The notes below the pieces were generated by a model that ran no database searches, had not been told where the DNA came from, and saw only the letters and a program-made list of their open reading frames with translations. The translations under genes and the position numbers were made by a program. A DNA stretch of 63,870 nt, filler included, from Octopus bimaculoides (taxonomy: Eukaryota), in the NCBI RefSeq assembly GCF_001194135.2. It is 4 parts of 4 records of this genome, joined end to end, with 100 filler letters (N's around TTAATTAATTAA, not from the genome) between each part and the next. Parts side by side here need not be neighbours in the genome. Positions count along the whole stretch, not along the records: positions 38,942 to 61,690 come from NC_068999.1; 3 more parts are not named here. One strand, given 5' to 3'. Shown one piece after another: positions 1-63,870 of this stretch; within the stretch, counting starts at the first letter, position 1; each line of letters starts with the position of its first letter.

Positions 1-693
1 ATATATATATGTATATGTAAAATCATATGATTGAACGCCATGCATCCTCTTCCAAGTAAGTTTTATCTTAGTAATTCGGATGCGCACTCTATACGATCTT
101 GTTACTCTTTCCTTTTTTTCTCTTTTCCTCTTTCTTATTATTCTACCGCCTCTTCTCCCACTATTCGATCCTATTACTCTGTCACTATCTTTCCCTCACT
201 CCTCCTCCCTTGCTCACGTGGTGCCCACGTGACCATCGGCCATCTTTCTTTCTCTCCGTTGTAGCTGGAACACAGAAGAAGTGTTCTTGTTTGTTTCCTG
301 TCCTAGCTTGATTTACGCGTTCGCCACCACAACCTCGTTTAGGCTTAGCAACCCTTCCTACTTGTTTTCACTGTCCTGTTTGTGTTACCTATTTTGACCC
401 TCCGCAAAATCCCAAATTTTATTTAATTTGCTTTGCAGGAGCGACTGTTTTATCGAAAGGGTATATTGTGGTTAAATGCTCGAAATACGAGACTAGAAAA
501 ACAGCCAACAACTGACGAAGGGTCGTTCTCTATGTTGTTTGTTTACTTTTTCATTTGTATCTTTCGTTGTTCGAAAGAATAGTTCATGTTCCGTGTACTC
601 GTGCTTCGTACTTTTTGTTGTACACGTTTCATGACGACCTGTGCCCACATATGCATACATATATACGTACAGATGTTAGTATGTACATACACG

Positions 694-736
<43 letters not shown>

Positions 737-1186
737 NNNNNNNNNNNNNNNNNNNNNNNNNNNNNNNNNNNNNNNNNNNNNNNNNNNNNNNNNNNNNNNN
801 NNNNNNNNNNNNNNNNNNNNNNNNNNNNNNNNNNNNNNNNNNNNNNNNNNNNNNNNNNNNNNNNNNNNNNNNNNNNNNNNNNNNNNNNNNNNNNNNNNNN
901 NNNNNNNNNNNNNNNNNNNNNNNNNNNNNNNNNNNNNNNNNNNNNNNNNNNNNNNNNNNNNNNNNNNNNNNNNNNNNNNNNNNNNNNNNNNNNNNNNNNN
1001 NNNNNNNNNNNNNNNNNNNNNNNNNNNNNNNNNNNNNNNNNNNNNNNNNNNNNNNNNNNNNNNNNNNNNNNNNNNNNNNNNNNNNNNNNNNNNNNNNNNN
1101 NNNNNNNNNNNNNNNNNNNNNNNNNNNNNNNNNNNNNNNNNNNNNNNNNNNNNNNNNNNNNNNNNNNNNNNNNNNNNNNNNNNNNN

Positions 1187-1227
<41 letters not shown>

Positions 1228-1281
1228 ATATATTTCCATACACACACATATACATATATACATATTTATATTATATATACA

Positions 1282-1803
1282 GGCCTGGTTGTAGGGTAAG
1301 AAGCTTGCTCCCCAATCACATGGTTCCGGGTTCAGTCCCACTGCATAACACTTTAAGCAATTGCATTCTACTATAGCCTCAAGCCGACCAAATCCTTGTG
1401 AGTGAACTTGGTAGATAGAAACTGAAAGAAGCTCGTCGTGTATAATTATGTATACATCTATTTATATATCTGTGTGTATGTTTGTGTTTTGTGTCTTTGT
1501 GTTTGTATATGTCTCCTTTTTACAGCTTCACTGTAGGTGTTGGTGGGTTCACGTCCCTGTAAACTAGCGGTTAGGCAAAAGTGACCGATTGAATAAGCAC
1601 TAGACTTAAGAAACAAGTCCTGTGGTGGATTTGTTTGACTAAAAAAATCCATTTACGGCAGTGCTCCAGCATGATCGCAGTCAAATGACTGACACAAGTA
1701 AAAAGAATAATAAAAAAGAATATATGTGATATATATAACATATATATGATACGTGGTGCTCCAGCGTGACCGTAGCCGCATGGCTGAAACGAGTAAAAGA
1801 ATA
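1282..1803 (+). mobile_element. tRNA-derived SINE family A, full length, with a duplicated 3' tail (1755-1803)
   Basis: Head with B-box ggttcagtccca, body ..ggtagatagaaactgaaagaagc.., tail gtgctccagcatg..aagtaaaaagaata; same sequence recurs many times in the window. Confidence 0.85.
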
Positions 1804-1924
1804 TATTTAAGTAAAATATTTGTAACATATATGTATCTTTCAATACAAGTACAAATATATTTATATGCACAATTTCGTATATTCGGATACATACCTACAT
1901 ATATATACTTCTGTGCGTGCGTGC

Positions 1925-2011
<87 letters not shown>

Positions 2012-2490
2012 TTTGTGCGCATGTGTGTGTGCGCGCGCGCGAGTGTATATATTATGTGCATATATACATCCATATATTAATACATATACTGGCTATATTT
2101 AGATACATATTTATGCGTATTCACACAACATATACACAATTACTAAAATCACTATTACCAAAACGCACACATACACACGAACACACGCATACACACACTT
2201 TATATATATATGGATCTGTATATATGTTTACACATGTGTATATTTATGAAGTATATATACATGGTTCTATGCGCTTATATGTGTGCGTGTATATATATAT
2301 NNNNNNNNNNNNNNNNNNNNNNNNNNNNNNNNNNNNNNNNNNNNNNNNNNNNNNNNNNNNNNNNNNNNNNNNNNNNNNNNNNNNNNNNNNNNNNNNNNNN
2401 NNNNNNNNNNNNNNNNNNNNNNNNNNNNNNNNNNNNNNNNNNNNNNNNNNNNNNNNNNNNNNNNNNNNNNNNNNNNNNNNNNNNNNNNNN

Positions 2491-2533
<43 letters not shown>

Positions 2534-2945
2534 CACACGCACATACGTATCTATATATGTAAGAATATTTAATTGTATGTGTGTGCGTATGTGTGTGTAT
2601 GTATGCAACTTGGCATGTATATATTTATATAGAATTTATATACACATGGATATGTACCCATGTATACACGCAAGGATGCATGTGAATGCATGTGAGTGTG
2701 TATTTGTGTTTTTCTGCGTATATGTGTACACGAGTATGTATATACATATAAGTCTATAAGCATTGTATTTTTATATACATGCTTTTGTTCGTTTGCATAC
2801 ACACACACTTACACACATACACACACGTATACATAATACATACATACATAAATACACACACACACACGCACATATATATATAAATACTGATATATACTTA
2901 TATACATATACAATTATCTTATATATATCCATATGCATACAAACA

Positions 2946-3008
<63 letters not shown>

Positions 3009-4176
3009 ACATACATACATACATAAGCACATACGCTTATATATATGCGTGACTGTATGTGTTTGTATATGTATGTATATTCAAATATATGTTCGTGTAA
3101 ATATGTATATATATGTATGTACGCACACACACTCTCTCTCACTCGCGCACACACACACGCGCACATTCACATACGGGCACAAACACACGCATACGTACAC
3201 ATACACGCTCATATATACCTTACATCGTATGTGTGTATGAATATTTCAAATTATGAAAATAATTGATTTAATATAGAAAAATAGGCTCTATAACTAAATA
3301 TTACGGAAACGCACACATGTCACTCGCAAATACACACTCACGCTCTCTCAAACGTTTATGTGTGTATATTTATGTGTGTGTGTTTGTCTGCGTGTGTGTG
3401 TATGATTGTGTGTATGTGTGTGAGTGTGTATATCATATACTATTTGTAATGAATATATCACGGAAAGATTAAAAAGCAATGAATAAAATTTATAATAATT
3501 GTTTTAGAAAAATTAAATGAAAATAATAAATAATATAATTGCTAATAGCATAAATGATATCATTAAAGAAAGACGAAAAGACAAGACGGCGAGAAAACAA
3601 AACAGAAACATGAAAAATACTTAAGTTTAAAACATAAAGAGTATTATAAACATTATAGAAAGCTGAAAAAATTGACGAAACTCAAACACACTCACACACA
3701 CACTTATATGCTCACATATAGACAATATATACTTCATTTTATTTTTATTTTCGATTTTTTTCATCACGTTCCCATATCTTATTATCACGTGTAGATTGTT
3801 AAACTATCTCAATACTTAGACAATCAATTTACTCAGTTTTAATATCTAAGATTAGAAATTCATCTTTAAAAAAAAAAGGAAACACAATAGTTGACAAACA
3901 AAGGAAACTAAACTAAAGAAGAAAATATATCAAAACATCAAAACATGGAAGAAAACGAACAAAAATATTTTAACATTGTTGTTGAAAGCTGTTTATCTCT
4001 GAGTGACACAAAATGTTGCTGATGTTGTCGTAGTTGTATTTTAGTGTCTCATCTTTTAGTATCAATTGAATGGAAAGTTTTTTCTTCGTTTTCGTTCTTG
4101 CTCGTTTTTATTGCAATAATCAACAATGATACACATAATTCAGATATAGATATAAATTTGATTCTAACGGTAAAGA

Positions 4177-4252
<76 letters not shown>

Positions 4253-5069
4253 ACACACGCGCACGCGCACGCACACACACACACACGCACACACACACGC
4301 ACACACACACATACACACACGCGTACACACACACAGAGGCACACAGACACACACGCACACGCACGCATACACACACACATACACACAAACGCACACACAC
4401 ACACGCACAGACACATACACACACGCGTACACACACACACACACACACATACACGCACATGTATTTCTTTTCTGTCTTTATTTGAAATCTTCTGAGGAAG
4501 GCGCTGGTTTCTGACAAAGAAACAAAGCTCTATTTTTGGAATGCAGATAAAAACAAATCCATATTTTGAACTTGAGAAAAGTCTTGCATATTTTTACTGT
4601 TCCACTAACAGATTGCATTTGTAATGTGCGCATTAGCTGATGGATTTCTTTTTCTGAAAACGATGGTTTATTCAAACTGTCATTTAGGCATTTATTCACA
4701 AAACCAAGTGTACCAATTATTATTGGTATAAATGCGAATTTATAATCCGGTTATAGAAGCAAAAGGTTTCAAAGAAGTTGTCCTTAGTTGTCCCCTTTCT
4801 CTTTGACTTTTGAAGGGATATTCACATCGACAGGGAAGCTGGCCTCTATGATGTAATTTTTCTTGTCTTTCTCAAACAATGATATCCGGACTGCTATATT
4901 TACACTTAACAGAAGTTTTGATAGGAATTCTCGAGCAGTGTTCTTTGTGTTCATGTTTATGTATGTAATAAATAACAGAACTCCTCTCTATATTTTTTCT
5001 ATGAGTCTCTTTTCCGAATGGCACCGTATATTGTTTTTGCAATAACTTCATGTTGCATAGGGAGGTAGT

Positions 5070-5467
5070 ACATTTCCTATTATTATTATATTTTACTCAT
5101 TTCAGTAATTTGATTGTGGCGATGCTGGAGCATCGTCTTTAGTCGAACAATTCGAACCCAAAACTTATTCTTTGTAAGCTTAGTACTTATTCTATCAGTC
5201 ACTTTTACCGAAGCGCTAAGTTACATAGGACGTAAATATACCAACATCGGTTGTCAAGCGATGGTGGGGTGACAAACACAGACACAAACATATACGTATA
5301 TGTACGACGGGCTTCTTTCAGTTTCCGTCTACCAAATCCACTCACAAGGCTTTGGTCGGCCCGAAGCTATAGTAGAAGACACCTGTCCAAAGTGCTATGT
5401 AGTAGGACTGAACCGGAATCATGTAGTTGGTAAGCAAGATTCTTACCACACAGCCACTCTTGCGCCT
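5070..5467 (-). mobile_element. SINE family A, full length, inserted in the R4 element
   Basis: 5' end AGGCGCAAGAGTGGCTGTGTGG at 5467; conserved body and tail. Confidence 0.9.
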
Positions 5468-6870
5468 TGATGACATTTTTGGCTAGCTGCTATTCCCATC
5501 AGCGCCTTGATGACATTTTTGGCTAGCTGCTAATCCCATCTGCGCCTTCATGATATTTTTGGCTATTTGCTAATCCAATCTGCGCCTTGACATTTTTGGC
5601 TAGCTGCTAATCCAATCTGCGCCTTGATGACATTTTTAGCATGCTGCTAATCCAATCTGCGCCTTGATGACATTTCTGGCATGCTGCTAATCCAATCTGC
5701 GCCTTGATGACATTTTTGGATAGCTGCTAATCCCATCAGCGCCTTGATGACATTTTTGGATAGCTGCTAACCACCTCTGCACCTTGATGACATTTTTCAC
5801 TAGCTGCTAATCCCATCTGCGCCTTGATGACATTTTTGGTTAGCTGCTAATCCCATCTGCGCCTTGATGCCACTTTCGGTTAGCTGCTAATCCCATCTGC
5901 GCCTTCATGATATTTTTGGCTAGTTGCTAATCCAATCTGCGCCTTGACATTTTTGGCTAGCTGCTAACCACCTCTGCGCCTTGATGACATTTTTGGTTAG
6001 CTGCTAATCTCATCTGCGCCTTGATGACATTTTTGGTTAGCTGCTAATCNNNNNNNNNNNNNNNNNNNNNNNNNNNNNNNNNNNNNNNNNNNNNNNNNNN
6101 NNNNNNNNNNNNNNNNNNNNNNNNNNNNNNNNNNNNNNCTGGCATGCTGCTAATCCAATCTGCGCCTTGATGACATTTTTGGATAGCTGCTAATCCCATC
6201 AGCGCCTTGATGACATTTTTGGATAGCTGCTAACCACCTCTGCACCTTGATGACATTTTTCACTAGCTGCTAATCCCATCTGCGCCTTGATGACATTTTT
6301 GGTTAGCTGCTAATCCCATCTGCGCCTTGATGCCACTTTCGGTTAGCTGCTAATCCCATCTGCGCCTTCATGATATTTTTGGCTAGTTGCTAATCCAATC
6401 TGCGCCTTGACATTTTTGGCTAGCTGCTAACCACCTCTGCGCCTTGATGACATTTTTGGTTAGCTGCTAATCTCATCTGCGCCTTGATGACATTTTTGGT
6501 TAGCTGCTAATCCCATCTGTGCCTTGATGACATTTTTGGCTAGCTGCTAATCCCATCTGCGCCTTCATGACATTTTTGGCATGCTGCTAATCCAATCTGC
6601 GCCTTGATGATATTTTTGGATAGCTGCTAATCCCATCAGCGCCTTGATGACATTTTTGGATAGCTGCTAACCACCTCTGCACCTTGATGACATTTTTGAC
6701 TAGCTGCTAATCCCATCTGCGCCTTGATGACATTTTTGGTTAGCTGCTAATCCCATCTGCGCCTTGATGACACTTTCGGTTAGCTGCTAATCCCATCTGC
6801 GCCTTCATGATATTTTTGGCTAGTTGCTAATCCAATCTGCGCCTTGACATTTTTGGCTAGCTGCTAATAC
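5461..6870. repeat. 40-bp minisatellite array with 37-bp variants and a higher-order repeat
   Basis: Consensus tgcgccttgatgacatttttggctagctgctaatcccatc; more than 30 monomers visible; N gap at 6050-6138. Confidence 0.98.
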
Positions 6871-8366
6871 CAGCTATGATGCCTTCCACAAAAAATATCA
6901 TCTATATTTTCGGTTGCATCTTGGAGTTGCAAGGGCTTCACTGTCTCTTTTGTTTACTAAATTTTCCGTAGCAATCTCCTGTTCTTGGATAGATAATGCA
7001 TAGCCTTCGAAGTGGTGTTATGTGATGTAGTGATTACGAATTCAAGACCGACTCCGCTTCATGTAAATATACTGTCTTCTTCAAGTCTTCGGGAAACATA
7101 TTAATGAATTTTTTGTCATGCTGACCGGTTCACATATCCAGGTCTTCTTTGAGGTGTGTTAATACTGCTGTTTTGAAGTTGAATGGGAGGCCGTCATGGA
7201 GAGACTGTTTCCTGAGGAGATCACAGCGGATACACAGAATTTTGTTCCCTTCCCTTTACAACACTACGCTTATGTATATATTTTTGTTGCTGTTGTTTAG
7301 CAAGTACTGCCTGAGACTATACATGTATGTATGTATGTATGTATGTATGTATGTATGTATGTATGTATGTATGTATGGATGGATGGATGGATGGATGGTT
7401 GGATGGATGGAATATTTCGACATCTCGCGTGTCTTCAACTGGTTCAAAAAATAAATTTGTCAATCTACTTCATTTTGGTTAATATAGAATGGATTGAGGT
7501 AACTCCTCCTGAAGATATAGAGTTGAAGACACGCGAGATGTCGAAATATTGTTCACAAGATAACAAATGGCACTCTTCTTTTAATTTGGAGCTCTGTAAG
7601 ATTCCAGTTAATGATGTTAAAACTATATTGGTCTACTGAAAGTGCCAGGGTGTTAATGGCTTCGTTACGTTTTTAGAGTTGAGTTCAAGTTTTAGTATGA
7701 GAAGACACTTTAGTATGAGTCTTATTCTCCTGTAATAATCCTTTCTTATCTTTTCCTTCATTGTAGCATGTTGTATACCATCTCCTTCGTTTATCCCCAG
7801 GTATTTGTAATTTTCTTGTGGGTCAAGCTCCTTGATGGTAGTGTCGGTAACCAATTTAATGGAAGCTGTTTGCCTGAGCTTGCCTCTTACAAAAGTTGCT
7901 TTAGCACACTTATCAAGTCTAAAGCCCATCCCGATGTCATTACTGAATTCTTTAACAGTTGTTAGCAGCCCTGCTAGCTCTTCGTCATTTCCAGCAAACA
8001 GTTTCAGATCGTCTATATAAAACAGATGGCTTATTGTCGTATGTTATTTAGTTCGTTTGTGAGTGAGATCAGTGTCATGCAGAAGAGCAATGGGAAGAAG
8101 GAGTCACCTTAAAAGGTGTCTCGTTTGATTCTGATGTTAGTTTGGCTCATCCCATTACTATGGTTTAGAAGGAGATGTGTGTTTTACTTGGCCATACTTT
8201 CTTGTAAGAATCTGAAGATGACAAGAGAGATCTTATATATCTCAAGGACCTTGAGTATCCAATTATGTGGGACACTATCAAATGCTTTCCTTTAGTTTAT
8301 CCATGCCATACTCAGGTTCTTCTTTTTGCTCCGGCAATTCTCTACAATCGTTTTATTTATGAGTAA

Positions 8367-8367
<1 letters not shown>

Positions 8368-8456
<89 letters not shown>

Positions 8457-8470
8457 GTTATTATTATTGA
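8368..8470. repeat. (TTA)n microsatellite at the 5' junction of the R4 element; representative of many microsatellites (CA, TA, ATCT, GAT, TAG, GA) across the window
   Basis: Read directly. Confidence 0.97.
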
Positions 8471-8954
8471 AGACAATCACGTACAGAGAGACCATCAATT
8501 GTACCGACTACTTCGAATAGCTTCGTTCAGCTTGTGGACAAATTGGTTCGTGCGTCGGAATTGAATTTGCTGCACAATTAGGCTTTCGTTAGGTCCAGTT
8601 GTATATTGGAAAGTATGAGTACCGATTTGAAGGTGAGTAGAATGGAAGTTTGCTTTGATTTACTGGAAGTATTTGAAGCCAATCAAAATAAGTTTCTTTC
8701 GATCCGGAGACAATAGATAAAAAATGGCCGTATCTTCATGATCCAAAACAAAAATTCAGTTCATGGAAAGATGTTTCCGAGGCCTAAGAGATTCAAGAAT
8801 CTGCGATCGGCACAGAGAGTGATTGTGATTATTTTTCGGATGACAGAGATTAGTTTTCCTTGATTTTCAGGAACGTTGTTGTACAGTGCACAATAAGTGT
8901 ACAGTGCACAATAACCATTAGGAGGAAAAGACGGTGATTTTGATGCATTTACAC

Positions 8955-9478
8955 CAGAGGTCGCCAAAGGGGGTCATAGGGAATCCCTAGGGGATGGCGA
9001 AGAATTACAAGGGGGTCGATGATAGCTTAGGGGTCAAATGGGGGTCGATGTGCGAAAGACCGGCTCACTCGGATGAACTGCTTGAAACAGTTAGCGCCAT
9101 GCTCATCCCTCACATTAATGTTGTCAATTTCAATAAAAGATATTCCAGTAATATGATGAGTTTTTCATATTTTCTAACCGTGAAAACAATTTCATAAAAA
9201 TTGAAAGTTTAATGCTGCATACTTGTATATGTAGTTTTACATGTAAAAAGTGTGTCATCTTCAATAGAATTTCTTAATCTGTCGTACATGTATATTTTAG
9301 CTAACATTTTAATTGCCAGCATTAGTACCTGGTACGCATTTAAGATATGGTACGGTAGGGTAGATATTCTAAATAAGGAGGGTGGTCGATGTGGAAGGAG
9401 AAGTGGCTAAAGGAGGTTGATGCGAAAGGAAAAGTGGCTAAATGAGGGTCGATGGTCGAAAAAGTTTGGCGACCCCTA
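8955..9478. mobile_element. Non-autonomous hAT-like element (MITE)
   Basis: TIRs CAGAGGTCGCCAAA / TTTGGCGACCCCTA; flanking direct repeat (a)tttacac at 8947-8954 and 9478-9485; no ORF. Confidence 0.8.
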
Positions 9479-10504
9479 TTTACACCATCTGATTTTGGTA
9501 ATTCTGATTTTGTTGATCTTGTTGATTTTAGCTTATTTTGGTGTATTACACCATTTGTCTACAGCAAGACGTTTTCTCCATAACAAAACACAGTGAATAG
9601 TTTCTCATCCCCCCTCCCTCATTCCCTCACTATACTCATCCTCTCTATCCAGTCAGATCAACTGACCATAAAAATATACCACTACCATTCTACACCTCAA
9701 TCTTTCCTCTATCCCCTTCCCACTCTGTCTTCAAGACTTGACCTACTTACCCTAGGCACTCTTCTCACTTGACCTGGGATTCCTTCAAGTGAACACAAGC
9801 AAAATACCTCGGACACAATATGGCATATATTCACCTCAGCTATCTCAGCCTTTGCTGCAGCAACTATTTCTGGATTATACCCACAAGGATTACTTTACAC
9901 GGATACTNNNNNNNNNNNNNNNNNNNNNNNNNNNNNNNNNNNNNNNNNNNNNNNNNNNNNNNNNNNNNNNNNNNNNNNNNNNNNNNNNNNNNNNNNNNNN
10001 NNNNNNNNNNNNNNNNNNNNNNNNNNNNNNNNNNNNNNNNNNNNNNNNNNNNNNNNNNNNNNNNNNNNNNNNNNNNNNNNNNNNNNNNNNNNNNNNNNNN
10101 NNNNNNNNNNNNNNNNNNNNNNNNNNNNNNNNNNNNNNNNNNNNNNNNNNNNNNNNNNNNNNNNNNNNNNNNNNNNNNNNNNNNNNNNNNNNNNNNNNNN
10201 NNNNNNNNNNNNNNNNNNNNNNNNNNNNNNNNNNNNNNNNNNNNNNNNNNNNNNNNNNNNNNNNNNNNNNNNNNNNNNNNNNNNNNNNNNNNNNNNNNNN
10301 NNNNNNNNNNNNNNNNNNNNNNNNNNNNNNNNNNNNNNNNNNNNNNNNNNNNNNNNNNNNNNNNNNNNNNNNNNNNNNNNNNNNNNNNNNNNNNNNNNNN
10401 NNNNNNNNNNNNNNNNNNNNNNNNNNNNNNNNNNNNNNNNNNNNNNNNNNNNNNNNNNNNNNNNNNNNNNNNNNNNNNNNNNNNNNNNNNNNNNNNNNNN
10501 NNNA

Positions 10505-11110
10505 TATGTGTGTTTTTATATTATTAATAAATTCATAAAATTATCGATAATATTTGCAGGAAATCAATGTTTAATATTTAACTTTCGAAAGATATATATC
10601 CAATATGACATGGTAATATAATAAATTTAAAATTTAAGAGTTACGTATTCTTTTAGAATATTCCTTATAAAAGTTATATATATATATATATATATATAAA
10701 AATGAAATATTCAAACACTGAGATTTGAAGTTAGATGTCACTACTGTCCATATCATCTGTGGATAAATTCAAAATTTGATGATATCACCAGTAGTGGCAT
10801 GGGTGGAACGCAGTTATAATAGCTTTAAGGAGCTATGAATTATAAATTTGCACGAAGCGTAATGATGCTTAATGAGCATCTACCTGCTAGAAATATATAT
10901 ATATATATAAAATTTATAAAGAATATTCAAAAGGAATATTTTATTGAACTTATATTAAGTGCTCTATTACTTTGAGCAAATATATATATATATATATATA
11001 TATATGTTTTTATATTATTAATAAAATCAATAAAATTATTAATAATATTTACAGGAAATCAATATTCAAATTTCCGAAAGATATATGTTTAATATGACAC
11101 AATAATCATT
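10505..11110. repeat. Two partial copies of an AT-rich foldback repeat (10505-10690, 10900-11110)
   Basis: Segments align by eye with both arms and the terminal segment of 16151-16558; ends lie in (TA)n. Confidence 0.7.
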
Positions 11111-11494
11111 TTGAATTATAATTAAATTAAAATTAAAGATATACAAAATATAAATATATATAAAAAATATAAATGTATATAAAAATCCATGCGTACATAA
11201 ATGTATATAAAAATGTATGTATAATTGAGTATAAATATAATTCGATTAAAATATTATGAAATTCTAAAGTTTAAAATGCATCTTACGATCATTTCACGGA
11301 TATTATTGCTTTTATAATGTAATCTAATATAGATAAACATATTGCCAATAATTCCGCTCTTCAGAGATGTATAGAGTTATTATATATGTGTGAAAAACGA
11401 ATGGTATATATAATAAGATGATATTAATTAAAATATTAAAAAATATTAAGAATATTAAAAATATTAAACAGTATACATTTTAATATTTTAAGCT

Positions 11495-12030
11495 AACAAG
11501 ATCTATGCGTGTCTGAATTCTTCACCCCTGTGGAGGTTTGTTCCTTAGGTTTCATTAAGCAACAATATGCGAGCTCGTCTCTGCAACGATCCCTTAGCTG
11601 AGGAGTTCTCTCATCAACTTCTACAAATTGGAAATGGCGCCTGAAACCGCATGTACTGCAATGTGGGCACATGGTGTCTACATTGGCCGAGCTTAAAGAA
11701 AAGGTATTTCCCACATTGCAAGACAACTTCAAAAACATAGCATGATTCACAGAGAGAGAGCTATTTTAGCACTTTGGAATGAAAGCGTTGATAAAGTAAA
11801 CCATGAATTCCTCTACATTTTACCTGGAGATGCTTCAACGTTTGTCTCCATTGATACTACCATCGACGAACATGCCACTGTTGACTATCCAGTTGAATTT
11901 TTCAACTCTCTACAACCCACAGGACTGCCACCGCATTAGTTTTTCCTAAAGAAAGGCGCAGCTATCATGCTCTTGAAGAATTTCGACCTTACACGACTAT
12001 GCAATGGTACAAGATTGACTGTAACTATAA
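11495..12030 (+). mobile_element. Helitron Pif1-like helicase remnant
   Basis: [101 protein letters not shown], a typical Helitron helicase stretch with stops. Confidence 0.9.
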
Positions 12031-12600
12031 CATTTTACCACACAGCCACTCCTGCACCTAAATATATATATGTATACACACACACACACACATCTAAAAA
12101 CCTATCTATATGTGTATTTATAAACACGCGCCCCCACCGCCTAACATGTATGAGTAGATATATTTGCACGTATTACAGTATACACGACCATTCTGCGAAT
12201 AACGAGAAAATATTTGAAAACCTCGGACTAAATAGTATGCTAATATATTAAGCATATTTATTATAGTTCCGGTTTACACCATTTCATTACAAAGCACTTC
12301 GTGCTTCTGTCTGTACATAATTCTCCTTGTCTAAGTAATATCCGAGCGTTGAAACATAAAACACTAAGTAACAGAATGCTATAAACTGGAACTATAGAAC
12401 CATATATATTCTCTCTCTCCATAGACTGAGCTCATTTTTGCTTTTCCAATTTGTTCAGAGTATCACACTCATATATAACACTAACGCTACAAATTACCTA
12501 TCAATACTTATAAACATATAAATACATACATACATGCGTATATGCATGCGTACATACATATATGAATGCATACATACATACATGCATGCACATCTATCTT

Positions 12601-12663
<63 letters not shown>

Positions 12664-12664
12664 G

Positions 12665-12714
<50 letters not shown>

Positions 12715-12715
12715 G

Positions 12716-12770
<55 letters not shown>

Positions 12771-15700
12771 AAAGATGGGTGAATGTAGCAANNNNNNNNN
12801 NNNNNNNNNNNNNNNNNNNNNNNNNNNNNNNNNNNNNNNNNNNNNNNNNNNNNNNNNNNNNNNNNNNNNNNNNNNNNNNNNNNNNNNNNNNNNNNNNNNN
12901 NNNNNNNNNNNNNNNNNNNNNNNNNNNNNNNNNNNNNNNNNNNNNNNNNNNNNNNNNNNNNNNNNNNNNNNNNNNNNNNNNNNNNNNNNNNNNNNNNNNN
13001 NNNNNNNNNNNNNNNNNNNNNNNNNNNNNNNNNNNNNNNNNNNNNNNNNNNNNNNNNNNNNNNNNNNNNNNNNNNNNNNNNNNNNNNNNNNNNNNNNNNN
13101 NNNNNNNNNNNNNNNNNNNNNNNNTTTTTTTTTTTTTTTTTTTTCCTTCCTTCCCCCTCCCAAAAAGAAAAGCTCTACATTGTATTTGTCCCATCTTCGT
13201 TGAGCCCTGTGTGGCTAATAAAAGAAATGTATCTAATATGATATAACTATATATAATTATGCATCTGTGTATACGAGTATGTGCGTTTGTAAATTCATAT
13301 ATTTCTAATTTTATATAAGTAACTGACAAAAAAGCCCCCGAAACAAAAACAAAAAATACAAAACAAATACAACAGAAACAAAACCCTCCACAAATTCTCA
13401 AAAGCGATAATTAGTGTAAATACTTCTCTCACTCTGCTTCTCTCCCCTTTCCACACGACTTCTTTATATTGTTCTCTCTTTTTTTCTGTCTACTCAGTTT
13501 TGCTTAGAGTGCTTTGTAGAAGGTACTACTGCAATAGTATCATTATAAGTTGTAGTAATAGTAGTAGTTGTTACTGTTGTTGCAATTACTGTTGTTGTTG
13601 ACGATGTTCGCTGCGTGAACTTGCTTCAGTTGTCATTGTGTTGTTAGTGAGACTAGGTCATTTAACGCACACAGGTGGACTAAACCAGCTTCTTACAGTT
13701 AGCAACATATATTATCGATTGATTATGGGTAGCATCAAAGCGATGTAAAGTATTCTAATTGATCATGAGATTCACCAGGTTCCCTTAAATTCATAGTTTT
13801 GACATTTGGTCTCGACCTTTGACACAGCCCAGAAACGAAGGCCAATACTTAATCAGGATGAATGATGCAGGGACCGGTGTATAAGGGAGGCTATTTCTAA
13901 AAGGCTGAGAGCATAATTTAGCAACGATGCAAACAGTTCAGCCGTGAATCGAAATCATGGAATGAACCATTCATACACACGCCCATTTCCCCATCTACAA
14001 CTCACTCCCCCCACCGCAACATTAGAATTAATGGTATTATGGTTTAGCCATTTCTTGTCTTGAATGGTGGCAAGAATGTGGATGTTGCGAAGACTTATGG
14101 GACGAAACTCAGAGTAGACTGTCGACTTTTGATATAAGAAATGCACACGCACACACACACGCGCATGCGCGCGCGCGCACACACACATATACACATGCAT
14201 ATACATGTATGTGTGTGTGCATACATACTTACACACATAGACACACACACGCACACGCACACACACACACACATACACACGTCTAATAGATCACACTCAA
14301 TGATTAGTGACGGACTGAATCATCAACTTCGAATATATTTATGCTTAGATGTGCAAATGAGAAAAAGGTTACTCAATACATGCAGTAGAGTATATTCATT
14401 TATGTAAATTTAATGATTCATATGTGGTGCGATTATTCAGGCTTTATCGAAACGAACGAAAGAAAAAGAAAAGATATCAGAATTTATACTGGAATTTGGC
14501 TCTCTCTTGATGGCAGAGGTCAGGTGCAAAACTTAGTGCGCTTACATATTTGTAGGGATTAAGGTTAGAAAAATATTAATTATTTTCCCTTGATAAAATA
14601 TGAAATGTCCTTCATGACCACTCTAATGGTCAAAAAAATGAAAATCGAGTAAGATGTCAGGTGCCAGCCGTTGGACTAATAAATAATACCACAGCAAGGT
14701 GAACGATATATATATATATATATATATANNNNNNNNNNNNNNNNNNNNNNNNNNNNNNNNNNNNNNNNNNNNNNNNNNNNNNNNNNNNNNNNNNNNNNNN
14801 NNNNNNNNNNNNNNNNNNNNNNNNNNNNNNNNNNNNNNNNNNNNNNNNNNNNNNNNNNNNNNNNNNNNNNNNNNNNNNNNNNNNNNNNNNNNNNNATATA
14901 TATATATATATATAAATGGTTTCTAGCGAGATTAGGGATCATTTTATCAAAACAAAAGCAAAGAAATTTTTTTATAAACAACCCGTGTCTGTTAACAACC
15001 AAATATCTAGACAAACACAACTCAGATGAGATACTCTCTTCTATAATATTATTCTGCTTGTTCCTGCGCTTTATATGTTTTGTCCGTGTGTTACGCCAAA
15101 GGAGGTAATAATTCGAACAGAGAAAGAAATATCCTTTCTGTTATAGACTTAAAGCCTGAAATTTGGGGGAAGAGAGCATGTCGATGTAATCGACGCCAGA
15201 GCTCATCTAATACTTATTTCATCAACCTCGAAAGGATGAAAGGTGAAATCGACTTCGAAGATACTTGAACTCAGAGCATAAAGACGGACGAAATGCTGCT
15301 AAACACTTTCCCCCAGCATGAAGAGATAGAGAAAGGTCAATATTATTCTGTATTTATGTGATCAAATCGCAAGCACAATGGAATAATGTGGCCATACTGG
15401 ATCACTGCCATTGTTCATTTTCGAAATTAGGTTTAAATGCTTATCGGTATAATGGCAGTAGACATACATACATCAGCAGAAGGGAAAGTAGACATGATAG
15501 TTAATTACTCAGATAGACAGTCAGATAGAACGCTAACCAGCTAGATAGGTGAATCTTCAGATATATCCATGCAGATAAAGAGATATATTAATGGATATGC
15601 AAATAGATAGATAACTGAATTGAAATTAAATGCTATACTTAAAAGTACAATTTTGATTAAATTATATGATTCATTTTGAATTTCCTTCTTTGTGTTTAAT

Positions 15701-16129
15701 ATATCAACATCGTGATTTTGAATATGATGACTTACACGGGTCCCGTGTGCACAATTATTAACAAGTTAATGTAAAGTATTTTTAAAGTTTCCTGCTTCTT
15801 TTCACAAATTTCAGTCACAACTTTGGTCCACTTGAAGCTATGGTAGAAGGCATTTGTCTCTAAAATCGTACATTGATATCGAACCAAGAATGTATGTATG
15901 TATATATGTATGTATGTATATGTATGTATGTTATCAATCAGTTTCATTTCTGTATTTCTTGTCCATAGAGAAAGAGCCGGACTCTAACATAGATTCAAGG
16001 CTCCTTCATTGGAACTTTTATCAACATCATCTAGGTATTTGTGCATATGTGTGTGTGTGCAGTATTTGGTGTTAGTGTATGCGCAGATTTGTATGTTTGT
16101 TTTATGGATGCGTTTTTATGTATGCATGT

Positions 16130-16150
<21 letters not shown>

Positions 16151-16161
<11 letters not shown>

Positions 16162-16558
16162 TTTTATATTATTAATTCATCAATAATATATTTAGGAAAT
16201 CAATATTTAGTATTTCAAAAGATATATATCCAACATAACATGGTAGCATAATAAATTTAAAAGTTTAAAACATAAAAATAAAAATACGGAATTTAAATAT
16301 CGATACATATTTATATTCCGTATTTTTATTTTTATGTTTTAAACTTTTAAATTTATTATGCTACCATGTTATGTTGGATATATATCTTTTGAAATACTAA
16401 ATATTGATTTCCTAAATATATTATTGATGAACTAATAATATAAAATCACATATATACACATTTATTTGCTCAAGATAATTGAGCACTCAACATAAGTTCA
16501 ATTATATATTCTTTTAGAATATTTCTTTTAGAATATTACTTACAAAAGTTATATATAT
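16151..16558. repeat. AT-rich foldback element containing a 306-bp palindrome
   Basis: 16151-16300 is the reverse complement of 16307-16456 with 2 mismatches; loop cgatac; 16461-16558 is the reverse complement of about 10905-10985. Confidence 0.9.
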
Positions 16559-17300
16559 TAGGTTGTTTCACATGAAATGTCGCATTTTTAATTACTTGTT
16601 ATTTCAGTCATTTAAAAACTCAATTATGCATACCTTGCATTTAATCTTGACTACTTTTCTTTCCCGAAATTCGTACCCACAGACCTTATGGAAATGATAA
16701 CAACCAAACTATGTTGAGTGATTTTCTCGTATGAGTACAATCTGGGTCACTCTGCCGCAGAAGCTCTACGAAATATCAAGCGGGCCTTTGGTAATGGTTT
16801 TGTTGGCATCAGAACTGTTCAGAGATGGTTCCTAAGCTCTCGTTCAGGTGATGATAGCCTTGAAAATAAACCAAGGGGCAGGCCAAAATCAGTTATTCGG
16901 CATGATAGATTAAATGCTTTGGTCGAACAAAATCCGAGAACAAAGGTTCGAAAACTTTCATCAGAACTCCAGACATCTCGCAGAACTATTTTTGGACACC
17001 TGTAAAAAATTGGAAGAGTCAAGAAAACAGATAGGTTTGTTCCACATCAATTGAACGAGATAAAAAAAAAAAACAGACGCTTCGAAGTGTGCTCCTGATT
17101 GCTTTCTCGACTGGAAAAAGATCATTTTTGCATCAAATCATTACTTGTGATGAGAAATGGATATTCTTTGACAACAGCAGGAGAATACGACAGTGATTAG
17201 ATGCAGGAGAGTCACCTAAACATTACCCAAACCTACCATTGCACTCTAAAAGCTTAGTGGTCACTCTATGGAAGTCTGCGAAGGGAGTTATTCATTACTC
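16558..17300 (+). mobile_element. Mariner transposon, 5' half, decayed
   Basis: TA then TTAGGTTG TIR-like start; YEYNLGHSAAEALRNIKRAFG, TVQRWF, GRPK, FVPHQLNE, IITCDEKWIFFDN (first catalytic D motif); stops present; truncated after GVIHYS. Confidence 0.9.
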
Positions 17301-17475
17301 ATATGTCCTTCAAGCTGTCTCGTTTTGTCTTAAGGACAACTAGGCTAGACAATTCTCAGATTCACCTAAAATGACTGAATGGTCATAGTTGGGATATTCT
17401 CAACTATAGTTTTGGTGTGTACCACAAAAGTTGACCTGTATCTAAACAAGTAATACATATGTACATATACACACA

Positions 17476-17588
<113 letters not shown>

Positions 17589-18229
17589 TTATGCTTTATA
17601 AATTAATGCTTGACCATTTAGCATCTTATCTACCCCTTCCACAATAATCATGTATGTTTCAAAGTTTGGTTCTTTCTATATCGCCACACACTTTAACCAT
17701 CTCCATATTCCAAAAGCTGCATAGGACATACTATATTATTCTCTATTTACACCTTTAAAGCCAGATAACCACTCACACCACACCTAGACACAAAACATCA
17801 CTCCATTTAAATATTAACTCACTAACATAACATCTCTATTACCCCCTCGTTCCTAGTCAACATATTTCTAATTAACTACTGTTATTATAATCATCGTTTA
17901 TTCTTGTGTTCTGAGAAAATTATACTTCTGAGATATAGAGACAAAAAATTCCGAAGATATATCAGAATCTTAAACGTTTGAGAAATGAAACTGGCTGCTA
18001 CTGGAATATACAGAAAACCTTCCAATTCCTGAAAGAAACCTTACTCTACACACAACAGTGAATTATTTTTCTTCTTAGCAGTATGCGTACACAATACTCG
18101 AACCACACACACACATACACGCGCGCGAAAAAATACACACGTGCGCGCACACAGTATCCGTCTGAAAAGAAACGAAAGTTTTAAAATAGCCTGACAATTA
18201 GCGTTGGCAGTTCGCTCGCTACTACAGTA

Positions 18230-19358
18230 TGATATATGGTTGACCTTGACTTTCAGTCTAATAATAACTACATCAAGCCAAGTCAGTTATTAATATACAC
18301 GTGCTGATTAGTGCGTTTGGTTATTTCTTGTAGATTGAACAATATAAGACTTGGAAGAACAACGTCGCTTGTAGGAAATTTTGTTGCAAATCGATAGTAA
18401 CTTTTATGGAAACTTCTTTTATTTCAAACCTGCGAGGAGAAATGTTTGGGCCACTTGAAATATAGTGAGTGATATCATCGTTTGAAATCGAGGAGGTCAT
18501 CTTATGAAGACAATCTTAAATGTGGTCTGGACATCGTCCACAAAGTTTATGAAGCAGTAAAACATCTGTAAGAATCCGTACCCCAGGATTTTAAAGAAGA
18601 AAATGAAGATGCGTCGTGTTGTCGCATAATTTGCTCTTCCTCTGCTGATAGATGAACCAGAAGAGCATCAACTCAATCATGAGTTTTGTGATAGTCCGAT
18701 TGCTGATGTAGGTCTTATGGAAACTTTCAAAACTGGTGATGGAATGAGGGTATACTGCTATGATATCGAAACAAAAAGACAGCTGAATCATCGTCGTCAC
18801 ATCCACCCCTCACCCCTAAAAAACGTACTCAAATCTCTAGATTATGTTGAATAGTGTTTAATTAGAAGACTCGTTCGTCATGAGATTTATACTTTTGATG
18901 ATGTGATGAAGAAAGAGTTATAATTGGTTATTTTGAAGAACATTTGAAAGGTATGCGAAAGAAGCGGCTTGAAACATGGATAAACAAAAAGAAAAAAACC
19001 CTCAAAAAACCCCAAAAAACAAACAAAAAACGAACAAGCATGATAACGAATTTGTCCATTCTACGACTTTTACCTCCACCCACTGTCCTATTCTTCAGAT
19101 CGGGCGTCTGCAGACTATTTTCTCCTCAAAGTTGAAATCTACCCAGGAAATTGTTGATTTCAAACAACAGAATGGTTCAAACAAAATTCGCTACAATAAC
19201 AATGCATTATTCTCGAAAACACGCCCCAGGACATGGTAAGAGACTGAAACAAACGTTGGAAGAGATGTATCAACGTACACCGGAACTATTTTGAAGTGAA
19301 ACAAAGCAATAAGTTTGATAAAAGAAAAACTCGGCTACTTTTTGGAAACTTCTCGTGT
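18230..19358 (+). mobile_element. Second, heavily decayed mariner
   Basis: MKMRRVV, TGD, VYCYDIETKRQ, degenerate YSPDLAP (PYSSDRASADYFL), KRW.RCI..NYFE, right end ctttttggaaacttctcgtgta. Left boundary approximate. Confidence 0.75.
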
Positions 19359-19468
<110 letters not shown>

Positions 19469-19572
19469 TACAAACACACTCTCTCCCACAGACATGTATA
19501 TACACGTATATATGATAAATATATACACATACATATATATGAGTGTACATATATACATGTATGTGTGACTGT

Positions 19573-19645
19573 ATATATGTGAGTTTATATATGTGAGTTT
19601 ATATATGTGAGTTTATATATGTGAGTTTATATATGTGAGTTTGCA
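19573..19645. repeat. 14-bp tandem repeat (atatgtgagtttat), about 5 copies
   Basis: Read directly. Confidence 0.9.
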
Positions 19646-21147
19646 TATGTATATATATGTGAGTATCTGTATCTGTAATGCGCAAAAACCCTGCAAAAAA
19701 GGCACTAATAGACAAATTGGTATTAAAATAGAACTTTACCACTGTACCTCTTGGCCATATTTTCGGTGTCGTTATAACCTAACAAGTTGATCTTAAGTAA
19801 AATGCTCAATGCAGTTGAGTGATATTTGAACAGAACATCTACTAAACATACGAGCTACACTGTTTGTAAGTATCTTTGGATGGGCACGATTTGAGTAGAT
19901 ATGTCTTTTAGAATGTCCCTTCAGAGATATGTTAAAATTATTTGACAAGAAATGTTTTTAATCTGCACGAACGATATATTTAATTGCGAGTGAGCAATGA
20001 TGTATGTTAAAACAAAAATACTATGCATTTGAACAAACTGGTGTACATAAGTACAGAACGATGTACGTATGATACTTGCTTCTGAATTAACTTGTAAATG
20101 GATGAGCATTCAACAAACACGCTTAATTCTCAAGTTGCATCAATACGACTCAGTGTGTGACAAGGTTGTGTATCAGAACACAGTGGTGTGTGCCAGTAGA
20201 CAATAATAGATTTAAGAAATAAATGACGTTTGTGTAAGAACTAAATGATGCTTGTGTGTGTCTGTGTGTGTTTGTGTGGGTTTGTGCTTGTGTGTGTGTG
20301 CGCGCGCGCGTTTGTATGAGTTTGTGCGTTTGTTCGTTTGTTTGTGTGAGTGTTTGTGTGTGTGTGTGTGTGTGCGTGTGTGTGTTTGTGTTTGTGTGTT
20401 TGCTTGTATATGTGATTGCGTGTGTGTGTGTTTGTGTATGTTTCTGCTTGTGTGTGCGTGCGTGTGCGTGTGTGTTTGTATGAGTTTGTGCGTTTGTTCG
20501 TTTGTTTGTGAGAGTGTTTGTGTGTGTGTGTGTTTGTGTGTTTGGTTCTGTTTGTGTTTGTGTGTGTGTGTTTATGTGTGTGTGTGTTCGAGGATCTGCG
20601 TGAGTCAATGGAAAACGGTTTGTGATAGTAGACAATGAAGTCTACATTGGATGTGTTGCAGTTTATGACGACGTGTGCCAGAACATATTAATATGTGACT
20701 CAATACATGAATTTTCCAGTAAGTGTAGAAATGAGAGAAAAAATCTATCTGAATTTATTAAACTAAGTGCAATCACACACACATACATCGATGCACATGC
20801 TTGAATGCGGAGTGTGTCTCTGTTGCTGGACGATGAGGATTCACTTGTTTGAACAACCAAAATATTTGCTCCTAAATTTACTAAGCCGCTGAGCATTTCA
20901 CAGGTAATTCTATTTTAAATGGTAAAATCATCGTAACACAGTGTATGTGACAAGGCCGTACGTTTTAAATTACAACCCACCCAACAACCTTGTATATAGT
21001 TTTCGCTACCCACTTTTATTCATAAGGTCGAGCCAAGGGTATAGAAATTCGTATTTTCCCAAGATGCAACGCAGTGGAATCGAACTCAGGATCGCTAGGT
21101 TGCTAAGCGATTTTATCAAGCATTCGTCCACACTGCTTGTACTTGTG

Positions 21148-21181
<34 letters not shown>

Positions 21182-21607
21182 ACGCGTGTATATTTGTGAA
21201 CACATTTTTTGTACACTCCTCCATGTAGAGACACCATTTAATATATGAAAGTACAAATAAACACATTCATCTATGATTTATGCTTATAGAATACACACAT
21301 TTATGTATGCATGTGTGTGTCAAATAATGTTTGCAGGGCGCGCGCGCACACATACACACACGTATATACATATGGATTTCTTATAATTATTAAATATACA
21401 AATTTTGTATTATACACGCATAAGTGCATCCACCATATATGTAAGCACAACTACAATCACACACACAGAAACACACACGCACACACACACTCACTTGCAC
21501 GCACATACACACTCACTTGCATACACACACTCACTTGCACACACACACACTCACTTACAGACACACACATATGAGTATATATGTATACTACTACTACTAC
21601 TACTAAA

Positions 21608-21656
<49 letters not shown>

Positions 21657-22322
21657 GAAATGTGTCGTGTGCTGCTTTTGTGTGGTTATGCATGCGAGTG
21701 TCTTAGTTTATGCTCGTGCATGTGTGTATGTTTTAGTATATGTATGCACATGTGAGCGTGTGTGTGTATGTGCGCGCGCGCGCGTAACTGTGTGCATTAG
21801 TCCCAAATGGACGACGACGCCTGCATGAACCTCCCACTTCGTTCCTGACGAGAAAACTAAGGAAGAAGGAAGCAAAAAGAGAATGACTGAAAAAAAAAGA
21901 AAGAAAAAGAAAGCGTCTACCCCTGAACAGACACGCTTTTTCCCGGCTCACAGGTCACGTGGCAAACCCAGTAATCATGTTTAACGCACGAGACTCTCGT
22001 TCAAGCGAGATGCCATTTTTTTTGTTTATGTTCTACGTTTATTCTAAAAGACATTCGTCTGATGAAAGTTTATGGCCGATGAATTCACATCAAATCGAAA
22101 CCAAATTGCGTTTTAAGATCGCTTGATGTCACAAAAGAAGTCTGTGCTTGTGCTATCCGTTTTTACGGTCAGACAGATCGCTTTTATTTGCGTTCAGCCA
22201 GTATGACTTCAGAGTTAACCAATCTGCCAACTTTTGAGAAATCTGCGCCTGAGTTTCTTCTTACTCACATTGAACATCGATGGAAACATAAACAAATGAT
22301 GATGATGATGATGATGATGATG

Positions 22323-22371
<49 letters not shown>

Positions 22372-22624
22372 TGATGATGATGATGATGATGGTGACGACG
22401 ATGACGATGATGATGATGATGTTTATGATAATAATAAGAAAAACGTACAAGTAAATAAATATATAGATAGATATCAGTAAATTAAGAAATAAATATATAA
22501 ATAATATTTCTCGGCAGTGCAGTCAATGGAACACTTTCAACTATAAATTCTTAGATAATGATGACTCCATTAATTTTACTATTTTCATCATTACAAATCA
22601 CTTTCTATATACTTAGTTTGACAA

Positions 22625-22660
<36 letters not shown>

Positions 22661-22806
22661 CTTGCGCGCATGTATATATATATATATATATATATATATG
22701 CATACATAATTGTGTGTGCATATGTTATACATATACATACTTATATATGCGTATATCTATATCTCTGTATATATATCTACTGCCTAACAACACATATCTG
22801 TGTCTA

Positions 22807-22864
<58 letters not shown>

Positions 22865-23149
22865 AATCTTCGGTAGTCATTTTTTATCTGACGATACAAT
22901 GCTGATACTGAAGCCAAAATTGTTACAGGCCTCAAGAAATCTACAATCATATGTGCACATCAGTTCACAGACGCTCAGGTGCTTAACTTTGGGTTTTGCT
23001 GCACCATCGTACCTATTGTTAATTTCAGATGGTGTTATTCTGATACACTTTTTCAGAAAACATGAAAAAAAAAAAAAAAAGGCTGACGCTAAGAGATACA
23101 TTGTTTAACACAATTTAAGACAGGAAATGATATAGATGTATCTCTATTG

Positions 23150-23520
23150 CTTCCAGCACTCTCCAGCATGTCATTATGAAATTGGATCATCGTATGCTCG
23201 AACATGAATGGACAACCATATTTGGTAAGGATTCTCAACAAACCACCAAGATACACTGTATCATGATCTTTCGTGAGAACAAGTAAGCGTTAGATGCCGG
23301 ACCTGATTCTGCTTTATACATTTAATTACATCTGTCTTGCTGCAAAGATCACATCAGTAGTGGCCCTTTCACAACGAAAGCTACATTGGTTGTTAACGAG
23401 GTTTTCGAGGCAGCTCAGGAGTATTCTTGCCAACATTTTGCCAGCAGTTAACAAGAGGGAAATAATTCTATGACTGTCACACGATTGTTTGTCTCTAGTT
23501 CTTATACAAGTAAGCAATTG
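23150..23520 (-). mobile_element. RTE/BovB-like RT fragment
   Basis: HRIISLLLTAGKMLARILL, QCSFRCERATTDVIFAARQM, LRILTKYGCP..QFHNDM. Confidence 0.8.
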
Positions 23521-24749
23521 TAGTATTTCTCATGAAATAGTGTTGCCACGCAAAGAAAACTGCTGTTAACTTTTCATTGACTGTTTCACTGCTAAAGATA
23601 TATATTTCAACAAGAATTGAACCAGCACCTGGTGCTTTATTAAGGTACAATGATCTTACAGCTTTTTAGGTTTCAAGAAAAGTGGGAAATTTATTAAGAG
23701 CTGTGTTGATAAAAATTTGCACCAGATTGTCAGTAGGTTCCCCATTCATCTTGGATGATCATTTTAAAGACGATTCACCCATATATCATGTAATCTATCA
23801 TGACTTGAATTATCTTCTCCTACAAGTTGAGATAATCAGGAGGTGCTAATAATGCTGCTTCTTACTCGAATATCAGAATTGTCAGTTTTCTTTCATACTT
23901 TTTGAGTATTATATTATGGTTGAGAAGATATGGAATATTATATGTCAACATTTGTTGTTGAAAGACATGGCGTCGAGTTGGTAGAATTGTTATTGCACCA
24001 GACAAATTCTGCCGAGGTCGACTTTACCTTTCAATCTTTAGGGGTCGATAAAATAAATATCAGTTGAATACTGAGGTTGATGTAATTGACTTATGCTGGC
24101 CTTGGGCCAAATTTTGAAATCAATATTTATTGTTGAAAGAGATATTTTTCATGGATTCTTTTTTAAGGATAACAGTCTCATGCAGTATGGCAAAGCTTAA
24201 ATGAAGTGCAATATGATGAAAGGTAGGGAAAAATTAATGAGTTGACATTATGAAAGAATATTGTTATATGACCTAATGAGTTTACGGTAGGAATTAGCGG
24301 TATAAATGATGAAGACTATAGAAGTAGAGCGCAAGATAGAATGAGTGTAACTGTTTCAGGTATGTAGGTGAGTATTGATTAGTTCAATCAGTAGGTAGTA
24401 TAATTTTTCAGTGTTTCGTAGATATTTGGCAACGTGGTGACATTCGGTAAAGAATTTATAGCCTGTAGGTTTAAGAATCTTGAGAACGACGTTTTTCTTA
24501 GCTATTCAAATCCGGAAAATTTTGCTGCAAATGTCTGTGTGTTTTGCTTCTCTCTCGAGTCTTTCACTTAATACTGTAGAGGATAATATGTTCCTTTAAG
24601 TACCAGATGTATTTAAATAGTTTTATTGCAACTATCTTTTCTATATGTCTAATAGAAGATGCATTATAGAAGAGCTGTTATTTAAATTTACGCTACACCA
24701 CAAGTGTATTGTGCGTGCGAAGTGTTTTTTTATTTGGTGCATCTGAAGT

Positions 24750-24882
24750 AAAAGTCTGTGCCCACGGATTTTGTATACTACTCTTAGACCGATGCTTTAA
24801 TAGTTCTTGAATCGCTGGAAATAGCACAAGTCCAGTTAGCTCCAAGGAACAGAAGACATAATATAGTAACATTGGAAAAAGT

Positions 24883-24950
<68 letters not shown>

Positions 24951-25400
24951 TAAGAGACAAGTCGCTTGTGTCTTAGACACAAGAACGTGTCTGTGCTATT
25001 CAGTCTTGTGGCCTTTTGCTTGAAGCGGTTTAGAATGTGTGTGCAGCAGTAGAAATACCATTCCGTATGAGAGCAATGCTTCGTTGTGGTTCTCACCATA
25101 AGTTTTCAGACTATCAATAACTGTGTGAGCTGAAGTATCATCTGGTCCTGAAGAAACAGACGTCGAGATCTTAGCTATGTTAAAGATGTGGTTACACTAG
25201 GAGAGATCTTCGGCGATACTAAGACTTAAAGGGATTTAGTTGAGTATTGATGATGATTAACTGGGATATCGAGCGGGGATGTTTTCTTGATATGAGTAGC
25301 TTTTGTGTTTTATTTCTGTTGAAAGAAACAAGATTGGCTTACTTCCATTAGAAAATGTATTCGAGATCTTTGATCATAGACTTAGACCAGACTGTGTGTT
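24750..25400 (-). mobile_element. CR1/L2/Jockey-group LINE 3' remnant
   Basis: NLVSFNRNKTQKL, MVRTTTKHCSHTEW, HILNRFKQKATRL, LRHKRLVS..SLFYFF resemble post-RT motifs (RPTMEYCSHVW, LDRVQRKAIRL, HRRKVASLSLFYRY). Confidence 0.65.
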
Positions 25401-26080
25401 GGTTGCGAGTTGATAAAGCATGCTTGGAGAATATCACACGCTGCAATAGTACAATCTGGTAGGATCTCTCTCTCTCTCTCTCCCCCCCCTCTCTCTCCCN
25501 NNNNNNNNNNNNNNNNNNNNNNNNNNNNNNNNNNNNNNNNNNNNNNNNNNNNNNNNNNNNNNNNNNNNNNNNNNNNNNNNNNNNNNNNNNNNNNNNNNNN
25601 NNNNNNNNNNNNNNNNNNNNNNNNNNNNNNNNNNNNNNNNNNNNNNNNNNNNNNNNNNNNNNNNNNNNNNNNNNNNNNNNNNNNNNNNNNNNNNNNNNNN
25701 NNNNNNNNNNNNNNNNNNNNNNNNNNNNNNNNNNNNNNNNNNNNNNNNNNNNNNNNNNNNNNNNNNNNNNNNNNNNNNNNNNNNNNNNNNNNNNNNNNNN
25801 NNNNNNNNNNNNNNNNNNNNNNNNNNNNNNNNNNNNNNNNNNNNNNNNNNNNNNNNNNNNNNNNNNNNNNNNNNNNNNNNNNNNNNNNNNNNNNNNNNNN
25901 NNNNNNNNNNNNNNNNNNNNNNNNNNNNNNNNNNNNNNNNNNNNNNNNNNNNNNNNNNNNNNNNNNNNNNNNNNNNNNNNNNNNNNNNNNNNNNNNNNNN
26001 NNNNNNNNNNNNNNNNNNNNNNNNNNNNNNNNNNNNNNNNNNNNNNNNNNNNNNNNNNNNNNNNNNNNNNNNNNNNNNNN

Positions 26081-26115
<35 letters not shown>

Positions 26116-27094
26116 TTATTTTATTTATGTGTTTCAGCCAAGTGGCTGCGGTCATGCTGATATATATATAGGTGTGTGTGTGGCTGTGTGGTAAGAAGTT
26201 TATTTCCCACCACATGGTTCCGGGTATATATACCTGGGCAAGTGTCTTCTACTACAGGTCGGGCTGACCAAAATCTTGTGAGTAGATTTGGTAGAAGCCA
26301 AAAGAAACTTGTAGTATATATGTATATATTTATATACACACATTCTTTTACTCTTTCAAGTGTTTCAGCTTTAAAGCTGCAGTCATAATGAGGCGCGCGC
26401 GCGTGTGACGTTGACTTTTGTATTTCTAAATGTTAATATAGACAAGCATGATAGTTGGCATAACACTCTTTTGTTTTCCATATGTAGATAGATAAATCAG
26501 TGTAATTCTCTTTTCACTACCACATATAACTAGATAAAGTTGTGCCATTCCCTTTATGTATTTGCCAATTGATTTATAATTTAATTGCATTTCAAATACA
26601 TAAGATAGAGGATGGACACAGCTGTATCCAGTTACATATTGCAATTAAAAGAGAAGTACGCCTACTTTAAGTTATCATAGTCGATGTTAGCATTTAGTGA
26701 TAATTGTGTCAGACGTTTTAAAACATCAGGTATTTTAAATAATAAAAATAATACAAAAAGAAAGAATTTGATAATGCCGATATGAAAATATATTATACCT
26801 TGCCAACATCAATAGAGATTGACACTCAGGATGAAAATCGCCATCATGCCGTAAGTTACAACTTCCTCTGTATGTAATCAGTCGAATATTCCAAACACGC
26901 TGGCCAAACAATGCTTATCAACCAATGAAATAATTGTTTTTGCCAGCCAGTTCCGTCTGAAGATTGAGTTCGAGCCTGAAACGTAAAGTAAAGGAATATA
27001 AAACAATTGGGATTGAGACAGTTAACATACATGTACAGACGTACAGATAACCGTACATGCATACCAACTTCCGTACATATATGTACGTACATAC

Positions 27095-27300
27095 ATCCCT
27101 CTCTCTGAACCCCCCTCTCTCTGAACCCCCCTCTCTCTGNNNNNNNNNNNNNNNNNNNNNNNNNNNNNNNNNNNNNNNNNNNNNNNNNNNNNNNNNNNNN
27201 NNNNNNNNNNNNNNNNNNNNNNNNNNNTCTCTGAACCCCCCTCTCTCTGAACCCCCCTCTCTCTGAACTCCCCCTCTCTCTGAACCCCCCCTCTCTCTCT
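27095..27300. repeat. About 16-bp minisatellite (ctctctgaaccccc) spanning a gap
   Basis: At least 5 visible units. Confidence 0.9.
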
Positions 27301-29318
27301 ATCTATATACATATATATACACGCACACATATGTATGTACGTGAAATATAATGAAAGTTAGGAAGTATGAGATGACAATATGTATTTCAACAGTTGATAT
27401 TCATAAGATGACGATCGTTTCGCAGCCAACTAAAGGACTTTTTTTGTATGTACCACCGGATTAGATAAATCCATATACTGGGCATTAAATTCATATGTAA
27501 GTATGTTATATTACATTACAAATTTTTAAATGGATTGTAGTCAAGCTTCAGCATTGCCTTTAAATTTTTCTTTTTTTACAGATTTATCGATTCCAGTTAT
27601 CTGTCTGGTTCTCATGTAATCGAGTTATACTACATGGTGAATGTGATATACAGGCGGTGAATTGCAGAGTCGGAAGAAGTGGGATACAGTGCCAGTATTT
27701 GTTTCCTCCCACCTTCTCCCCCTTTCTCTCTCTGATCGGATTTCATATCCCTTCGAGGTCAACTTCACTTTTCATCCTTTCAGGGTCGATAAATAAAACA
27801 CCGACCCAGCGTAGCAGATTGGTGGAATTGCTAGAGCATCGAACGGTCTACATTGCGGTATCTGTGCTGGCTATTTCTGTTCTGTCTGTGACAACACTTG
27901 CAATTATAGAATTGGTGGCCATATGTATCGGCTTTGCTTTTCCATTGGTGGTGTGATGACACGAAACATTCCTATACTGACAGTTTTCGACAAGAACTTT
28001 GCCCAATTTCAAGACCTTCGCCTTGGAGAAGAAGTTTTCCGAGTGTAGATATTCAGATATTCAGACGACAAATGTCAATGGACGTCCATTTTACTCGGCC
28101 GATTAAAAATTATGCTGGTCGTATTGATTTACCTCCTTGCCAACATACATACCATACATTTTCACAAACGTACACACAAACACACGCACATGAACACATG
28201 AGCGTACTCTCACTTTATGATTCTTCAACTGACTCAAATCTTCTACTTTTTATTTACCGCACATCTTTCTTTGTTATATTTTAAACTCTTCTTAATCTCA
28301 TTTCATCACTGTACTTTACTACAGAACATAAACAGTAGTTATCAGAAGTACGAATGAAGCCATCGTAGGATCAACCATTATCTAGCAATGATACATAACA
28401 AAATGTGGATAGTGGTAACCCAAACCCTTAAGCTTTGTGCTTAACTATTAAAGTAAAGTGCACGCCTTTGTCTGGCAGATAGTTAAGTCATAGCTGCCAA
28501 ACTATTTAGGAAATGGAAAACTTTCATAAGAGAATCTCAATAGACACAAAACATGCACAAAATACGCAGACATAAATATGTATGCGTGTATATTCGTTTT
28601 CTCATGAGGCGTAGAAATACATGGTTCTGTGCAGTTTACCTATTTACAAGAAAAGTCTAAGAAGAAATTCCACTGATACAAATCTCCAGTCAAAATAATC
28701 AGCAGTCATCCTACTCGCTCTTGTTACTGAATGCGTAATTATAGATACTTAGAGAATGGTGTACATGCACAAGCGAATGTCGCTGTAACCCAATGATGTA
28801 CAGATATTTCATCACCTTAAGTTGTTAATTTTTGCTTGCTCCAAATGATAGAAATGACGACGTGTGCAGAATGCACACGTCACCAAATGGAAGCCCTTAT
28901 AAGCAAAATTAAAATTCAGAATCTATATTTCTGGTTGTAAGTACAGCATATTTAGAGAATACAATCCATTGTAGTACAAGAATATTTTGATCATTGTAAT
29001 CTTAAATACAAGCTCTCCACCCCTCCCAAAATCCAATACATTTCTGAATTCTGGAACTTTCAAAGTCGAAAAGCATTAATTTGGAACAACGTTTTCCAAA
29101 TCTATGTTAAAAGAGAAATGATTCTAAAAAACTTGAGGATGATACAGTGTGTGAAGAAGATAGAAATGCAGAGAATGGAGTAAACTAAGCAAGGTTTGTA
29201 GATATCAACAGCAAGTGAAAAAGAGTACGAAATAGAGACGAGAGGAAGGTTAAAATATGAGATAGAAATATATANNNNNNNNNNNNNNNNNNNNNNNNNN
29301 NNNNNNNNNNNNNNNNNN

Positions 29319-29330
29319 TTAATTAATTAA
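29319..29330. other. Assembly spacer TTAATTAATTAA inside an N gap (also 38886-38897 and 61735-61746)
   Basis: Identical 12-mer with stops in all six frames, always flanked by Ns; a scaffolding artefact. Confidence 0.9.
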
Positions 29331-29650
29331 NNNNNNNNNNNNNNNNNNNNNNNNNNNNNNNNNNNNNNNNNNNNTATATATATATATACATACATACATG
29401 CATACATACATACATACATGCATACATACATGCATACATATATACATACATACATACATACATACATGTGTGTGTGTGTATGTACATATGTTTGTTAGGG
29501 AATGGTGTGTGTATGTGTGTGTGCGGGTGTGTGTGTAGATAAAGGAGAAAGAGAAACTAAACTTATATAGGCACAGAAACAAATACATATATATATACAC
29601 AAACACACCCATATATATATATATATATGTATATGTATATATATATATAC

Positions 29651-29683
<33 letters not shown>

Positions 29684-30061
29684 CTCTTTTTACTCTTTTA
29701 CTTGTTTATGTCTTTTGACTGTGGCCAAGCTGGAGCACCGCCTTTTAGTCGAGCAAATTCTTTAGAAGCCTAGTACTTATTCTATCGATCTCTTTTGCCG
29801 AACCGCTAAGTTACGGGGACATAAACACACCAGCATCGGTTGTCAAGCGATGTTGGGGGGACAAACACACACATACATATATATATATACATATATACGA
29901 CGGGCTTCTTTCAGTTTCCGTCTACCAAATCTACTCACAAGGCTTTGGTCGGCCCGAGGCTATAGTAGAAGACACTTGCCCAAGATGTCGCGCAGTGGGA
30001 CTGAACCCGGGACCATGGGGTTGGTAAGCTAGCTACTTACCACACAGCCACTCCTACGCCT
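29684..30061 (-). mobile_element. SINE family A, full length, CpG-rich
   Basis: AGGCGTAGGAGTGGCTGTGTGG head, gggttcagtccc B-box, tail aagtaaaagagtaaaagagt. Confidence 0.9.
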
Positions 30062-30118
30062 ATAGCCACTCCTATATATATGCTTATTTATTGACGGACA
30101 GACAGACAGACAGATAGA

Positions 30119-30161
<43 letters not shown>

Positions 30162-30191
30162 GCAGGCAGGCAGACAGACAGACAGACAGAC

Positions 30192-30222
<31 letters not shown>

Positions 30223-30228
30223 TAGATG

Positions 30229-30279
<51 letters not shown>

Positions 30280-31025
30280 GTGTAACTACCTACTTATTCT
30301 TGGACTGATTCAGATTTGGTATGAAGCTGTATTAACCGAACAAATTATTGTGTTTGTATACTGAGTTTGTCCATGTCTGTGCCTATAAATGTCTCCGTTT
30401 GTGTGTACCTGAGGAGAGGAGATCTTTGTTTGCATGTAATTCTATTCATGTGTCTGTTTATCTGCTTTTCTTTTACTTCCATACATGTATCAACGCTTGT
30501 GCGTGTTTGCACGTTACAGAGAGAGGAAGAAGGGGAGAGAAGGAGAGAGAAGGAGAGAGATAGAGAGAGAGATATATATAGAGAGAGAGATATATATATA
30601 TATAGAGAGAGAGAGAATCTGTCAGTGTGGATGTGCTTTAGTGTTTGTTTATGTGTCTGTGTGCGTATATGCTTGTGTGTTGGTGTCAGTATGTGTGCTT
30701 TTCTACGTATATGCATGTGTGCGTGTCTGTACGCGTGCGAATGTGCGTATATGTGTACTTGTCTATCTATCTGTGTATTGTGTTTGTGTGCCCTAAAGTG
30801 TTTTAGGAAACGTCCGAAATGACTTGTGACTGGAGTCAAATTATATTATCCCTTTGTAGACTAATGCTGAGCCAACCTGTCAAGAATACTTGCAATTAGC
30901 CATGTACTTAAGCTTGTTTAGAACAAGAAGGCTTTCAGACCGACGGTTTTAGCCTTCAAACACGATACAGACTACACTAGCAAACATTCTCACTTTGCTG
31001 TGGGTCTAAGTGTTTCATAAACACA

Positions 31026-31070
<45 letters not shown>

Positions 31071-31318
31071 ATACACACATGCATGCTTGCACACACACCT
31101 ACATGCATAGATACCCACACGTATACACACATCCGCGCGCACAAACAAACAAACACCTGACTGTCGAGTAGTGGATTAGGTCGATTGACTAAGTGTTTAT
31201 ACTGATCTCACTAAGTCACTTGTGTAAATATACATATAGATACATGCATACATTTATGTGTGTGTGCGCATACAAACACAAACACACACGCACACACATA
31301 GGCATATACACACACTCG

Positions 31319-31404
<86 letters not shown>

Positions 31405-31989
31405 TCTGTATGCGCATGTGTGATTGTTATTGTCTGCGTTTGTAAATCAAAGCAGTAACATTAAAGTACAAAGGTGATAAAGCAATTATTTGTGATAATG
31501 TTTCTATCGTAGACACAAGGTGAGAAGTTTTATGGAGAAGACACCTAAGGAGAAATTTGAACTCAGGAAAGAAAAGAGCTGAGACAGATATTGCAAGGGA
31601 TCTTGTCGGATGCTCTGAGAGTACCTGGAACGGTGCTTCCAGGTATAGACGTCCAAGGGCGCAGCATGTTTGTGTGCTTAAGAAACACGCTTTGCGACCG
31701 CATGGTTTAGAGTTCAGTCCCACTGCGCGACACTTTGGGCTTCTACTATACAGTCTTCTGTAATAGCTCCGGGCCGACCAATACTTTGTGAGTGAATTTG
31801 GTGGGCGGAAACTGTGTGAAACCCCGTTGTATATGAGTGTGGTGTATGTGCGTGTTTATGTGTGTGTCCTTATGTCTATGTTTGTATCTACCCCGAACTG
31901 GATGACAACTGGTATTGGTTTGTTTACGTTCCCATAACTTAGCCGTTCGGCAAAAGGAGCCAACATAAGAAAAACATAAGTACTAGGTT

Positions 31990-32028
<39 letters not shown>

Positions 32029-32639
32029 AAAAAGTAAGAAAAAGAAAGACAGGAAGGAAGAAAGATAAGGAAGAAAGAAAAGGTAAAACGAAAGAAAGAA
32101 AGAAAGAAAGAAAGAAATAAAGAAAGACAGGAAAAGAAAGACGGGAAGAGGAAGAGAGAGAGGGGGGGAAAGGTAAAGAGAAGAGAGAAAGAGAGTGATT
32201 GTCTTTGCCATTGACTTGAGGAGAAGCGAATTCAATATCTTTTTTTATTATTTTAGATCACAGCCAAAAATCTACGGCATATCAGTGTTTTCTTGAACTA
32301 TTCTCTGATTTCTCTCAATTGGTTTTATTATCTCAGACGAAATAACAATTCTTTACTTAGAAATTGGAAAACTATGTTGAATGATTCACAAAATGAATGT
32401 GACTTTCCTTAGATTTTCAAACAAAACTCAAATTAGGAAAACATTATAACCGAACTAAGAATTCCTATTGTTTTTTTTCTTTGTTTTTTTTTTTTTTTTN
32501 NNNNNNNNNTTTTTTTTTTTTGTTTCTATATTTTTTTATCTTTTTTTTTTCATATTCATCTACTCTTTTTTCCACTATTTCTTTTTCATCAGCTTCATCT
32601 TATTTTATCCGTCTTCATTTTTGTATTTGTCTTCATCTT

Positions 32640-33370
32640 CAACTTCTTGCAGATCTTCGGGGGCAACTTTTTGGTTTTGCTATTTTCCTCCTCATTATCT
32701 TTTTCTTCTTCGTCTTCTCCTCTTCCTCCTCTTCCTTCTCCTCCTTCTTTCTTACTCTTCTTCTTGTTCTCCTCCTCTTCCTCCTCCTTCTTCTTTTGTA
32801 CTCTTTCTTCTTCTCCTCTTCCTTCTCTTCCTCCTCCTCCTTCTTCTTTTGTACTCTTTTCTTCTTCTCCTCTTCTTCGCCCTCCTTCTTTTGTACTCTT
32901 TTATTCTTCTTCTCATCTTCCTCCACCTTCTTCTTCTTTTGTACTCTTTCTTCTTCTCCTCTTCCTCCTCCGCCTTCTTCTTTTGTACTCTTTTCTTCTT
33001 CTCCTTTTTTCGTCCTTCTTCTTTTGTACTCTTTTCTTCTTCTCCTCTTCCTCCTCTTCCTCCTCCTCTTCCTTCTTCTTTTGTACTCTTTTCTTCTTCT
33101 TCTCCTCTTCTTCCTCCTCCTTCATCTTTTGTACTCTTTTCTTCTTCTTCTTCTCCTCTCCCTCTCCTCCTCCCTCTTCTCGCTCATCAATATCACCATC
33201 TTTTTTCTTACTCCTATTCTTCATTTTCTCTTCTTTTTCTTCCACCGACTCTCCTATATCTTCGCTGTCTTCTTTTCATTTTTCGTCTGCTTCTTCCGTC
33301 TCTATCTTCTCCCTCTTTCTTCTCTTTTTCTTATAATTCTAAAGATTCTTCTTCTCTTTTTTCAACCCAT
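32640..33370. repeat. Polypyrimidine low-complexity tract with recurring ttttgtactctt motif
   Basis: (CTT/CCT)n background with about 8 copies of the motif. Confidence 0.9.
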
Positions 33371-34954
33371 TTCGCGTCTTTTTTTCTTCACATTTTTTTT
33401 TCAGCAATTGACGTTTAGCCACTACTGTTAAATAATGATGATAAAAGAGCTTTTTGAAGATTTTCTGCGATGCTTTCTGGACATATTTTTCTTTTGTTTT
33501 CGCTTTCATTTTAGATTTCGATAATTTTTCCGATGGTAGGGTGGGGGTGGGGTGGAAATGGTAATTTTTCTCATAGTTTACTTCATAATCCTTTGAAACT
33601 AGGAATACCAAAAGATCACGTATCAGATGCGAATAATGTAGTTATCCGTGAGTTTAAATATACATANNNNNNNNNNNNNNNNNNNNNNNNNNNNNNNNNN
33701 NNNNNNNNNNNNNNNNNNNNNNNNNNNNNNNNNNNNNNNNNNNNNNNNNNNNNNNNNNNNNNNNNNNNNNNNNNNNNNNNNNNNNNNNNNNNNNNNNNNN
33801 NNNNNNNNNNNNNNNNNNNNNNNNNNNNNNNNNNNNNNNNNNNNNNNNNNNNNNNNNNNNNNNNNNNNNNNTATATTATATTATATATTATATATCATAT
33901 ATCATATGTGTACATATACATATACATATATGTATTTACATATACATATATACATAGATACATGCATGAGCATATACACCATCATACCTTTGTGTGTTTA
34001 TACACATATATATATGGGTAGGTAGGTTAGTATGTGTGTGTATCTTATAAGTGTGTTAGGTTTTCGAATATAACATATTTCATCTCTGCTTGGCTTGAGT
34101 TGACAATGTGAATGTGTGTATAGATGCTGTGTCAATATGTGTGCGTATATGCGTATGTGTTCGTGCAACTATGTTCCATTTTTAATATTATTATTTAGCT
34201 TAAAGCGGCGAGCTGGCAGAATTGTTAGCACGCCGGGCAAAATGCTTCGCAGTATTTCATCCGACTTTACGTTCTGAGTTCAAACGCCACCAGAGTCGAC
34301 TTTGCCTTTCATCCTTTCAGGGTCTATAAATTAAGTACCAGTCAAGTACCTGGGTCGATGTGATCGATTATCTCCTTCCCCACAAATTCCAGGTCCTGTG
34401 CCTATAGTAGAAAGAATTATTTAGGTTAAGGCTGCAAGCTGGCTTAATCGTTAGCACGCTGAGCATAATGCTTAGGGGCATCTCGTCCGTCTTTACGTTC
34501 TGGATTCAAATGCCACCAGGGTCGACTTTGCTTTCGTCCTTTCGGGGTTGATAAAATAAGTACCAGTTGAGCACTGGGATCAATGTAATCGACTTAGCCC
34601 TACCCCAGAAATTGCTGGCTTTGTGTTAAAATTTGAAACCAATACTATTATTTGGGTTGCAAGGCGGTGGGAAGTGAAGAGAGAATAGAAAAAGGTGCGA
34701 GATAAAGTCGACAGAAAACGGGGGCAAGCTGAGTCGATAAATACCGGTCAACGAACCAAGCAGTCGATGGTTCGTATCGGGTCAAAGGTTCTTTTGCAAG
34801 TATCTATAGGTATGTCACTTTACTCTTGAATGCGATCATGGTTGGAACGCTTTGCAACATATGTTTACTTAAAAGGTATGACTGGAGATAAACAACAATA
34901 AGAAAAGCCCAGAATTTTGTCATCACTTCACACCATCACAGCCACAACAACTAA

Positions 34955-35165
34955 CAGTGGGAGCCTCTACGTGGTTGTTCGAACTTCTAGAAACAGCAGC
35001 TAAATCTCTTTTAAATTACACCCTAGCGTCTTAGAATACGAGATGTTAGATTATGTGGTCCTGGATTAACAGCATATGGAAAAAAAGTCAGGATGGTCAC
35101 GGCTTAAATGTTTTCGATTACAAGTCTACTCGATCAGGGTTAACCTTGGGCTAAGCAACAATAAT
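34955..35165 (+). mobile_element. Retroposon 3' fragment with (CAA/TAA) tail, family E
   Basis: Similar segment recurs at about 45425-45550; tail gggctaagcaacaataataat. Confidence 0.45.
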
Positions 35166-35796
35166 AATCACTATTGCTACTGCCTCCATCCTCATCAACA
35201 TCGTCAACAACAACGCCAACCTTCTACGACACCCAGCAACACATTAACATTTGCCGCCGAAACCCTTGATTCTTGCCATTTAACCAATCACCACTTACCG
35301 ATCACCAATCACGATTCACCACTCAGCATTCGCCATCAACCATTATCACCACTACCACCACAGATTAACACTCAAATAAACCAACTCTATCGACCACCAC
35401 TACCACCACCTCACTCGTATGCCACACTGCCACCGTGTTCAACCACCCTCCAGCCCATTGCCCTATAATTGGATTGATGTCACGAGAAACACGCTGTCGC
35501 TGTCGCCTGGTTGTTTGGGTTGTAGCTAGCATAGCTGGAAGGCGTTTTGACGAGATTAGCTTTCCCCTGTTAATCTATAGTTTTGTTTTAATCGCTAATG
35601 ACTGAGTGCTAATAGCATTGATCGGAGGCGCGTGAATGTTAGAAGGTGGGGCAATCATATGGCTTTTCCGACCGAGTTTCACACATCGTTATCAATACAT
35701 AACAAATTAACCTCTTGCTATGCTAGATCGGCTGGATTGACGACAGACCTTTATAACCTTTTAAGCCAAACAAGACCTCCTCTTTATATCACCTAA

Positions 35797-35828
<32 letters not shown>

Positions 35829-36158
35829 ATCTGTCTATCTATCAATCTAACTAACTAAATATCTATTTATCTATCTATGTCTCTATCTACCTATCAATCT
35901 ATCTGTACCTTTATCTCTTTCCCTCTCTCTTCCCCACTCTTTACTCTCTCTCTCTCTCTCTCTCTCTGCATGTGTGTACGTGCGTGTGTGTACACGTGTG
36001 TATGTGTGTGTGTATGTATCCGTATGAGTGTGTGTGGTGTGTTAAAGATAATCCTCCATTTTTTCTTGATTTCCTTAATGTGACTATACGTGCGTGTGTA
36101 TGTGAGTGCGTGTGTAAGTGTATGTGTGCGTATGTGAGTGTGTGTGTGCTTGTGTGTG

Positions 36159-36229
<71 letters not shown>

Positions 36230-36400
36230 GCACGTGCCTGTGATGTAAGACGATTGCTTCCCAACCACATGGTTCCGGGTTCAGTCCCACTGTGTGGCAC
36301 TTTGGGCAGGTGTCTTCCATGATAGCCTTGCGATTGGGTTTGATAGACGGAAACTGAAAGAATCCTGTTGTATATATCTGTGTGTGTATGTATGTGCGTG

Positions 36401-36436
<36 letters not shown>

Positions 36437-38511
36437 NNNNNNNNNNNNNNNNNNNNNNNNNNNNNNNNNNNNNNNNNNNNNNNNNNNNNNNNNNNNNNNN
36501 NNNNNNNNNNNNNNNNNNNNNNNNNNNNNNNNNNNNNNNNNNNNNNNNNNNNNNNNNNNNNNNNNNNNNNNNNNNNNNNNNNNNNNNNNNNNNNNNNNNN
36601 NNNNNNNNNNNNNNNNNNNNNNNNNNNNNNNNNNNNNNNNNNNNNNNNNNNNNNNNNNNNNNNNNNNNNNNNNNNNNNNNNNNNNNNNNNNNNNNNNNNN
36701 NNNNNNNNNNNNNNNNNNNNNNNNNNNNNNNNNNNNNNNNNNNNNNNNNNNNNNNNNNNNNNNNNNNNNNNNNNNNNNNNNNNNNNNNNNNNNNNNNNNN
36801 NNNNNNNNNNNNNNNNNNNNNNNNNNNNNNNNNNNNNNNNNNNNNNNNNNNNNNNNNNNNNNNNNNNNNNNNNNNNNNNNNNNNNNNNNNNNNNNNNNNN
36901 NNNNNNNNNNNNNNNNNNNNNNNNNNNNNNNNNNNNNNNNNNNNNNNNNNNNNNNNNNNNNNNNNNNNNNNNNNNACATATATACGACGGGCTTCTTTCA
37001 GTTTCCGTCTACCAAATCCACTCGCAAGGCTTTGGTCAGCCCGAGGCTATAGTAGAAGACACATGCCCAAGGTGCCACGCAGTGGGACTGAACCCGGAAC
37101 TATGTGGTTGGTAAGCAAGCTACTTACCACACAGCCACTCCTAGTTTACATAAAATAGAGTGCCCAACATATGGGTTGCGTGAAACATATATATAATGAT
37201 ATACACCCTTAAAGATAGTCTGTTGCTTCTTTCATGTTTCCTGCCTGCTCATAAATTAAAGACCCCTTTTTTTTATAAAGAAAACTGCCGTCAAGAAAAA
37301 TTTGCAGAACATTCTGGTTTTGTATGCTGGTTTCAAAAGGTTATAAGCGGCATAATTCATGACATATAGATATTAATATTTTTAACTTATTTTGACAGAG
37401 TAGCTAAAAATATAGAGAGTAAAGATTCATATAATTAGAAAATGTGTATGTATATAAGGACAAAGTTAAAATATATTTAAAATACTCTTTAATATGAAAT
37501 ATAAGAAATTAGGGTAGGAAAATAATTAAAGTAGTATAGGAATATACATGACAATAAAGAAAGTCGCAAATGATGTAGTGAGTTCTGAAATGTTATATAG
37601 AAGGAGGATACACAAGAATGTAGTGATCTGTATTGTTCTGTAGAAAGATAACTCGTTGAAAATTTTAGAGAATGTGATATCAGAGGTTATAAAGCAAGGA
37701 GTGTGTCGATTTATTTAATCAGATGCTGGCACGTACATTCAGTGTTTTAGAAGGGACGCATCGAAGTGACGGCATTTAGTAAAGATTTCTGATCTAGCAT
37801 TTAAATAAGTTACAGATTTGTTAACGTTTTGTTTTTTGTTTTTTTGTTTTGTTTTTTTCGTATGAGGATAGTGTAAGCTACAAATAATCCATTTCTAGAT
37901 TAGGATCTTTAACTTGATATTGAATTTAATAGCATATACTTTCAGAGGAAATATTGTTACATTCCTGTTTTCTGTATATAAAGAAAGAAATATGATTGAT
38001 ATAATATTGTTTAAATTCCACTATACCTACACAGCGTTTATGCAGTATATTAAGTTTCAACTTGAGGGAGGTGATTGCTGTTTCAGTATTCACTATTCCG
38101 ATTCACCATTACCAGAGTGATTAAGTGGGAGGCGATGTATTTATGATTCTACATGAGTTGTTAGTCTCAGTTTATGTAATTGGTTTTCATGTTAGCCTTG
38201 GTTGGGATTCGTAATACTACAACCTAAAGAATGTTTATCTGTGTACGTATTGATATGCGTGTGAGTGTGTGGTCACGCGCGCGCATATGTGTGCGTGTGT
38301 GTATGTGTGTGTGTGAGTGCGTACGTATGTGTTTTTATGTAAAAGAAATTACACCAATACTTTGTTATCAATAAGTGCTGAAATCGTTATAATCTCTTGC
38401 TTGACCTCTATATCATTGTATATGAATATATATAAGAATTATTGTTTAGGGAGAAATTTTTCAATATGCTTCCATTTTGTGCATGTGCGCTCGCTAGATT
38501 TTATATCTCTA

Positions 38512-38982
38512 CTAGCAGTATAACCCGACCTTGTCCGGGTGTGACTTATTACGCCTTCTACGATAAGTCTTGCTAGGTGAAAATCAACTAAAAAAGAAAG
38601 CCTTACAACGGAAAAACCCTTATGATGTAAATATGTTCATAATTCAAAAGACGATGAAATTAATAGGGAAAGTCTGAAGGCGTAACATTATTAAGCGTAC
38701 GTAAATTTCATCCGTCTAATTGGCTGTAGAAATGCTTGTGCAAAACAACTTTTTACGCTGCCCTGATATAGCAGGGTAATCCCTTTTAATAGGAGGTAGG
38801 ATGGCAATTTCTGATGAAGCAATTGCTGGCGATCTGTTGCTNNNNNNNNNNNNNNNNNNNNNNNNNNNNNNNNNNNNNNNNNNNNTTAATTAATTAANNN
38901 NNNNNNNNNNNNNNNNNNNNNNNNNNNNNNNNNNNNNNNNNACAGACAGACAGACACACATTCTCATTTTTATATATATAGA
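38512..38982 (-). mobile_element. Non-autonomous Helitron spanning an assembly gap
   Basis: On the minus strand: A/TC 5' end (plus ..tatatataGAt), hairpin ACCCGAC..GTCCGGGT about 8 nt from a CTAG 3' end, followed by T; acagacagac run near the 5' end. That both ends belong to one element across the gap is inferred. Confidence 0.7.
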
Positions 38983-39022
38983 TTATATTTATCTATATGC
39001 ATATTTCCTCATTATCCTAAAG

Positions 39023-39120
39023 TACATTCTTCTATGTGGCATAGATTGAATGAGATTGCAGTTCAATATATTCTTGCTCCTCTTAACAGCTGCCATGGGT
39101 TGCATGAATGTGTCAAACAA
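39023..39120 (+). CDS. Candidate upstream exon of the ZNF451-like gene
   Basis: Open frame HSSMWHRLNEIAVQYILAPLNSCHGLHECVKQ ends CAA/gtaaaa in phase 0, compatible with the next exon; acceptor ambiguous (39022 or 39089); no clear motif match. Confidence 0.35.
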
Positions 39121-39542
39121 GTAAAAAACAAAAAAAAAATATGTTAAGGGTAATTTTTGTATTTATTTTCAATTTTAAATAAGTGCAAAAAATTATAATA
39201 ATTGTTTGTCTCTTGCGCAATAAAATTTACAATCTCATTATGGAAAAGTGCCTTAAAATATTCACTTTCCTTTGATGATGGCTGTAAAATTTTTGAAACA
39301 TCAATTGACGATGTCTGCCGTTTAAGAGTTAATTCAGTGTCATGTCATCTATGTGGTTATTATACTTAGATTCACCATCAGTATTTCTTTTATCTTTTTT
39401 AATCTCCTTTACACAGCACTTTGTTACCCAGTAGGTGTCATTCATTCATATATACATACTAGTTTAGACTCTTCTATAGAAACATTTCATTTATTAAATC
39501 TGTTGGATTTTAAAATTTTATTTTCTGTTTCTTGGATTTCAG

Positions 39543-39717
39543 TTTGAGCAAGCATGTTCAGAGCACCAAAGGTCTAGTAACCATAATGCCTTTATTAAAC
39601 CAGTTCCCATATCCAGTTACATATGCCAAACATGCTTACTGATATTTTCATCCAGAATTAATTGCTTGATGCACATGAGCACAACTAAACATCACTTATC
39701 TGCCTTCAGTTTCCAAA
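39543..39717 (+). CDS. ZNF451: ZNF451-like exon: C2H2 finger
   Basis: Acceptor tttcag/TTT, donor A/gtaagt (phase 0 to 1); translates FEQACSEHQRSSNHNAFIKPVPISSYICQTCLLIFSSRINCLMHMSTTKHHLSAFSFQ (C-x2-C-x12-H). Confidence 0.85.
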
Positions 39718-42700
39718 GTAAGTTATTAAAAAAAAAGTGGACTTTAAAAATTTTTTGTTTAACATTTATTACAGATTAGACTGAAGCCTGGTGCAGTCAC
39801 CTGGCTTACTAGTCTTCAGTCAAACAGTCCAACCCATGCCAGCATGGAAAGCGGACATTAAATGATGATGATGATGATTATGATCTATTACATTAAATCT
39901 TCCTATTTTAATCTTCTTGTGTGTCCATCTCTAATGTTTTTACTATACATCCATCTGTTTCCATTAAATTGTTTGTCGGTAGAAGTTGTGGGTTTTAATT
40001 CCAGATTGAGTGCTGAGTTCTCATTCTTATCTTGCAAAGTTTCGTCAATAAAAAAAANNNNNNNNNNNNNNNNNNNNNNNNNNNNNNNNNNNNNNNNNNN
40101 NNNNNNNNNNNNNNNNNNNNNNNAATCTTATCTAAGGTATTTTTATTATTCTGCTGTAAACATTTCATGTTTACTGCAACTGAAGGATGCCAGGCTAGAT
40201 GCTTGACTGAGTATTCTGCTCTGCTTTTCATTGGATTAATAGAACAAGTGCCAATATTCTTTTCTGCTCTAGGCACAAGGCCTGAAATTTTTTTGTGAGG
40301 GGGCCAGTCGATTAGATTGACCCCAGTACTCAACTGGTGCTTAATTTATCGACCCTGAAAGGTAAAGTCGACCTCGGTGGAATCTGAACTCAGAATGTAA
40401 AGACAGATGAAATACTGCTAAGCATTTTGCCCGGCGTGCTAACGTTTCTGCCAGCTCACCGCCTTAGAACAAGTGCTAATATTGATGGTAGCATGGAAGG
40501 TGGTGATGGTGAGAAACAATAACCACATCTGACTAGTTATTTAATTGCTTTTATATATAGTTGAGGTGTGTTCTGTTAAGAATGCATAAGAGTATAAATA
40601 GAGCTAGTTCACCCTTAGAATTCCTAAATAGCCGGTAGTATTCTTATGGTATGCTACCAATTCTTGTCTTAGGTATTCCTCGTGTGTGAAAAAAAAAAAA
40701 AAAGTAAAAGAGTCAAAAGGAAGAGTAAGTACAGTTAGGCATCTTTTTAATCACTACAAATGTTTCGATATATACAAATCCTTGTATATACAGGATTTAA
40801 AGTTAAATTTAAATTGAATTTTGTAACGATTTACCTGTATAAGAAGATCTATATGTATCTCCTCAGGTGATACTCAGTTGCTGTCTCCATAAGTAAATAT
40901 AGATTTCCTTGCTACAACATCCATGGCTTCTTCTTTGAAACTAACAAACACCTACGGTTTCCATTCGCTCGTTATGGGTGTGTCATCGCATTCGACATGA
41001 GTTACAATCTGCACGTTGTCTGTTTGTTTATTCAGTTTCAACATGTTATTCTGCACATGCCAAACTGTTCCATTACGCAAAATACATTCATCCATTAGCT
41101 CATACTTACACAAATACACACACACTCACATGCAGACACTTACACCCATACATGCATATATATAAAAATATATGTACATGTATTCAGATGCACACATGCA
41201 TACATATTCTCACCTACATATCAATAAACACATTCACATCTATACATAGACGCTTATACATTTATCTACTCATTTTCATATACATAGTTATAGCGTTGAA
41301 CACTCCATCATAAATACTCCTATACATACGTGAAGGTGGTAAAAAATGGGTTTAGCGAGATAGAATAATAATTATAATTTATACACTGTTCCATCTGGAA
41401 AAGGCATATTTGGCATGGTGGTTACATCTTGGAATTCTCTTATGTTTATTCACTAGATTTTCATTACTCAGTAGAATACTCAGTGCTTCCTCAAGGCAAA
41501 GGTCACATTTTCCAGATAGTGAAGTACATGGATGTGCATTTTTCTTATTTTTAACCATTGTATTTGGTATTTAATTTTTGATTCTTTCAGTCCCCAAATG
41601 AAGTCTGCCAGCGAGGTTGTGTGCTGTCTATTTATTTTTCGGAATGACGACATGTGGTTTCGATAACGGACTTTGAATTGGTTTTCAGTGGCACCTATGT
41701 ACATGTAATTATGTTGATATGTGTAGATTATGCATTTATATACTATATTTTTTTTAGCACATTGGTTCAGGAGCGGGCATGTGGATTTTCTACAGCATTT
41801 GCAGTTAATCGTATTCTTATTATTCTTATGTTTATCTGGTGGCTTTTTGATTCTGTTTCCATGATGTTCTGTTTGATTTCTAGTACCCAAGGCTTTGTTT
41901 AATCAGTAATCTATGATATCCTTGGCACTTCTGGCTTTATTTAACATTTATTCATTGATTGTTGTGCTTACAATAAGTACAGAAGTCCACAACACTAAGT
42001 TCAAAACTGTTATAACTGAGTATTGTAATTTACTAATTTTATCTAAATTGAACATCATGAAACAATGTTCAACATTGAATTGGTAGTTACATTTGACAGT
42101 CCCAACCATGTGCAAGCATGCAAAATACAGGCATCAACATAAACATAACAATATCACATACATAGTATAAAGATACCATGTATATATTGACTGGATATCA
42201 TCATTTTTAATGTCTACTTTTCAATGCTTGCATGGATGGTGTTTATTGAGACAGCTTTTCTATGACCAGATGCCCTCTCTGTCACCAACTCTCACCTGTT
42301 TCCAAGCAAGATAATATTTCCCCTATGGCCAGACAGGATTTTGCAGAATATTGTAAATGAATAAGGGGAACACTCATTTTTAACTATCACTTGATATCAA
42401 GACAAGGATTCTGCAGAAAATAAAACAGAGAGAATAAGAGCTGTGGCTTAGAAGTTTGCTTCCCAACCCCATGGTTTTGGATTCAGTTCAACTTCTGCAA
42501 TAACACTGAGCTGACGTAAGTCTTGTGAATGAATTTGGTAGATGGAAACTGAAAAGCCTATCATATACATATATATACACACACATGACAGGCTTCTTTC
42601 AATTTCCATCTACCAAATCCACTTGCAAGTCTTTGGTTGGGGTGGGTCTATAAAAGCATATAGTTGCTCAAGGTGCTACACAGTGGGTCTGAATTCAAAG

Positions 42701-43868
42701 CCATGTGGTTGGAAAGCAAATTTTTTACCACACAGCCGCAGCTATACTTATTCCTCAGTGTCAAGCTATTTTGGACCCTTACCCTTAATATTAACTTTAT
42801 AGATGGACTTCACAGAACACAGTGATCTTGGTCTGTTTGATTTATTGAAATTGCTCAATTTACCACAGTTAATTGCAAGGAAGAAGTTAGGAACCCATTG
42901 TGGACTGGATGAATTACTATGATTAGCTAGAAAACTGAGTGTAGGAAGAAGTGAATACCCAGGAAACATCATGTCATCATTGATATCACTTTTATCATGA
43001 TCTTATGCTAAGATGCACTTTGATGGTTAGAAGTAACAAGATATGACTAAAAATAGTATACATGAAAAAGAAAGCTTGTTTTCTAGTTGGTTGCTCAATT
43101 CTATGTTATTAACAATGGCATGACTTAGTTTAAAAGTATGTAGTTGACCAACTTAGATACTTCAGCTAAAAATAGAGTTTGGGTTGTATTCTGTTTCTTC
43201 TCTAAATTTTAATTTTTTTTCTTATTTAGATAACTCAGAACATGTACCAGTTCCTTTGCCAAAAGTTTTGGAAACTGACTTCAGAAGGAAATGTGATATG
43301 ATCCCTAACTACATTACATGTACCAATTGTTCAGATGTCCTCTGTGAACCAACAGCTGTAACCAACCATATCAATAACCATCACATTGTTAAATGTGTAT
43401 CTAAAAAATCACTTGTAAGCTGAAAATCATTTTCTTCTGTTTCCCTTCTTAGTTTTAAAAAAGATTTTACTTGTATTTATTGTGAATTTTTAAAATTTTT
43501 CTCTTGTTCAGATTTACCACACCATAGATTTCTCATCATTACAAATCAGTTCTGTTTTCTTTTATTCATTTATTTATTTATTTATTTATTACTTGGCATT
43601 ACTTGTAAACAATAACCATTTTTTGATAAATGTAATCATTTTTAATGCCCGCTTTTCCATGCTTGCATAGGTCAGATAAAATTTGTAGAAGCAGATTTTT
43701 TTTTCCTGTTGCCAGCCTTCACCTGCTTCCAAATAAAAGAATTTTTCCCCATGACAGAACATGTTCTCATAGAAGCTTGGAAATGGTCACCCTTTGTATG
43801 ACGGTGACACTTGTTTACAACAGTCACACAATGTCAAGACAAGGAGACATCAAACTCACACACATATG

Positions 43869-43913
<45 letters not shown>

Positions 43914-44044
43914 TCATCGTTTAACGTCCGCTTTCCATGCTAGCATGGGTTGGACGATTTGACTGAGGACTGATGAAACCAGATGGCTACACCAGGCTCC
44001 AATCTGATTTGGCAGAGTTTCTACAGCTCGATGCCCTTCCTAAC

Positions 44045-44113
<69 letters not shown>

Positions 44114-45054
44114 CATCGTTTAACGTCCTCTTCCCATGCTGGCATAGGTTGGACAGTTTGACATGAAGCTGGCTAGCAGGGAGCTGTCCAGACTCCAACT
44201 GTTCGTTGTGACATAGTTTCTACAGTTGGATGCCCTTCCTAATGCCAACCACTTAACAGTGTGCTGGGACATTTTATGTGCCACTGGCACAGATGCTTTT
44301 TAAGTGACACTGCACCTGAAAGACTTAGCTTGGCACCTCTTATCAAGTACAGCAAATCACCACATCTCCTGGTTCCTTGTCATTTCTCCAGTGAGGCCTA
44401 GCATCTGAAAATCCTTTCTCACCACTTCGTCCCACATCTTCCTTGGTCTACCCCTTCCATAGGTACCCTCCACAATTAGAGCTACACTTTGTCGTGCATG
44501 CACACTGACATTACTCATTCGGCAGAGCATGCTAGCTTCAGTTCTTTCAAGTCTTTGCAGATCCTCTGTAGTCAAAGGCCATGTTTCATTGCCACGTAAC
44601 ATAGCTGTAAGTACACAGGCATCATACAATCTACCTTTATCTCTAAAGGAGAGGAAAGGTAGTTCTTTGAATTTTGCCCAGCCTGTTCTTATCCTAGCAA
44701 CTGCACTTTCAGAACTTCTTCCACCACTGCTAACTTGGTCTCCTAGGTAACAGAAGCTATCTACTACCTCTAATGATTCCTCTGAGCATTTGAGGGAGCC
44801 TATTATCTCCATCATCATCATTTAACGTCTGCTTTCCATGCTAGCATGGGTTGGACAATTTGACTGAGGACTGGCAAGCCAGAAGGCTGCACCAGGTTCC
44901 AATCTGATCTGGCAGAGTTTCCACAGCTGGATGCCCTTCCTAACGCCAACCACTCTGAAAGTGTAGTGGGTGCTTTTACATGCCACCGGCACGAGGGCCA
45001 GTCACACGGTACTAGCAATGGCAACACTCAAAAAGGTGGCACACAAAAATCTCC

Positions 45055-45086
<32 letters not shown>

Positions 45087-48000
45087 ATGAGCTTCTTTTA
45101 GTTTCCATCTACCAAATCCACTCACAAGGCTTTGGTTAATCTTAGGCTAGAGTAAAAGATTTTTCCTCAAAATACTACTGAACCAGCAACCAGGTGGTTG
45201 GCAAGCAAGTTTCTTAACTATGGCGCCATGCTTGTGCCTAATATGAAAAAATCTTAACACAAGTGTAGTCAGACATCTTGGTTTTATCCATTGCAGATGT
45301 TGCCAACCAACAAATTATATTATTTTGAAAGATTATCATTTCTGGTTGTCTAACAGCTATTTTCATTAAAACCTCTCAGTATTATTGACACTCTTATCAG
45401 TTCCTGTAACTACTTTTTACAAAACAAAGAAGCTCTTGACTAGTTGTTTGATCTGCTAGAAATTGCTGCCAACTATCCCTCAAATTATGTATAATGTAGC
45501 CATAGATACACTCTGTCTAAATAATAGACTGGATGACCTAGACTGCAGTTCTTTCACTTTACTTGCCCATACTATCACATTGTGAAACTGAATTTGATGC
45601 TATATGGTTAAGAAGGAATCTTCTTAACAACACAACCATGCTTGTACCTATCTATAACATTTAGTTATGTTTCTGCTAACATTTACTTTAACCCTTTTGT
45701 TACTAACCCAGCCGTAGCTGGCCGAAAAATTTTTTGGTTCATAAGACTAACCCGGCCATAGCCGGCCGAGTGTACCCATTGTTATTTAAATGTATATTTG
45801 AATCCAAATCTCATTAGAACATTCGTTAAAACACCTGATTTCACTTTGCAAACAGTTGAGTTATTGTCTCCGACGTTGTTTGGCATGATATTTGAACTCA
45901 GTGAATTTTAGAAGATTTTTTCCACATTTTTTGCGGCGTTAATTTTTTCAACTTTGAAGATGGAGAGGAGTTTCATGCTATCAAGCAGTGATTCCGAATT
46001 TGAAGGCTTTTCAACAGAAGATATGGAGATATCGAAGAAAAGAATGAATGAGCTACAAAAGCACGTGGAAATGTCCTCAGACCCAACCAATAATTCTTTA
46101 TTTGTTTAAAGACTGACTCGTTTTTCTCTAAGAAATTGAAGTATTTTCTTTTAATTTCAAGTGTCAATAACTCTCTTTTGATCATTCCGTCTTATTGAAA
46201 TTAATGGAAATGATTTATCATCTCTCTCTCTCTCTCTCCCTCTGTACTTTTCCTACTAAATGTGAGTAGCCATGCAGATCTACTACAAGAACTTGCTCTG
46301 ACCTTCCCCCTTCTCACAGTTTAATCCCTTGTCCTTTAGCATGAAACTGAACCTTTACCTCCACCTCCCAGTTTTGTAGTCCTACAAGCTGCATGGTGAT
46401 TTCTATTGTGGAGGTGGCATGAAAAATAAGCGCTCAGTATGCACTGAAAAGTGGTTGATGTTAGGAAAGACATCCAGCCATAGAACCCATGCCAAAGCAG
46501 ACATTAGAGCATGACGCAGTCCTTGGACCCATCAGATCCTGTCAAACCATCCAACCCATGCCAGCATAGAACATGGACGTTAAATGATGATGATTTTACT
46601 CTATACTTTCTGCTCTATCATTACCATCAGATATAGTCCGTGATTGTGTACCTTGTATCAGATTGTGAACAATAACACTCTTTGTAACAGGTTTTTAATG
46701 ATTAGTCACTGGTCTACTGCATTTCTGAGAGTGAGAGTAACAAGATGAAATATAACTTGATCCATAACAAATATTGCATGTGATTTTGAATAGAGAACAC
46801 TTTTCTTTGGTTACTTCACTGATATTTGTATCTTTCACCGATTTGTTGAATGGTGGGGAAGGCTTTTTCAGGGTACCATGTTTAGTAATTTGGTGGTCAC
46901 TTAGGAAACTAGTTATAGATGAATGGCTTGCTAGTGCTGTACATGCTATATACAAAGTTGCAGTAAGTTAAATGAGAGTCAGCAATGATTTCAGTGACAA
47001 AATTAGAGTGAAGAAAGAGTTCATGAAGGTTCAATACTTAGTCTCCACCTATTCATCATAGTCCTGGAGACCATAGCAGGGGAGTTTAAGATTGGCTGTC
47101 CACGGGAACTCCTATTTGCTGACGATCTAGTTCTCATAGTTGAAACAATAGTAGAATTAGAAAAGAAATTTCAGGCATAGAAGCTAAACCTAGAACTTGA
47201 GGTAAACTTAGCAAAGACTAAGGTTTTAGTAAGTGGAAAAGACAAGACTCTGGTATCTTTAGGAAATATCCTTGCTCAATATGCAGAAAAGTAAGTATAA
47301 ATTTTATATGTTGTATCCAATGTAAGCAATAACCACTCAACAGGTGTAATGATCACAGATAGGTTATAAGAAAAATTAAGCTTCATATGTGACAAATGCA
47401 CTGAAGTATCATATACTAGGGCATACCAGAAACAGATTCTCTTAAATATCTGGATGGCTTACTAGCAGTCAATAGCTTTTGTTACCTAGGAAGTGTAAGT
47501 AGCAAGTTAGGTGGTTGCTCTCAACGTATGGTAGCCAAGGTAAGAATGGGTTGGAGAAAGTTCAGAGAGCTACTATCGCTGCTGGTAACATCTTTTCTCC
47601 TTAGAGTGAAGGGCAGATTGTATGACCCTTGTATTAGATCTGCAATGAGCCTTGAATGCTGAGAACTTCAGAAAACTGAAAAGAAATGAAGTTAGCATGC
47701 TGCATTAGATGTGTGATTGTAAGTGCACATGAATGACAAAGTACAAGTCTGTCAAGTGGACATGTGGTGTGTATATCTTGGAGTCTTTCAATTTCATTCC
47801 AAAAGTGGTTCTTAAGTGTAAAGAACTATCTACTGAATTACAGTTTAAGTAGCTGAGTATTTCCAAAACACTTCAACTCTTGACACAAATAATTAAGCAG
47901 AATAGGTATGACACTGCAAGTGAAGACTGAGCCCTCAAATCACAAATAAAGACATTTTAGTGGACTTATTCTGTTTTCCATCTATCCAGTTTTATTTACA

Positions 48001-51000
48001 AATCTTGAGTCAACAGAAAGCTATGACAGATGGAATCAAACTTGGAAACTGTTGATTTTAAAATGTGCTTCTTAACCACTTGACCATGTTCTTTTAATTT
48101 TAACCTTGGCAACTCTTAATTTTCATTAGTATTGTGCAATTAATTACATTACATAACATACTCTGTAGCAGTACTTTGGTAGTAGAACATACCCACATGC
48201 TCATGAACATTTATTTTTCTTATCTTCAGATATAATTTTTTATTCAAAAATCTGTTTTTGGTTAAACCTTGGGTTTAGTCCTAAAAACATACCCTATGGC
48301 TTTTCATATTTTCATTCATGCTTCATATCTACATGTTTTGCTTTGTTTAAAATGTAAGAATATGAATTTTATTTTATTTTGCAGAAAGACATATTCTCAA
48401 ATTATCTAGGAGATATAACCTGTTCTAGTTGCCAGCAAATATTCCATAAAAGTACCAATAGAATTATTGGCATGAAACATCAGTGTACTTTCGATAAAAG
48501 TGGTATTCTTTTGAAAAACAATTGCAAATCTTTTCGAGAATTTGTTTTGCGAAGCAGTTTAAGTTTACATTTTCTAAATTTGCTCATTACATCTGCTGAT
48601 TTAGTATTACAGAACCCCAAGGCCAATTGCCACCACAACAATTTAAAAACAAATTTGAAAGTACCTTCAAAACGACGCAGAGTTAAAGCCTCTGTGAGTT
48701 TGAGTAATTTTACCTGCAACAATAAATCATCAACACAATTTCCATTTAGTTCAAAACAGTTTAACCCACCAACTATTTGGAGTACTCAGGATCTTGATTG
48801 TTACAGAGAGAAGAGCGAGTTGATAAATAAACTGACACAAATGAAACATATAATTTTCCTTGACCTGGATAACTGGACAGGCATTTTCAAACATGTTCAT
48901 CATTACTTCCCTAATGAAACTTTTCTTTGGGCATTTTATGGGGCTAAAACAAAATGGTTTCCACCAAAGAGGTTAGTTATTTTGGATTTCTTTTACAAAT
49001 GTTTTTCTTGTTTAATCCTTGGTTAGCCTCATTGAGCAAGCTTTATGTTCAAAGATGCTCCAATTGTGGCCATCCTATTTTTACATTAAGACATAGTATA
49101 TCTAGGACTGCATTATTCTTGTGTCTTTCTTTTTTTAAGATAATATTGTGTAACTTGAGTATGATTTAGCCATTATTTCTAATGGGCCAAGCAACCACAT
49201 AGAAGCTCCTAATTAGGTTGTTCTAAATTTTGTTGTTGGTATTGATGTTCTTTGTTTGTGTTCACCATTTGTAGCTATTGTCTGAAGACAAAGAACAAGA
49301 AATATTATAACTAGCATGTCAATTACATATGTAAAGAAAAACAATCAGCTGCAACAAAGAAAGGCACCCAGATAAAGCCAGAGATGAGGACTACTTTCGC
49401 AAAATGAACAATAATTTTAAAAGTTGTCTTACTCTCAAAGGGTTGTTTACCAAACAAGCTAAACAAATAGAAGGGGTTGGTTGTCCTTTAAACTTTGCAA
49501 AGTGTGGAAAACCACATACTATTTGTGAAACTCTTCTCTTACCAGCTACAAATGAAGTTTGGATACTATGAATTTCCTAGGTTAAAGTGCTGTAACAGCA
49601 TCAGTTCCTCTCGGTAATAGTACTGTAGTGGCAAGAACAGATGACATGGCAAAAGATACAGAAAGTAAATTATGTGATGCTTTAAAAAACAAATAATTTT
49701 TTTTTACAATGTAATGAGTCGACTTTATGCAACAATAAATCTTTGGTAATGGCCTACATCCATTATGTAAATTCAAATCAGAAAATTATCGAAGAACTTC
49801 TGTTTGCTGAAAAAGTGGTACTTGACAAAAAGTTCTACAATTTTTTAGGTTGTTAAAGATTTTTTTTAATGTTAAGAATATTCCTCTCACAAATATTATT
49901 GCATTTGCAACAGATGGAGCACCAGTTATGATAGGCCATTATTGTAGATTTATAGCACGTTTAAAGGACGCAGTTCCACATATATTTGTAGTTCATTGTG
50001 TTGTTCATGAGACCACTTGGCTGCAAAACATCTTAGTGGTAGACTTCATAACACATTGAATGATGTAATTAAAACAGTAAATAAAATCAAGGCCCATTCA
50101 CTAAATGACTGTACCTTTCAGAAGCTTTGCCATGATAAAGAAGAAAAATTTAAGCACCTGTTGTTTCATACTGAAGTGCAATAGTTGTTTTTGAATGAAA
50201 ACTGTTTAAAGTGTTATGAGCGGTCTAATACTGTTTTAGAATTTCTCGATTCATATGATGACATGTGTAATAAATTAAGCAATGAAAGAGTTGATGTTGC
50301 ATATCTTTCTGATATTTTCACTAAATTAAATGAGGTTAACATAACATTAAGTTACAAGGAAATATGAATTTAATTAAAGCAAAGATAAATATAAATGCAT
50401 TTATCAGCAAATTATTGAGAAAAAATTTTCTATATTTTCCAAGCCTACACATAAAAGAAAACAATGATAGCAACTTGATATTAGATACAGATATAAATTG
50501 CTATTGTTCTCATCTGCAGACACTGAAAGAATATTTAATGATAAGGTTTAAAGATTTTACTGATTTTAAAGTACATGATTGGGTCTTAAATCCCTTTTTG
50601 ATGTCAACCAAGTTTACATGAAAAAATCAGCATCTTAAAAAATGATTTTGAAGCTTAATATATTTTCAACAGCTTGGTTAGGAATCATTCTGGCCTAAAA
50701 TGCAAAGCAAGTATACTCAAATTTGGCAAGAAATTAAATTACTGTTCATTGCTTTTCTTTCTTCATACTTAGTAGAGAAAGGATTCAGTGTGGTGTCACA
50801 ATTTCTAACTAAGCAATGAAAGAAATTAGCAATAAGTCAGAGGAGACTTACAACTTCTTTTGACTAACATTGAACCTGAAATAGAAAATTTAGCTAGCTC
50901 TCATTAGGCACAGAAAAATCATTAACTTGCAAACTTTTGTCTTTATTAATTTTTTATCATTTCACTGTTAAAAATGAATTGTAATATACAGTCCATTTTT

Positions 51001-54000
51001 TTGAATAAGATATATAACTTATCATCTATGTTAAGATAGTTTAGTCATGTATCTCACTTGCCATGTTGGTAGGTACTAGACATAACAGCTACTTAAAATG
51101 GGGCAAGCAAAAAATAGGTTAAGAACTACTGATGTAGAGGCTCAACAGCTGTTCAAAGCTAAAGTAGTTCCTGATTTGATAAGAAAGCTCAGCCTTTAAG
51201 ATTAAGTTTTAGCTATGTTATCAATATGTTGCAGCTATGAGAGATCATTACTATAACCTGCCTTTATGAATTTATGACTTTGTGCCAATGTAAAATATTA
51301 TTCTACCTTTATTGTTTTTTATATACAAACAAATCATCATCATCATTTAACGTCCGCTTTCCATGCTAGCATGAGTTGAATGATTTGACTGAGGACTGGT
51401 GAACCAGATGGCTATACCAGGCTCCAATCTGATTTGGCAGAGTTTCTACAGCTGGATGTCCTTCCTAACACCAACCACTCTGAGAGTGTAGTGGGTGCTT
51501 TTATGTGCCACTGGCACGAAGGCCAGTCAGGAGGTGCTGGCAATGGCCACGCTCGAAATGGTGTATTTTACGTGCTACCTGCACAGGAGCCAGTCCAGCG
51601 GTACTGGCAATGAACTTGCTCGAATGTCTTTTCACGTGCCACTGGCACAAGTGCCAGGGAGGCAACGTTGGTAACGATCACGCTCAAATGGTGCTATTTA
51701 CGTGCCACCAGCACGGAAGCCAGACTGCTGGTGCTCTGGCAACGATCATGCTCGGACGGTGCTCTTAGTGATTTCCTGGTACAGGTGCCATCACGATTTC
51801 GCTTTCGCTTGCCCCAACAGGTCTTCGCAAGCTGAGTTTAGTGTTCAATGAAGAGACGTTGGTATGGGTGCCAGTCTACAAATTTAGTTTGATTTCGATT
51901 TCACTTGCCTCAACAGAGCAACTAAGTGATTCACTGTTCAATCTTCCACATGTTTCATTCCATAATACAATATCTATTACATTAAAGTACTAACAACAGA
52001 TTCCTGAGTATTAAAAAAAATCTGTTACACAATAGAAAGAGGATGGTAAGGGTGCGTGTGCAAGAGAAAGATAGAGATTTGAATGAATGCTTCAGCATGC
52101 ATACAGATAACAACAAGCTGTAGGTATGAGAGAGTCGGGGATGTGTATATATGGCATACACTCAGATGATAATTAGCTGTGGGTATATAAGAAAGGGGTA
52201 AGGTATGCACATGCCATAAGTGTTTATATGTGCCAACCATATAATGATCAAGTGCTTCTCAAATTATTTTTCTTATTGAAATGGTATTTTGTCTGTTACA
52301 ACAGACAATGATCATAGGGCATGACAGCAAGAATTGAATGGAGACAGGCAGAAAAGATAGTGGGAAAGACTGGGTGAAGTCCAAAGAAAAGAAATAAGAA
52401 TTAGGAATAAAGAGAGGAGAATCAGTAATGGTGAAAAGCATTAACTTGGAAGAAAAGGAATGAAATTAATGCAAGAAATGTAGCTGGAAGGTGTCATATG
52501 AAGAATGTTGAAGCTGAAGCTAATAAGGAAAGGAATGAGAATTATTAATCAAGAAAGAAAAATGACGACAGACAATATTTTTTTTAAAAAAGCAGAATGA
52601 GGAAGCAGGCTAGAAAAGAAAACATGACCAGAGAGAATAGACAAGATTCCCTAGAATTTAATTAAAGAATTATGAAGGGAATGACAGGATGATATTACTG
52701 AGTGGGGGGGGGGTGTTATGGTCAGCACCACCACAAAATGGATTGTGGAACTTCCAAGTGTACTTCTAGTATGTTTTAAGCATAGAAATATACTTTTGTA
52801 TACTTGATTTTTTTTCTTCAATCTCTATAGAAGTGGCATTTAGGGTCTTCAAGTATGGGAGCATCTAACTTAGGTTTTAAGCAATTAGCAAGAATCCCCA
52901 TTTCTGATAAAAGCTCTGAACTACATAAGATGATTTTATTAACATCAATATTTTGTCAACATCCAATGTGTTTATTTTTATATGTTCTGAAACTGAAGTT
53001 TTGTGGGGAAATTCTTCTTCTTGAAAATGTATCAGACATTTTTTTTTTACTGAAACAAACAAAAAACATGAAACAATGTTTGTTGATATTAAATTCAAAA
53101 ATAGTAAACTATTAATGGCACTGAGAATTATGGTAGCGAACTTTAGAAGACATCTATTAAAAAAAGGTTTGCATTAATTATACGAAAATAAGCATCACTG
53201 ATAGTAAACTGTAATATTAGCAATAATACCATTAGAAGCATCAGCTATATCTTTTGCAACAACAATAACAAAAATAATAAATACAACAAAGGTGCAGGCA
53301 TGGCTTTGTGATTGAGAAGCTTGCTTCCCAACCATGTGGTTTCAGGTTCAGTCCCACTGTGCAGCACTTTGGGCATGTGTCTTCTGCTATATCCCCGGGC
53401 TTACCAAAGCCTTGTAAGTGGATTTGGTTGATGGAAATTGAAAGAAGGCTGTCGTCTGTGTATGTTTGCATGTACCCTTATCTAGACATCATGTGCTTGT
53501 TGTAAATGAGCATCATTGTTATACAAGCGAGTTTTTTTCCAGTCTTCTGTGAAAAACATGTCTAACTATGGGAAAATATTACCTTGCTTGGAAACAGGTA
53601 AGGGTTGGTGACAGGAAGGGCATATGTCCATAGAAAATCTGCCTCAACAAATTCAGACTGATTCATACAAGCATGGAAAAGTGGATGCTAACTGATGATG
53701 AACAAAGGATAACAGTGACAATAGTGTTATTCTTTTTTATTTACTTTATTAGTGTCTCTGCTTTCCATGCTGGCATGGGTTAGATGCTTTGACTGAAACT
53801 GGTAAGCTGGAGGGCTGCAGCAAGTTCCAATCAGATTGGAACCTAGTGCAGTTCTCCAGCTTACTAGTTTCAGTCAAACTGTCTAACCCATGCCAGCATC
53901 AATGTAAAAAGGAAAGTGATGGTTGATTCCACACCAGTATTAACAACAACACTGGAGCTTCTTTGGAATTTCTTGATCTCAAATATTTCTATTGTCATCA

Positions 54001-57000
54001 AAGTAGAAATTCCATGCTAGATTAATACCAAAATGGATAATAGCAGATATAAGTGTGTGTGTGTGTGTGTATGTGCATGTGTATGTTTGTGTGTCTGTGT
54101 TTGTCCCCCCAACATCAATTGACAACCGATGCTGGTGTGTTTACGTCCCCGTAACTTAGTGGTTCGGCAAAAGAGACTGATAGAATAAGCACTGGGCTTA
54201 CAAAGAATAAGTCCGGGGGTCGATATGCTTGACTAAAGGCGGTGCTCCAGCATGTCCGCAGTCGGATGCCTGAAACAAGTAAAAGAGTAAAAGAATCATG
54301 TCATTGAAATCTTGAAGGTATGAGATAATGCAAGACTAATTCAAAACTATGTGAATAAACAAGAATTACATTTGACATAGTAGTATGAATGCTAAAGGGT
54401 TAATTTCCCATGGTAGTATATCCTTTCAGTTCAACAGAAGATGTGTTACAGTATTTCTCTCTTAAGTTATTCTATTCAGTCATCATCATCATCATCATAT
54501 GTCCACTTTTCCATGTTTGCATGGGTCACATGGAATTTGTTGAGACAGATTTTCTATGGTTGGACACCCTTCTTATTGCCAATCCTTACCTGTTTCCAAG
54601 CAAGGTAATATTTTCCCATCGCTTGACATGTTTTTACAGAAGATTGGAAATGAACCAACTCATCTGTAGGATGATGGTGATCAATCACAACTATGTTTGG
54701 ACTAGGGTACACACACACACACACAAGGCATACATACATCACTGGCTTCTTTCAGTTTCTGACTACTAAATCCACTCATAAGGCATTTGTCGGTCAAGGG
54801 TTATTGTAGAAGACACTTGTTCAAGGTGCCTTACAGTGGGACCAAAGTCAAGGCTACATAGTTGGGGCAACCTTCTCAACCACACTGCCATGCCCACCCC
54901 TATATATAAATTTACCAGTGAAATGACTCATCAGTTTATCACTTAGTTAGGTTTTTATTAATAATTGCAGTTTGACACATTTTTTCCTGCTCTGCTCTCA
55001 ACCAAGAAATTTATTGATTTTATTTCAGTCAATCAAGCAATTTCATTATTTTCAAAATAAATTCTAACCTAGCTATTTTTGGTTTTCCCATGCACAAATT
55101 CTGTACATCTTTTGTTATCGTGGCACATATGTCTAATGGTGCTATCTTGCAAAATGCCATAAGCCACTTCTGGGTTCATATAAATTACTTGACCTTGGTA
55201 GGATTTAACTCAGAACTCACAATACCAGAATAAATATTGGATTCAAATTCTGGCACAAGGCCAGCAATTTCGGGGATTGAGGTAAGTCAGTTACGGTGAC
55301 CCCACTACTCAACTGGTACTTATTTTATCAACCCTGAAAGGATGAAAGGCAAACTCAACATTAGCAGATGCCAGAATAAACATTTGCAAAACATTTCATC
55401 CAGTACTCTCACAATTCAGCTAATTTACTGCCTATTAATTCACCTATTATCATTCAAACATACTTTGGTAGCAAGAAAAAAAACACCTACCAAATATATT
55501 TTTTCTTAGCTTTATAACTTCATAATTTTAATATGAACACTAAAGAGTTTTTTAAAAATTAAAGAGAATCAATATTGTTACTTATGTTTGAACAAAAATT
55601 GAAGTCAAAATTGATGGTAAGTTAGTAGTGCAGCGGTCATTATTATTACCTTTATTTGCCCATTAACATTTCTGTCTTGGCTATCTTCTGACTATGTTCT
55701 GTCTTATTTTCAGTGATGTTTATAAGAAACTAGTTCAAGATGGTTGCTTCTTTCTGAATCCTAAGAGTGGTTATACAAAACAAGCAGCTGATTTTGCTCT
55801 TGTTCTTCATGTAAGTAACTCTACTTTCAACTTGCAAATGGCTTATTTTGAAAGGTCTTGAATTGTGGCTTGGCACCAAATGAAAGTTTTAACCTACATG
55901 ATGACAGGCAGACATGGAAATTTGTTAAATCTAATGAGACATGGAAAAGAAAAACTAGCTAGTCTGAGAACACTGTACCTTCAATAGACAGCAATGAAAA
56001 AACTCCAGGAAATTAAACAACAGCAATCTGCCATCCCCTATATATCTTCATGATAGGTTTATAGCCAGGTACAAATTACTATCTGCACATGTCTAATATT
56101 TGTGCAATAAGACCCACCTTTTTGACTCTTACTTCAAAAGTGTCAACCCTGGTTTCATTACAGTCACAAAAACATGGCACACTCTTTATACTGTGATGGT
56201 GTTTTTAGCATGGTTGGCTACAACTTGTTTCATAAAATCACATTAATCATTGTGGGGGTGATGTGATGGTCTACATTTGTTCAAACTTTTCAGCAATTCC
56301 TTGTGATGATTTGAACCAACCACAATAAAAGTTATTTTTCTGTGCTATACATATAAACATGTTGACACTTCTACTTGGAGTTGCTTACCACTCCTCAGAC
56401 CACCATCAAGACACACAGCTTTTTGACATCCTCAGAGCTGCAACTAGGGAAGCAGCTATTTGTGTTTACATTGTTAGTGACTTCAATTACCCTGTCAGCT
56501 GCAAAGTGCAAGTGGTCTTGATTTAGTGGTGAATTTGTGCTGGTCACAAGTAATCCTTTCCCCCATAAGAAGTAGCAACACTTTGGATCTGCTCTTTACC
56601 ACTACCCCTGAAACGGTTATCAGTGTCACTACTAAGAAATCTTTAGGCAACTTTGACCATGCTATGATCATTGCCAATCTGTCTCTTATGGGCAGAAACA
56701 AAAACCATCACCACCTCCAAACTGCTTGCTTTGACTGGAACAAAGGAGACTGGAACTCTTACTGCACTGAGCTACAATGCCCAAACTTCCTTGAATTTTA
56801 CAATTCTGGAGATGTCAGTACTGCACTTCAGAACACCCTCAATTCGATCTGGGCCACATGTGAAGCATCCCAAAAGTGCAATTTGGGAGATGCAGCAGTC
56901 AGGAAAGAACATCATGATGTTGAACAGGAATACAGAGTATGTATAGAAGAAGGTACAATAGATCATTTAACCATCTCAAGCAGTTGACAAAAGAGGCAGT

Positions 57001-60000
57001 GCTTAAATTTGAACAACATATAGCAACCAACCCTGACAGTAAAGTGTTCTGGAAATATGGATGTTTGAAGCAGAGGCCTTATTCTTCTGTTGGCTCTCTT
57101 TGCAATCCCCACACATCAGATTACTGATGATCACAAAGAATATGCAGAACTTGCTGGCATTTTCACTGTTGAAAATCCATATGCACTATCTTCATCCCCT
57201 CTGACATCAAATTCTATAATGTCTGTGAAATATACACCTGCAATACTGTAACACCACCTCAAGAATAAGCACAACTGTGCCTCTCCTGGTTTTGGTGGTG
57301 TTACTTATCTGCTTCTAAAATGCAGCAGGTTCTTTTTTTTGCACTAGTTTTCGTTCTTCTTCCAATTCTGTTTTAATATCTGTCCCCCCAGAGCAGTAGA
57401 ATATTGCCTGTCATTCCCCTGTTCAAAAAGGGTGATTGCACATCACTTGTCAACTACCGCCCAGTCAGTCTTACTAGCTGCATTGCCAAACTGATAGTCT
57501 TGTCAGAGAAGCACTTTGGAACTTCTGGAACTCTCACAGCCTTATTTGACCCTCACAATTTGGATTTATCCTCAACTCCAGCTGCTGTGGTCAACTCATT
57601 GAGTTTCTTGAAAATATCACTCAAATCGCTGATGGTAGCTCATGGTAGCTTCCAATTCTGTGCCTCATAAACGACTTATGGCAAAACTCTGCAATGAAGT
57701 GTGAAAGATGGTCTTCATAACTGGTTGAACTCTCTTATTCTCAGTCAAAAACAGGTAGTCATAGTTTCAGGATATCATTCTTCACCCTATGAGATGATAC
57801 CTCTGGGATCTGTTCTTGGAGCCCTGTTGTTTGTTGCATATATTAATGACAAATGCCAGCTTGAAGAATGTTACAGTGTTGAAATATGCAGATGACATCA
57901 AACTGCACCTTATTTTTCATGCAATCAGACCCAGACATACTGCAGCAACAGATTGCTGACTGTGGTCAAGTGTGCCATCATGCATTTTGGGAAGAAAAAC
58001 CTAACTTTTATGTACTCCCTCAACAACACCAATCTTAAGAAGTCATGCTAGTGCACCTACTGGGTGCTTTTTGTGCTACCTGCACCATTGATGTTGGTAT
58101 GCAGCTTGCAGGACTATGAATCACTGGAGGGTGGGAGGGAAGCTTCATACTAGGTGATGAGGAGGTTAAACTATGAGAAGCAAGGTGGGCCAGAGAAGAT
58201 TCTTGTAAGTCTGCCTGGGTTATTTAATATACAGAGCTGTTGCTGTTTCAACCAAAAGCTTTTGGTCTTAATGATGATTTCCACTTAGCAGTTTCCTGAT
58301 CCCTTAAACTTATTCACTGAAAAATTAATTTAATCTTTTGATATTAATTTTTGAAAGGTCTATTTTGCTATTCTTCATCCATTGTTTTGTATCCGTTTTC
58401 TTTTCTTTTTTTTAGAAGTAGCAATTTATTCACTTTCTGAATCCTTGGCCTTTACCTGCACCTTCATCTGCTGTGTTGGTTTTTACCATTCTTTTATATT
58501 TTATGTGCTTTCCAAATTTTGTGTTCTTTTGTGTTCATTATGGAGAATCTTTTATTTTTAGCTCACTAATTATGGAAAGTTCTTTCTGTGGGCTTCAATC
58601 TGTCTATAAAGTCTTGTTTCTATGCCAATTGTTCACTGCTGCAGTTCTTGTTGGTTTTCTGTAGGGAAAAAAAATTATTTACATTCCTACTGCAGAAATG
58701 TAAATAATTTCAATTACCTCAGTGGTTTTTGAAATATTATCTCAATACAAACATTCTCTTTCAGCATTGTTGAAGGTAACCCTTTCTTTATACTGTTACA
58801 TTCCCTGATGCTGGTGCACGTTATTTTCAGTTGGTTATTACTCTGGATATCTGACTATTGTTTAGTTATCTGTATATTTTTTTATTGAGGTTTCAGATCC
58901 AGTCAATGGCTGGAATGGTTCCCTTTGTGCTTCAGCACTACCAGCATACATGACTGTATCATTTGGGATCTCCTGTACTTTGTCATCGACAGTGTAATTC
59001 TATTGATTATTGAAAGCAATAGCAAGGAAGTGGGGTGTGATGGGGTGGGGAAACTGATTGAGTTTCTATTAACAACAGGTTTTAAATCCTGACATCCAAC
59101 TGTTGTTCTACTGTGTCCATGTAACATTTGACTACAGATGGAATCAGGCAAATGTTCAATTTTTTGCAAGCTAGCTTAAGATATTTTTGGTGCTCCAGTT
59201 AATATTTTGAATTACAGGTATGGCAACATGCTTAAGTACCTGTGATGAGTAGATGTTTTATCAAAATCATCATCATATGTCTGTTTTCCATGCTGGCATA
59301 GGTTGGACAGTTTGGCAGGAGCTGGAGAACTACTTGGGCTCCATGTCTGTTTTAGCATGGCTTCTATGGCTGGATGCCCTTCCTAATGCCTTCCACTTTA
59401 CACAGTGTACTGGGTGCATTTATGCAACACATGCATGGGTGCTTTTACATGGCACTGACATGGGTGGCATGAGCATCCATAAGCCTGCAAGATTAGGAAC
59501 ACTCAGTTGAAGAGGCATGCAGGGAATATGCCTGTATGCAAAGATAACTGCATATTTACTTAACTTGATGTGTTTTCTCAAGCACAGCAAACCACTAGTT
59601 TTTAATATTATTATTCTGTTAACAATTTTTTCTTAGGAATTTATTTATTTTTATTATTATTAACAGATTAACCAGAATGGCAAGACTAGAACATCAGAGA
59701 GTTTCTAGTTCTATGCTTGATATGCTCCGCATTCAAATCCTTCTATAGCTTACTTTCATCCTTATAAAATTGATGATATAAACATTCAATTATATCCCTC
59801 TTTCAAAATTTCTATAATTATATAACTATTTAACACTAGTAATACTATTGCTATAACTCAATCTAATTAACAGGTTGGAAAGATGGACGAACGTTTACCT
59901 GTGCACATCAAATTCACAATATTGTCTGGAGACAAAGGATTTTATGAAGTTAGTCACCAGTTTGAAAATTCCAAGAGGCACATGCAAATTGTTGATCCAC

Positions 60001-60053
60001 ATCATTTTACAAAAGAGTCATACAACTCCCTTTTTCAGTTATCACAGGTTTAG
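39543..60053 (+). CDS. ZNF451: ZNF451-like zinc-finger / PIN-like domain protein, spliced CDS join(39543-39717,43230-43414,48385-48971,55714-55810,59874-60053), 5'-incomplete
   Basis: All four introns are GT..AG and phases chain 1,0,2,0 into one open frame of 408 codons ending TAG at 60051-60053. N-terminal part (YICQTCLLIFSSRINCLMHMSTTKH ... HVPVPLPK ... ITCTNCSDVLCEPTAVTNH) and C-terminal part (IIFLDLDNW, FLWAFYG, KWFPP, GCFFLNPK, AADFALVLH, FTILSGDKGF, VDPHH) follow the order of motifs I recall from vertebrate ZNF451 (FACPNCFLLFSRKEECSKHM; VFVDFDNW, FIWGFQG, GCFFLHP, AADFAICMH, FTILSGDQGF, LNPHH). Confidence 0.9.
41400..41900 (-). mobile_element. Penelope-like element GIY-YIG endonuclease remnant (intronic)
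   Basis: NCKCCRKSTCPLLNQCAKKNIVYKC..YIGATENQFKVRYRNHMSSFR..LADFIWGLKE..QIQW..KCDLCLEE. Confidence 0.88.
43230..43414 (+). CDS. ZNF451: ZNF451-like exon: C2H2 finger
   Basis: Acceptor ttttcttatttag/AT, donor CTT/gtaagc (phase 1 to 0); NSEHVPVPLPKVLETDFRRKCDMIPNYITCTNCSDVLCEPTAVTNHINNHHIVKCVSKKSL (C-x2-C-x12-H-x3/4-H). Confidence 0.88.
44357..44800 (-). mobile_element. RTE-type LINE C-terminal fragment
   Basis: LEVVDSFCYLGDQV, ARIRTGWAKFKEL, KGRLYDACV, ETWPLT, RGRPRKMWDEVVRKD. Confidence 0.88.
45692..46110 (+). mobile_element. piggyBac-like 5' end remnant
   Basis: TTAA (45688-45691) then CCC; subterminal 24-bp direct repeat actaaccc(a/g)gcc(g/a)tagc(t/c)ggccga (45702, 45746); short ORF from 45960 MERSFMLSSSDSEFEGFSTED, like an acidic transposase N-terminus. 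No matching right end seen. Confidence 0.55.
46830..47760 (+). mobile_element. RTE-like LINE RT remnant
   Basis: FRVPCLVIWWSLRKL, GSILSLHLFIIVLE, RELLFADDLVLI, NLAKTKVL, Cys-rich insert, SFCYLG, ARVRMGWRKFRELL; many stops. Confidence 0.85.
48385..48971 (+). CDS. ZNF451: ZNF451-like exon: degenerate finger, linker and start of PIN-like domain
   Basis: Acceptor ttttgcag/AAA, donor AG/gttagt (phase 0 to 2); contains CSSCQQIF, basic patch PSKRRRVK, and HIIFLDLDNWTGIFKHVHHYFPNETFLWAFYGAKTKWFPPK. Confidence 0.9.
49280..51131 (+). mobile_element. Decayed hAT (Buster/Charlie, SCAND3/ZBED8-like) transposon
   Basis: HPDK, KCGKPHTICETLLLPA, VPLGNSTV, NIPLTNIIAFATDGAPVMIG, HCVVH, LFHTEVQ*, VDVAYLSDIFTKLNEVN, LFIAFLSSYLVEKGFSVV; right TIR aggttaagaactactg followed by atgtagag (nnnTAnnn). 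Confidence 0.88.
54296..54404. mobile_element. piggyBac-type MITE end
   Basis: Ends ..gctaaagggTTAA; no partner end found. Confidence 0.4.
55714..55810 (+). CDS. ZNF451: ZNF451-like exon: PIN-like domain, middle
   Basis: Acceptor ttttcag/T, donor CAT/gtaagt; (S)DVYKKLVQDGCFFLNPKSGYTKQAADFALVLH. Confidence 0.9.
56330..58050 (+). mobile_element. CR1-type LINE ORF2 remnant (APE endonuclease + RT)
   Basis: VSDFNYP, NTLDLLFT, LGNFDH, VIPLFKKGD..NYRPVSLTSCIAKL, LGSVLGALLFVAYIND, KYADDIKL, KCAIMHFG. Confidence 0.9.
59874..60053 (+). CDS. ZNF451: ZNF451-like terminal exon: PIN-like domain end
   Basis: Acceptor aacag/GTT; VGKMDERLPVHIKFTILSGDKGFYEVSHQFENSKRHMQIVDPHHFTKESYNSLFQLSQV*. Confidence 0.9.
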   Translation, partial: VGKMDERLPVHIKFTILSGDKGFYEVSHQFENSKRHMQIVDPHHFTKESYNSLFQLSQV

Positions 60054-60105
60054 GTTCTTCTACAGAGAAATGTATTTTGTATATTATTTATTTTTATATG
60101 ATTAC

Positions 60106-60111
60106 AATAAA
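60106..60111 (+). promoter_or_regulatory. Likely polyadenylation signal of the ZNF451-like gene
   Basis: AATAAA about 53 nt after the stop, followed by a T/GT-rich tract. Confidence 0.5.
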
Positions 60112-61379
60112 CTGAATTGTTGCTTTTTATTTCATCATTGTTTAAATGTACACTTTTCCATGTCTGCATGGGTGAAATAGAATTCATTGAGGCAGATTCT
60201 CTACACTCATACCTTTCTTGTCACCAAGCCATGTCTGTTTCTAAGCAAAATAATATTTCCCTATGGCTGGAATAATTTTTTCCAGAAAAGAAAGGTGGGA
60301 AGGGTGGTGGGGACTTCCCTCTTGACAGAACGAAGAAATTTCCCACTGTCTTTGCAAGCAACAAGCAGGTGGATTTGGTTTCAGATCCAGGCAAGGCCAA
60401 ACGAGGTCCTACAAGTCATTTATTATGACAAGTGGCATTATATCGGGGTTGAAAGAATGATGTATATAATATTAAATATGCTAAGATAATCTGAAAACAG
60501 TAGAGACTTTTAAATATTTACCAGTTTTTATGAAATTTTGGGGTTAAGAGACTTGAGCTAATGGAAGCTAAATGTAACAGAAGTTAATTAATCCAATAAT
60601 GATTTTCAAAGTTAACTTAAAAGTTAAATTGTTAATGAAAATGTTAACTTCATTAATTAATGGTTAACGGACTTAGGCTCAACTCTGTATATATATGTAT
60701 ATGTGTATAAGGACCAAGATACCTGGTGCCTTGCTGTATTCAAGAAGACTCATATTCTGCAGCAGAAGTGTTAAGACCAGTTCCTCTGGTGGTGTCACAT
60801 AAGAGCACATTCTGTAAAGTGGTTGGCATTAGGAAGTGCCAGCATGGACAATGGATGTTAAATGATGATGTGCATGTGCATATGCATACACACACACACA
60901 CACACACACCATCATCATCATCATCATCATCATCATCATTTAACATCCATTGTCCATGCTGGCTTGGGTTGGACTGCACCAAGTTCCAATATCTGCTTTT
61001 TTATAGTTTCCACAGCTGGATGCCCTGGTGACAAGAGATTAAGGTACATTAGAGGGATTGAAAAGGGTGTCTTGCTGTGGAGGAGATTACTTAGCTGCCC
61101 CAGCTGGCAAAGAAAGAGGTGTCCTCTCATGTTACAGGGAGGTGAATATAAGAGAAGTAGTACAGAAGATTGGACAGAGTGAGTGGATAGGTAAAAAGTT
61201 TGTGTGAATATGAAACAGTGGCAGATGGATAGAGGTGGAGAATAGAAGGGAATGCAGTGAGTGCTAAACATGATGGAAGGAGAGGCTAGGAAGAAAAGTT
61301 ATAGGAGGAGTGGGTGTTTGAAAGATGAGTGGTGGGGGAAAAATTTAGCTAACAGATACTATCTACTTTCTCTTTGAGT

Positions 61380-61690
61380 GGAGGCGCAATGGCCCAGTGG
61401 TTAGGGCAGCGGCCTCGCGGTCATAGGATCACAGTTTCGATTCCCAGACCGGGCGTTGTGAGTGTTTATTGAGCGAAAACACCTAAAGCTCCACAAGGCT
61501 CCGGCAGGGGATGGTGGCGAACCCTGCTGTACTCTTTCACCACAACCTTCTCTCACTCTTACTTCCTGTTTCTGTTGTGCCTGTAATTCAAAGGGTCGGC
61601 CTTGTCACACTGTCACGTTGAATATCCCCGAGAACTACATTAAGGGTACACGTGTCTGTGGAGTGCTCAGCCACTTGCACGTTAATTTCA
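61380..61690 (+). mobile_element. tRNA-derived SINE family D, CpG-rich, truncated by gap
   Basis: ggaggcgcaatggcccagtggttagggc (A-box) .. gtttcgattccc (B-box), followed by a non-tRNA body. Confidence 0.75.
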
Positions 61691-62146
61691 NNNNNNNNNN
61701 NNNNNNNNNNNNNNNNNNNNNNNNNNNNNNNNNNTTAATTAATTAANNNNNNNNNNNNNNNNNNNNNNNNNNNNNNNNNNNNNNNNNNNNTGAATCCAAA
61801 CAGTTTTTTTCGCTTATGGCACATTTGTTGAATGAATAAAAATATTTTGGTGGACTTTGTGCATAAAATAATTAAAAAAAAAAGATATACGTATTGTCCT
61901 ATAAATATAAATAACTAGCAGCATTTTGTCCGTCTTTATGTTCTGAGTTCAAATTCCGCCGAGATTGACTTTGTCTTTCGTCCTTTAGAAGTCGAGAAAA
62001 TAAGTACCAGTTGAACTCCGGAGTCAACTACATCGATTTACCCCTCCCCTAAAATTGCTGGCATTGTGTCAAAATTTGAAACCATTACTATTGTCATTGT
62101 TCTTGTTGTTGTTGATATAAGAAGCAGCAGTAGCAGCAGCAGCAAC

Positions 62147-62195
<49 letters not shown>

Positions 62196-62499
62196 TCGTG
62201 CTCCTGTCTCTGATTAGCTAGTTCATCGGTTGTTTTGCTTCTATTGGTCGATTTCATTACTATCCGGTTTAACTAAATTGTTATTCTTTTGACGTCTGTA
62301 TTAGTTTGTATATTTGGTGTTGGAGAATTTTGTTTCATTCCCAGCTTGTTTTTCAATTAGATCCGGTTCTCTCTAAACAGTCGTTCTTTTTTTTATTGGC
62401 TACCCTGTTTGTAAATCGCTTGTCTGTTAAAACCGGTCCTACTGTGCCGCTCTTGCAATTTTCACTTCCGTTATGTGATTGGATATTTACCGTTTGTAA

Positions 62500-63640
62500 T
62501 TCAGAAAGGCTTATAAAAATGACTTTATCCTGGTGTCTGCATCGTGGCACATTCTCATTGGTTCTGTTGAGCAGGCATACTTGTTCCTTTATTCCGTTAT
62601 ACTTTTCCTGATGCACAAGCGATTGTGTTTCGAAACTATTTACGTAAGCGATGACACTGTCTATTATCGCCCAGTTTATATTTATAGTTTTCTCCCTTCG
62701 CTCCCAACCGTGCGTCAACTGAGACGTTGCGTTCTTTCCGTATATAATTCGAAACGTGTATCCTGTATATCTGACTTTAAATGTACAGTATAATCTATGA
62801 TTGAATGAGTAAGTTTCAGATAGTCGAAATATGTCTAGAAGGGTGTGTATGAGTCTATAGACAATTCTTTGTATTACATTTTCCCTCGCTCAGTCTTGCA
62901 GGTTACTTCCTTTTTAGACAATTTCCACTTAATGTAAAATGCTTTGATCCGTTTCGGTTATAGGATCGGTTGTAGGATAGAGGTCTCTGAAAACTTTGTT
63001 AATTATATGTATTTAGTTTCTTACACAGCTTTATCTAATCTCTTCGTTGTTCCCATTGAATCTTATGATATGTGTATAATTAGTATAACAGAAGACTTTT
63101 TTTTTTTTTGCCATACATGTCACTGCAGTTAGGGAGAAAAGCAGGTTGAACCAGATGATGTCTCTTCCTCTGGATTCTTCCCTTTTCTTTGTGTGTGATT
63201 TGGGTAAGACTCGTAATTTTTCTGTGAATCACCCAATTTTATTTCATTATTGAATGGTACTACTTGCTAGAATATCGCTATGTTCGAAAATTATTGTGGA
63301 GATTTATCTGGCTTATCTTTCTGACGAGGTATTTTGATATTGAGCGTAGTTGGAATGTTTGTTTAAAAATAATGATAGTTCATTCGGTTTTCTATATGAA
63401 TACTGTTTTGTTTTATATAGAGATTTACTGTAGATATGTTGGTTCAAGGACTTGTTTTGAGGTTAGCAACATTTATTAGTGTTCTTTTTTTCTAAATGTG
63501 AGCAATTCATGTTCATTTATGATTTTAGAGATTAATCAGCAATCTTCTCTGCAAGGTTTTATTGCAAGACTGGTCGGATATGTCTCTTAGATTTTTTCCT
63601 TCTTACATGTAAGGAAAACTAAAGTAGTTTGAACATGTGC
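62500..63640 (-). mobile_element. Penelope-like element remnant (RT thumb + GIY-YIG)
   Basis: YRKPNE..NKHSN, RGRDIIWFNLLFSLT (IWFNPP motif), LSGNCL, ININWAII..QEKY..LLNRTNENVPRCRHQDK. Confidence 0.82.
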
Positions 63641-63833
63641 TACACCAACGTGTCACATGGACGTAAAAAAAACATGCACACACACACATGCAATTGCTCA
63701 CACACGTGGGCGCGCACACACCCATACACAAACACTCTTCGAAGTCACTGGTCATCCTGTTTAATAAACATTAGTAGTCTACTCCAATACTGAGTCATTC
63801 ATTTAACCTCTTTTGTTTTTTTATCCTATATAG

Positions 63834-63870
<37 letters not shown>

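What the first reader, a model, noticed from the sequence alone, without database searches (positions are those of the whole stretch)
5040..6900. Minisatellite monomer is a chimera of R4 coding sequence and a SINE 5' end
Seen: on the minus strand the monomer reads gatggg-ATT AGC AGC TAG CCA AAA ATG TCA TCA AGG-CGCA. The capitalised codons give ISS*PKMSSR, and the R4 frame resumes as YYLPMQH on the far side of the SINE (about 5060). I recall ISSCPKMSSRYYLPMRH as the CCHC knuckle stretch of this clade. The last 7 nt, AGGCGCA, are the first 7 nt of the SINE, with AGG shared. So about 1.4 kb of array consists of repeated copies of the insertion junction itself. Inference: the array was seeded at the 5' junction of SINE integration (repeated template jumps or microhomology slippage) and then expanded, which is a visible satellite birth event.
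Basis: partly seen in the sequence, partly recalled or inferred. Interest (0 to 1): 0.7.

Follow-up and report, generated by a model that had tools for sequence, protein, structure and literature searches.

The report
Minisatellite grown from a SINE-in-LINE junction
A 40-bp tandem repeat of about 1 to 1.4 kb sits where a SINE inserted into a dead LINE retrotransposon, and each repeat unit is made of the LINE's zinc-knuckle codons plus the first few bases of the SINE; this is a tidy but ordinary case of a minisatellite born from transposon sequence, and its copy number is unreliable because of an assembly gap.

Summary
On the minus strand, 6874-5461 is a 40-nt array reading GATGGG-ATTAGCAGCTAGCCAAAAATGTCATCAAGG-CGCA. 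It lies between the upstream part of a decayed LINE that carries a restriction-like endonuclease (RLE) and a tRNA-type SINE (5466-5071). The LINE frame resumes as YYLPMQH at 5070-5050.

In 50 of 51 relatives carrying the knuckle, the spacing from the last Cys to RH is fixed. Twelve read ISSC.KMSSRYYLP exactly. So the SINE sits exactly between the Arg and Tyr codons, and the monomer carries the codons just upstream.

The SINE's contribution to the monomer is only CGCA, with GG shared. This is the most economical reading but is not proven.

Gap test: the 374 nt before the gap (5676-6049) are identical to the 374 nt after it (6139-6512). The 89 N are also out of 40-nt phase. The contig ends therefore probably overlap, and the true array may be about 951 bp (24 monomers).

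A higher-order repeat survives that correction, which points to growth by unequal exchange.

Three things remain untested: seeding during integration, placement in the R4 clade, and whether the monomer is unique to this locus. No genome of the source organism was available to search.

This is an ordinary kind of feature (a transposon-derived minisatellite) and of modest interest.

The parts
7504..8348 (-). Decayed reverse-transcriptase fragment of a non-LTR retrotransposon. It is closest to the 'type A' proteins (P0001, P0016 and similar).
   Evidence: Pfam RVT_1, E=3e-13. tblastn identity to P0001, P0016 and P0056 is 52-68%.
6875..7348 (-). LINE region between the RT and the zinc knuckle, of 'type B' (P0121-like). 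It contains ...YALSIQEQEIATENLVNKR... and the start of the knuckle, ...FVEGIIAG. It has stop codons and frameshifts.
   Evidence: tblastn with P0141, P0130, P0142, P0151 and P0124; six-frame translation.
5461..6874 (-). 40-nt minisatellite. The unit is GATGGG + ATTAGCAGCTAGCCAAAAATGTCATCAAGG (ISS*PKMSSR) + CGCA, organised in a higher-order repeat of 11 units (437 nt). The first unit keeps the LINE flank's GCTGGT. The last unit's CGCA (5464-5461) is the resident SINE's own 5' end.
6050..6138 (.). Assembly gap of 89 N inside the array. It is out of 40-nt phase; a fill of 63 nt, or 63 plus multiples of 437, would restore both the monomer and the higher-order register.
5676..6049 (.). The 374 nt before the gap, 100% identical to 6139-6512 after it. 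These are probably overlapping contig ends, so this stretch may be counted twice.
   Evidence: other gaps in the piece also lie in repeats.
6139..6512 (.). The 374 nt after the gap, identical to 5676-6049.
5071..5466 (-). tRNA-type SINE in the same orientation as the LINE. Its 5' end is GGCGCAAGAG, followed by an A-box-like TGGCTGTGTGG and a B-box-like GGTTCAGTCC. The (AAT)n tail ends at 5078. GGAAATG (5077-5071) is of uncertain origin. The GG at 5466-5465 is shared with the LINE's AGG codon.
   Evidence: Sequence; other copies at 1286-1713 and 26180-26331.
4562..5070 (-). The LINE continues: YYLPMQHEVIAKTIY (second half of the knuckle region), then the restriction-like endonuclease core (SSPDIIV ... 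IIEASFPVDVN ... KVKEK, about 4889-4787), then ...IPIIIGTLG... to the end of the family ORF.
   Evidence: tblastn with P0121, P0129 and P0141 up to their last residues; alignments; the R2 CCHC/RLE region matches the family profile.
4181..4561 (-). Presumed LINE 3' UTR (about 100 nt), followed by (AC)139, which reads (GT)n on the element's strand. This may be the element's microsatellite tail.
   Evidence: The relative L001 has (CATA)n about 90 nt after its stop codon. This part is inference.

Best explanation
This is a minisatellite that formed in place from a nested transposon insertion.

Proposed order of events:
1. A non-LTR retrotransposon carrying a C-terminal CCHC knuckle and a restriction-like endonuclease inserted on the minus strand and decayed. 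The knuckle Cys codon was already TAG.
2. A tRNA-type SINE then inserted in the same orientation, exactly between the AGG (Arg) and TAC (Tyr) codons of the conserved ...CPKMSSR|YYLP.RH... stretch.
3. A segment of about 40 bp straddling the SINE 5' junction was duplicated in tandem. It held roughly 36 nt of LINE (GCTGGT ATT AGC AGC TAG CCA AAA ATG TCA TCA AGG) and at least the SINE's CGCA.
4. The array then grew and was partly homogenised by unequal exchange or gene conversion in multi-unit blocks.

Shown: steps 1 and 2, the position and composition of the array, and the block-wise growth. Inferred: that the unit includes SINE bases, and therefore that the array is younger than the SINE. How the first duplication arose is unknown. 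The array has no evident function.
For: - Array position and seamless edges: the LINE flank runs in frame into unit 1, and the last unit runs into the SINE.
- The family motif is contiguous and of fixed length in 50 of 51 relatives, so ISS*PKMSSR (array) and YYLPMQH (beyond the SINE) were once adjacent. The MAFFT alignment to homologues agrees.
- All units share the TAG-type codon in place of Cys, so the LINE copy was already damaged before amplification.
- The linker expected for a junction-spanning unit, CGCA+GCTGGT, matches the consensus CGCAGATGGG at 8 of 10 positions with no indel. An element-only unit needs CATCATAGCTGGT, which means a 3-nt deletion and four substitutions (sequence).
- GGCGCA is plausibly the true SINE 5' end. 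It puts the A box at SINE position 11, within my remembered range of about 8-14 for tRNA-derived SINEs. Copy 26180 has GGTGTG..GTGG with the same spacing after its (TA)n flank, and copy 1286 keeps ..CA.G..
- Higher-order repeat: equivalent units in the two non-redundant blocks differ at 0-2 positions, against a mean of 5.0 between neighbours. H1 and H3 match at 290 of 299 positions.
- Some units show CpG decay variants (GGTGCA, GGCACA), so the array is not brand new.
Against: - The SINE contribution is only 4 nt. The six linker bases GATGGG fit the LINE flank at only 4 of 6.
- The LINE flank contains GAAGGC 43 nt upstream of the junction's AAGGC. This allows an element-only origin by slippage between those direct repeats.
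- No SINE family consensus was available; the 5' end rests on two diverged copies.
- No target-site duplication was seen for the SINE.
- No direct repeat longer than 1 nt lies at 40-nt spacing to explain the first duplication.
- Copy number and continuity across the gap are not secure.
- Whether the monomer occurs elsewhere in the genome is unknown.
Confidence: 0.7

Rival explanations
1. The array came first. A unit of about 43 nt, taken only from LINE sequence, was duplicated by slippage between the AAGG(C) repeats at GAA GGC and TCA AGG. It later shortened to 40 nt and diverged. The SINE then landed at the array's downstream edge, with its 5' end joined through microhomology (GGCGCA) to a unit.
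For: AAGGC occurs in the LINE flank (6885-6881) 43 nt upstream of the junction's AAGGC. The monomer linker resembles the flank CATAGCTGGT at 6 of 10 positions. 5' joining of retrotransposed copies commonly uses microhomology (established knowledge).
Against: It needs the SINE's first nick to fall exactly at the array/unique boundary with no loss of LINE sequence (AGG|TAC is intact). It also needs a chance match of the full-length SINE's first 6 nt to the monomer, plus a 3-nt deletion and four substitutions fixed across all units.
Confidence: 0.13
2. One reading: the first few copies were made during SINE integration itself. The reverse transcriptase jumped repeatedly between the 5' end of the SINE RNA and the upstream target DNA, and later expansion did the rest.
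For: The unit spans the junction exactly. One linker variant per higher-order repeat (GAGGTGG, at 6677, 6240, 5777, 6437 and 5974) has GTGG in register with SINE positions 10-13. A unit TTAGC...AAGG+CGCAAGAGTGG would be exactly 40 nt. End-to-end template jumping by R2-type reverse transcriptases is established biochemistry.
Against: Nothing in the sequence separates this from a later duplication. The consensus linker fits the LINE flank better than the SINE. The register match covers only 4 nt. Present-day copies are dominated by later block duplication.
Confidence: 0.1
3. The 40-mer is a dispersed repeat or part of a composite mobile element (array plus SINE) present at many loci. It would then not be a local birth.
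For: None positive. It could not be excluded, because the source genome could not be searched.
Against: Both flanks of the array-plus-SINE continue the same LINE reading frame at exactly adjacent codons. The other SINE copies in the window have no such array, and the 40-mer occurs nowhere else in the 29 kb.
Confidence: 0.04
4. The array is largely an assembly artefact.
For: The 374 nt on each side of the gap are identical. The scaffold breaks in repeats at most of its eight gaps.
Against: After removing the redundant 374 nt, 24 units remain inside two contigs. They carry distinct variants and a non-identical higher-order repeat. An assembler does not invent that.
Confidence: 0.03

Closest known systems
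Transposon-derived minisatellites, for example Alu-derived minisatellites (Jurka and Gentles 2006) and the human genome survey by Ahmed and Liang 2012 (PMC3389668)
   Same: A short internal piece of a retroelement is duplicated in place and then expanded locally. The array stays embedded in the parent element. The survey reports that 23% of human mini/satellites derive from transposons, that any region of the element can be used, and that initiation is unexplained for most.
   Different: Here the unit appears to straddle the junction of two nested elements (LINE coding sequence plus the SINE 5' end) rather than lying inside one. No flanking 5-10 bp direct repeat at the unit's spacing was found, so the Haber-Louis initiation model is not evident.
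CRM1TR and CRM4TR, tandem repeats derived from maize centromeric retrotransposons (Sharma et al. 2013, PMC3648361)
   Same: The monomer is assembled from defined parts of a retrotransposon. The arrays are specific to their loci, are homogenised locally by gene conversion, and can be ordered in time relative to nested insertions.
   Different: Those monomers are hundreds of bp of LTR plus UTR from one element and form much larger arrays. This one is 40 bp, about 1 kb in total, and combines two unrelated elements.
R2/R4/Dong-type LINEs carrying a restriction-like endonuclease
   Same: A reverse transcriptase is followed by a CCHC knuckle and a PD-(D/E)xK endonuclease. R2 proteins are the nearest solved structures (E=6e-19 for the RT, 5e-05 for the knuckle/RLE profile). 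Dong-R4 LINEs are reported as abundant in Octopus vulgaris (PMC13282606).
   Different: Placement in the R4 clade was not tested. The copy is mosaic: its RT is most like one protein group (knuckle ETIDH..SGC..LA..EY..RH) and its C-terminus is like another (MSSRYYLP).
Octopus tRNA-derived SINEs OK, OR1 and OR2 (Ohshima and Okada 1994, cited in PMC4758252)
   Same: A-box and B-box-like head, a length of about 390 nt, a simple-repeat tail, and several diverged copies within 29 kb.
   Different: No reference sequence was at hand, so the family was not identified. ARAGORN finds no tRNA fold. The source organism itself was not verified.

Membership tests
RLE-type non-LTR retrotransposon (R2/R4/Dong-like) | Reverse transcriptase domain | tested here: met
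   Pfam RVT_1, E=3e-13, on the translation of 8340-7640. 174 homologues, the best at E=1.9e-47.
RLE-type non-LTR retrotransposon (R2/R4/Dong-like) | CCHC zinc knuckle C-terminal to the RT | tested here: met
   The window reads ..FVEGIIAGISS*PKMSSR|YYLPMQHEVIAKTIY against the family's C..C..VEDIxHVISSCPKMSSRYYLPLRHDVVAKTI. It is present only in decayed form: His is replaced by Ala and the last Cys by a stop. The R2 knuckle aligns to the family profile.
RLE-type non-LTR retrotransposon (R2/R4/Dong-like) | PD-(D/E)xK restriction-like endonuclease after the knuckle | tested here: met
   SSPDIIV ... IIEASFPVDVN ... KVKEK aligns with family columns P138, D139, E154, P158, D160, N162 and K170, which are invariant or nearly invariant.
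R4 clade specifically | Phylogenetic grouping of the RT with R4, Dong and Rex6 | not testable with these tools
   No reference R4, Dong or Rex6 sequences were available, and none of the retrieved relatives carries a clade name. The only support is literature reporting that Dong-R4 is common in octopus.
tRNA-derived SINE | Internal pol III A and B boxes in a tRNA-like head | tested here: inconclusive
   TGGCTGTGTGG and GGTTCAGTCC are readable at the expected spacing. ARAGORN calls no tRNA and Rfam gives no tRNA hit.
tRNA-derived SINE | Dispersed copies with a common 5' end | tested here: met
   Copies at 1286-1713 (E=4e-52) and 26180-26331 (E=6e-18), plus two weak ones. Their 5' ends align to within a few nt of GGCGCA.
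tRNA-derived SINE | Target-site duplication flanking the insertion | tested here: not met
   No duplication is visible. The LINE codons AGG|TAC are exactly adjacent once the SINE and array are removed. Only AAATG in GGAAATG (5077-5071) echoes the upstream AAATGTCATCAAGG.
Transposon-derived minisatellite | Head-to-tail units homologous to the sequence of the element they lie in | tested here: met
   TRF scores 856 to 1391. The unit encodes the element's own knuckle residues and is continuous with the flank.
Transposon-derived minisatellite | Growth by unequal exchange or conversion (higher-order periodicity) | tested here: met
   An 11-unit (437-nt) higher-order repeat. Equivalent units differ at 0-2 positions against 5.0 between neighbours.
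Transposon-derived minisatellite | Short direct repeats flanking the founder unit (Haber-Louis initiation) | tested here: inconclusive
   Only 1 nt is shared at 40-nt spacing. AAGGC repeats at 43 nt and AG..TGG at 41-43 nt (sequence; note).
Satellite DNA family (multi-locus, long arrays) | Many loci or arrays of tens of kb | not testable with these tools
   There is one locus of 0.95-1.4 kb in this window. The 40-mer is absent from the rest of the 29 kb. No source genome was available, and the public collections gave 0 matches.

The most novel reading that the evidence does not exclude
The array is a fossil of reverse-transcriptase template jumping. During SINE integration the enzyme cycled between the 5' end of the SINE RNA and the upstream target DNA. 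It laid down several junction copies at once, and these then became a self-expanding minisatellite. That would be a direct route from retrotransposition to the birth of a tandem repeat, and would bear on the survey's statement that initiation is unexplained for most transposon-derived repeats (PMC3389668).
Probability: 0.1. Interest if true: 0.55.

Novelty: new member of a known kind. Interest (0 to 1): 0.3.

Why it matters
This locus allows the events to be put in order: LINE decay, SINE insertion at a codon-exact site, duplication across the junction, then block-wise expansion. Loci like this are useful for studying how minisatellites start, which is poorly understood. If the array is specific to one lineage, it could serve as a polymorphic marker or a dating point in cephalopod genomes. 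It is also a practical warning: the stated array length depends on a scaffold gap whose two flanks are identical.

Tried and rejected
- Other copies of the LINE in the window: none found.
- Same-family LINE copies through the protein database: the best RT hits are 66% identical in DNA, lack the SINE in 20-kb flanks, and come from another organism. The C-terminal relatives come from unnamed ENA assemblies, a cnidarian, and a contaminated bacterial MAG. No family consensus could be built at nucleotide level.
- Exact-pattern scans for the monomer and for the SINE core: 0 matches in the metagenome, prokaryote-genome and viral collections.
- Literature search for a SINE core string: 0 papers.
- DNA hairpin in the monomer as a driver of slippage: z = -0.72, rejected.
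- Rfam hits (mir-297, mir-1277 and mir-3149 on the microsatellite; SNORD39 in the array): all far below the gathering score, so chance.
- ARAGORN: no tRNA in the window.
- Pfam on the decayed C-terminal translation: no hit.
- The 37-mer form as the ancestral state: the distant type-A alignment hinted at one residue fewer. This was rejected because 50 of 51 true relatives have the longer MSSRYYLP spacing.
Full report
**1. What is in the sequence**

Tandem Repeats Finder reports a 40-nt array at 5461-6049 and at 6146-6872, with 87% matches and scores of 856 and 1076. Splitting the minus strand into units gives 33 whole monomers. Most are 40 nt and a few are 37 nt, lacking TCA. There are also partial monomers on either side of the N run.

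On the minus strand the first unit (6874-6838) begins GCTGGT. It is continuous, in frame, with the upstream flank ...GAA GGC ATC ATA | GCT GGT ATT AGC AGC TAG CCA AAA ATG TCA AGG. The last unit (5500-5461) ends ...TCA TCA AGG CGCA and runs straight into AGAGTGGCTGTGTGGTAAG.

**2. The neighbours**

*The SINE.* From about 5466 to 5071 on the minus strand lies an element of about 390 nt.
- It has an A-box-like TGGCTGTGTGG and a B-box-like GGTTCAGTCC.
- Its (AAT)n tail ends at 5078.
- The window holds two clear further copies, at 1286-1713 (nhmmer E=4e-52) and 26180-26331 (E=6e-18), and two weak ones. It is therefore a dispersed SINE.
- ARAGORN and Rfam do not call a tRNA. 'tRNA-type' rests on the box motifs only.

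*The LINE.* Immediately after the SINE the sequence reads TAC TAC CTC CCT ATG CAA CAT GAA GTT ATT GCA AAA ACA ATA TAC, which is YYLPMQHEVIAKTIY, at 5070-5026. Upstream and downstream of the array and SINE lies a decayed non-LTR retrotransposon on the minus strand.
- The RT at 8348-7504 matches RVT_1 at E=3e-13.
- A C-terminal region at about 7348-4562 has the knuckle, a PD-(D/E)xK endonuclease core (SSPDIIV, IIEASFPVDVN, KVKEK) and the ...IPIIIGTLG... tail.
- The nearest solved structures are R2 proteins: E=6e-19 for the RT of a close homologue, and 5e-05 for the knuckle/RLE profile.

**3. Was the remembered motif real?**

Yes. A search with the decayed C-terminal translation found P0121, which reads ...CRLCKQKTEDINHVISSCPKMSSRYYLPLRHDVVAKTI.... 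A search with P0121 gave 54 more relatives. Of these 55 proteins, 51 contain the knuckle.
- The distance from the last Cys to RH is 11 residues in 50 of the 51.
- R[YF]Y[LI]P is contiguous in 43.
- KMSSRYYLP is exact in 22.
- ISSC.KMSSRYYLP is exact in 12.

So ISS*PKMSSR in the array unit and YYLPMQH beyond the SINE were adjacent in the ancestral element. The SINE lies exactly between the AGG and TAC codons, with no LINE base lost. Every unit has a TAG-type codon where the family has Cys, so the LINE copy was already damaged when amplification began.

**4. Is the unit really a chimera?**

The 30 nt from ATT to AGG are LINE sequence beyond doubt. The six bases before them (consensus GATGGG) match the flank's GCTGGT at 4 of 6. 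The remaining four bases, CGCA, are identical to the bases that follow AGG at the true SINE junction.

Evidence that GGCGCA is the genuine SINE 5' end:
- It places the A box at SINE position 11, within my remembered range of about 8-14 for tRNA-derived SINEs. This rests on my own knowledge, not on a tool result.
- Copy 26180 has GGTGTGTGT before GTGG, with the same spacing, directly after its (TA)n flank.
- Copy 1286 preserves ..CA.G..

A junction-spanning unit predicts the linker CGCA+GCTGGT, which matches the consensus at 8 of 10 positions with no indel.

The main alternative is an element-only unit created by slippage between the AAGGC of GAA GGC (6885-6881) and the AAGG of the Arg codon 43 nt downstream. 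It predicts CATCATAGCTGGT, which needs a 3-nt deletion and four substitutions. It also needs the SINE to have landed later exactly at the array's edge without removing any LINE base, and with its first six bases matching the unit.

I put the junction-spanning reading at about 0.7 plus 0.1 for its integration-time variant, and the array-first reading at about 0.13.

**5. How it grew**

After removing redundancy (see section 6), 24 units remain. Units at equivalent positions of the two blocks, 6874-6438 and 5974-5461, differ at 0-2 positions for units 2 to 8. Neighbouring units differ at 5.0 positions on average. The blocks match at 290 of 299 positions. Units B10-B11 again resemble A1-A2.

This is a higher-order repeat of 11 units (437 nt) and is the signature of unequal exchange or conversion in multi-unit blocks. 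CpG-decay variants of the GGCGCA part (GGTGCA, GGCACA) are present. The monomer has no notable hairpin potential (z = -0.72).

How the first duplication arose cannot be read from the sequence.
- At 40-nt spacing only 1 nt is shared between the two boundaries.
- One linker variant per higher-order repeat (GAGGTGG) has GTGG in register with SINE positions 10-13. A founder unit reaching that far (TTAGC...AAGG+CGCAAGAGTGG) would be exactly 40 nt.
- This is suggestive, but it rests on 4-7 nt (note).

The 374 nt before the gap (5676-6049) are 100% identical to the 374 nt after it (6139-6512). This is the only overlap length with 1% mismatch or less. The 89 N are out of 40-nt phase: 23 mod 40 is needed, and 63 nt would restore both the monomer and the higher-order register.

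The piece has eight N runs. Most lie in simple or tandem repeats, and several have overlapping flanks. The likeliest reading is that two contig ends overlap inside the array and were scaffolded with an estimated gap.
- The secure array length is then 951 bp (24 units).
- The scaffolded length is 1,414 bp.
- A longer array is also possible.

Both sides of the gap are clearly the same array, but continuity and copy number are not established.

**7. What could not be tested**

No genome of the source organism was available. Exact-pattern scans for the monomer and for the SINE core found nothing in the metagenome, prokaryote-genome and viral collections. The relatives retrieved through proteins come from other organisms: their DNA is 66% identical to the window's element and their flanks contain no copy of this SINE.

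Four things therefore remain open: uniqueness to this locus, the nucleotide consensus of the LINE and of the SINE, the state of the orthologous locus, and even the organism. Within the 29 kb the 40-mer occurs nowhere else.

'R4' is confirmed only as far as 'RLE-type LINE related to R2'. Dong-R4 LINEs are reported as abundant in Octopus vulgaris (PMC13282606).

**8. Comparison with what is known**

Minisatellites derived from transposons are common. A human survey found that 23% of mini/satellites derive from transposons, that any part of an element can be used, and that initiation is unexplained for most (PMC3389668). Retrotransposon-derived tandem repeats with locus-specific homogenisation are described in maize (PMC3648361).

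The small twist here is that the unit appears to straddle the junction of two nested elements. That orders the events in time. It does not make the feature a new kind of thing.

**9. Verdict**

The feature is a new member of a known kind, and I score its interest at 0.3.

Noticed in passing
window 5676-6049 and 6139-6512: The 374 nt on each side of the 89-N gap are identical. The contig ends probably overlap, so the scaffold may double-count about 463 bp of the array.
   Followed up: yes
window 8348-7504 versus 7348-4562: The LINE looks mosaic. Its RT is 52-68% identical to proteins whose knuckle reads ETIDH..SGC..LA..EY..RH. Its C-terminus belongs to the MSSRYYLP group, whose own RT (L004) is only 31-48% identical to the window's RT. 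It is either two abutting fragments or a recombinant or unsampled lineage; collinearity and overall length would fit a single element.
   Followed up: partly
window 7411-7440 / 7521-7550 and 7323-7411: A perfect 30-nt inverted repeat with arms 80 nt apart lies next to an (ATGT)n(ATGG)n microsatellite. This is exactly where similarity switches from the RT-type proteins to the C-terminal-type proteins.
   Followed up: partly
window 4181-4459 and 8367-8468: (AC)139 starts about 100 nt after the end of the LINE ORF and may be the element's microsatellite tail. The relative L001 has (CATA)n about 90 nt after its stop codon. (ATT)34 abuts the truncated 5' end of the RT fragment.
   Followed up: no
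window 1286-1713 (+) and 26180-26331 (+): Two further diverged copies of the same SINE are both directly preceded by (TA)n. The copy inside the LINE is not, and it shows no target-site duplication.
   Followed up: partly
L001 (NCBI GCA_038533355.1, contig JBCAYU010000053.1, 1132 nt): P0121 is filed as a hypothetical protein of a Pseudomonadota MAG. It is in fact a LINE knuckle/endonuclease fragment followed by (CATA)n and (TG)n, which points to eukaryotic contamination of that MAG.
   Followed up: partly
window, N runs at 737-1186, 2301-2490, 9908-10503, 12792-13124, 14729-14895, 25500-26080, 27140-27227: There are seven more assembly gaps. Most lie inside microsatellites or short tandem repeats, and several have overlapping flanks. 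Repeat lengths anywhere in this piece are unreliable.
   Followed up: yes
window 5077-5071: GGAAATG, between the SINE's (AAT)n tail and the LINE's TACTAC, is unexplained. It could be the SINE's own 3' end (copy 1286 ends ...GAATATATG) or the remnant of a target-site duplication that began AAATG.
   Followed up: no

What the first reader, a model, noticed from the sequence alone, without database searches (positions are those of the whole stretch)
39543..60053. Cephalopod ZNF451-like protein with a potentially active PIN-like nuclease domain
Seen: five exons splice in frame to zinc fingers plus a C-terminal domain carrying three acidic motifs, DLDN (48.87 kb), AADF (55.79 kb) and SGDKGF (59.93 kb), each on a different exon. 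Known: vertebrate ZNF451/ZATT is a SUMO2/3 E3 ligase acting in TOP2 cleavage-complex repair, usually presented as a vertebrate family, and its C-terminal PIN-like (NYN/LabA-type) domain has no established function. Those three Asp positions match the metal-binding positions of that fold; the second Asp of SGDxD is replaced by G. Inference: a zinc-finger plus PIN protein predates vertebrates and may be a nucleic-acid-directed nuclease, with SUMO ligase activity possibly added later.
Basis: partly seen in the sequence, partly recalled or inferred. Interest (0 to 1): 0.75.

Follow-up and report, generated by a model that had tools for sequence, protein, structure and literature searches.

The report
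Octopus ZNF451 gene, 3' part
This is the last five coding exons of the octopus version of ZNF451/ZATT, a zinc-finger protein ending in a PIN-like domain; public octopus annotations already carry the gene, and a 2017 survey already reported the domain in invertebrates and its possible nuclease activity, so the finding is correct but ordinary.

Summary
Five + strand exons (39543-39717, 43230-43414, 48385-48971, 55714-55810, 59874-60053) have AG/GT borders and matching phases, and give 407 aa. The assembly gap lies inside intron 1 and hides no exon.

The translation is 91% identical, without gaps, to residues 375-780 of "E3 SUMO-protein ligase ZNF451-like" of Octopus vulgaris (same 90% cluster as the O. 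sinensis RefSeq ZNF451). A spliced transcript from another octopod aligns in five abutting blocks that end at these borders. The C-terminus is a full-length Pfam PIN_11 match (E 3e-64). The octopus protein also matches frog ZNF451 colinearly over zinc fingers 1-5. The piece cuts off the 5' part of the gene, about 374 codons.

The acidic residues are a family-wide feature (93-98% conserved), not special to cephalopods. Matelska et al. 2017 already called PIN_11 Eumetazoa-specific, a minimal NYN fold and a "potential active nuclease". Whether it cleaves anything remains untested.

Octopus and other invertebrate orthologues have paired SIM-like motifs at the N-terminus. They lack the vertebrate PxRP ligase motif and the C-terminal UIM.

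Verdict: a real, correctly modelled, already known gene, of low novelty.

The parts
39543..39717 (+). Coding exon (first one in the piece). Encodes aa 1-58: the C-terminal half of zinc finger 2 (39543-39584) and C2H2 zinc finger 3, YICQTCLLIFSSRINCLMHMSTTKH (39618-39692). Donor phase 1.
   Evidence: blastn block of transcript L001 ends at 39717. 91% identity to O. vulgaris ZNF451-like.
40058..40123 (.). Assembly gap inside intron 1 (39718-43229). No coding consequence.
   Evidence: Protein and transcript alignments are continuous across the exon 1/2 junction.
43230..43414 (+). Coding exon, aa 59-120. Holds the conserved PVPLPK segment and zinc finger 4, ITCTNCSDVLCEPTAVTNHINNHH (43313-43384).
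   Evidence: Aligns with frog ZNF451 finger 4 through the O. vulgaris orthologue.
48385..48971 (+). Large coding exon, aa 121-316. Holds the atypical finger 5 (C-x2-C...H-x-C, 48415-48486), a poorly conserved linker with a KRRR basic patch (48670-48681), and the start of the PIN_11 domain: helix, strand 1 with DLDN (48862-48873) and strand 2.
   Evidence: AF2 secondary structure.
55714..55810 (+). Coding exon, aa 316-348. Middle of PIN_11: strand 3 and the start of the helix carrying AADF (55784-55795).
59874..60053 (+). Last coding exon, aa 349-407 plus stop TAG (60051-60053). Holds strand 4, SGDKGF (59925-59942), conserved Glu373 (59946-59948), strand 5 and DPHH (59994-60005). The protein ends 19 aa after the PIN_11 match, so there is no UIM.
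48838..59993 (+). Genomic span of the Pfam PIN_11 domain (aa 272-388), split over three exons.
   Evidence: E 3.3e-64, profile positions 1-118 of 118. for coordinates.

Best explanation
The locus is the 3' part (last five coding exons, 407 codons) of the octopod orthologue of ZNF451/ZATT. The piece edge cuts off the 5' part. In the 781-aa O. vulgaris orthologue that missing part holds the SIM-like N-terminus, a Lys/Ser/Pro-rich region, zinc finger 1 and half of finger 2.

Shown: the gene model; its identity with annotated octopus ZNF451; colinear homology to vertebrate ZNF451 over fingers 1-5 and over the PIN_11 domain; purifying selection, strongest on PIN_11.

Inferred from what is known of vertebrate ZATT: the protein is recruited through SUMO-binding motifs and fingers 1-4 to SUMOylated chromatin targets such as trapped topoisomerase II.

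Inferred for the PIN_11 domain: it is a minimal NYN-type fold. Asp280/Asp282/Asn283 after strand 1, Asp342 at a helix N-terminus, Ser366-Gly-Asp368 after strand 4 and Glu373 sit at the C-terminal edge of the parallel sheet. I think they most likely form a divalent-metal site for binding and possibly cutting nucleic acid. I put the chance that this domain is a working nuclease or phosphodiesterase at about 0.5. The other half is a metal- or nucleic-acid-binding or protein-binding module without cleavage.

The confidence given below is for the identity of the locus.
For: Gene model: canonical splice sites and phases. Five tblastn and blastn blocks end at the exon borders.

Identity: 91% gap-free identity to CAI9736551.1 'E3 SUMO-protein ligase ZNF451-like isoform X4 [Octopus vulgaris]', which clusters with XP_029648111.1 ZNF451 [O. 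sinensis].

Homology to vertebrate ZNF451: octopus against frog gives the PIN domain at 41% identity (2e-36) and a colinear block over fingers 1-5 (23% over 247 aa, 8e-17). Finger 1 of the octopod orthologue just passes Pfam Zf-C2H2_ZNF451_1st (27.3 bits, cutoff 27).

PIN_11: full-length match, E 3.3e-64.

Selection: dN/dS against the related octopod transcript is 0.32 overall, 0.16 for the PIN part and 0.52 for the fingers.

Active-site residues across about 140-165 family domains: D280 98%, D282 D/E 96%, N283 96%, D342 96%, S366 95%, D368 93%, E373 82%, R383 96%, P390 99%.

Structure: the AF2 model has pLDDT 86.7 and pTM 0.84. These residues fall at strand C-termini or helix N-termini.

Fold: apart from the rank-1 hit noted under evidence against, the leading Foldseek PDB hits, and the only ones with TM about 0.5 normalised both ways, are MARF1 NYN domains (5yaa, 6fdl; prob 0.85-0.99). 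There is a weak PIN7 Pfam hit (E 3.4e-7).

Literature: PMC5499597. The 2026 preprint 10.64898/2026.07.14.738426 finds ZF1-4 critical and reports base-editor hits in the PIN-like domain.
Against: Nuclease activity has never been reported for any ZNF451 or PIN_11 protein, as far as the papers I read show.

The canonical second Asp of the NYN SxDxD motif is Gly here and in 80% of the family.

The closest octopod transcript (P0001, assembled independently from two runs) has Val (GTC) in place of Asp368 (GAC), yet its PIN domain is still under purifying selection. That argues that at least that lineage does not need this carboxylate.

Foldseek E-values are weak (about 1e-2), and the rank-1 hit is an unrelated Rossmann-like protein.

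I could not obtain model coordinates, so convergence of the Asp side chains was not measured.

Expression in the window's own species was not shown.
Confidence: 0.93

Rival explanations
1. The PIN_11 domain is a pseudo-nuclease. It keeps the NYN fold but serves only as a protein- or nucleic-acid-binding module, like the p300 contact reported for human ZNF451. The conserved acidic residues then serve binding or stability, not catalysis.
For: The fourth canonical acidic position is Gly in 80% of the family. Asp368 is Val in a related octopod whose domain is still constrained. Deleting PIN+UIM has only a modest effect in Xenopus extract. Human ZNF451 interacts with p300 through the PIN-like domain (PMC5499597). 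No activity has been reported.
Against: Four acidic residues plus Asn and Ser are 93-98% conserved across Eumetazoa, including stand-alone PIN_11 proteins of rotifers and cnidarians. That pattern is the usual mark of a catalytic or metal site. By general knowledge of PIN domains, three acidic residues are enough for activity. Two of the ten most etoposide-sensitising guide RNAs in the base-editor screen fall in the PIN-like domain.
Confidence: 0.45
2. The locus is a decaying or unexpressed copy (pseudogene) of octopus ZNF451 rather than the functional gene.
For: No expression data exist for this species. The introns are full of transposon debris. Only part of the gene can be seen.
Against: The frame is open across all five exons. 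All eight splice signals are canonical. dN/dS is 0.32 overall and 0.16 in the PIN domain. The exon-intron structure is kept, so it is not a retrocopy. It is 91% identical to the annotated O. vulgaris protein with no indels.
Confidence: 0.03
3. The five open segments are a chance alignment of open frames in AT-rich DNA, not a gene.
For: None beyond the AT-rich, repeat-rich context.
Against: BLASTP E = 0.0 to an annotated protein. Pfam E 3e-64. Nucleotide-level match of 83-93% to a spliced transcript, confined to the exons.
Confidence: 0

Closest known systems
Octopus vulgaris / O. sinensis 'E3 SUMO-protein ligase ZNF451(-like)' (CAI9736551.1, XP_029648111.1; 781 aa)
   Same: Residues 375-780 are 91% identical to the window's 407 aa with no gaps. 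The fingers, linker, PIN_11 domain and stop position are the same.
   Different: It is from a different octopod species (9% amino-acid divergence). The window lacks the first ~374 codons only because the piece ends.
Vertebrate ZNF451/ZATT (frog XP_063772803.1 used here; human Q9Y4E5 in the literature)
   Same: The C-terminal PIN_11 domain is 41% identical and has the same DLDN, AADF, SGDKGF and PHH motifs. Fingers 1-5 are colinear (8e-17). The N-terminus has SIM-like pairs in the full-length octopus protein.
   Different: Octopus has 5 fingers, not 11-12. It has no C-terminal UIM. It has no PxRP/xLRP motif between the SIM-like motifs. The His and Cys positions common in the family are Asn331 and Ser334 here; if these are the residues behind the embedded zinc loop suggested in PMC5499597 (my mapping), that loop is unlikely in octopods.
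NYN-type PIN-like nucleases (MARF1 NYN domain, PDB 5yaa/6fdl; Pfam NYN PF01936; bacterial PIN_7 PF18475)
   Same: Same alpha/beta fold class. Foldseek gives prob 0.85-0.99 and TM about 0.5 to MARF1 NYN. The PIN7 hit is E 3.4e-7. Acidic residues follow strand 1, start a helix and follow strand 4.
   Different: It is a smaller ('minimized') fold. The second Asp of SxDxD is Gly. Sequence similarity is below family thresholds. No catalytic activity has been shown.
Stand-alone PIN_11 proteins (rotifers, Nematostella, Lottia; the short octopod paralogue XP-named 'ZNF451 isoform X2' of O. bimaculoides, 228 aa)
   Same: Same PIN_11 domain with the same conserved residues, 40-49% identical.
   Different: They have no zinc fingers. 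The octopod short paralogue is only 47% identical, so it is a separate gene.

Membership tests
Pfam PIN_11 (PF18479), the ZNF451 PIN-like domain | Profile match above the curated gathering score over the whole domain | tested here: met
   214.8 bits against a cutoff of 26.6, E 3.3e-64, profile positions 1-118 of 118, aa 272-388.
Pfam PIN_11 (PF18479), the ZNF451 PIN-like domain | At least four conserved Asp in the predicted active site (Matelska 2017) | tested here: met
   D280, D282, D342 and D368 are present. Each is 93-98% conserved in the family, counting D or E at position 282.
ZNF451/ZATT orthologue group | Colinear homology to vertebrate ZNF451 outside the PIN domain (fingers 1-5) | tested here: met
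   The O. vulgaris orthologue (91% identical to the window) against frog ZNF451: 247-aa colinear block, E 8e-17. Finger 1 of octopod P0001 scores 27.3 bits against a cutoff of 27 for PF23101. Finger 1 itself lies outside the piece.
ZNF451/ZATT orthologue group | N-terminal tandem SUMO-interacting motifs | tested here: inconclusive
   The N-terminus is not in the piece. Full-length octopus, Argonauta and decapodiform orthologues start with IIILDSSDSE...ILEI...IIVVSDSSDCE-type motifs. SUMO binding was not tested.
ZNF451/ZATT orthologue group | PxRP motif between the two SIMs (the catalytic element of the SUMO E3; PMC6721559) | tested here: not met
   Absent from all cephalopod and other invertebrate orthologues inspected. 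PLRP, PQRP, HLRP or VLRP appears only in pangolin, lamprey, frog and sturgeon sequences. This was judged on orthologues, not on the window.
ZNF451/ZATT orthologue group | C-terminal ubiquitin-interacting motif after the PIN-like domain | tested here: not met
   The stop codon comes 19 aa after the PIN_11 match, and those residues form the last helix of the domain. Vertebrate sequences carry the E-A-I-[KR]-R-S tail.
ZNF451/ZATT orthologue group | About 11-12 zinc fingers | tested here: not met
   About 5 fingers in the 781-aa octopus protein, of which 3.5 lie in the window.
NYN-type PIN-like nucleases | NYN/PIN alpha-beta-alpha fold | tested here: inconclusive
   The AF2 model is confident (pLDDT 86.7). 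MARF1 NYN domains are the only Foldseek hits with TM about 0.5 normalised both ways (prob 0.85-0.99), but E is only about 1e-2 and the top hit is unrelated. No PDB relative is found by sequence.
NYN-type PIN-like nucleases | Four acidic metal ligands, including both Asp of the SxDxD motif | tested here: not met
   The motif is S366-G-D368-K-G370, so the second Asp is Gly. Gly is the family consensus at 80%, with D in only 4%. Three canonical positions plus D282 and E373 are present.
NYN-type PIN-like nucleases | Side chains converge on one metal site; metal-dependent cleavage | not testable with these tools
   Model coordinates are not returned. Only the secondary-structure positions could be checked.

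The most novel reading that the evidence does not exclude
The ancestral ZNF451 may have been a compact protein of SIMs, fingers 1-5 and PIN_11. In it the PIN_11 domain would be a working metal-dependent nuclease or phosphodiesterase, aimed by SUMO and the zinc fingers at protein-DNA adducts such as trapped topoisomerase II. The PxRP SUMO-ligase motif, fingers 6-11 and the UIM would be vertebrate additions. The octopus protein would then be a natural minimal version for testing this.
Probability: 0.2. Interest if true: 0.6.

Novelty: already known. Interest (0 to 1): 0.15.

Why it matters
For genome annotation the result is routine. It confirms a correct model for part of an octopod ZNF451 gene that RefSeq already annotates in sister species.

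The one open question it touches is general to the family, not to this window: does the PIN_11 domain of ZNF451/ZATT cut nucleic acid? The octopus protein keeps only the parts shared across animals: SIM-like N-terminus, fingers 1-5 and PIN_11. That makes it a convenient compact protein for the test. It could also show whether SUMO E3 activity needs the vertebrate PxRP motif.

Tried and rejected
- Sequence searches of the PDB with the 407-aa protein, the PIN_11 profile and two paralogues found only chance hits (ribosomal S27e, factor IX) or nothing. No solved PIN_11 structure or sequence-detectable NYN relative is available.
- The first word-indexed protein search missed the 91%-identical O. 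vulgaris protein. It appeared only in the exhaustive representative search.
- P0001 (523 aa) looked at first like a short octopod form without SIMs. Its contig has an upstream open frame in another phase across an A-run, and that frame matches residues ~147-260 of the O. vulgaris protein. The 523-aa ORF is therefore probably an assembly or frameshift truncation.
- A paper search for the run accession SRR11869387, to name that species, found nothing.
- Cappadocia 2015 (PMC4709122) is not held. The PxRP definition was taken from PMC6721559.
- Pfam scans of transposon-like ORF fragments in the introns, singly and concatenated, gave no significant hit.
- A chance-ORF origin and a retrocopy origin were both rejected.
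- The convergence of the Asp side chains could not be measured, because the structure tool returns no coordinates.
Full report
**What is in the sequence.** The piece (38942-61690, 36% G+C) carries five + strand open segments.
- Each is bounded by a polypyrimidine-AG acceptor and a GTAAGT/GTTAGT donor: 39543-39717, 43230-43414, 48385-48971, 55714-55810 and 59874-60053.
- The splice phases fit (1, 0, 2, 0). The joined CDS is 1224 nt, giving 407 aa plus TAG.

**The assembly gap.** The gap (40058-40123) lies in intron 1, 341 nt after the donor. Alignments to orthologous proteins and to a spliced transcript are continuous across the exon 1/2 junction. It therefore hides no exon and affects only the intron length.

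**Is the gene model real?** Three results say yes.
- tblastn with an octopod orthologue (P0001) hits exactly these five segments and nothing else above noise. No exon for its first 116 residues exists in 38942-39542.
- P0001 is encoded on 1.8-1.9 kb intron-less contigs assembled from two sequencing runs, so these are evidently transcripts. blastn places that transcript on the window as five blocks. The blocks abut in the transcript and end within 0-4 nt of my exon borders, at 83-93% nucleotide identity. This is cross-species evidence for all four introns.
- dN/dS between the window and that transcript is 0.32 overall, 0.52 for the finger region and 0.16 for the PIN part. The gene is under purifying selection, strongest on the C-terminal domain.

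**What is it?** The evidence points to the octopod ZNF451 orthologue.
- Pfam gives a full-length PIN_11 match (PF18479, 214.8 bits, E 3.3e-64, aa 272-388) and a sub-threshold PIN7 match.
- The exhaustive representative search returned P0059. The cluster look-up names it CAI9736551.1 'E3 SUMO-protein ligase ZNF451-like isoform X4 [Octopus vulgaris]'. It sits in one 90% cluster with XP_029648111.1 'E3 SUMO-protein ligase ZNF451 [Octopus sinensis]'.
- The window's 407 aa are 91% identical, with no gap, to residues 375-780 of that 781-aa protein. The window therefore holds the last five coding exons of ZNF451 from another octopod species, with about 374 codons missing beyond the piece edge.
- Argonauta hians, Haliotis rubra and Mercenaria mercenaria proteins of the same family are also already named ZNF451-like by NCBI.

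**Orthology with vertebrate ZNF451/ZATT.**
- BLASTP of the octopus protein against frog ZNF451 gives two colinear blocks. One is the PIN domain (41% identity, 2e-36). The other is a 247-aa block covering fingers 1-5 (8e-17).
- Finger 1 of the octopod orthologue just passes Pfam's ZNF451 first-finger model (27.3 bits, cutoff 27).
- Within the window lie the second half of finger 2, fingers 3 and 4 (C-x2-C-x12-H-x4/5-H) and the atypical finger 5.
- The 2026 preprint on ZATT reports that ZF1-4 are the critical part for TOP2 cleavage-complex repair. Octopus keeps fingers 1-5 and lacks fingers 6-11.
- The octopus protein stops 19 aa after the PIN_11 match, so it has no UIM. Vertebrate sequences carry one.

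**The PIN-like domain.**
- I aligned 21 PIN_11 domains from cephalopods, rotifers, a limpet, cnidarians, a lizard and others. D26, N29, D88, S112, G113, P136 and H137 (domain numbering; add 254 for model numbering) are invariant.
- Over about 140-165 domains from the representative search, conservation is: D280 98%, D282 D/E 96%, N283 96%, D342 96%, S366 95%, D368 93%, G370 80% (Asp only 4%), E373 82%, R383 96%, P390 99%, H391 87%.
They are not a cephalopod peculiarity.
- An AlphaFold2 model built on this alignment is confident (pLDDT 86.7, pTM 0.84). It shows alternating strands and helices. D280 sits at the end of strand 1, D342 at the start of a helix, S366-D368 right after strand 4, E373 in the first turn of the next helix, and P390-H391 right after strand 5. 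That is the location expected for a PIN/NYN active site.
- In the Foldseek search of the PDB, MARF1 NYN domains (5yaa, 6fdl) are the only hits with TM about 0.5 normalised both ways (prob 0.85-0.99). E-values are only about 1e-2, and the first-ranked hit is an unrelated reductase.
- No PDB entry is related by sequence.

**What was already known.**
- Matelska et al. 2017 defined PIN_11 as the C-terminal domain of bilaterian ZNF451 proteins (human residues 887-1002).
- They called it specific to Eumetazoa, related to bacterial PIN_7 and a minimized NYN variant.

**Active or not?** For activity:
- Conservation of the acidic, Asn and Ser positions is very high, also in stand-alone PIN_11 proteins.
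- The PIN part has the lowest dN/dS in the gene.
- Base-editor hits fall in the PIN-like domain in the etoposide screen.

Against activity:
- No activity has been reported.
- The second Asp of SxDxD is Gly.
- The related octopod transcript carries GTC (Val) where the window has GAC (Asp368). Both runs show this, and the rest of the domain stays constrained.

I rate active nuclease and non-catalytic module as about equally likely.

One further difference concerns the embedded zinc-binding loop that Matelska et al. suggested. The His and Cys positions common in the family (H 58%, C 61%) are Asn331 and Ser334 in octopods. If those are the ligand positions meant (my mapping, not the paper's), such a loop is unlikely here.

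**SUMO ligase 'added later'?**
- The N-terminus is outside the piece.
- The full-length octopus, Argonauta and decapodiform proteins begin with paired hydrophobic runs flanked by Ser/Asp/Glu, for example MDNSIIILDSSDSEASILEI...NSIIVVSDSSDCE. So do hemichordate and bivalve relatives.
- The PxRP motif defines the ZNF451 class of E3 (PMC6721559). I found it only in lamprey, sturgeon, frog and mammal sequences.
- My inference is that SUMO binding is probably ancestral, while the vertebrate-type catalytic motif may be a vertebrate innovation.

**Verdict.** Novelty is low.

Noticed in passing
window 39772-39884, 43903-44048, 44102-44247, 44802-45038, 51329-51563, 53733-53802, 59256-59391, 60917-60991: At least eight copies, in both orientations, of one dispersed SINE-like repeat of about 150-230 nt (core ...TTTAACGTCCGCTTTCCATGCTAGCATGGGTTGGAC...). 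All lie in introns or downstream of the gene, and several abut (AT)n or (CAT)n runs. One copy lies just upstream of the assembly gap.
   Followed up: partly
window 49850-50621 (+), intron 3: Four consecutive short ORFs in shifting frames (e.g. ...FATDGAPVMIGHYCRFIARLKDAVPHIFVVHCVVHE...) look by eye like a decayed hAT-type transposase in the sense orientation. Pfam gave no significant hit, singly or concatenated. From memory, the human ZNF451 locus neighbours a hAT-derived gene (KIAA1586). This is probably coincidence.
   Followed up: partly
window 56359-58038 (+), intron 4; and 44357-44821 (-), intron 2: Frame-shifted ORF fragments that look like LINE endonuclease/reverse-transcriptase remains (e.g. 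...LVNYRPVSLTSCIAKL...). The only Pfam trace is a non-significant Exo_endo_phos_2 hit (E 0.31).
   Followed up: partly
L001 / L002 (transcripts from SRR11869387 and SRR11869381), codon aligned to window 59931-59933: The closest octopod transcript has GTC (Val) where the window has GAC (Asp368 of SGDKGF). Both runs give the same sequence, and the rest of the PIN domain is constrained (dN/dS 0.16). This is a natural loss of one putative metal ligand.
   Followed up: partly
L001 1-357 versus 317-1888: The 523-aa ORF of this transcript is probably truncated. An upstream frame, open to the contig start, matches residues ~147-260 of the O. vulgaris protein and changes phase at an A-run near nt 320-335. 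This is either an assembly frameshift or a real difference.
   Followed up: partly
P0015 (O. bimaculoides), P0032 (O. sinensis), P0042 (Argonauta hians): Octopods have a second, short gene with PIN_11 only (140-228 aa, 47-53% identical to the window's domain). NCBI also labels it ZNF451 or ZNF451-like although it has no zinc fingers. The name is misleading.
   Followed up: no
P0058 / P0181 (Dreissena polymorpha LOC127858457): This zebra-mussel protein has two tandem PIN_11 domains and no fingers. The first copy has altered motifs (FLALENC, SGDMRF). The second has FLDLDNY but DATDYA in place of DAADFA.
   Followed up: no
P0143 (EukProt Picozoa sp. COSAG06; also 14 metagenome contigs): A clear PIN_11 domain (VLVDLDNW...KDAADF) sits at the N-terminus of a 464-aa protein from a Picozoa single-cell assembly and from marine metagenomes. 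If it is not contamination, PIN_11 is not strictly limited to Eumetazoa as published.
   Followed up: no
P0116, P0117, P0138 and others (2243-3050 aa, Logan transcripts): Very long proteins of unknown taxon carry PIN_11 at the extreme C-terminus. These architectures are unlike ZNF451.
   Followed up: no
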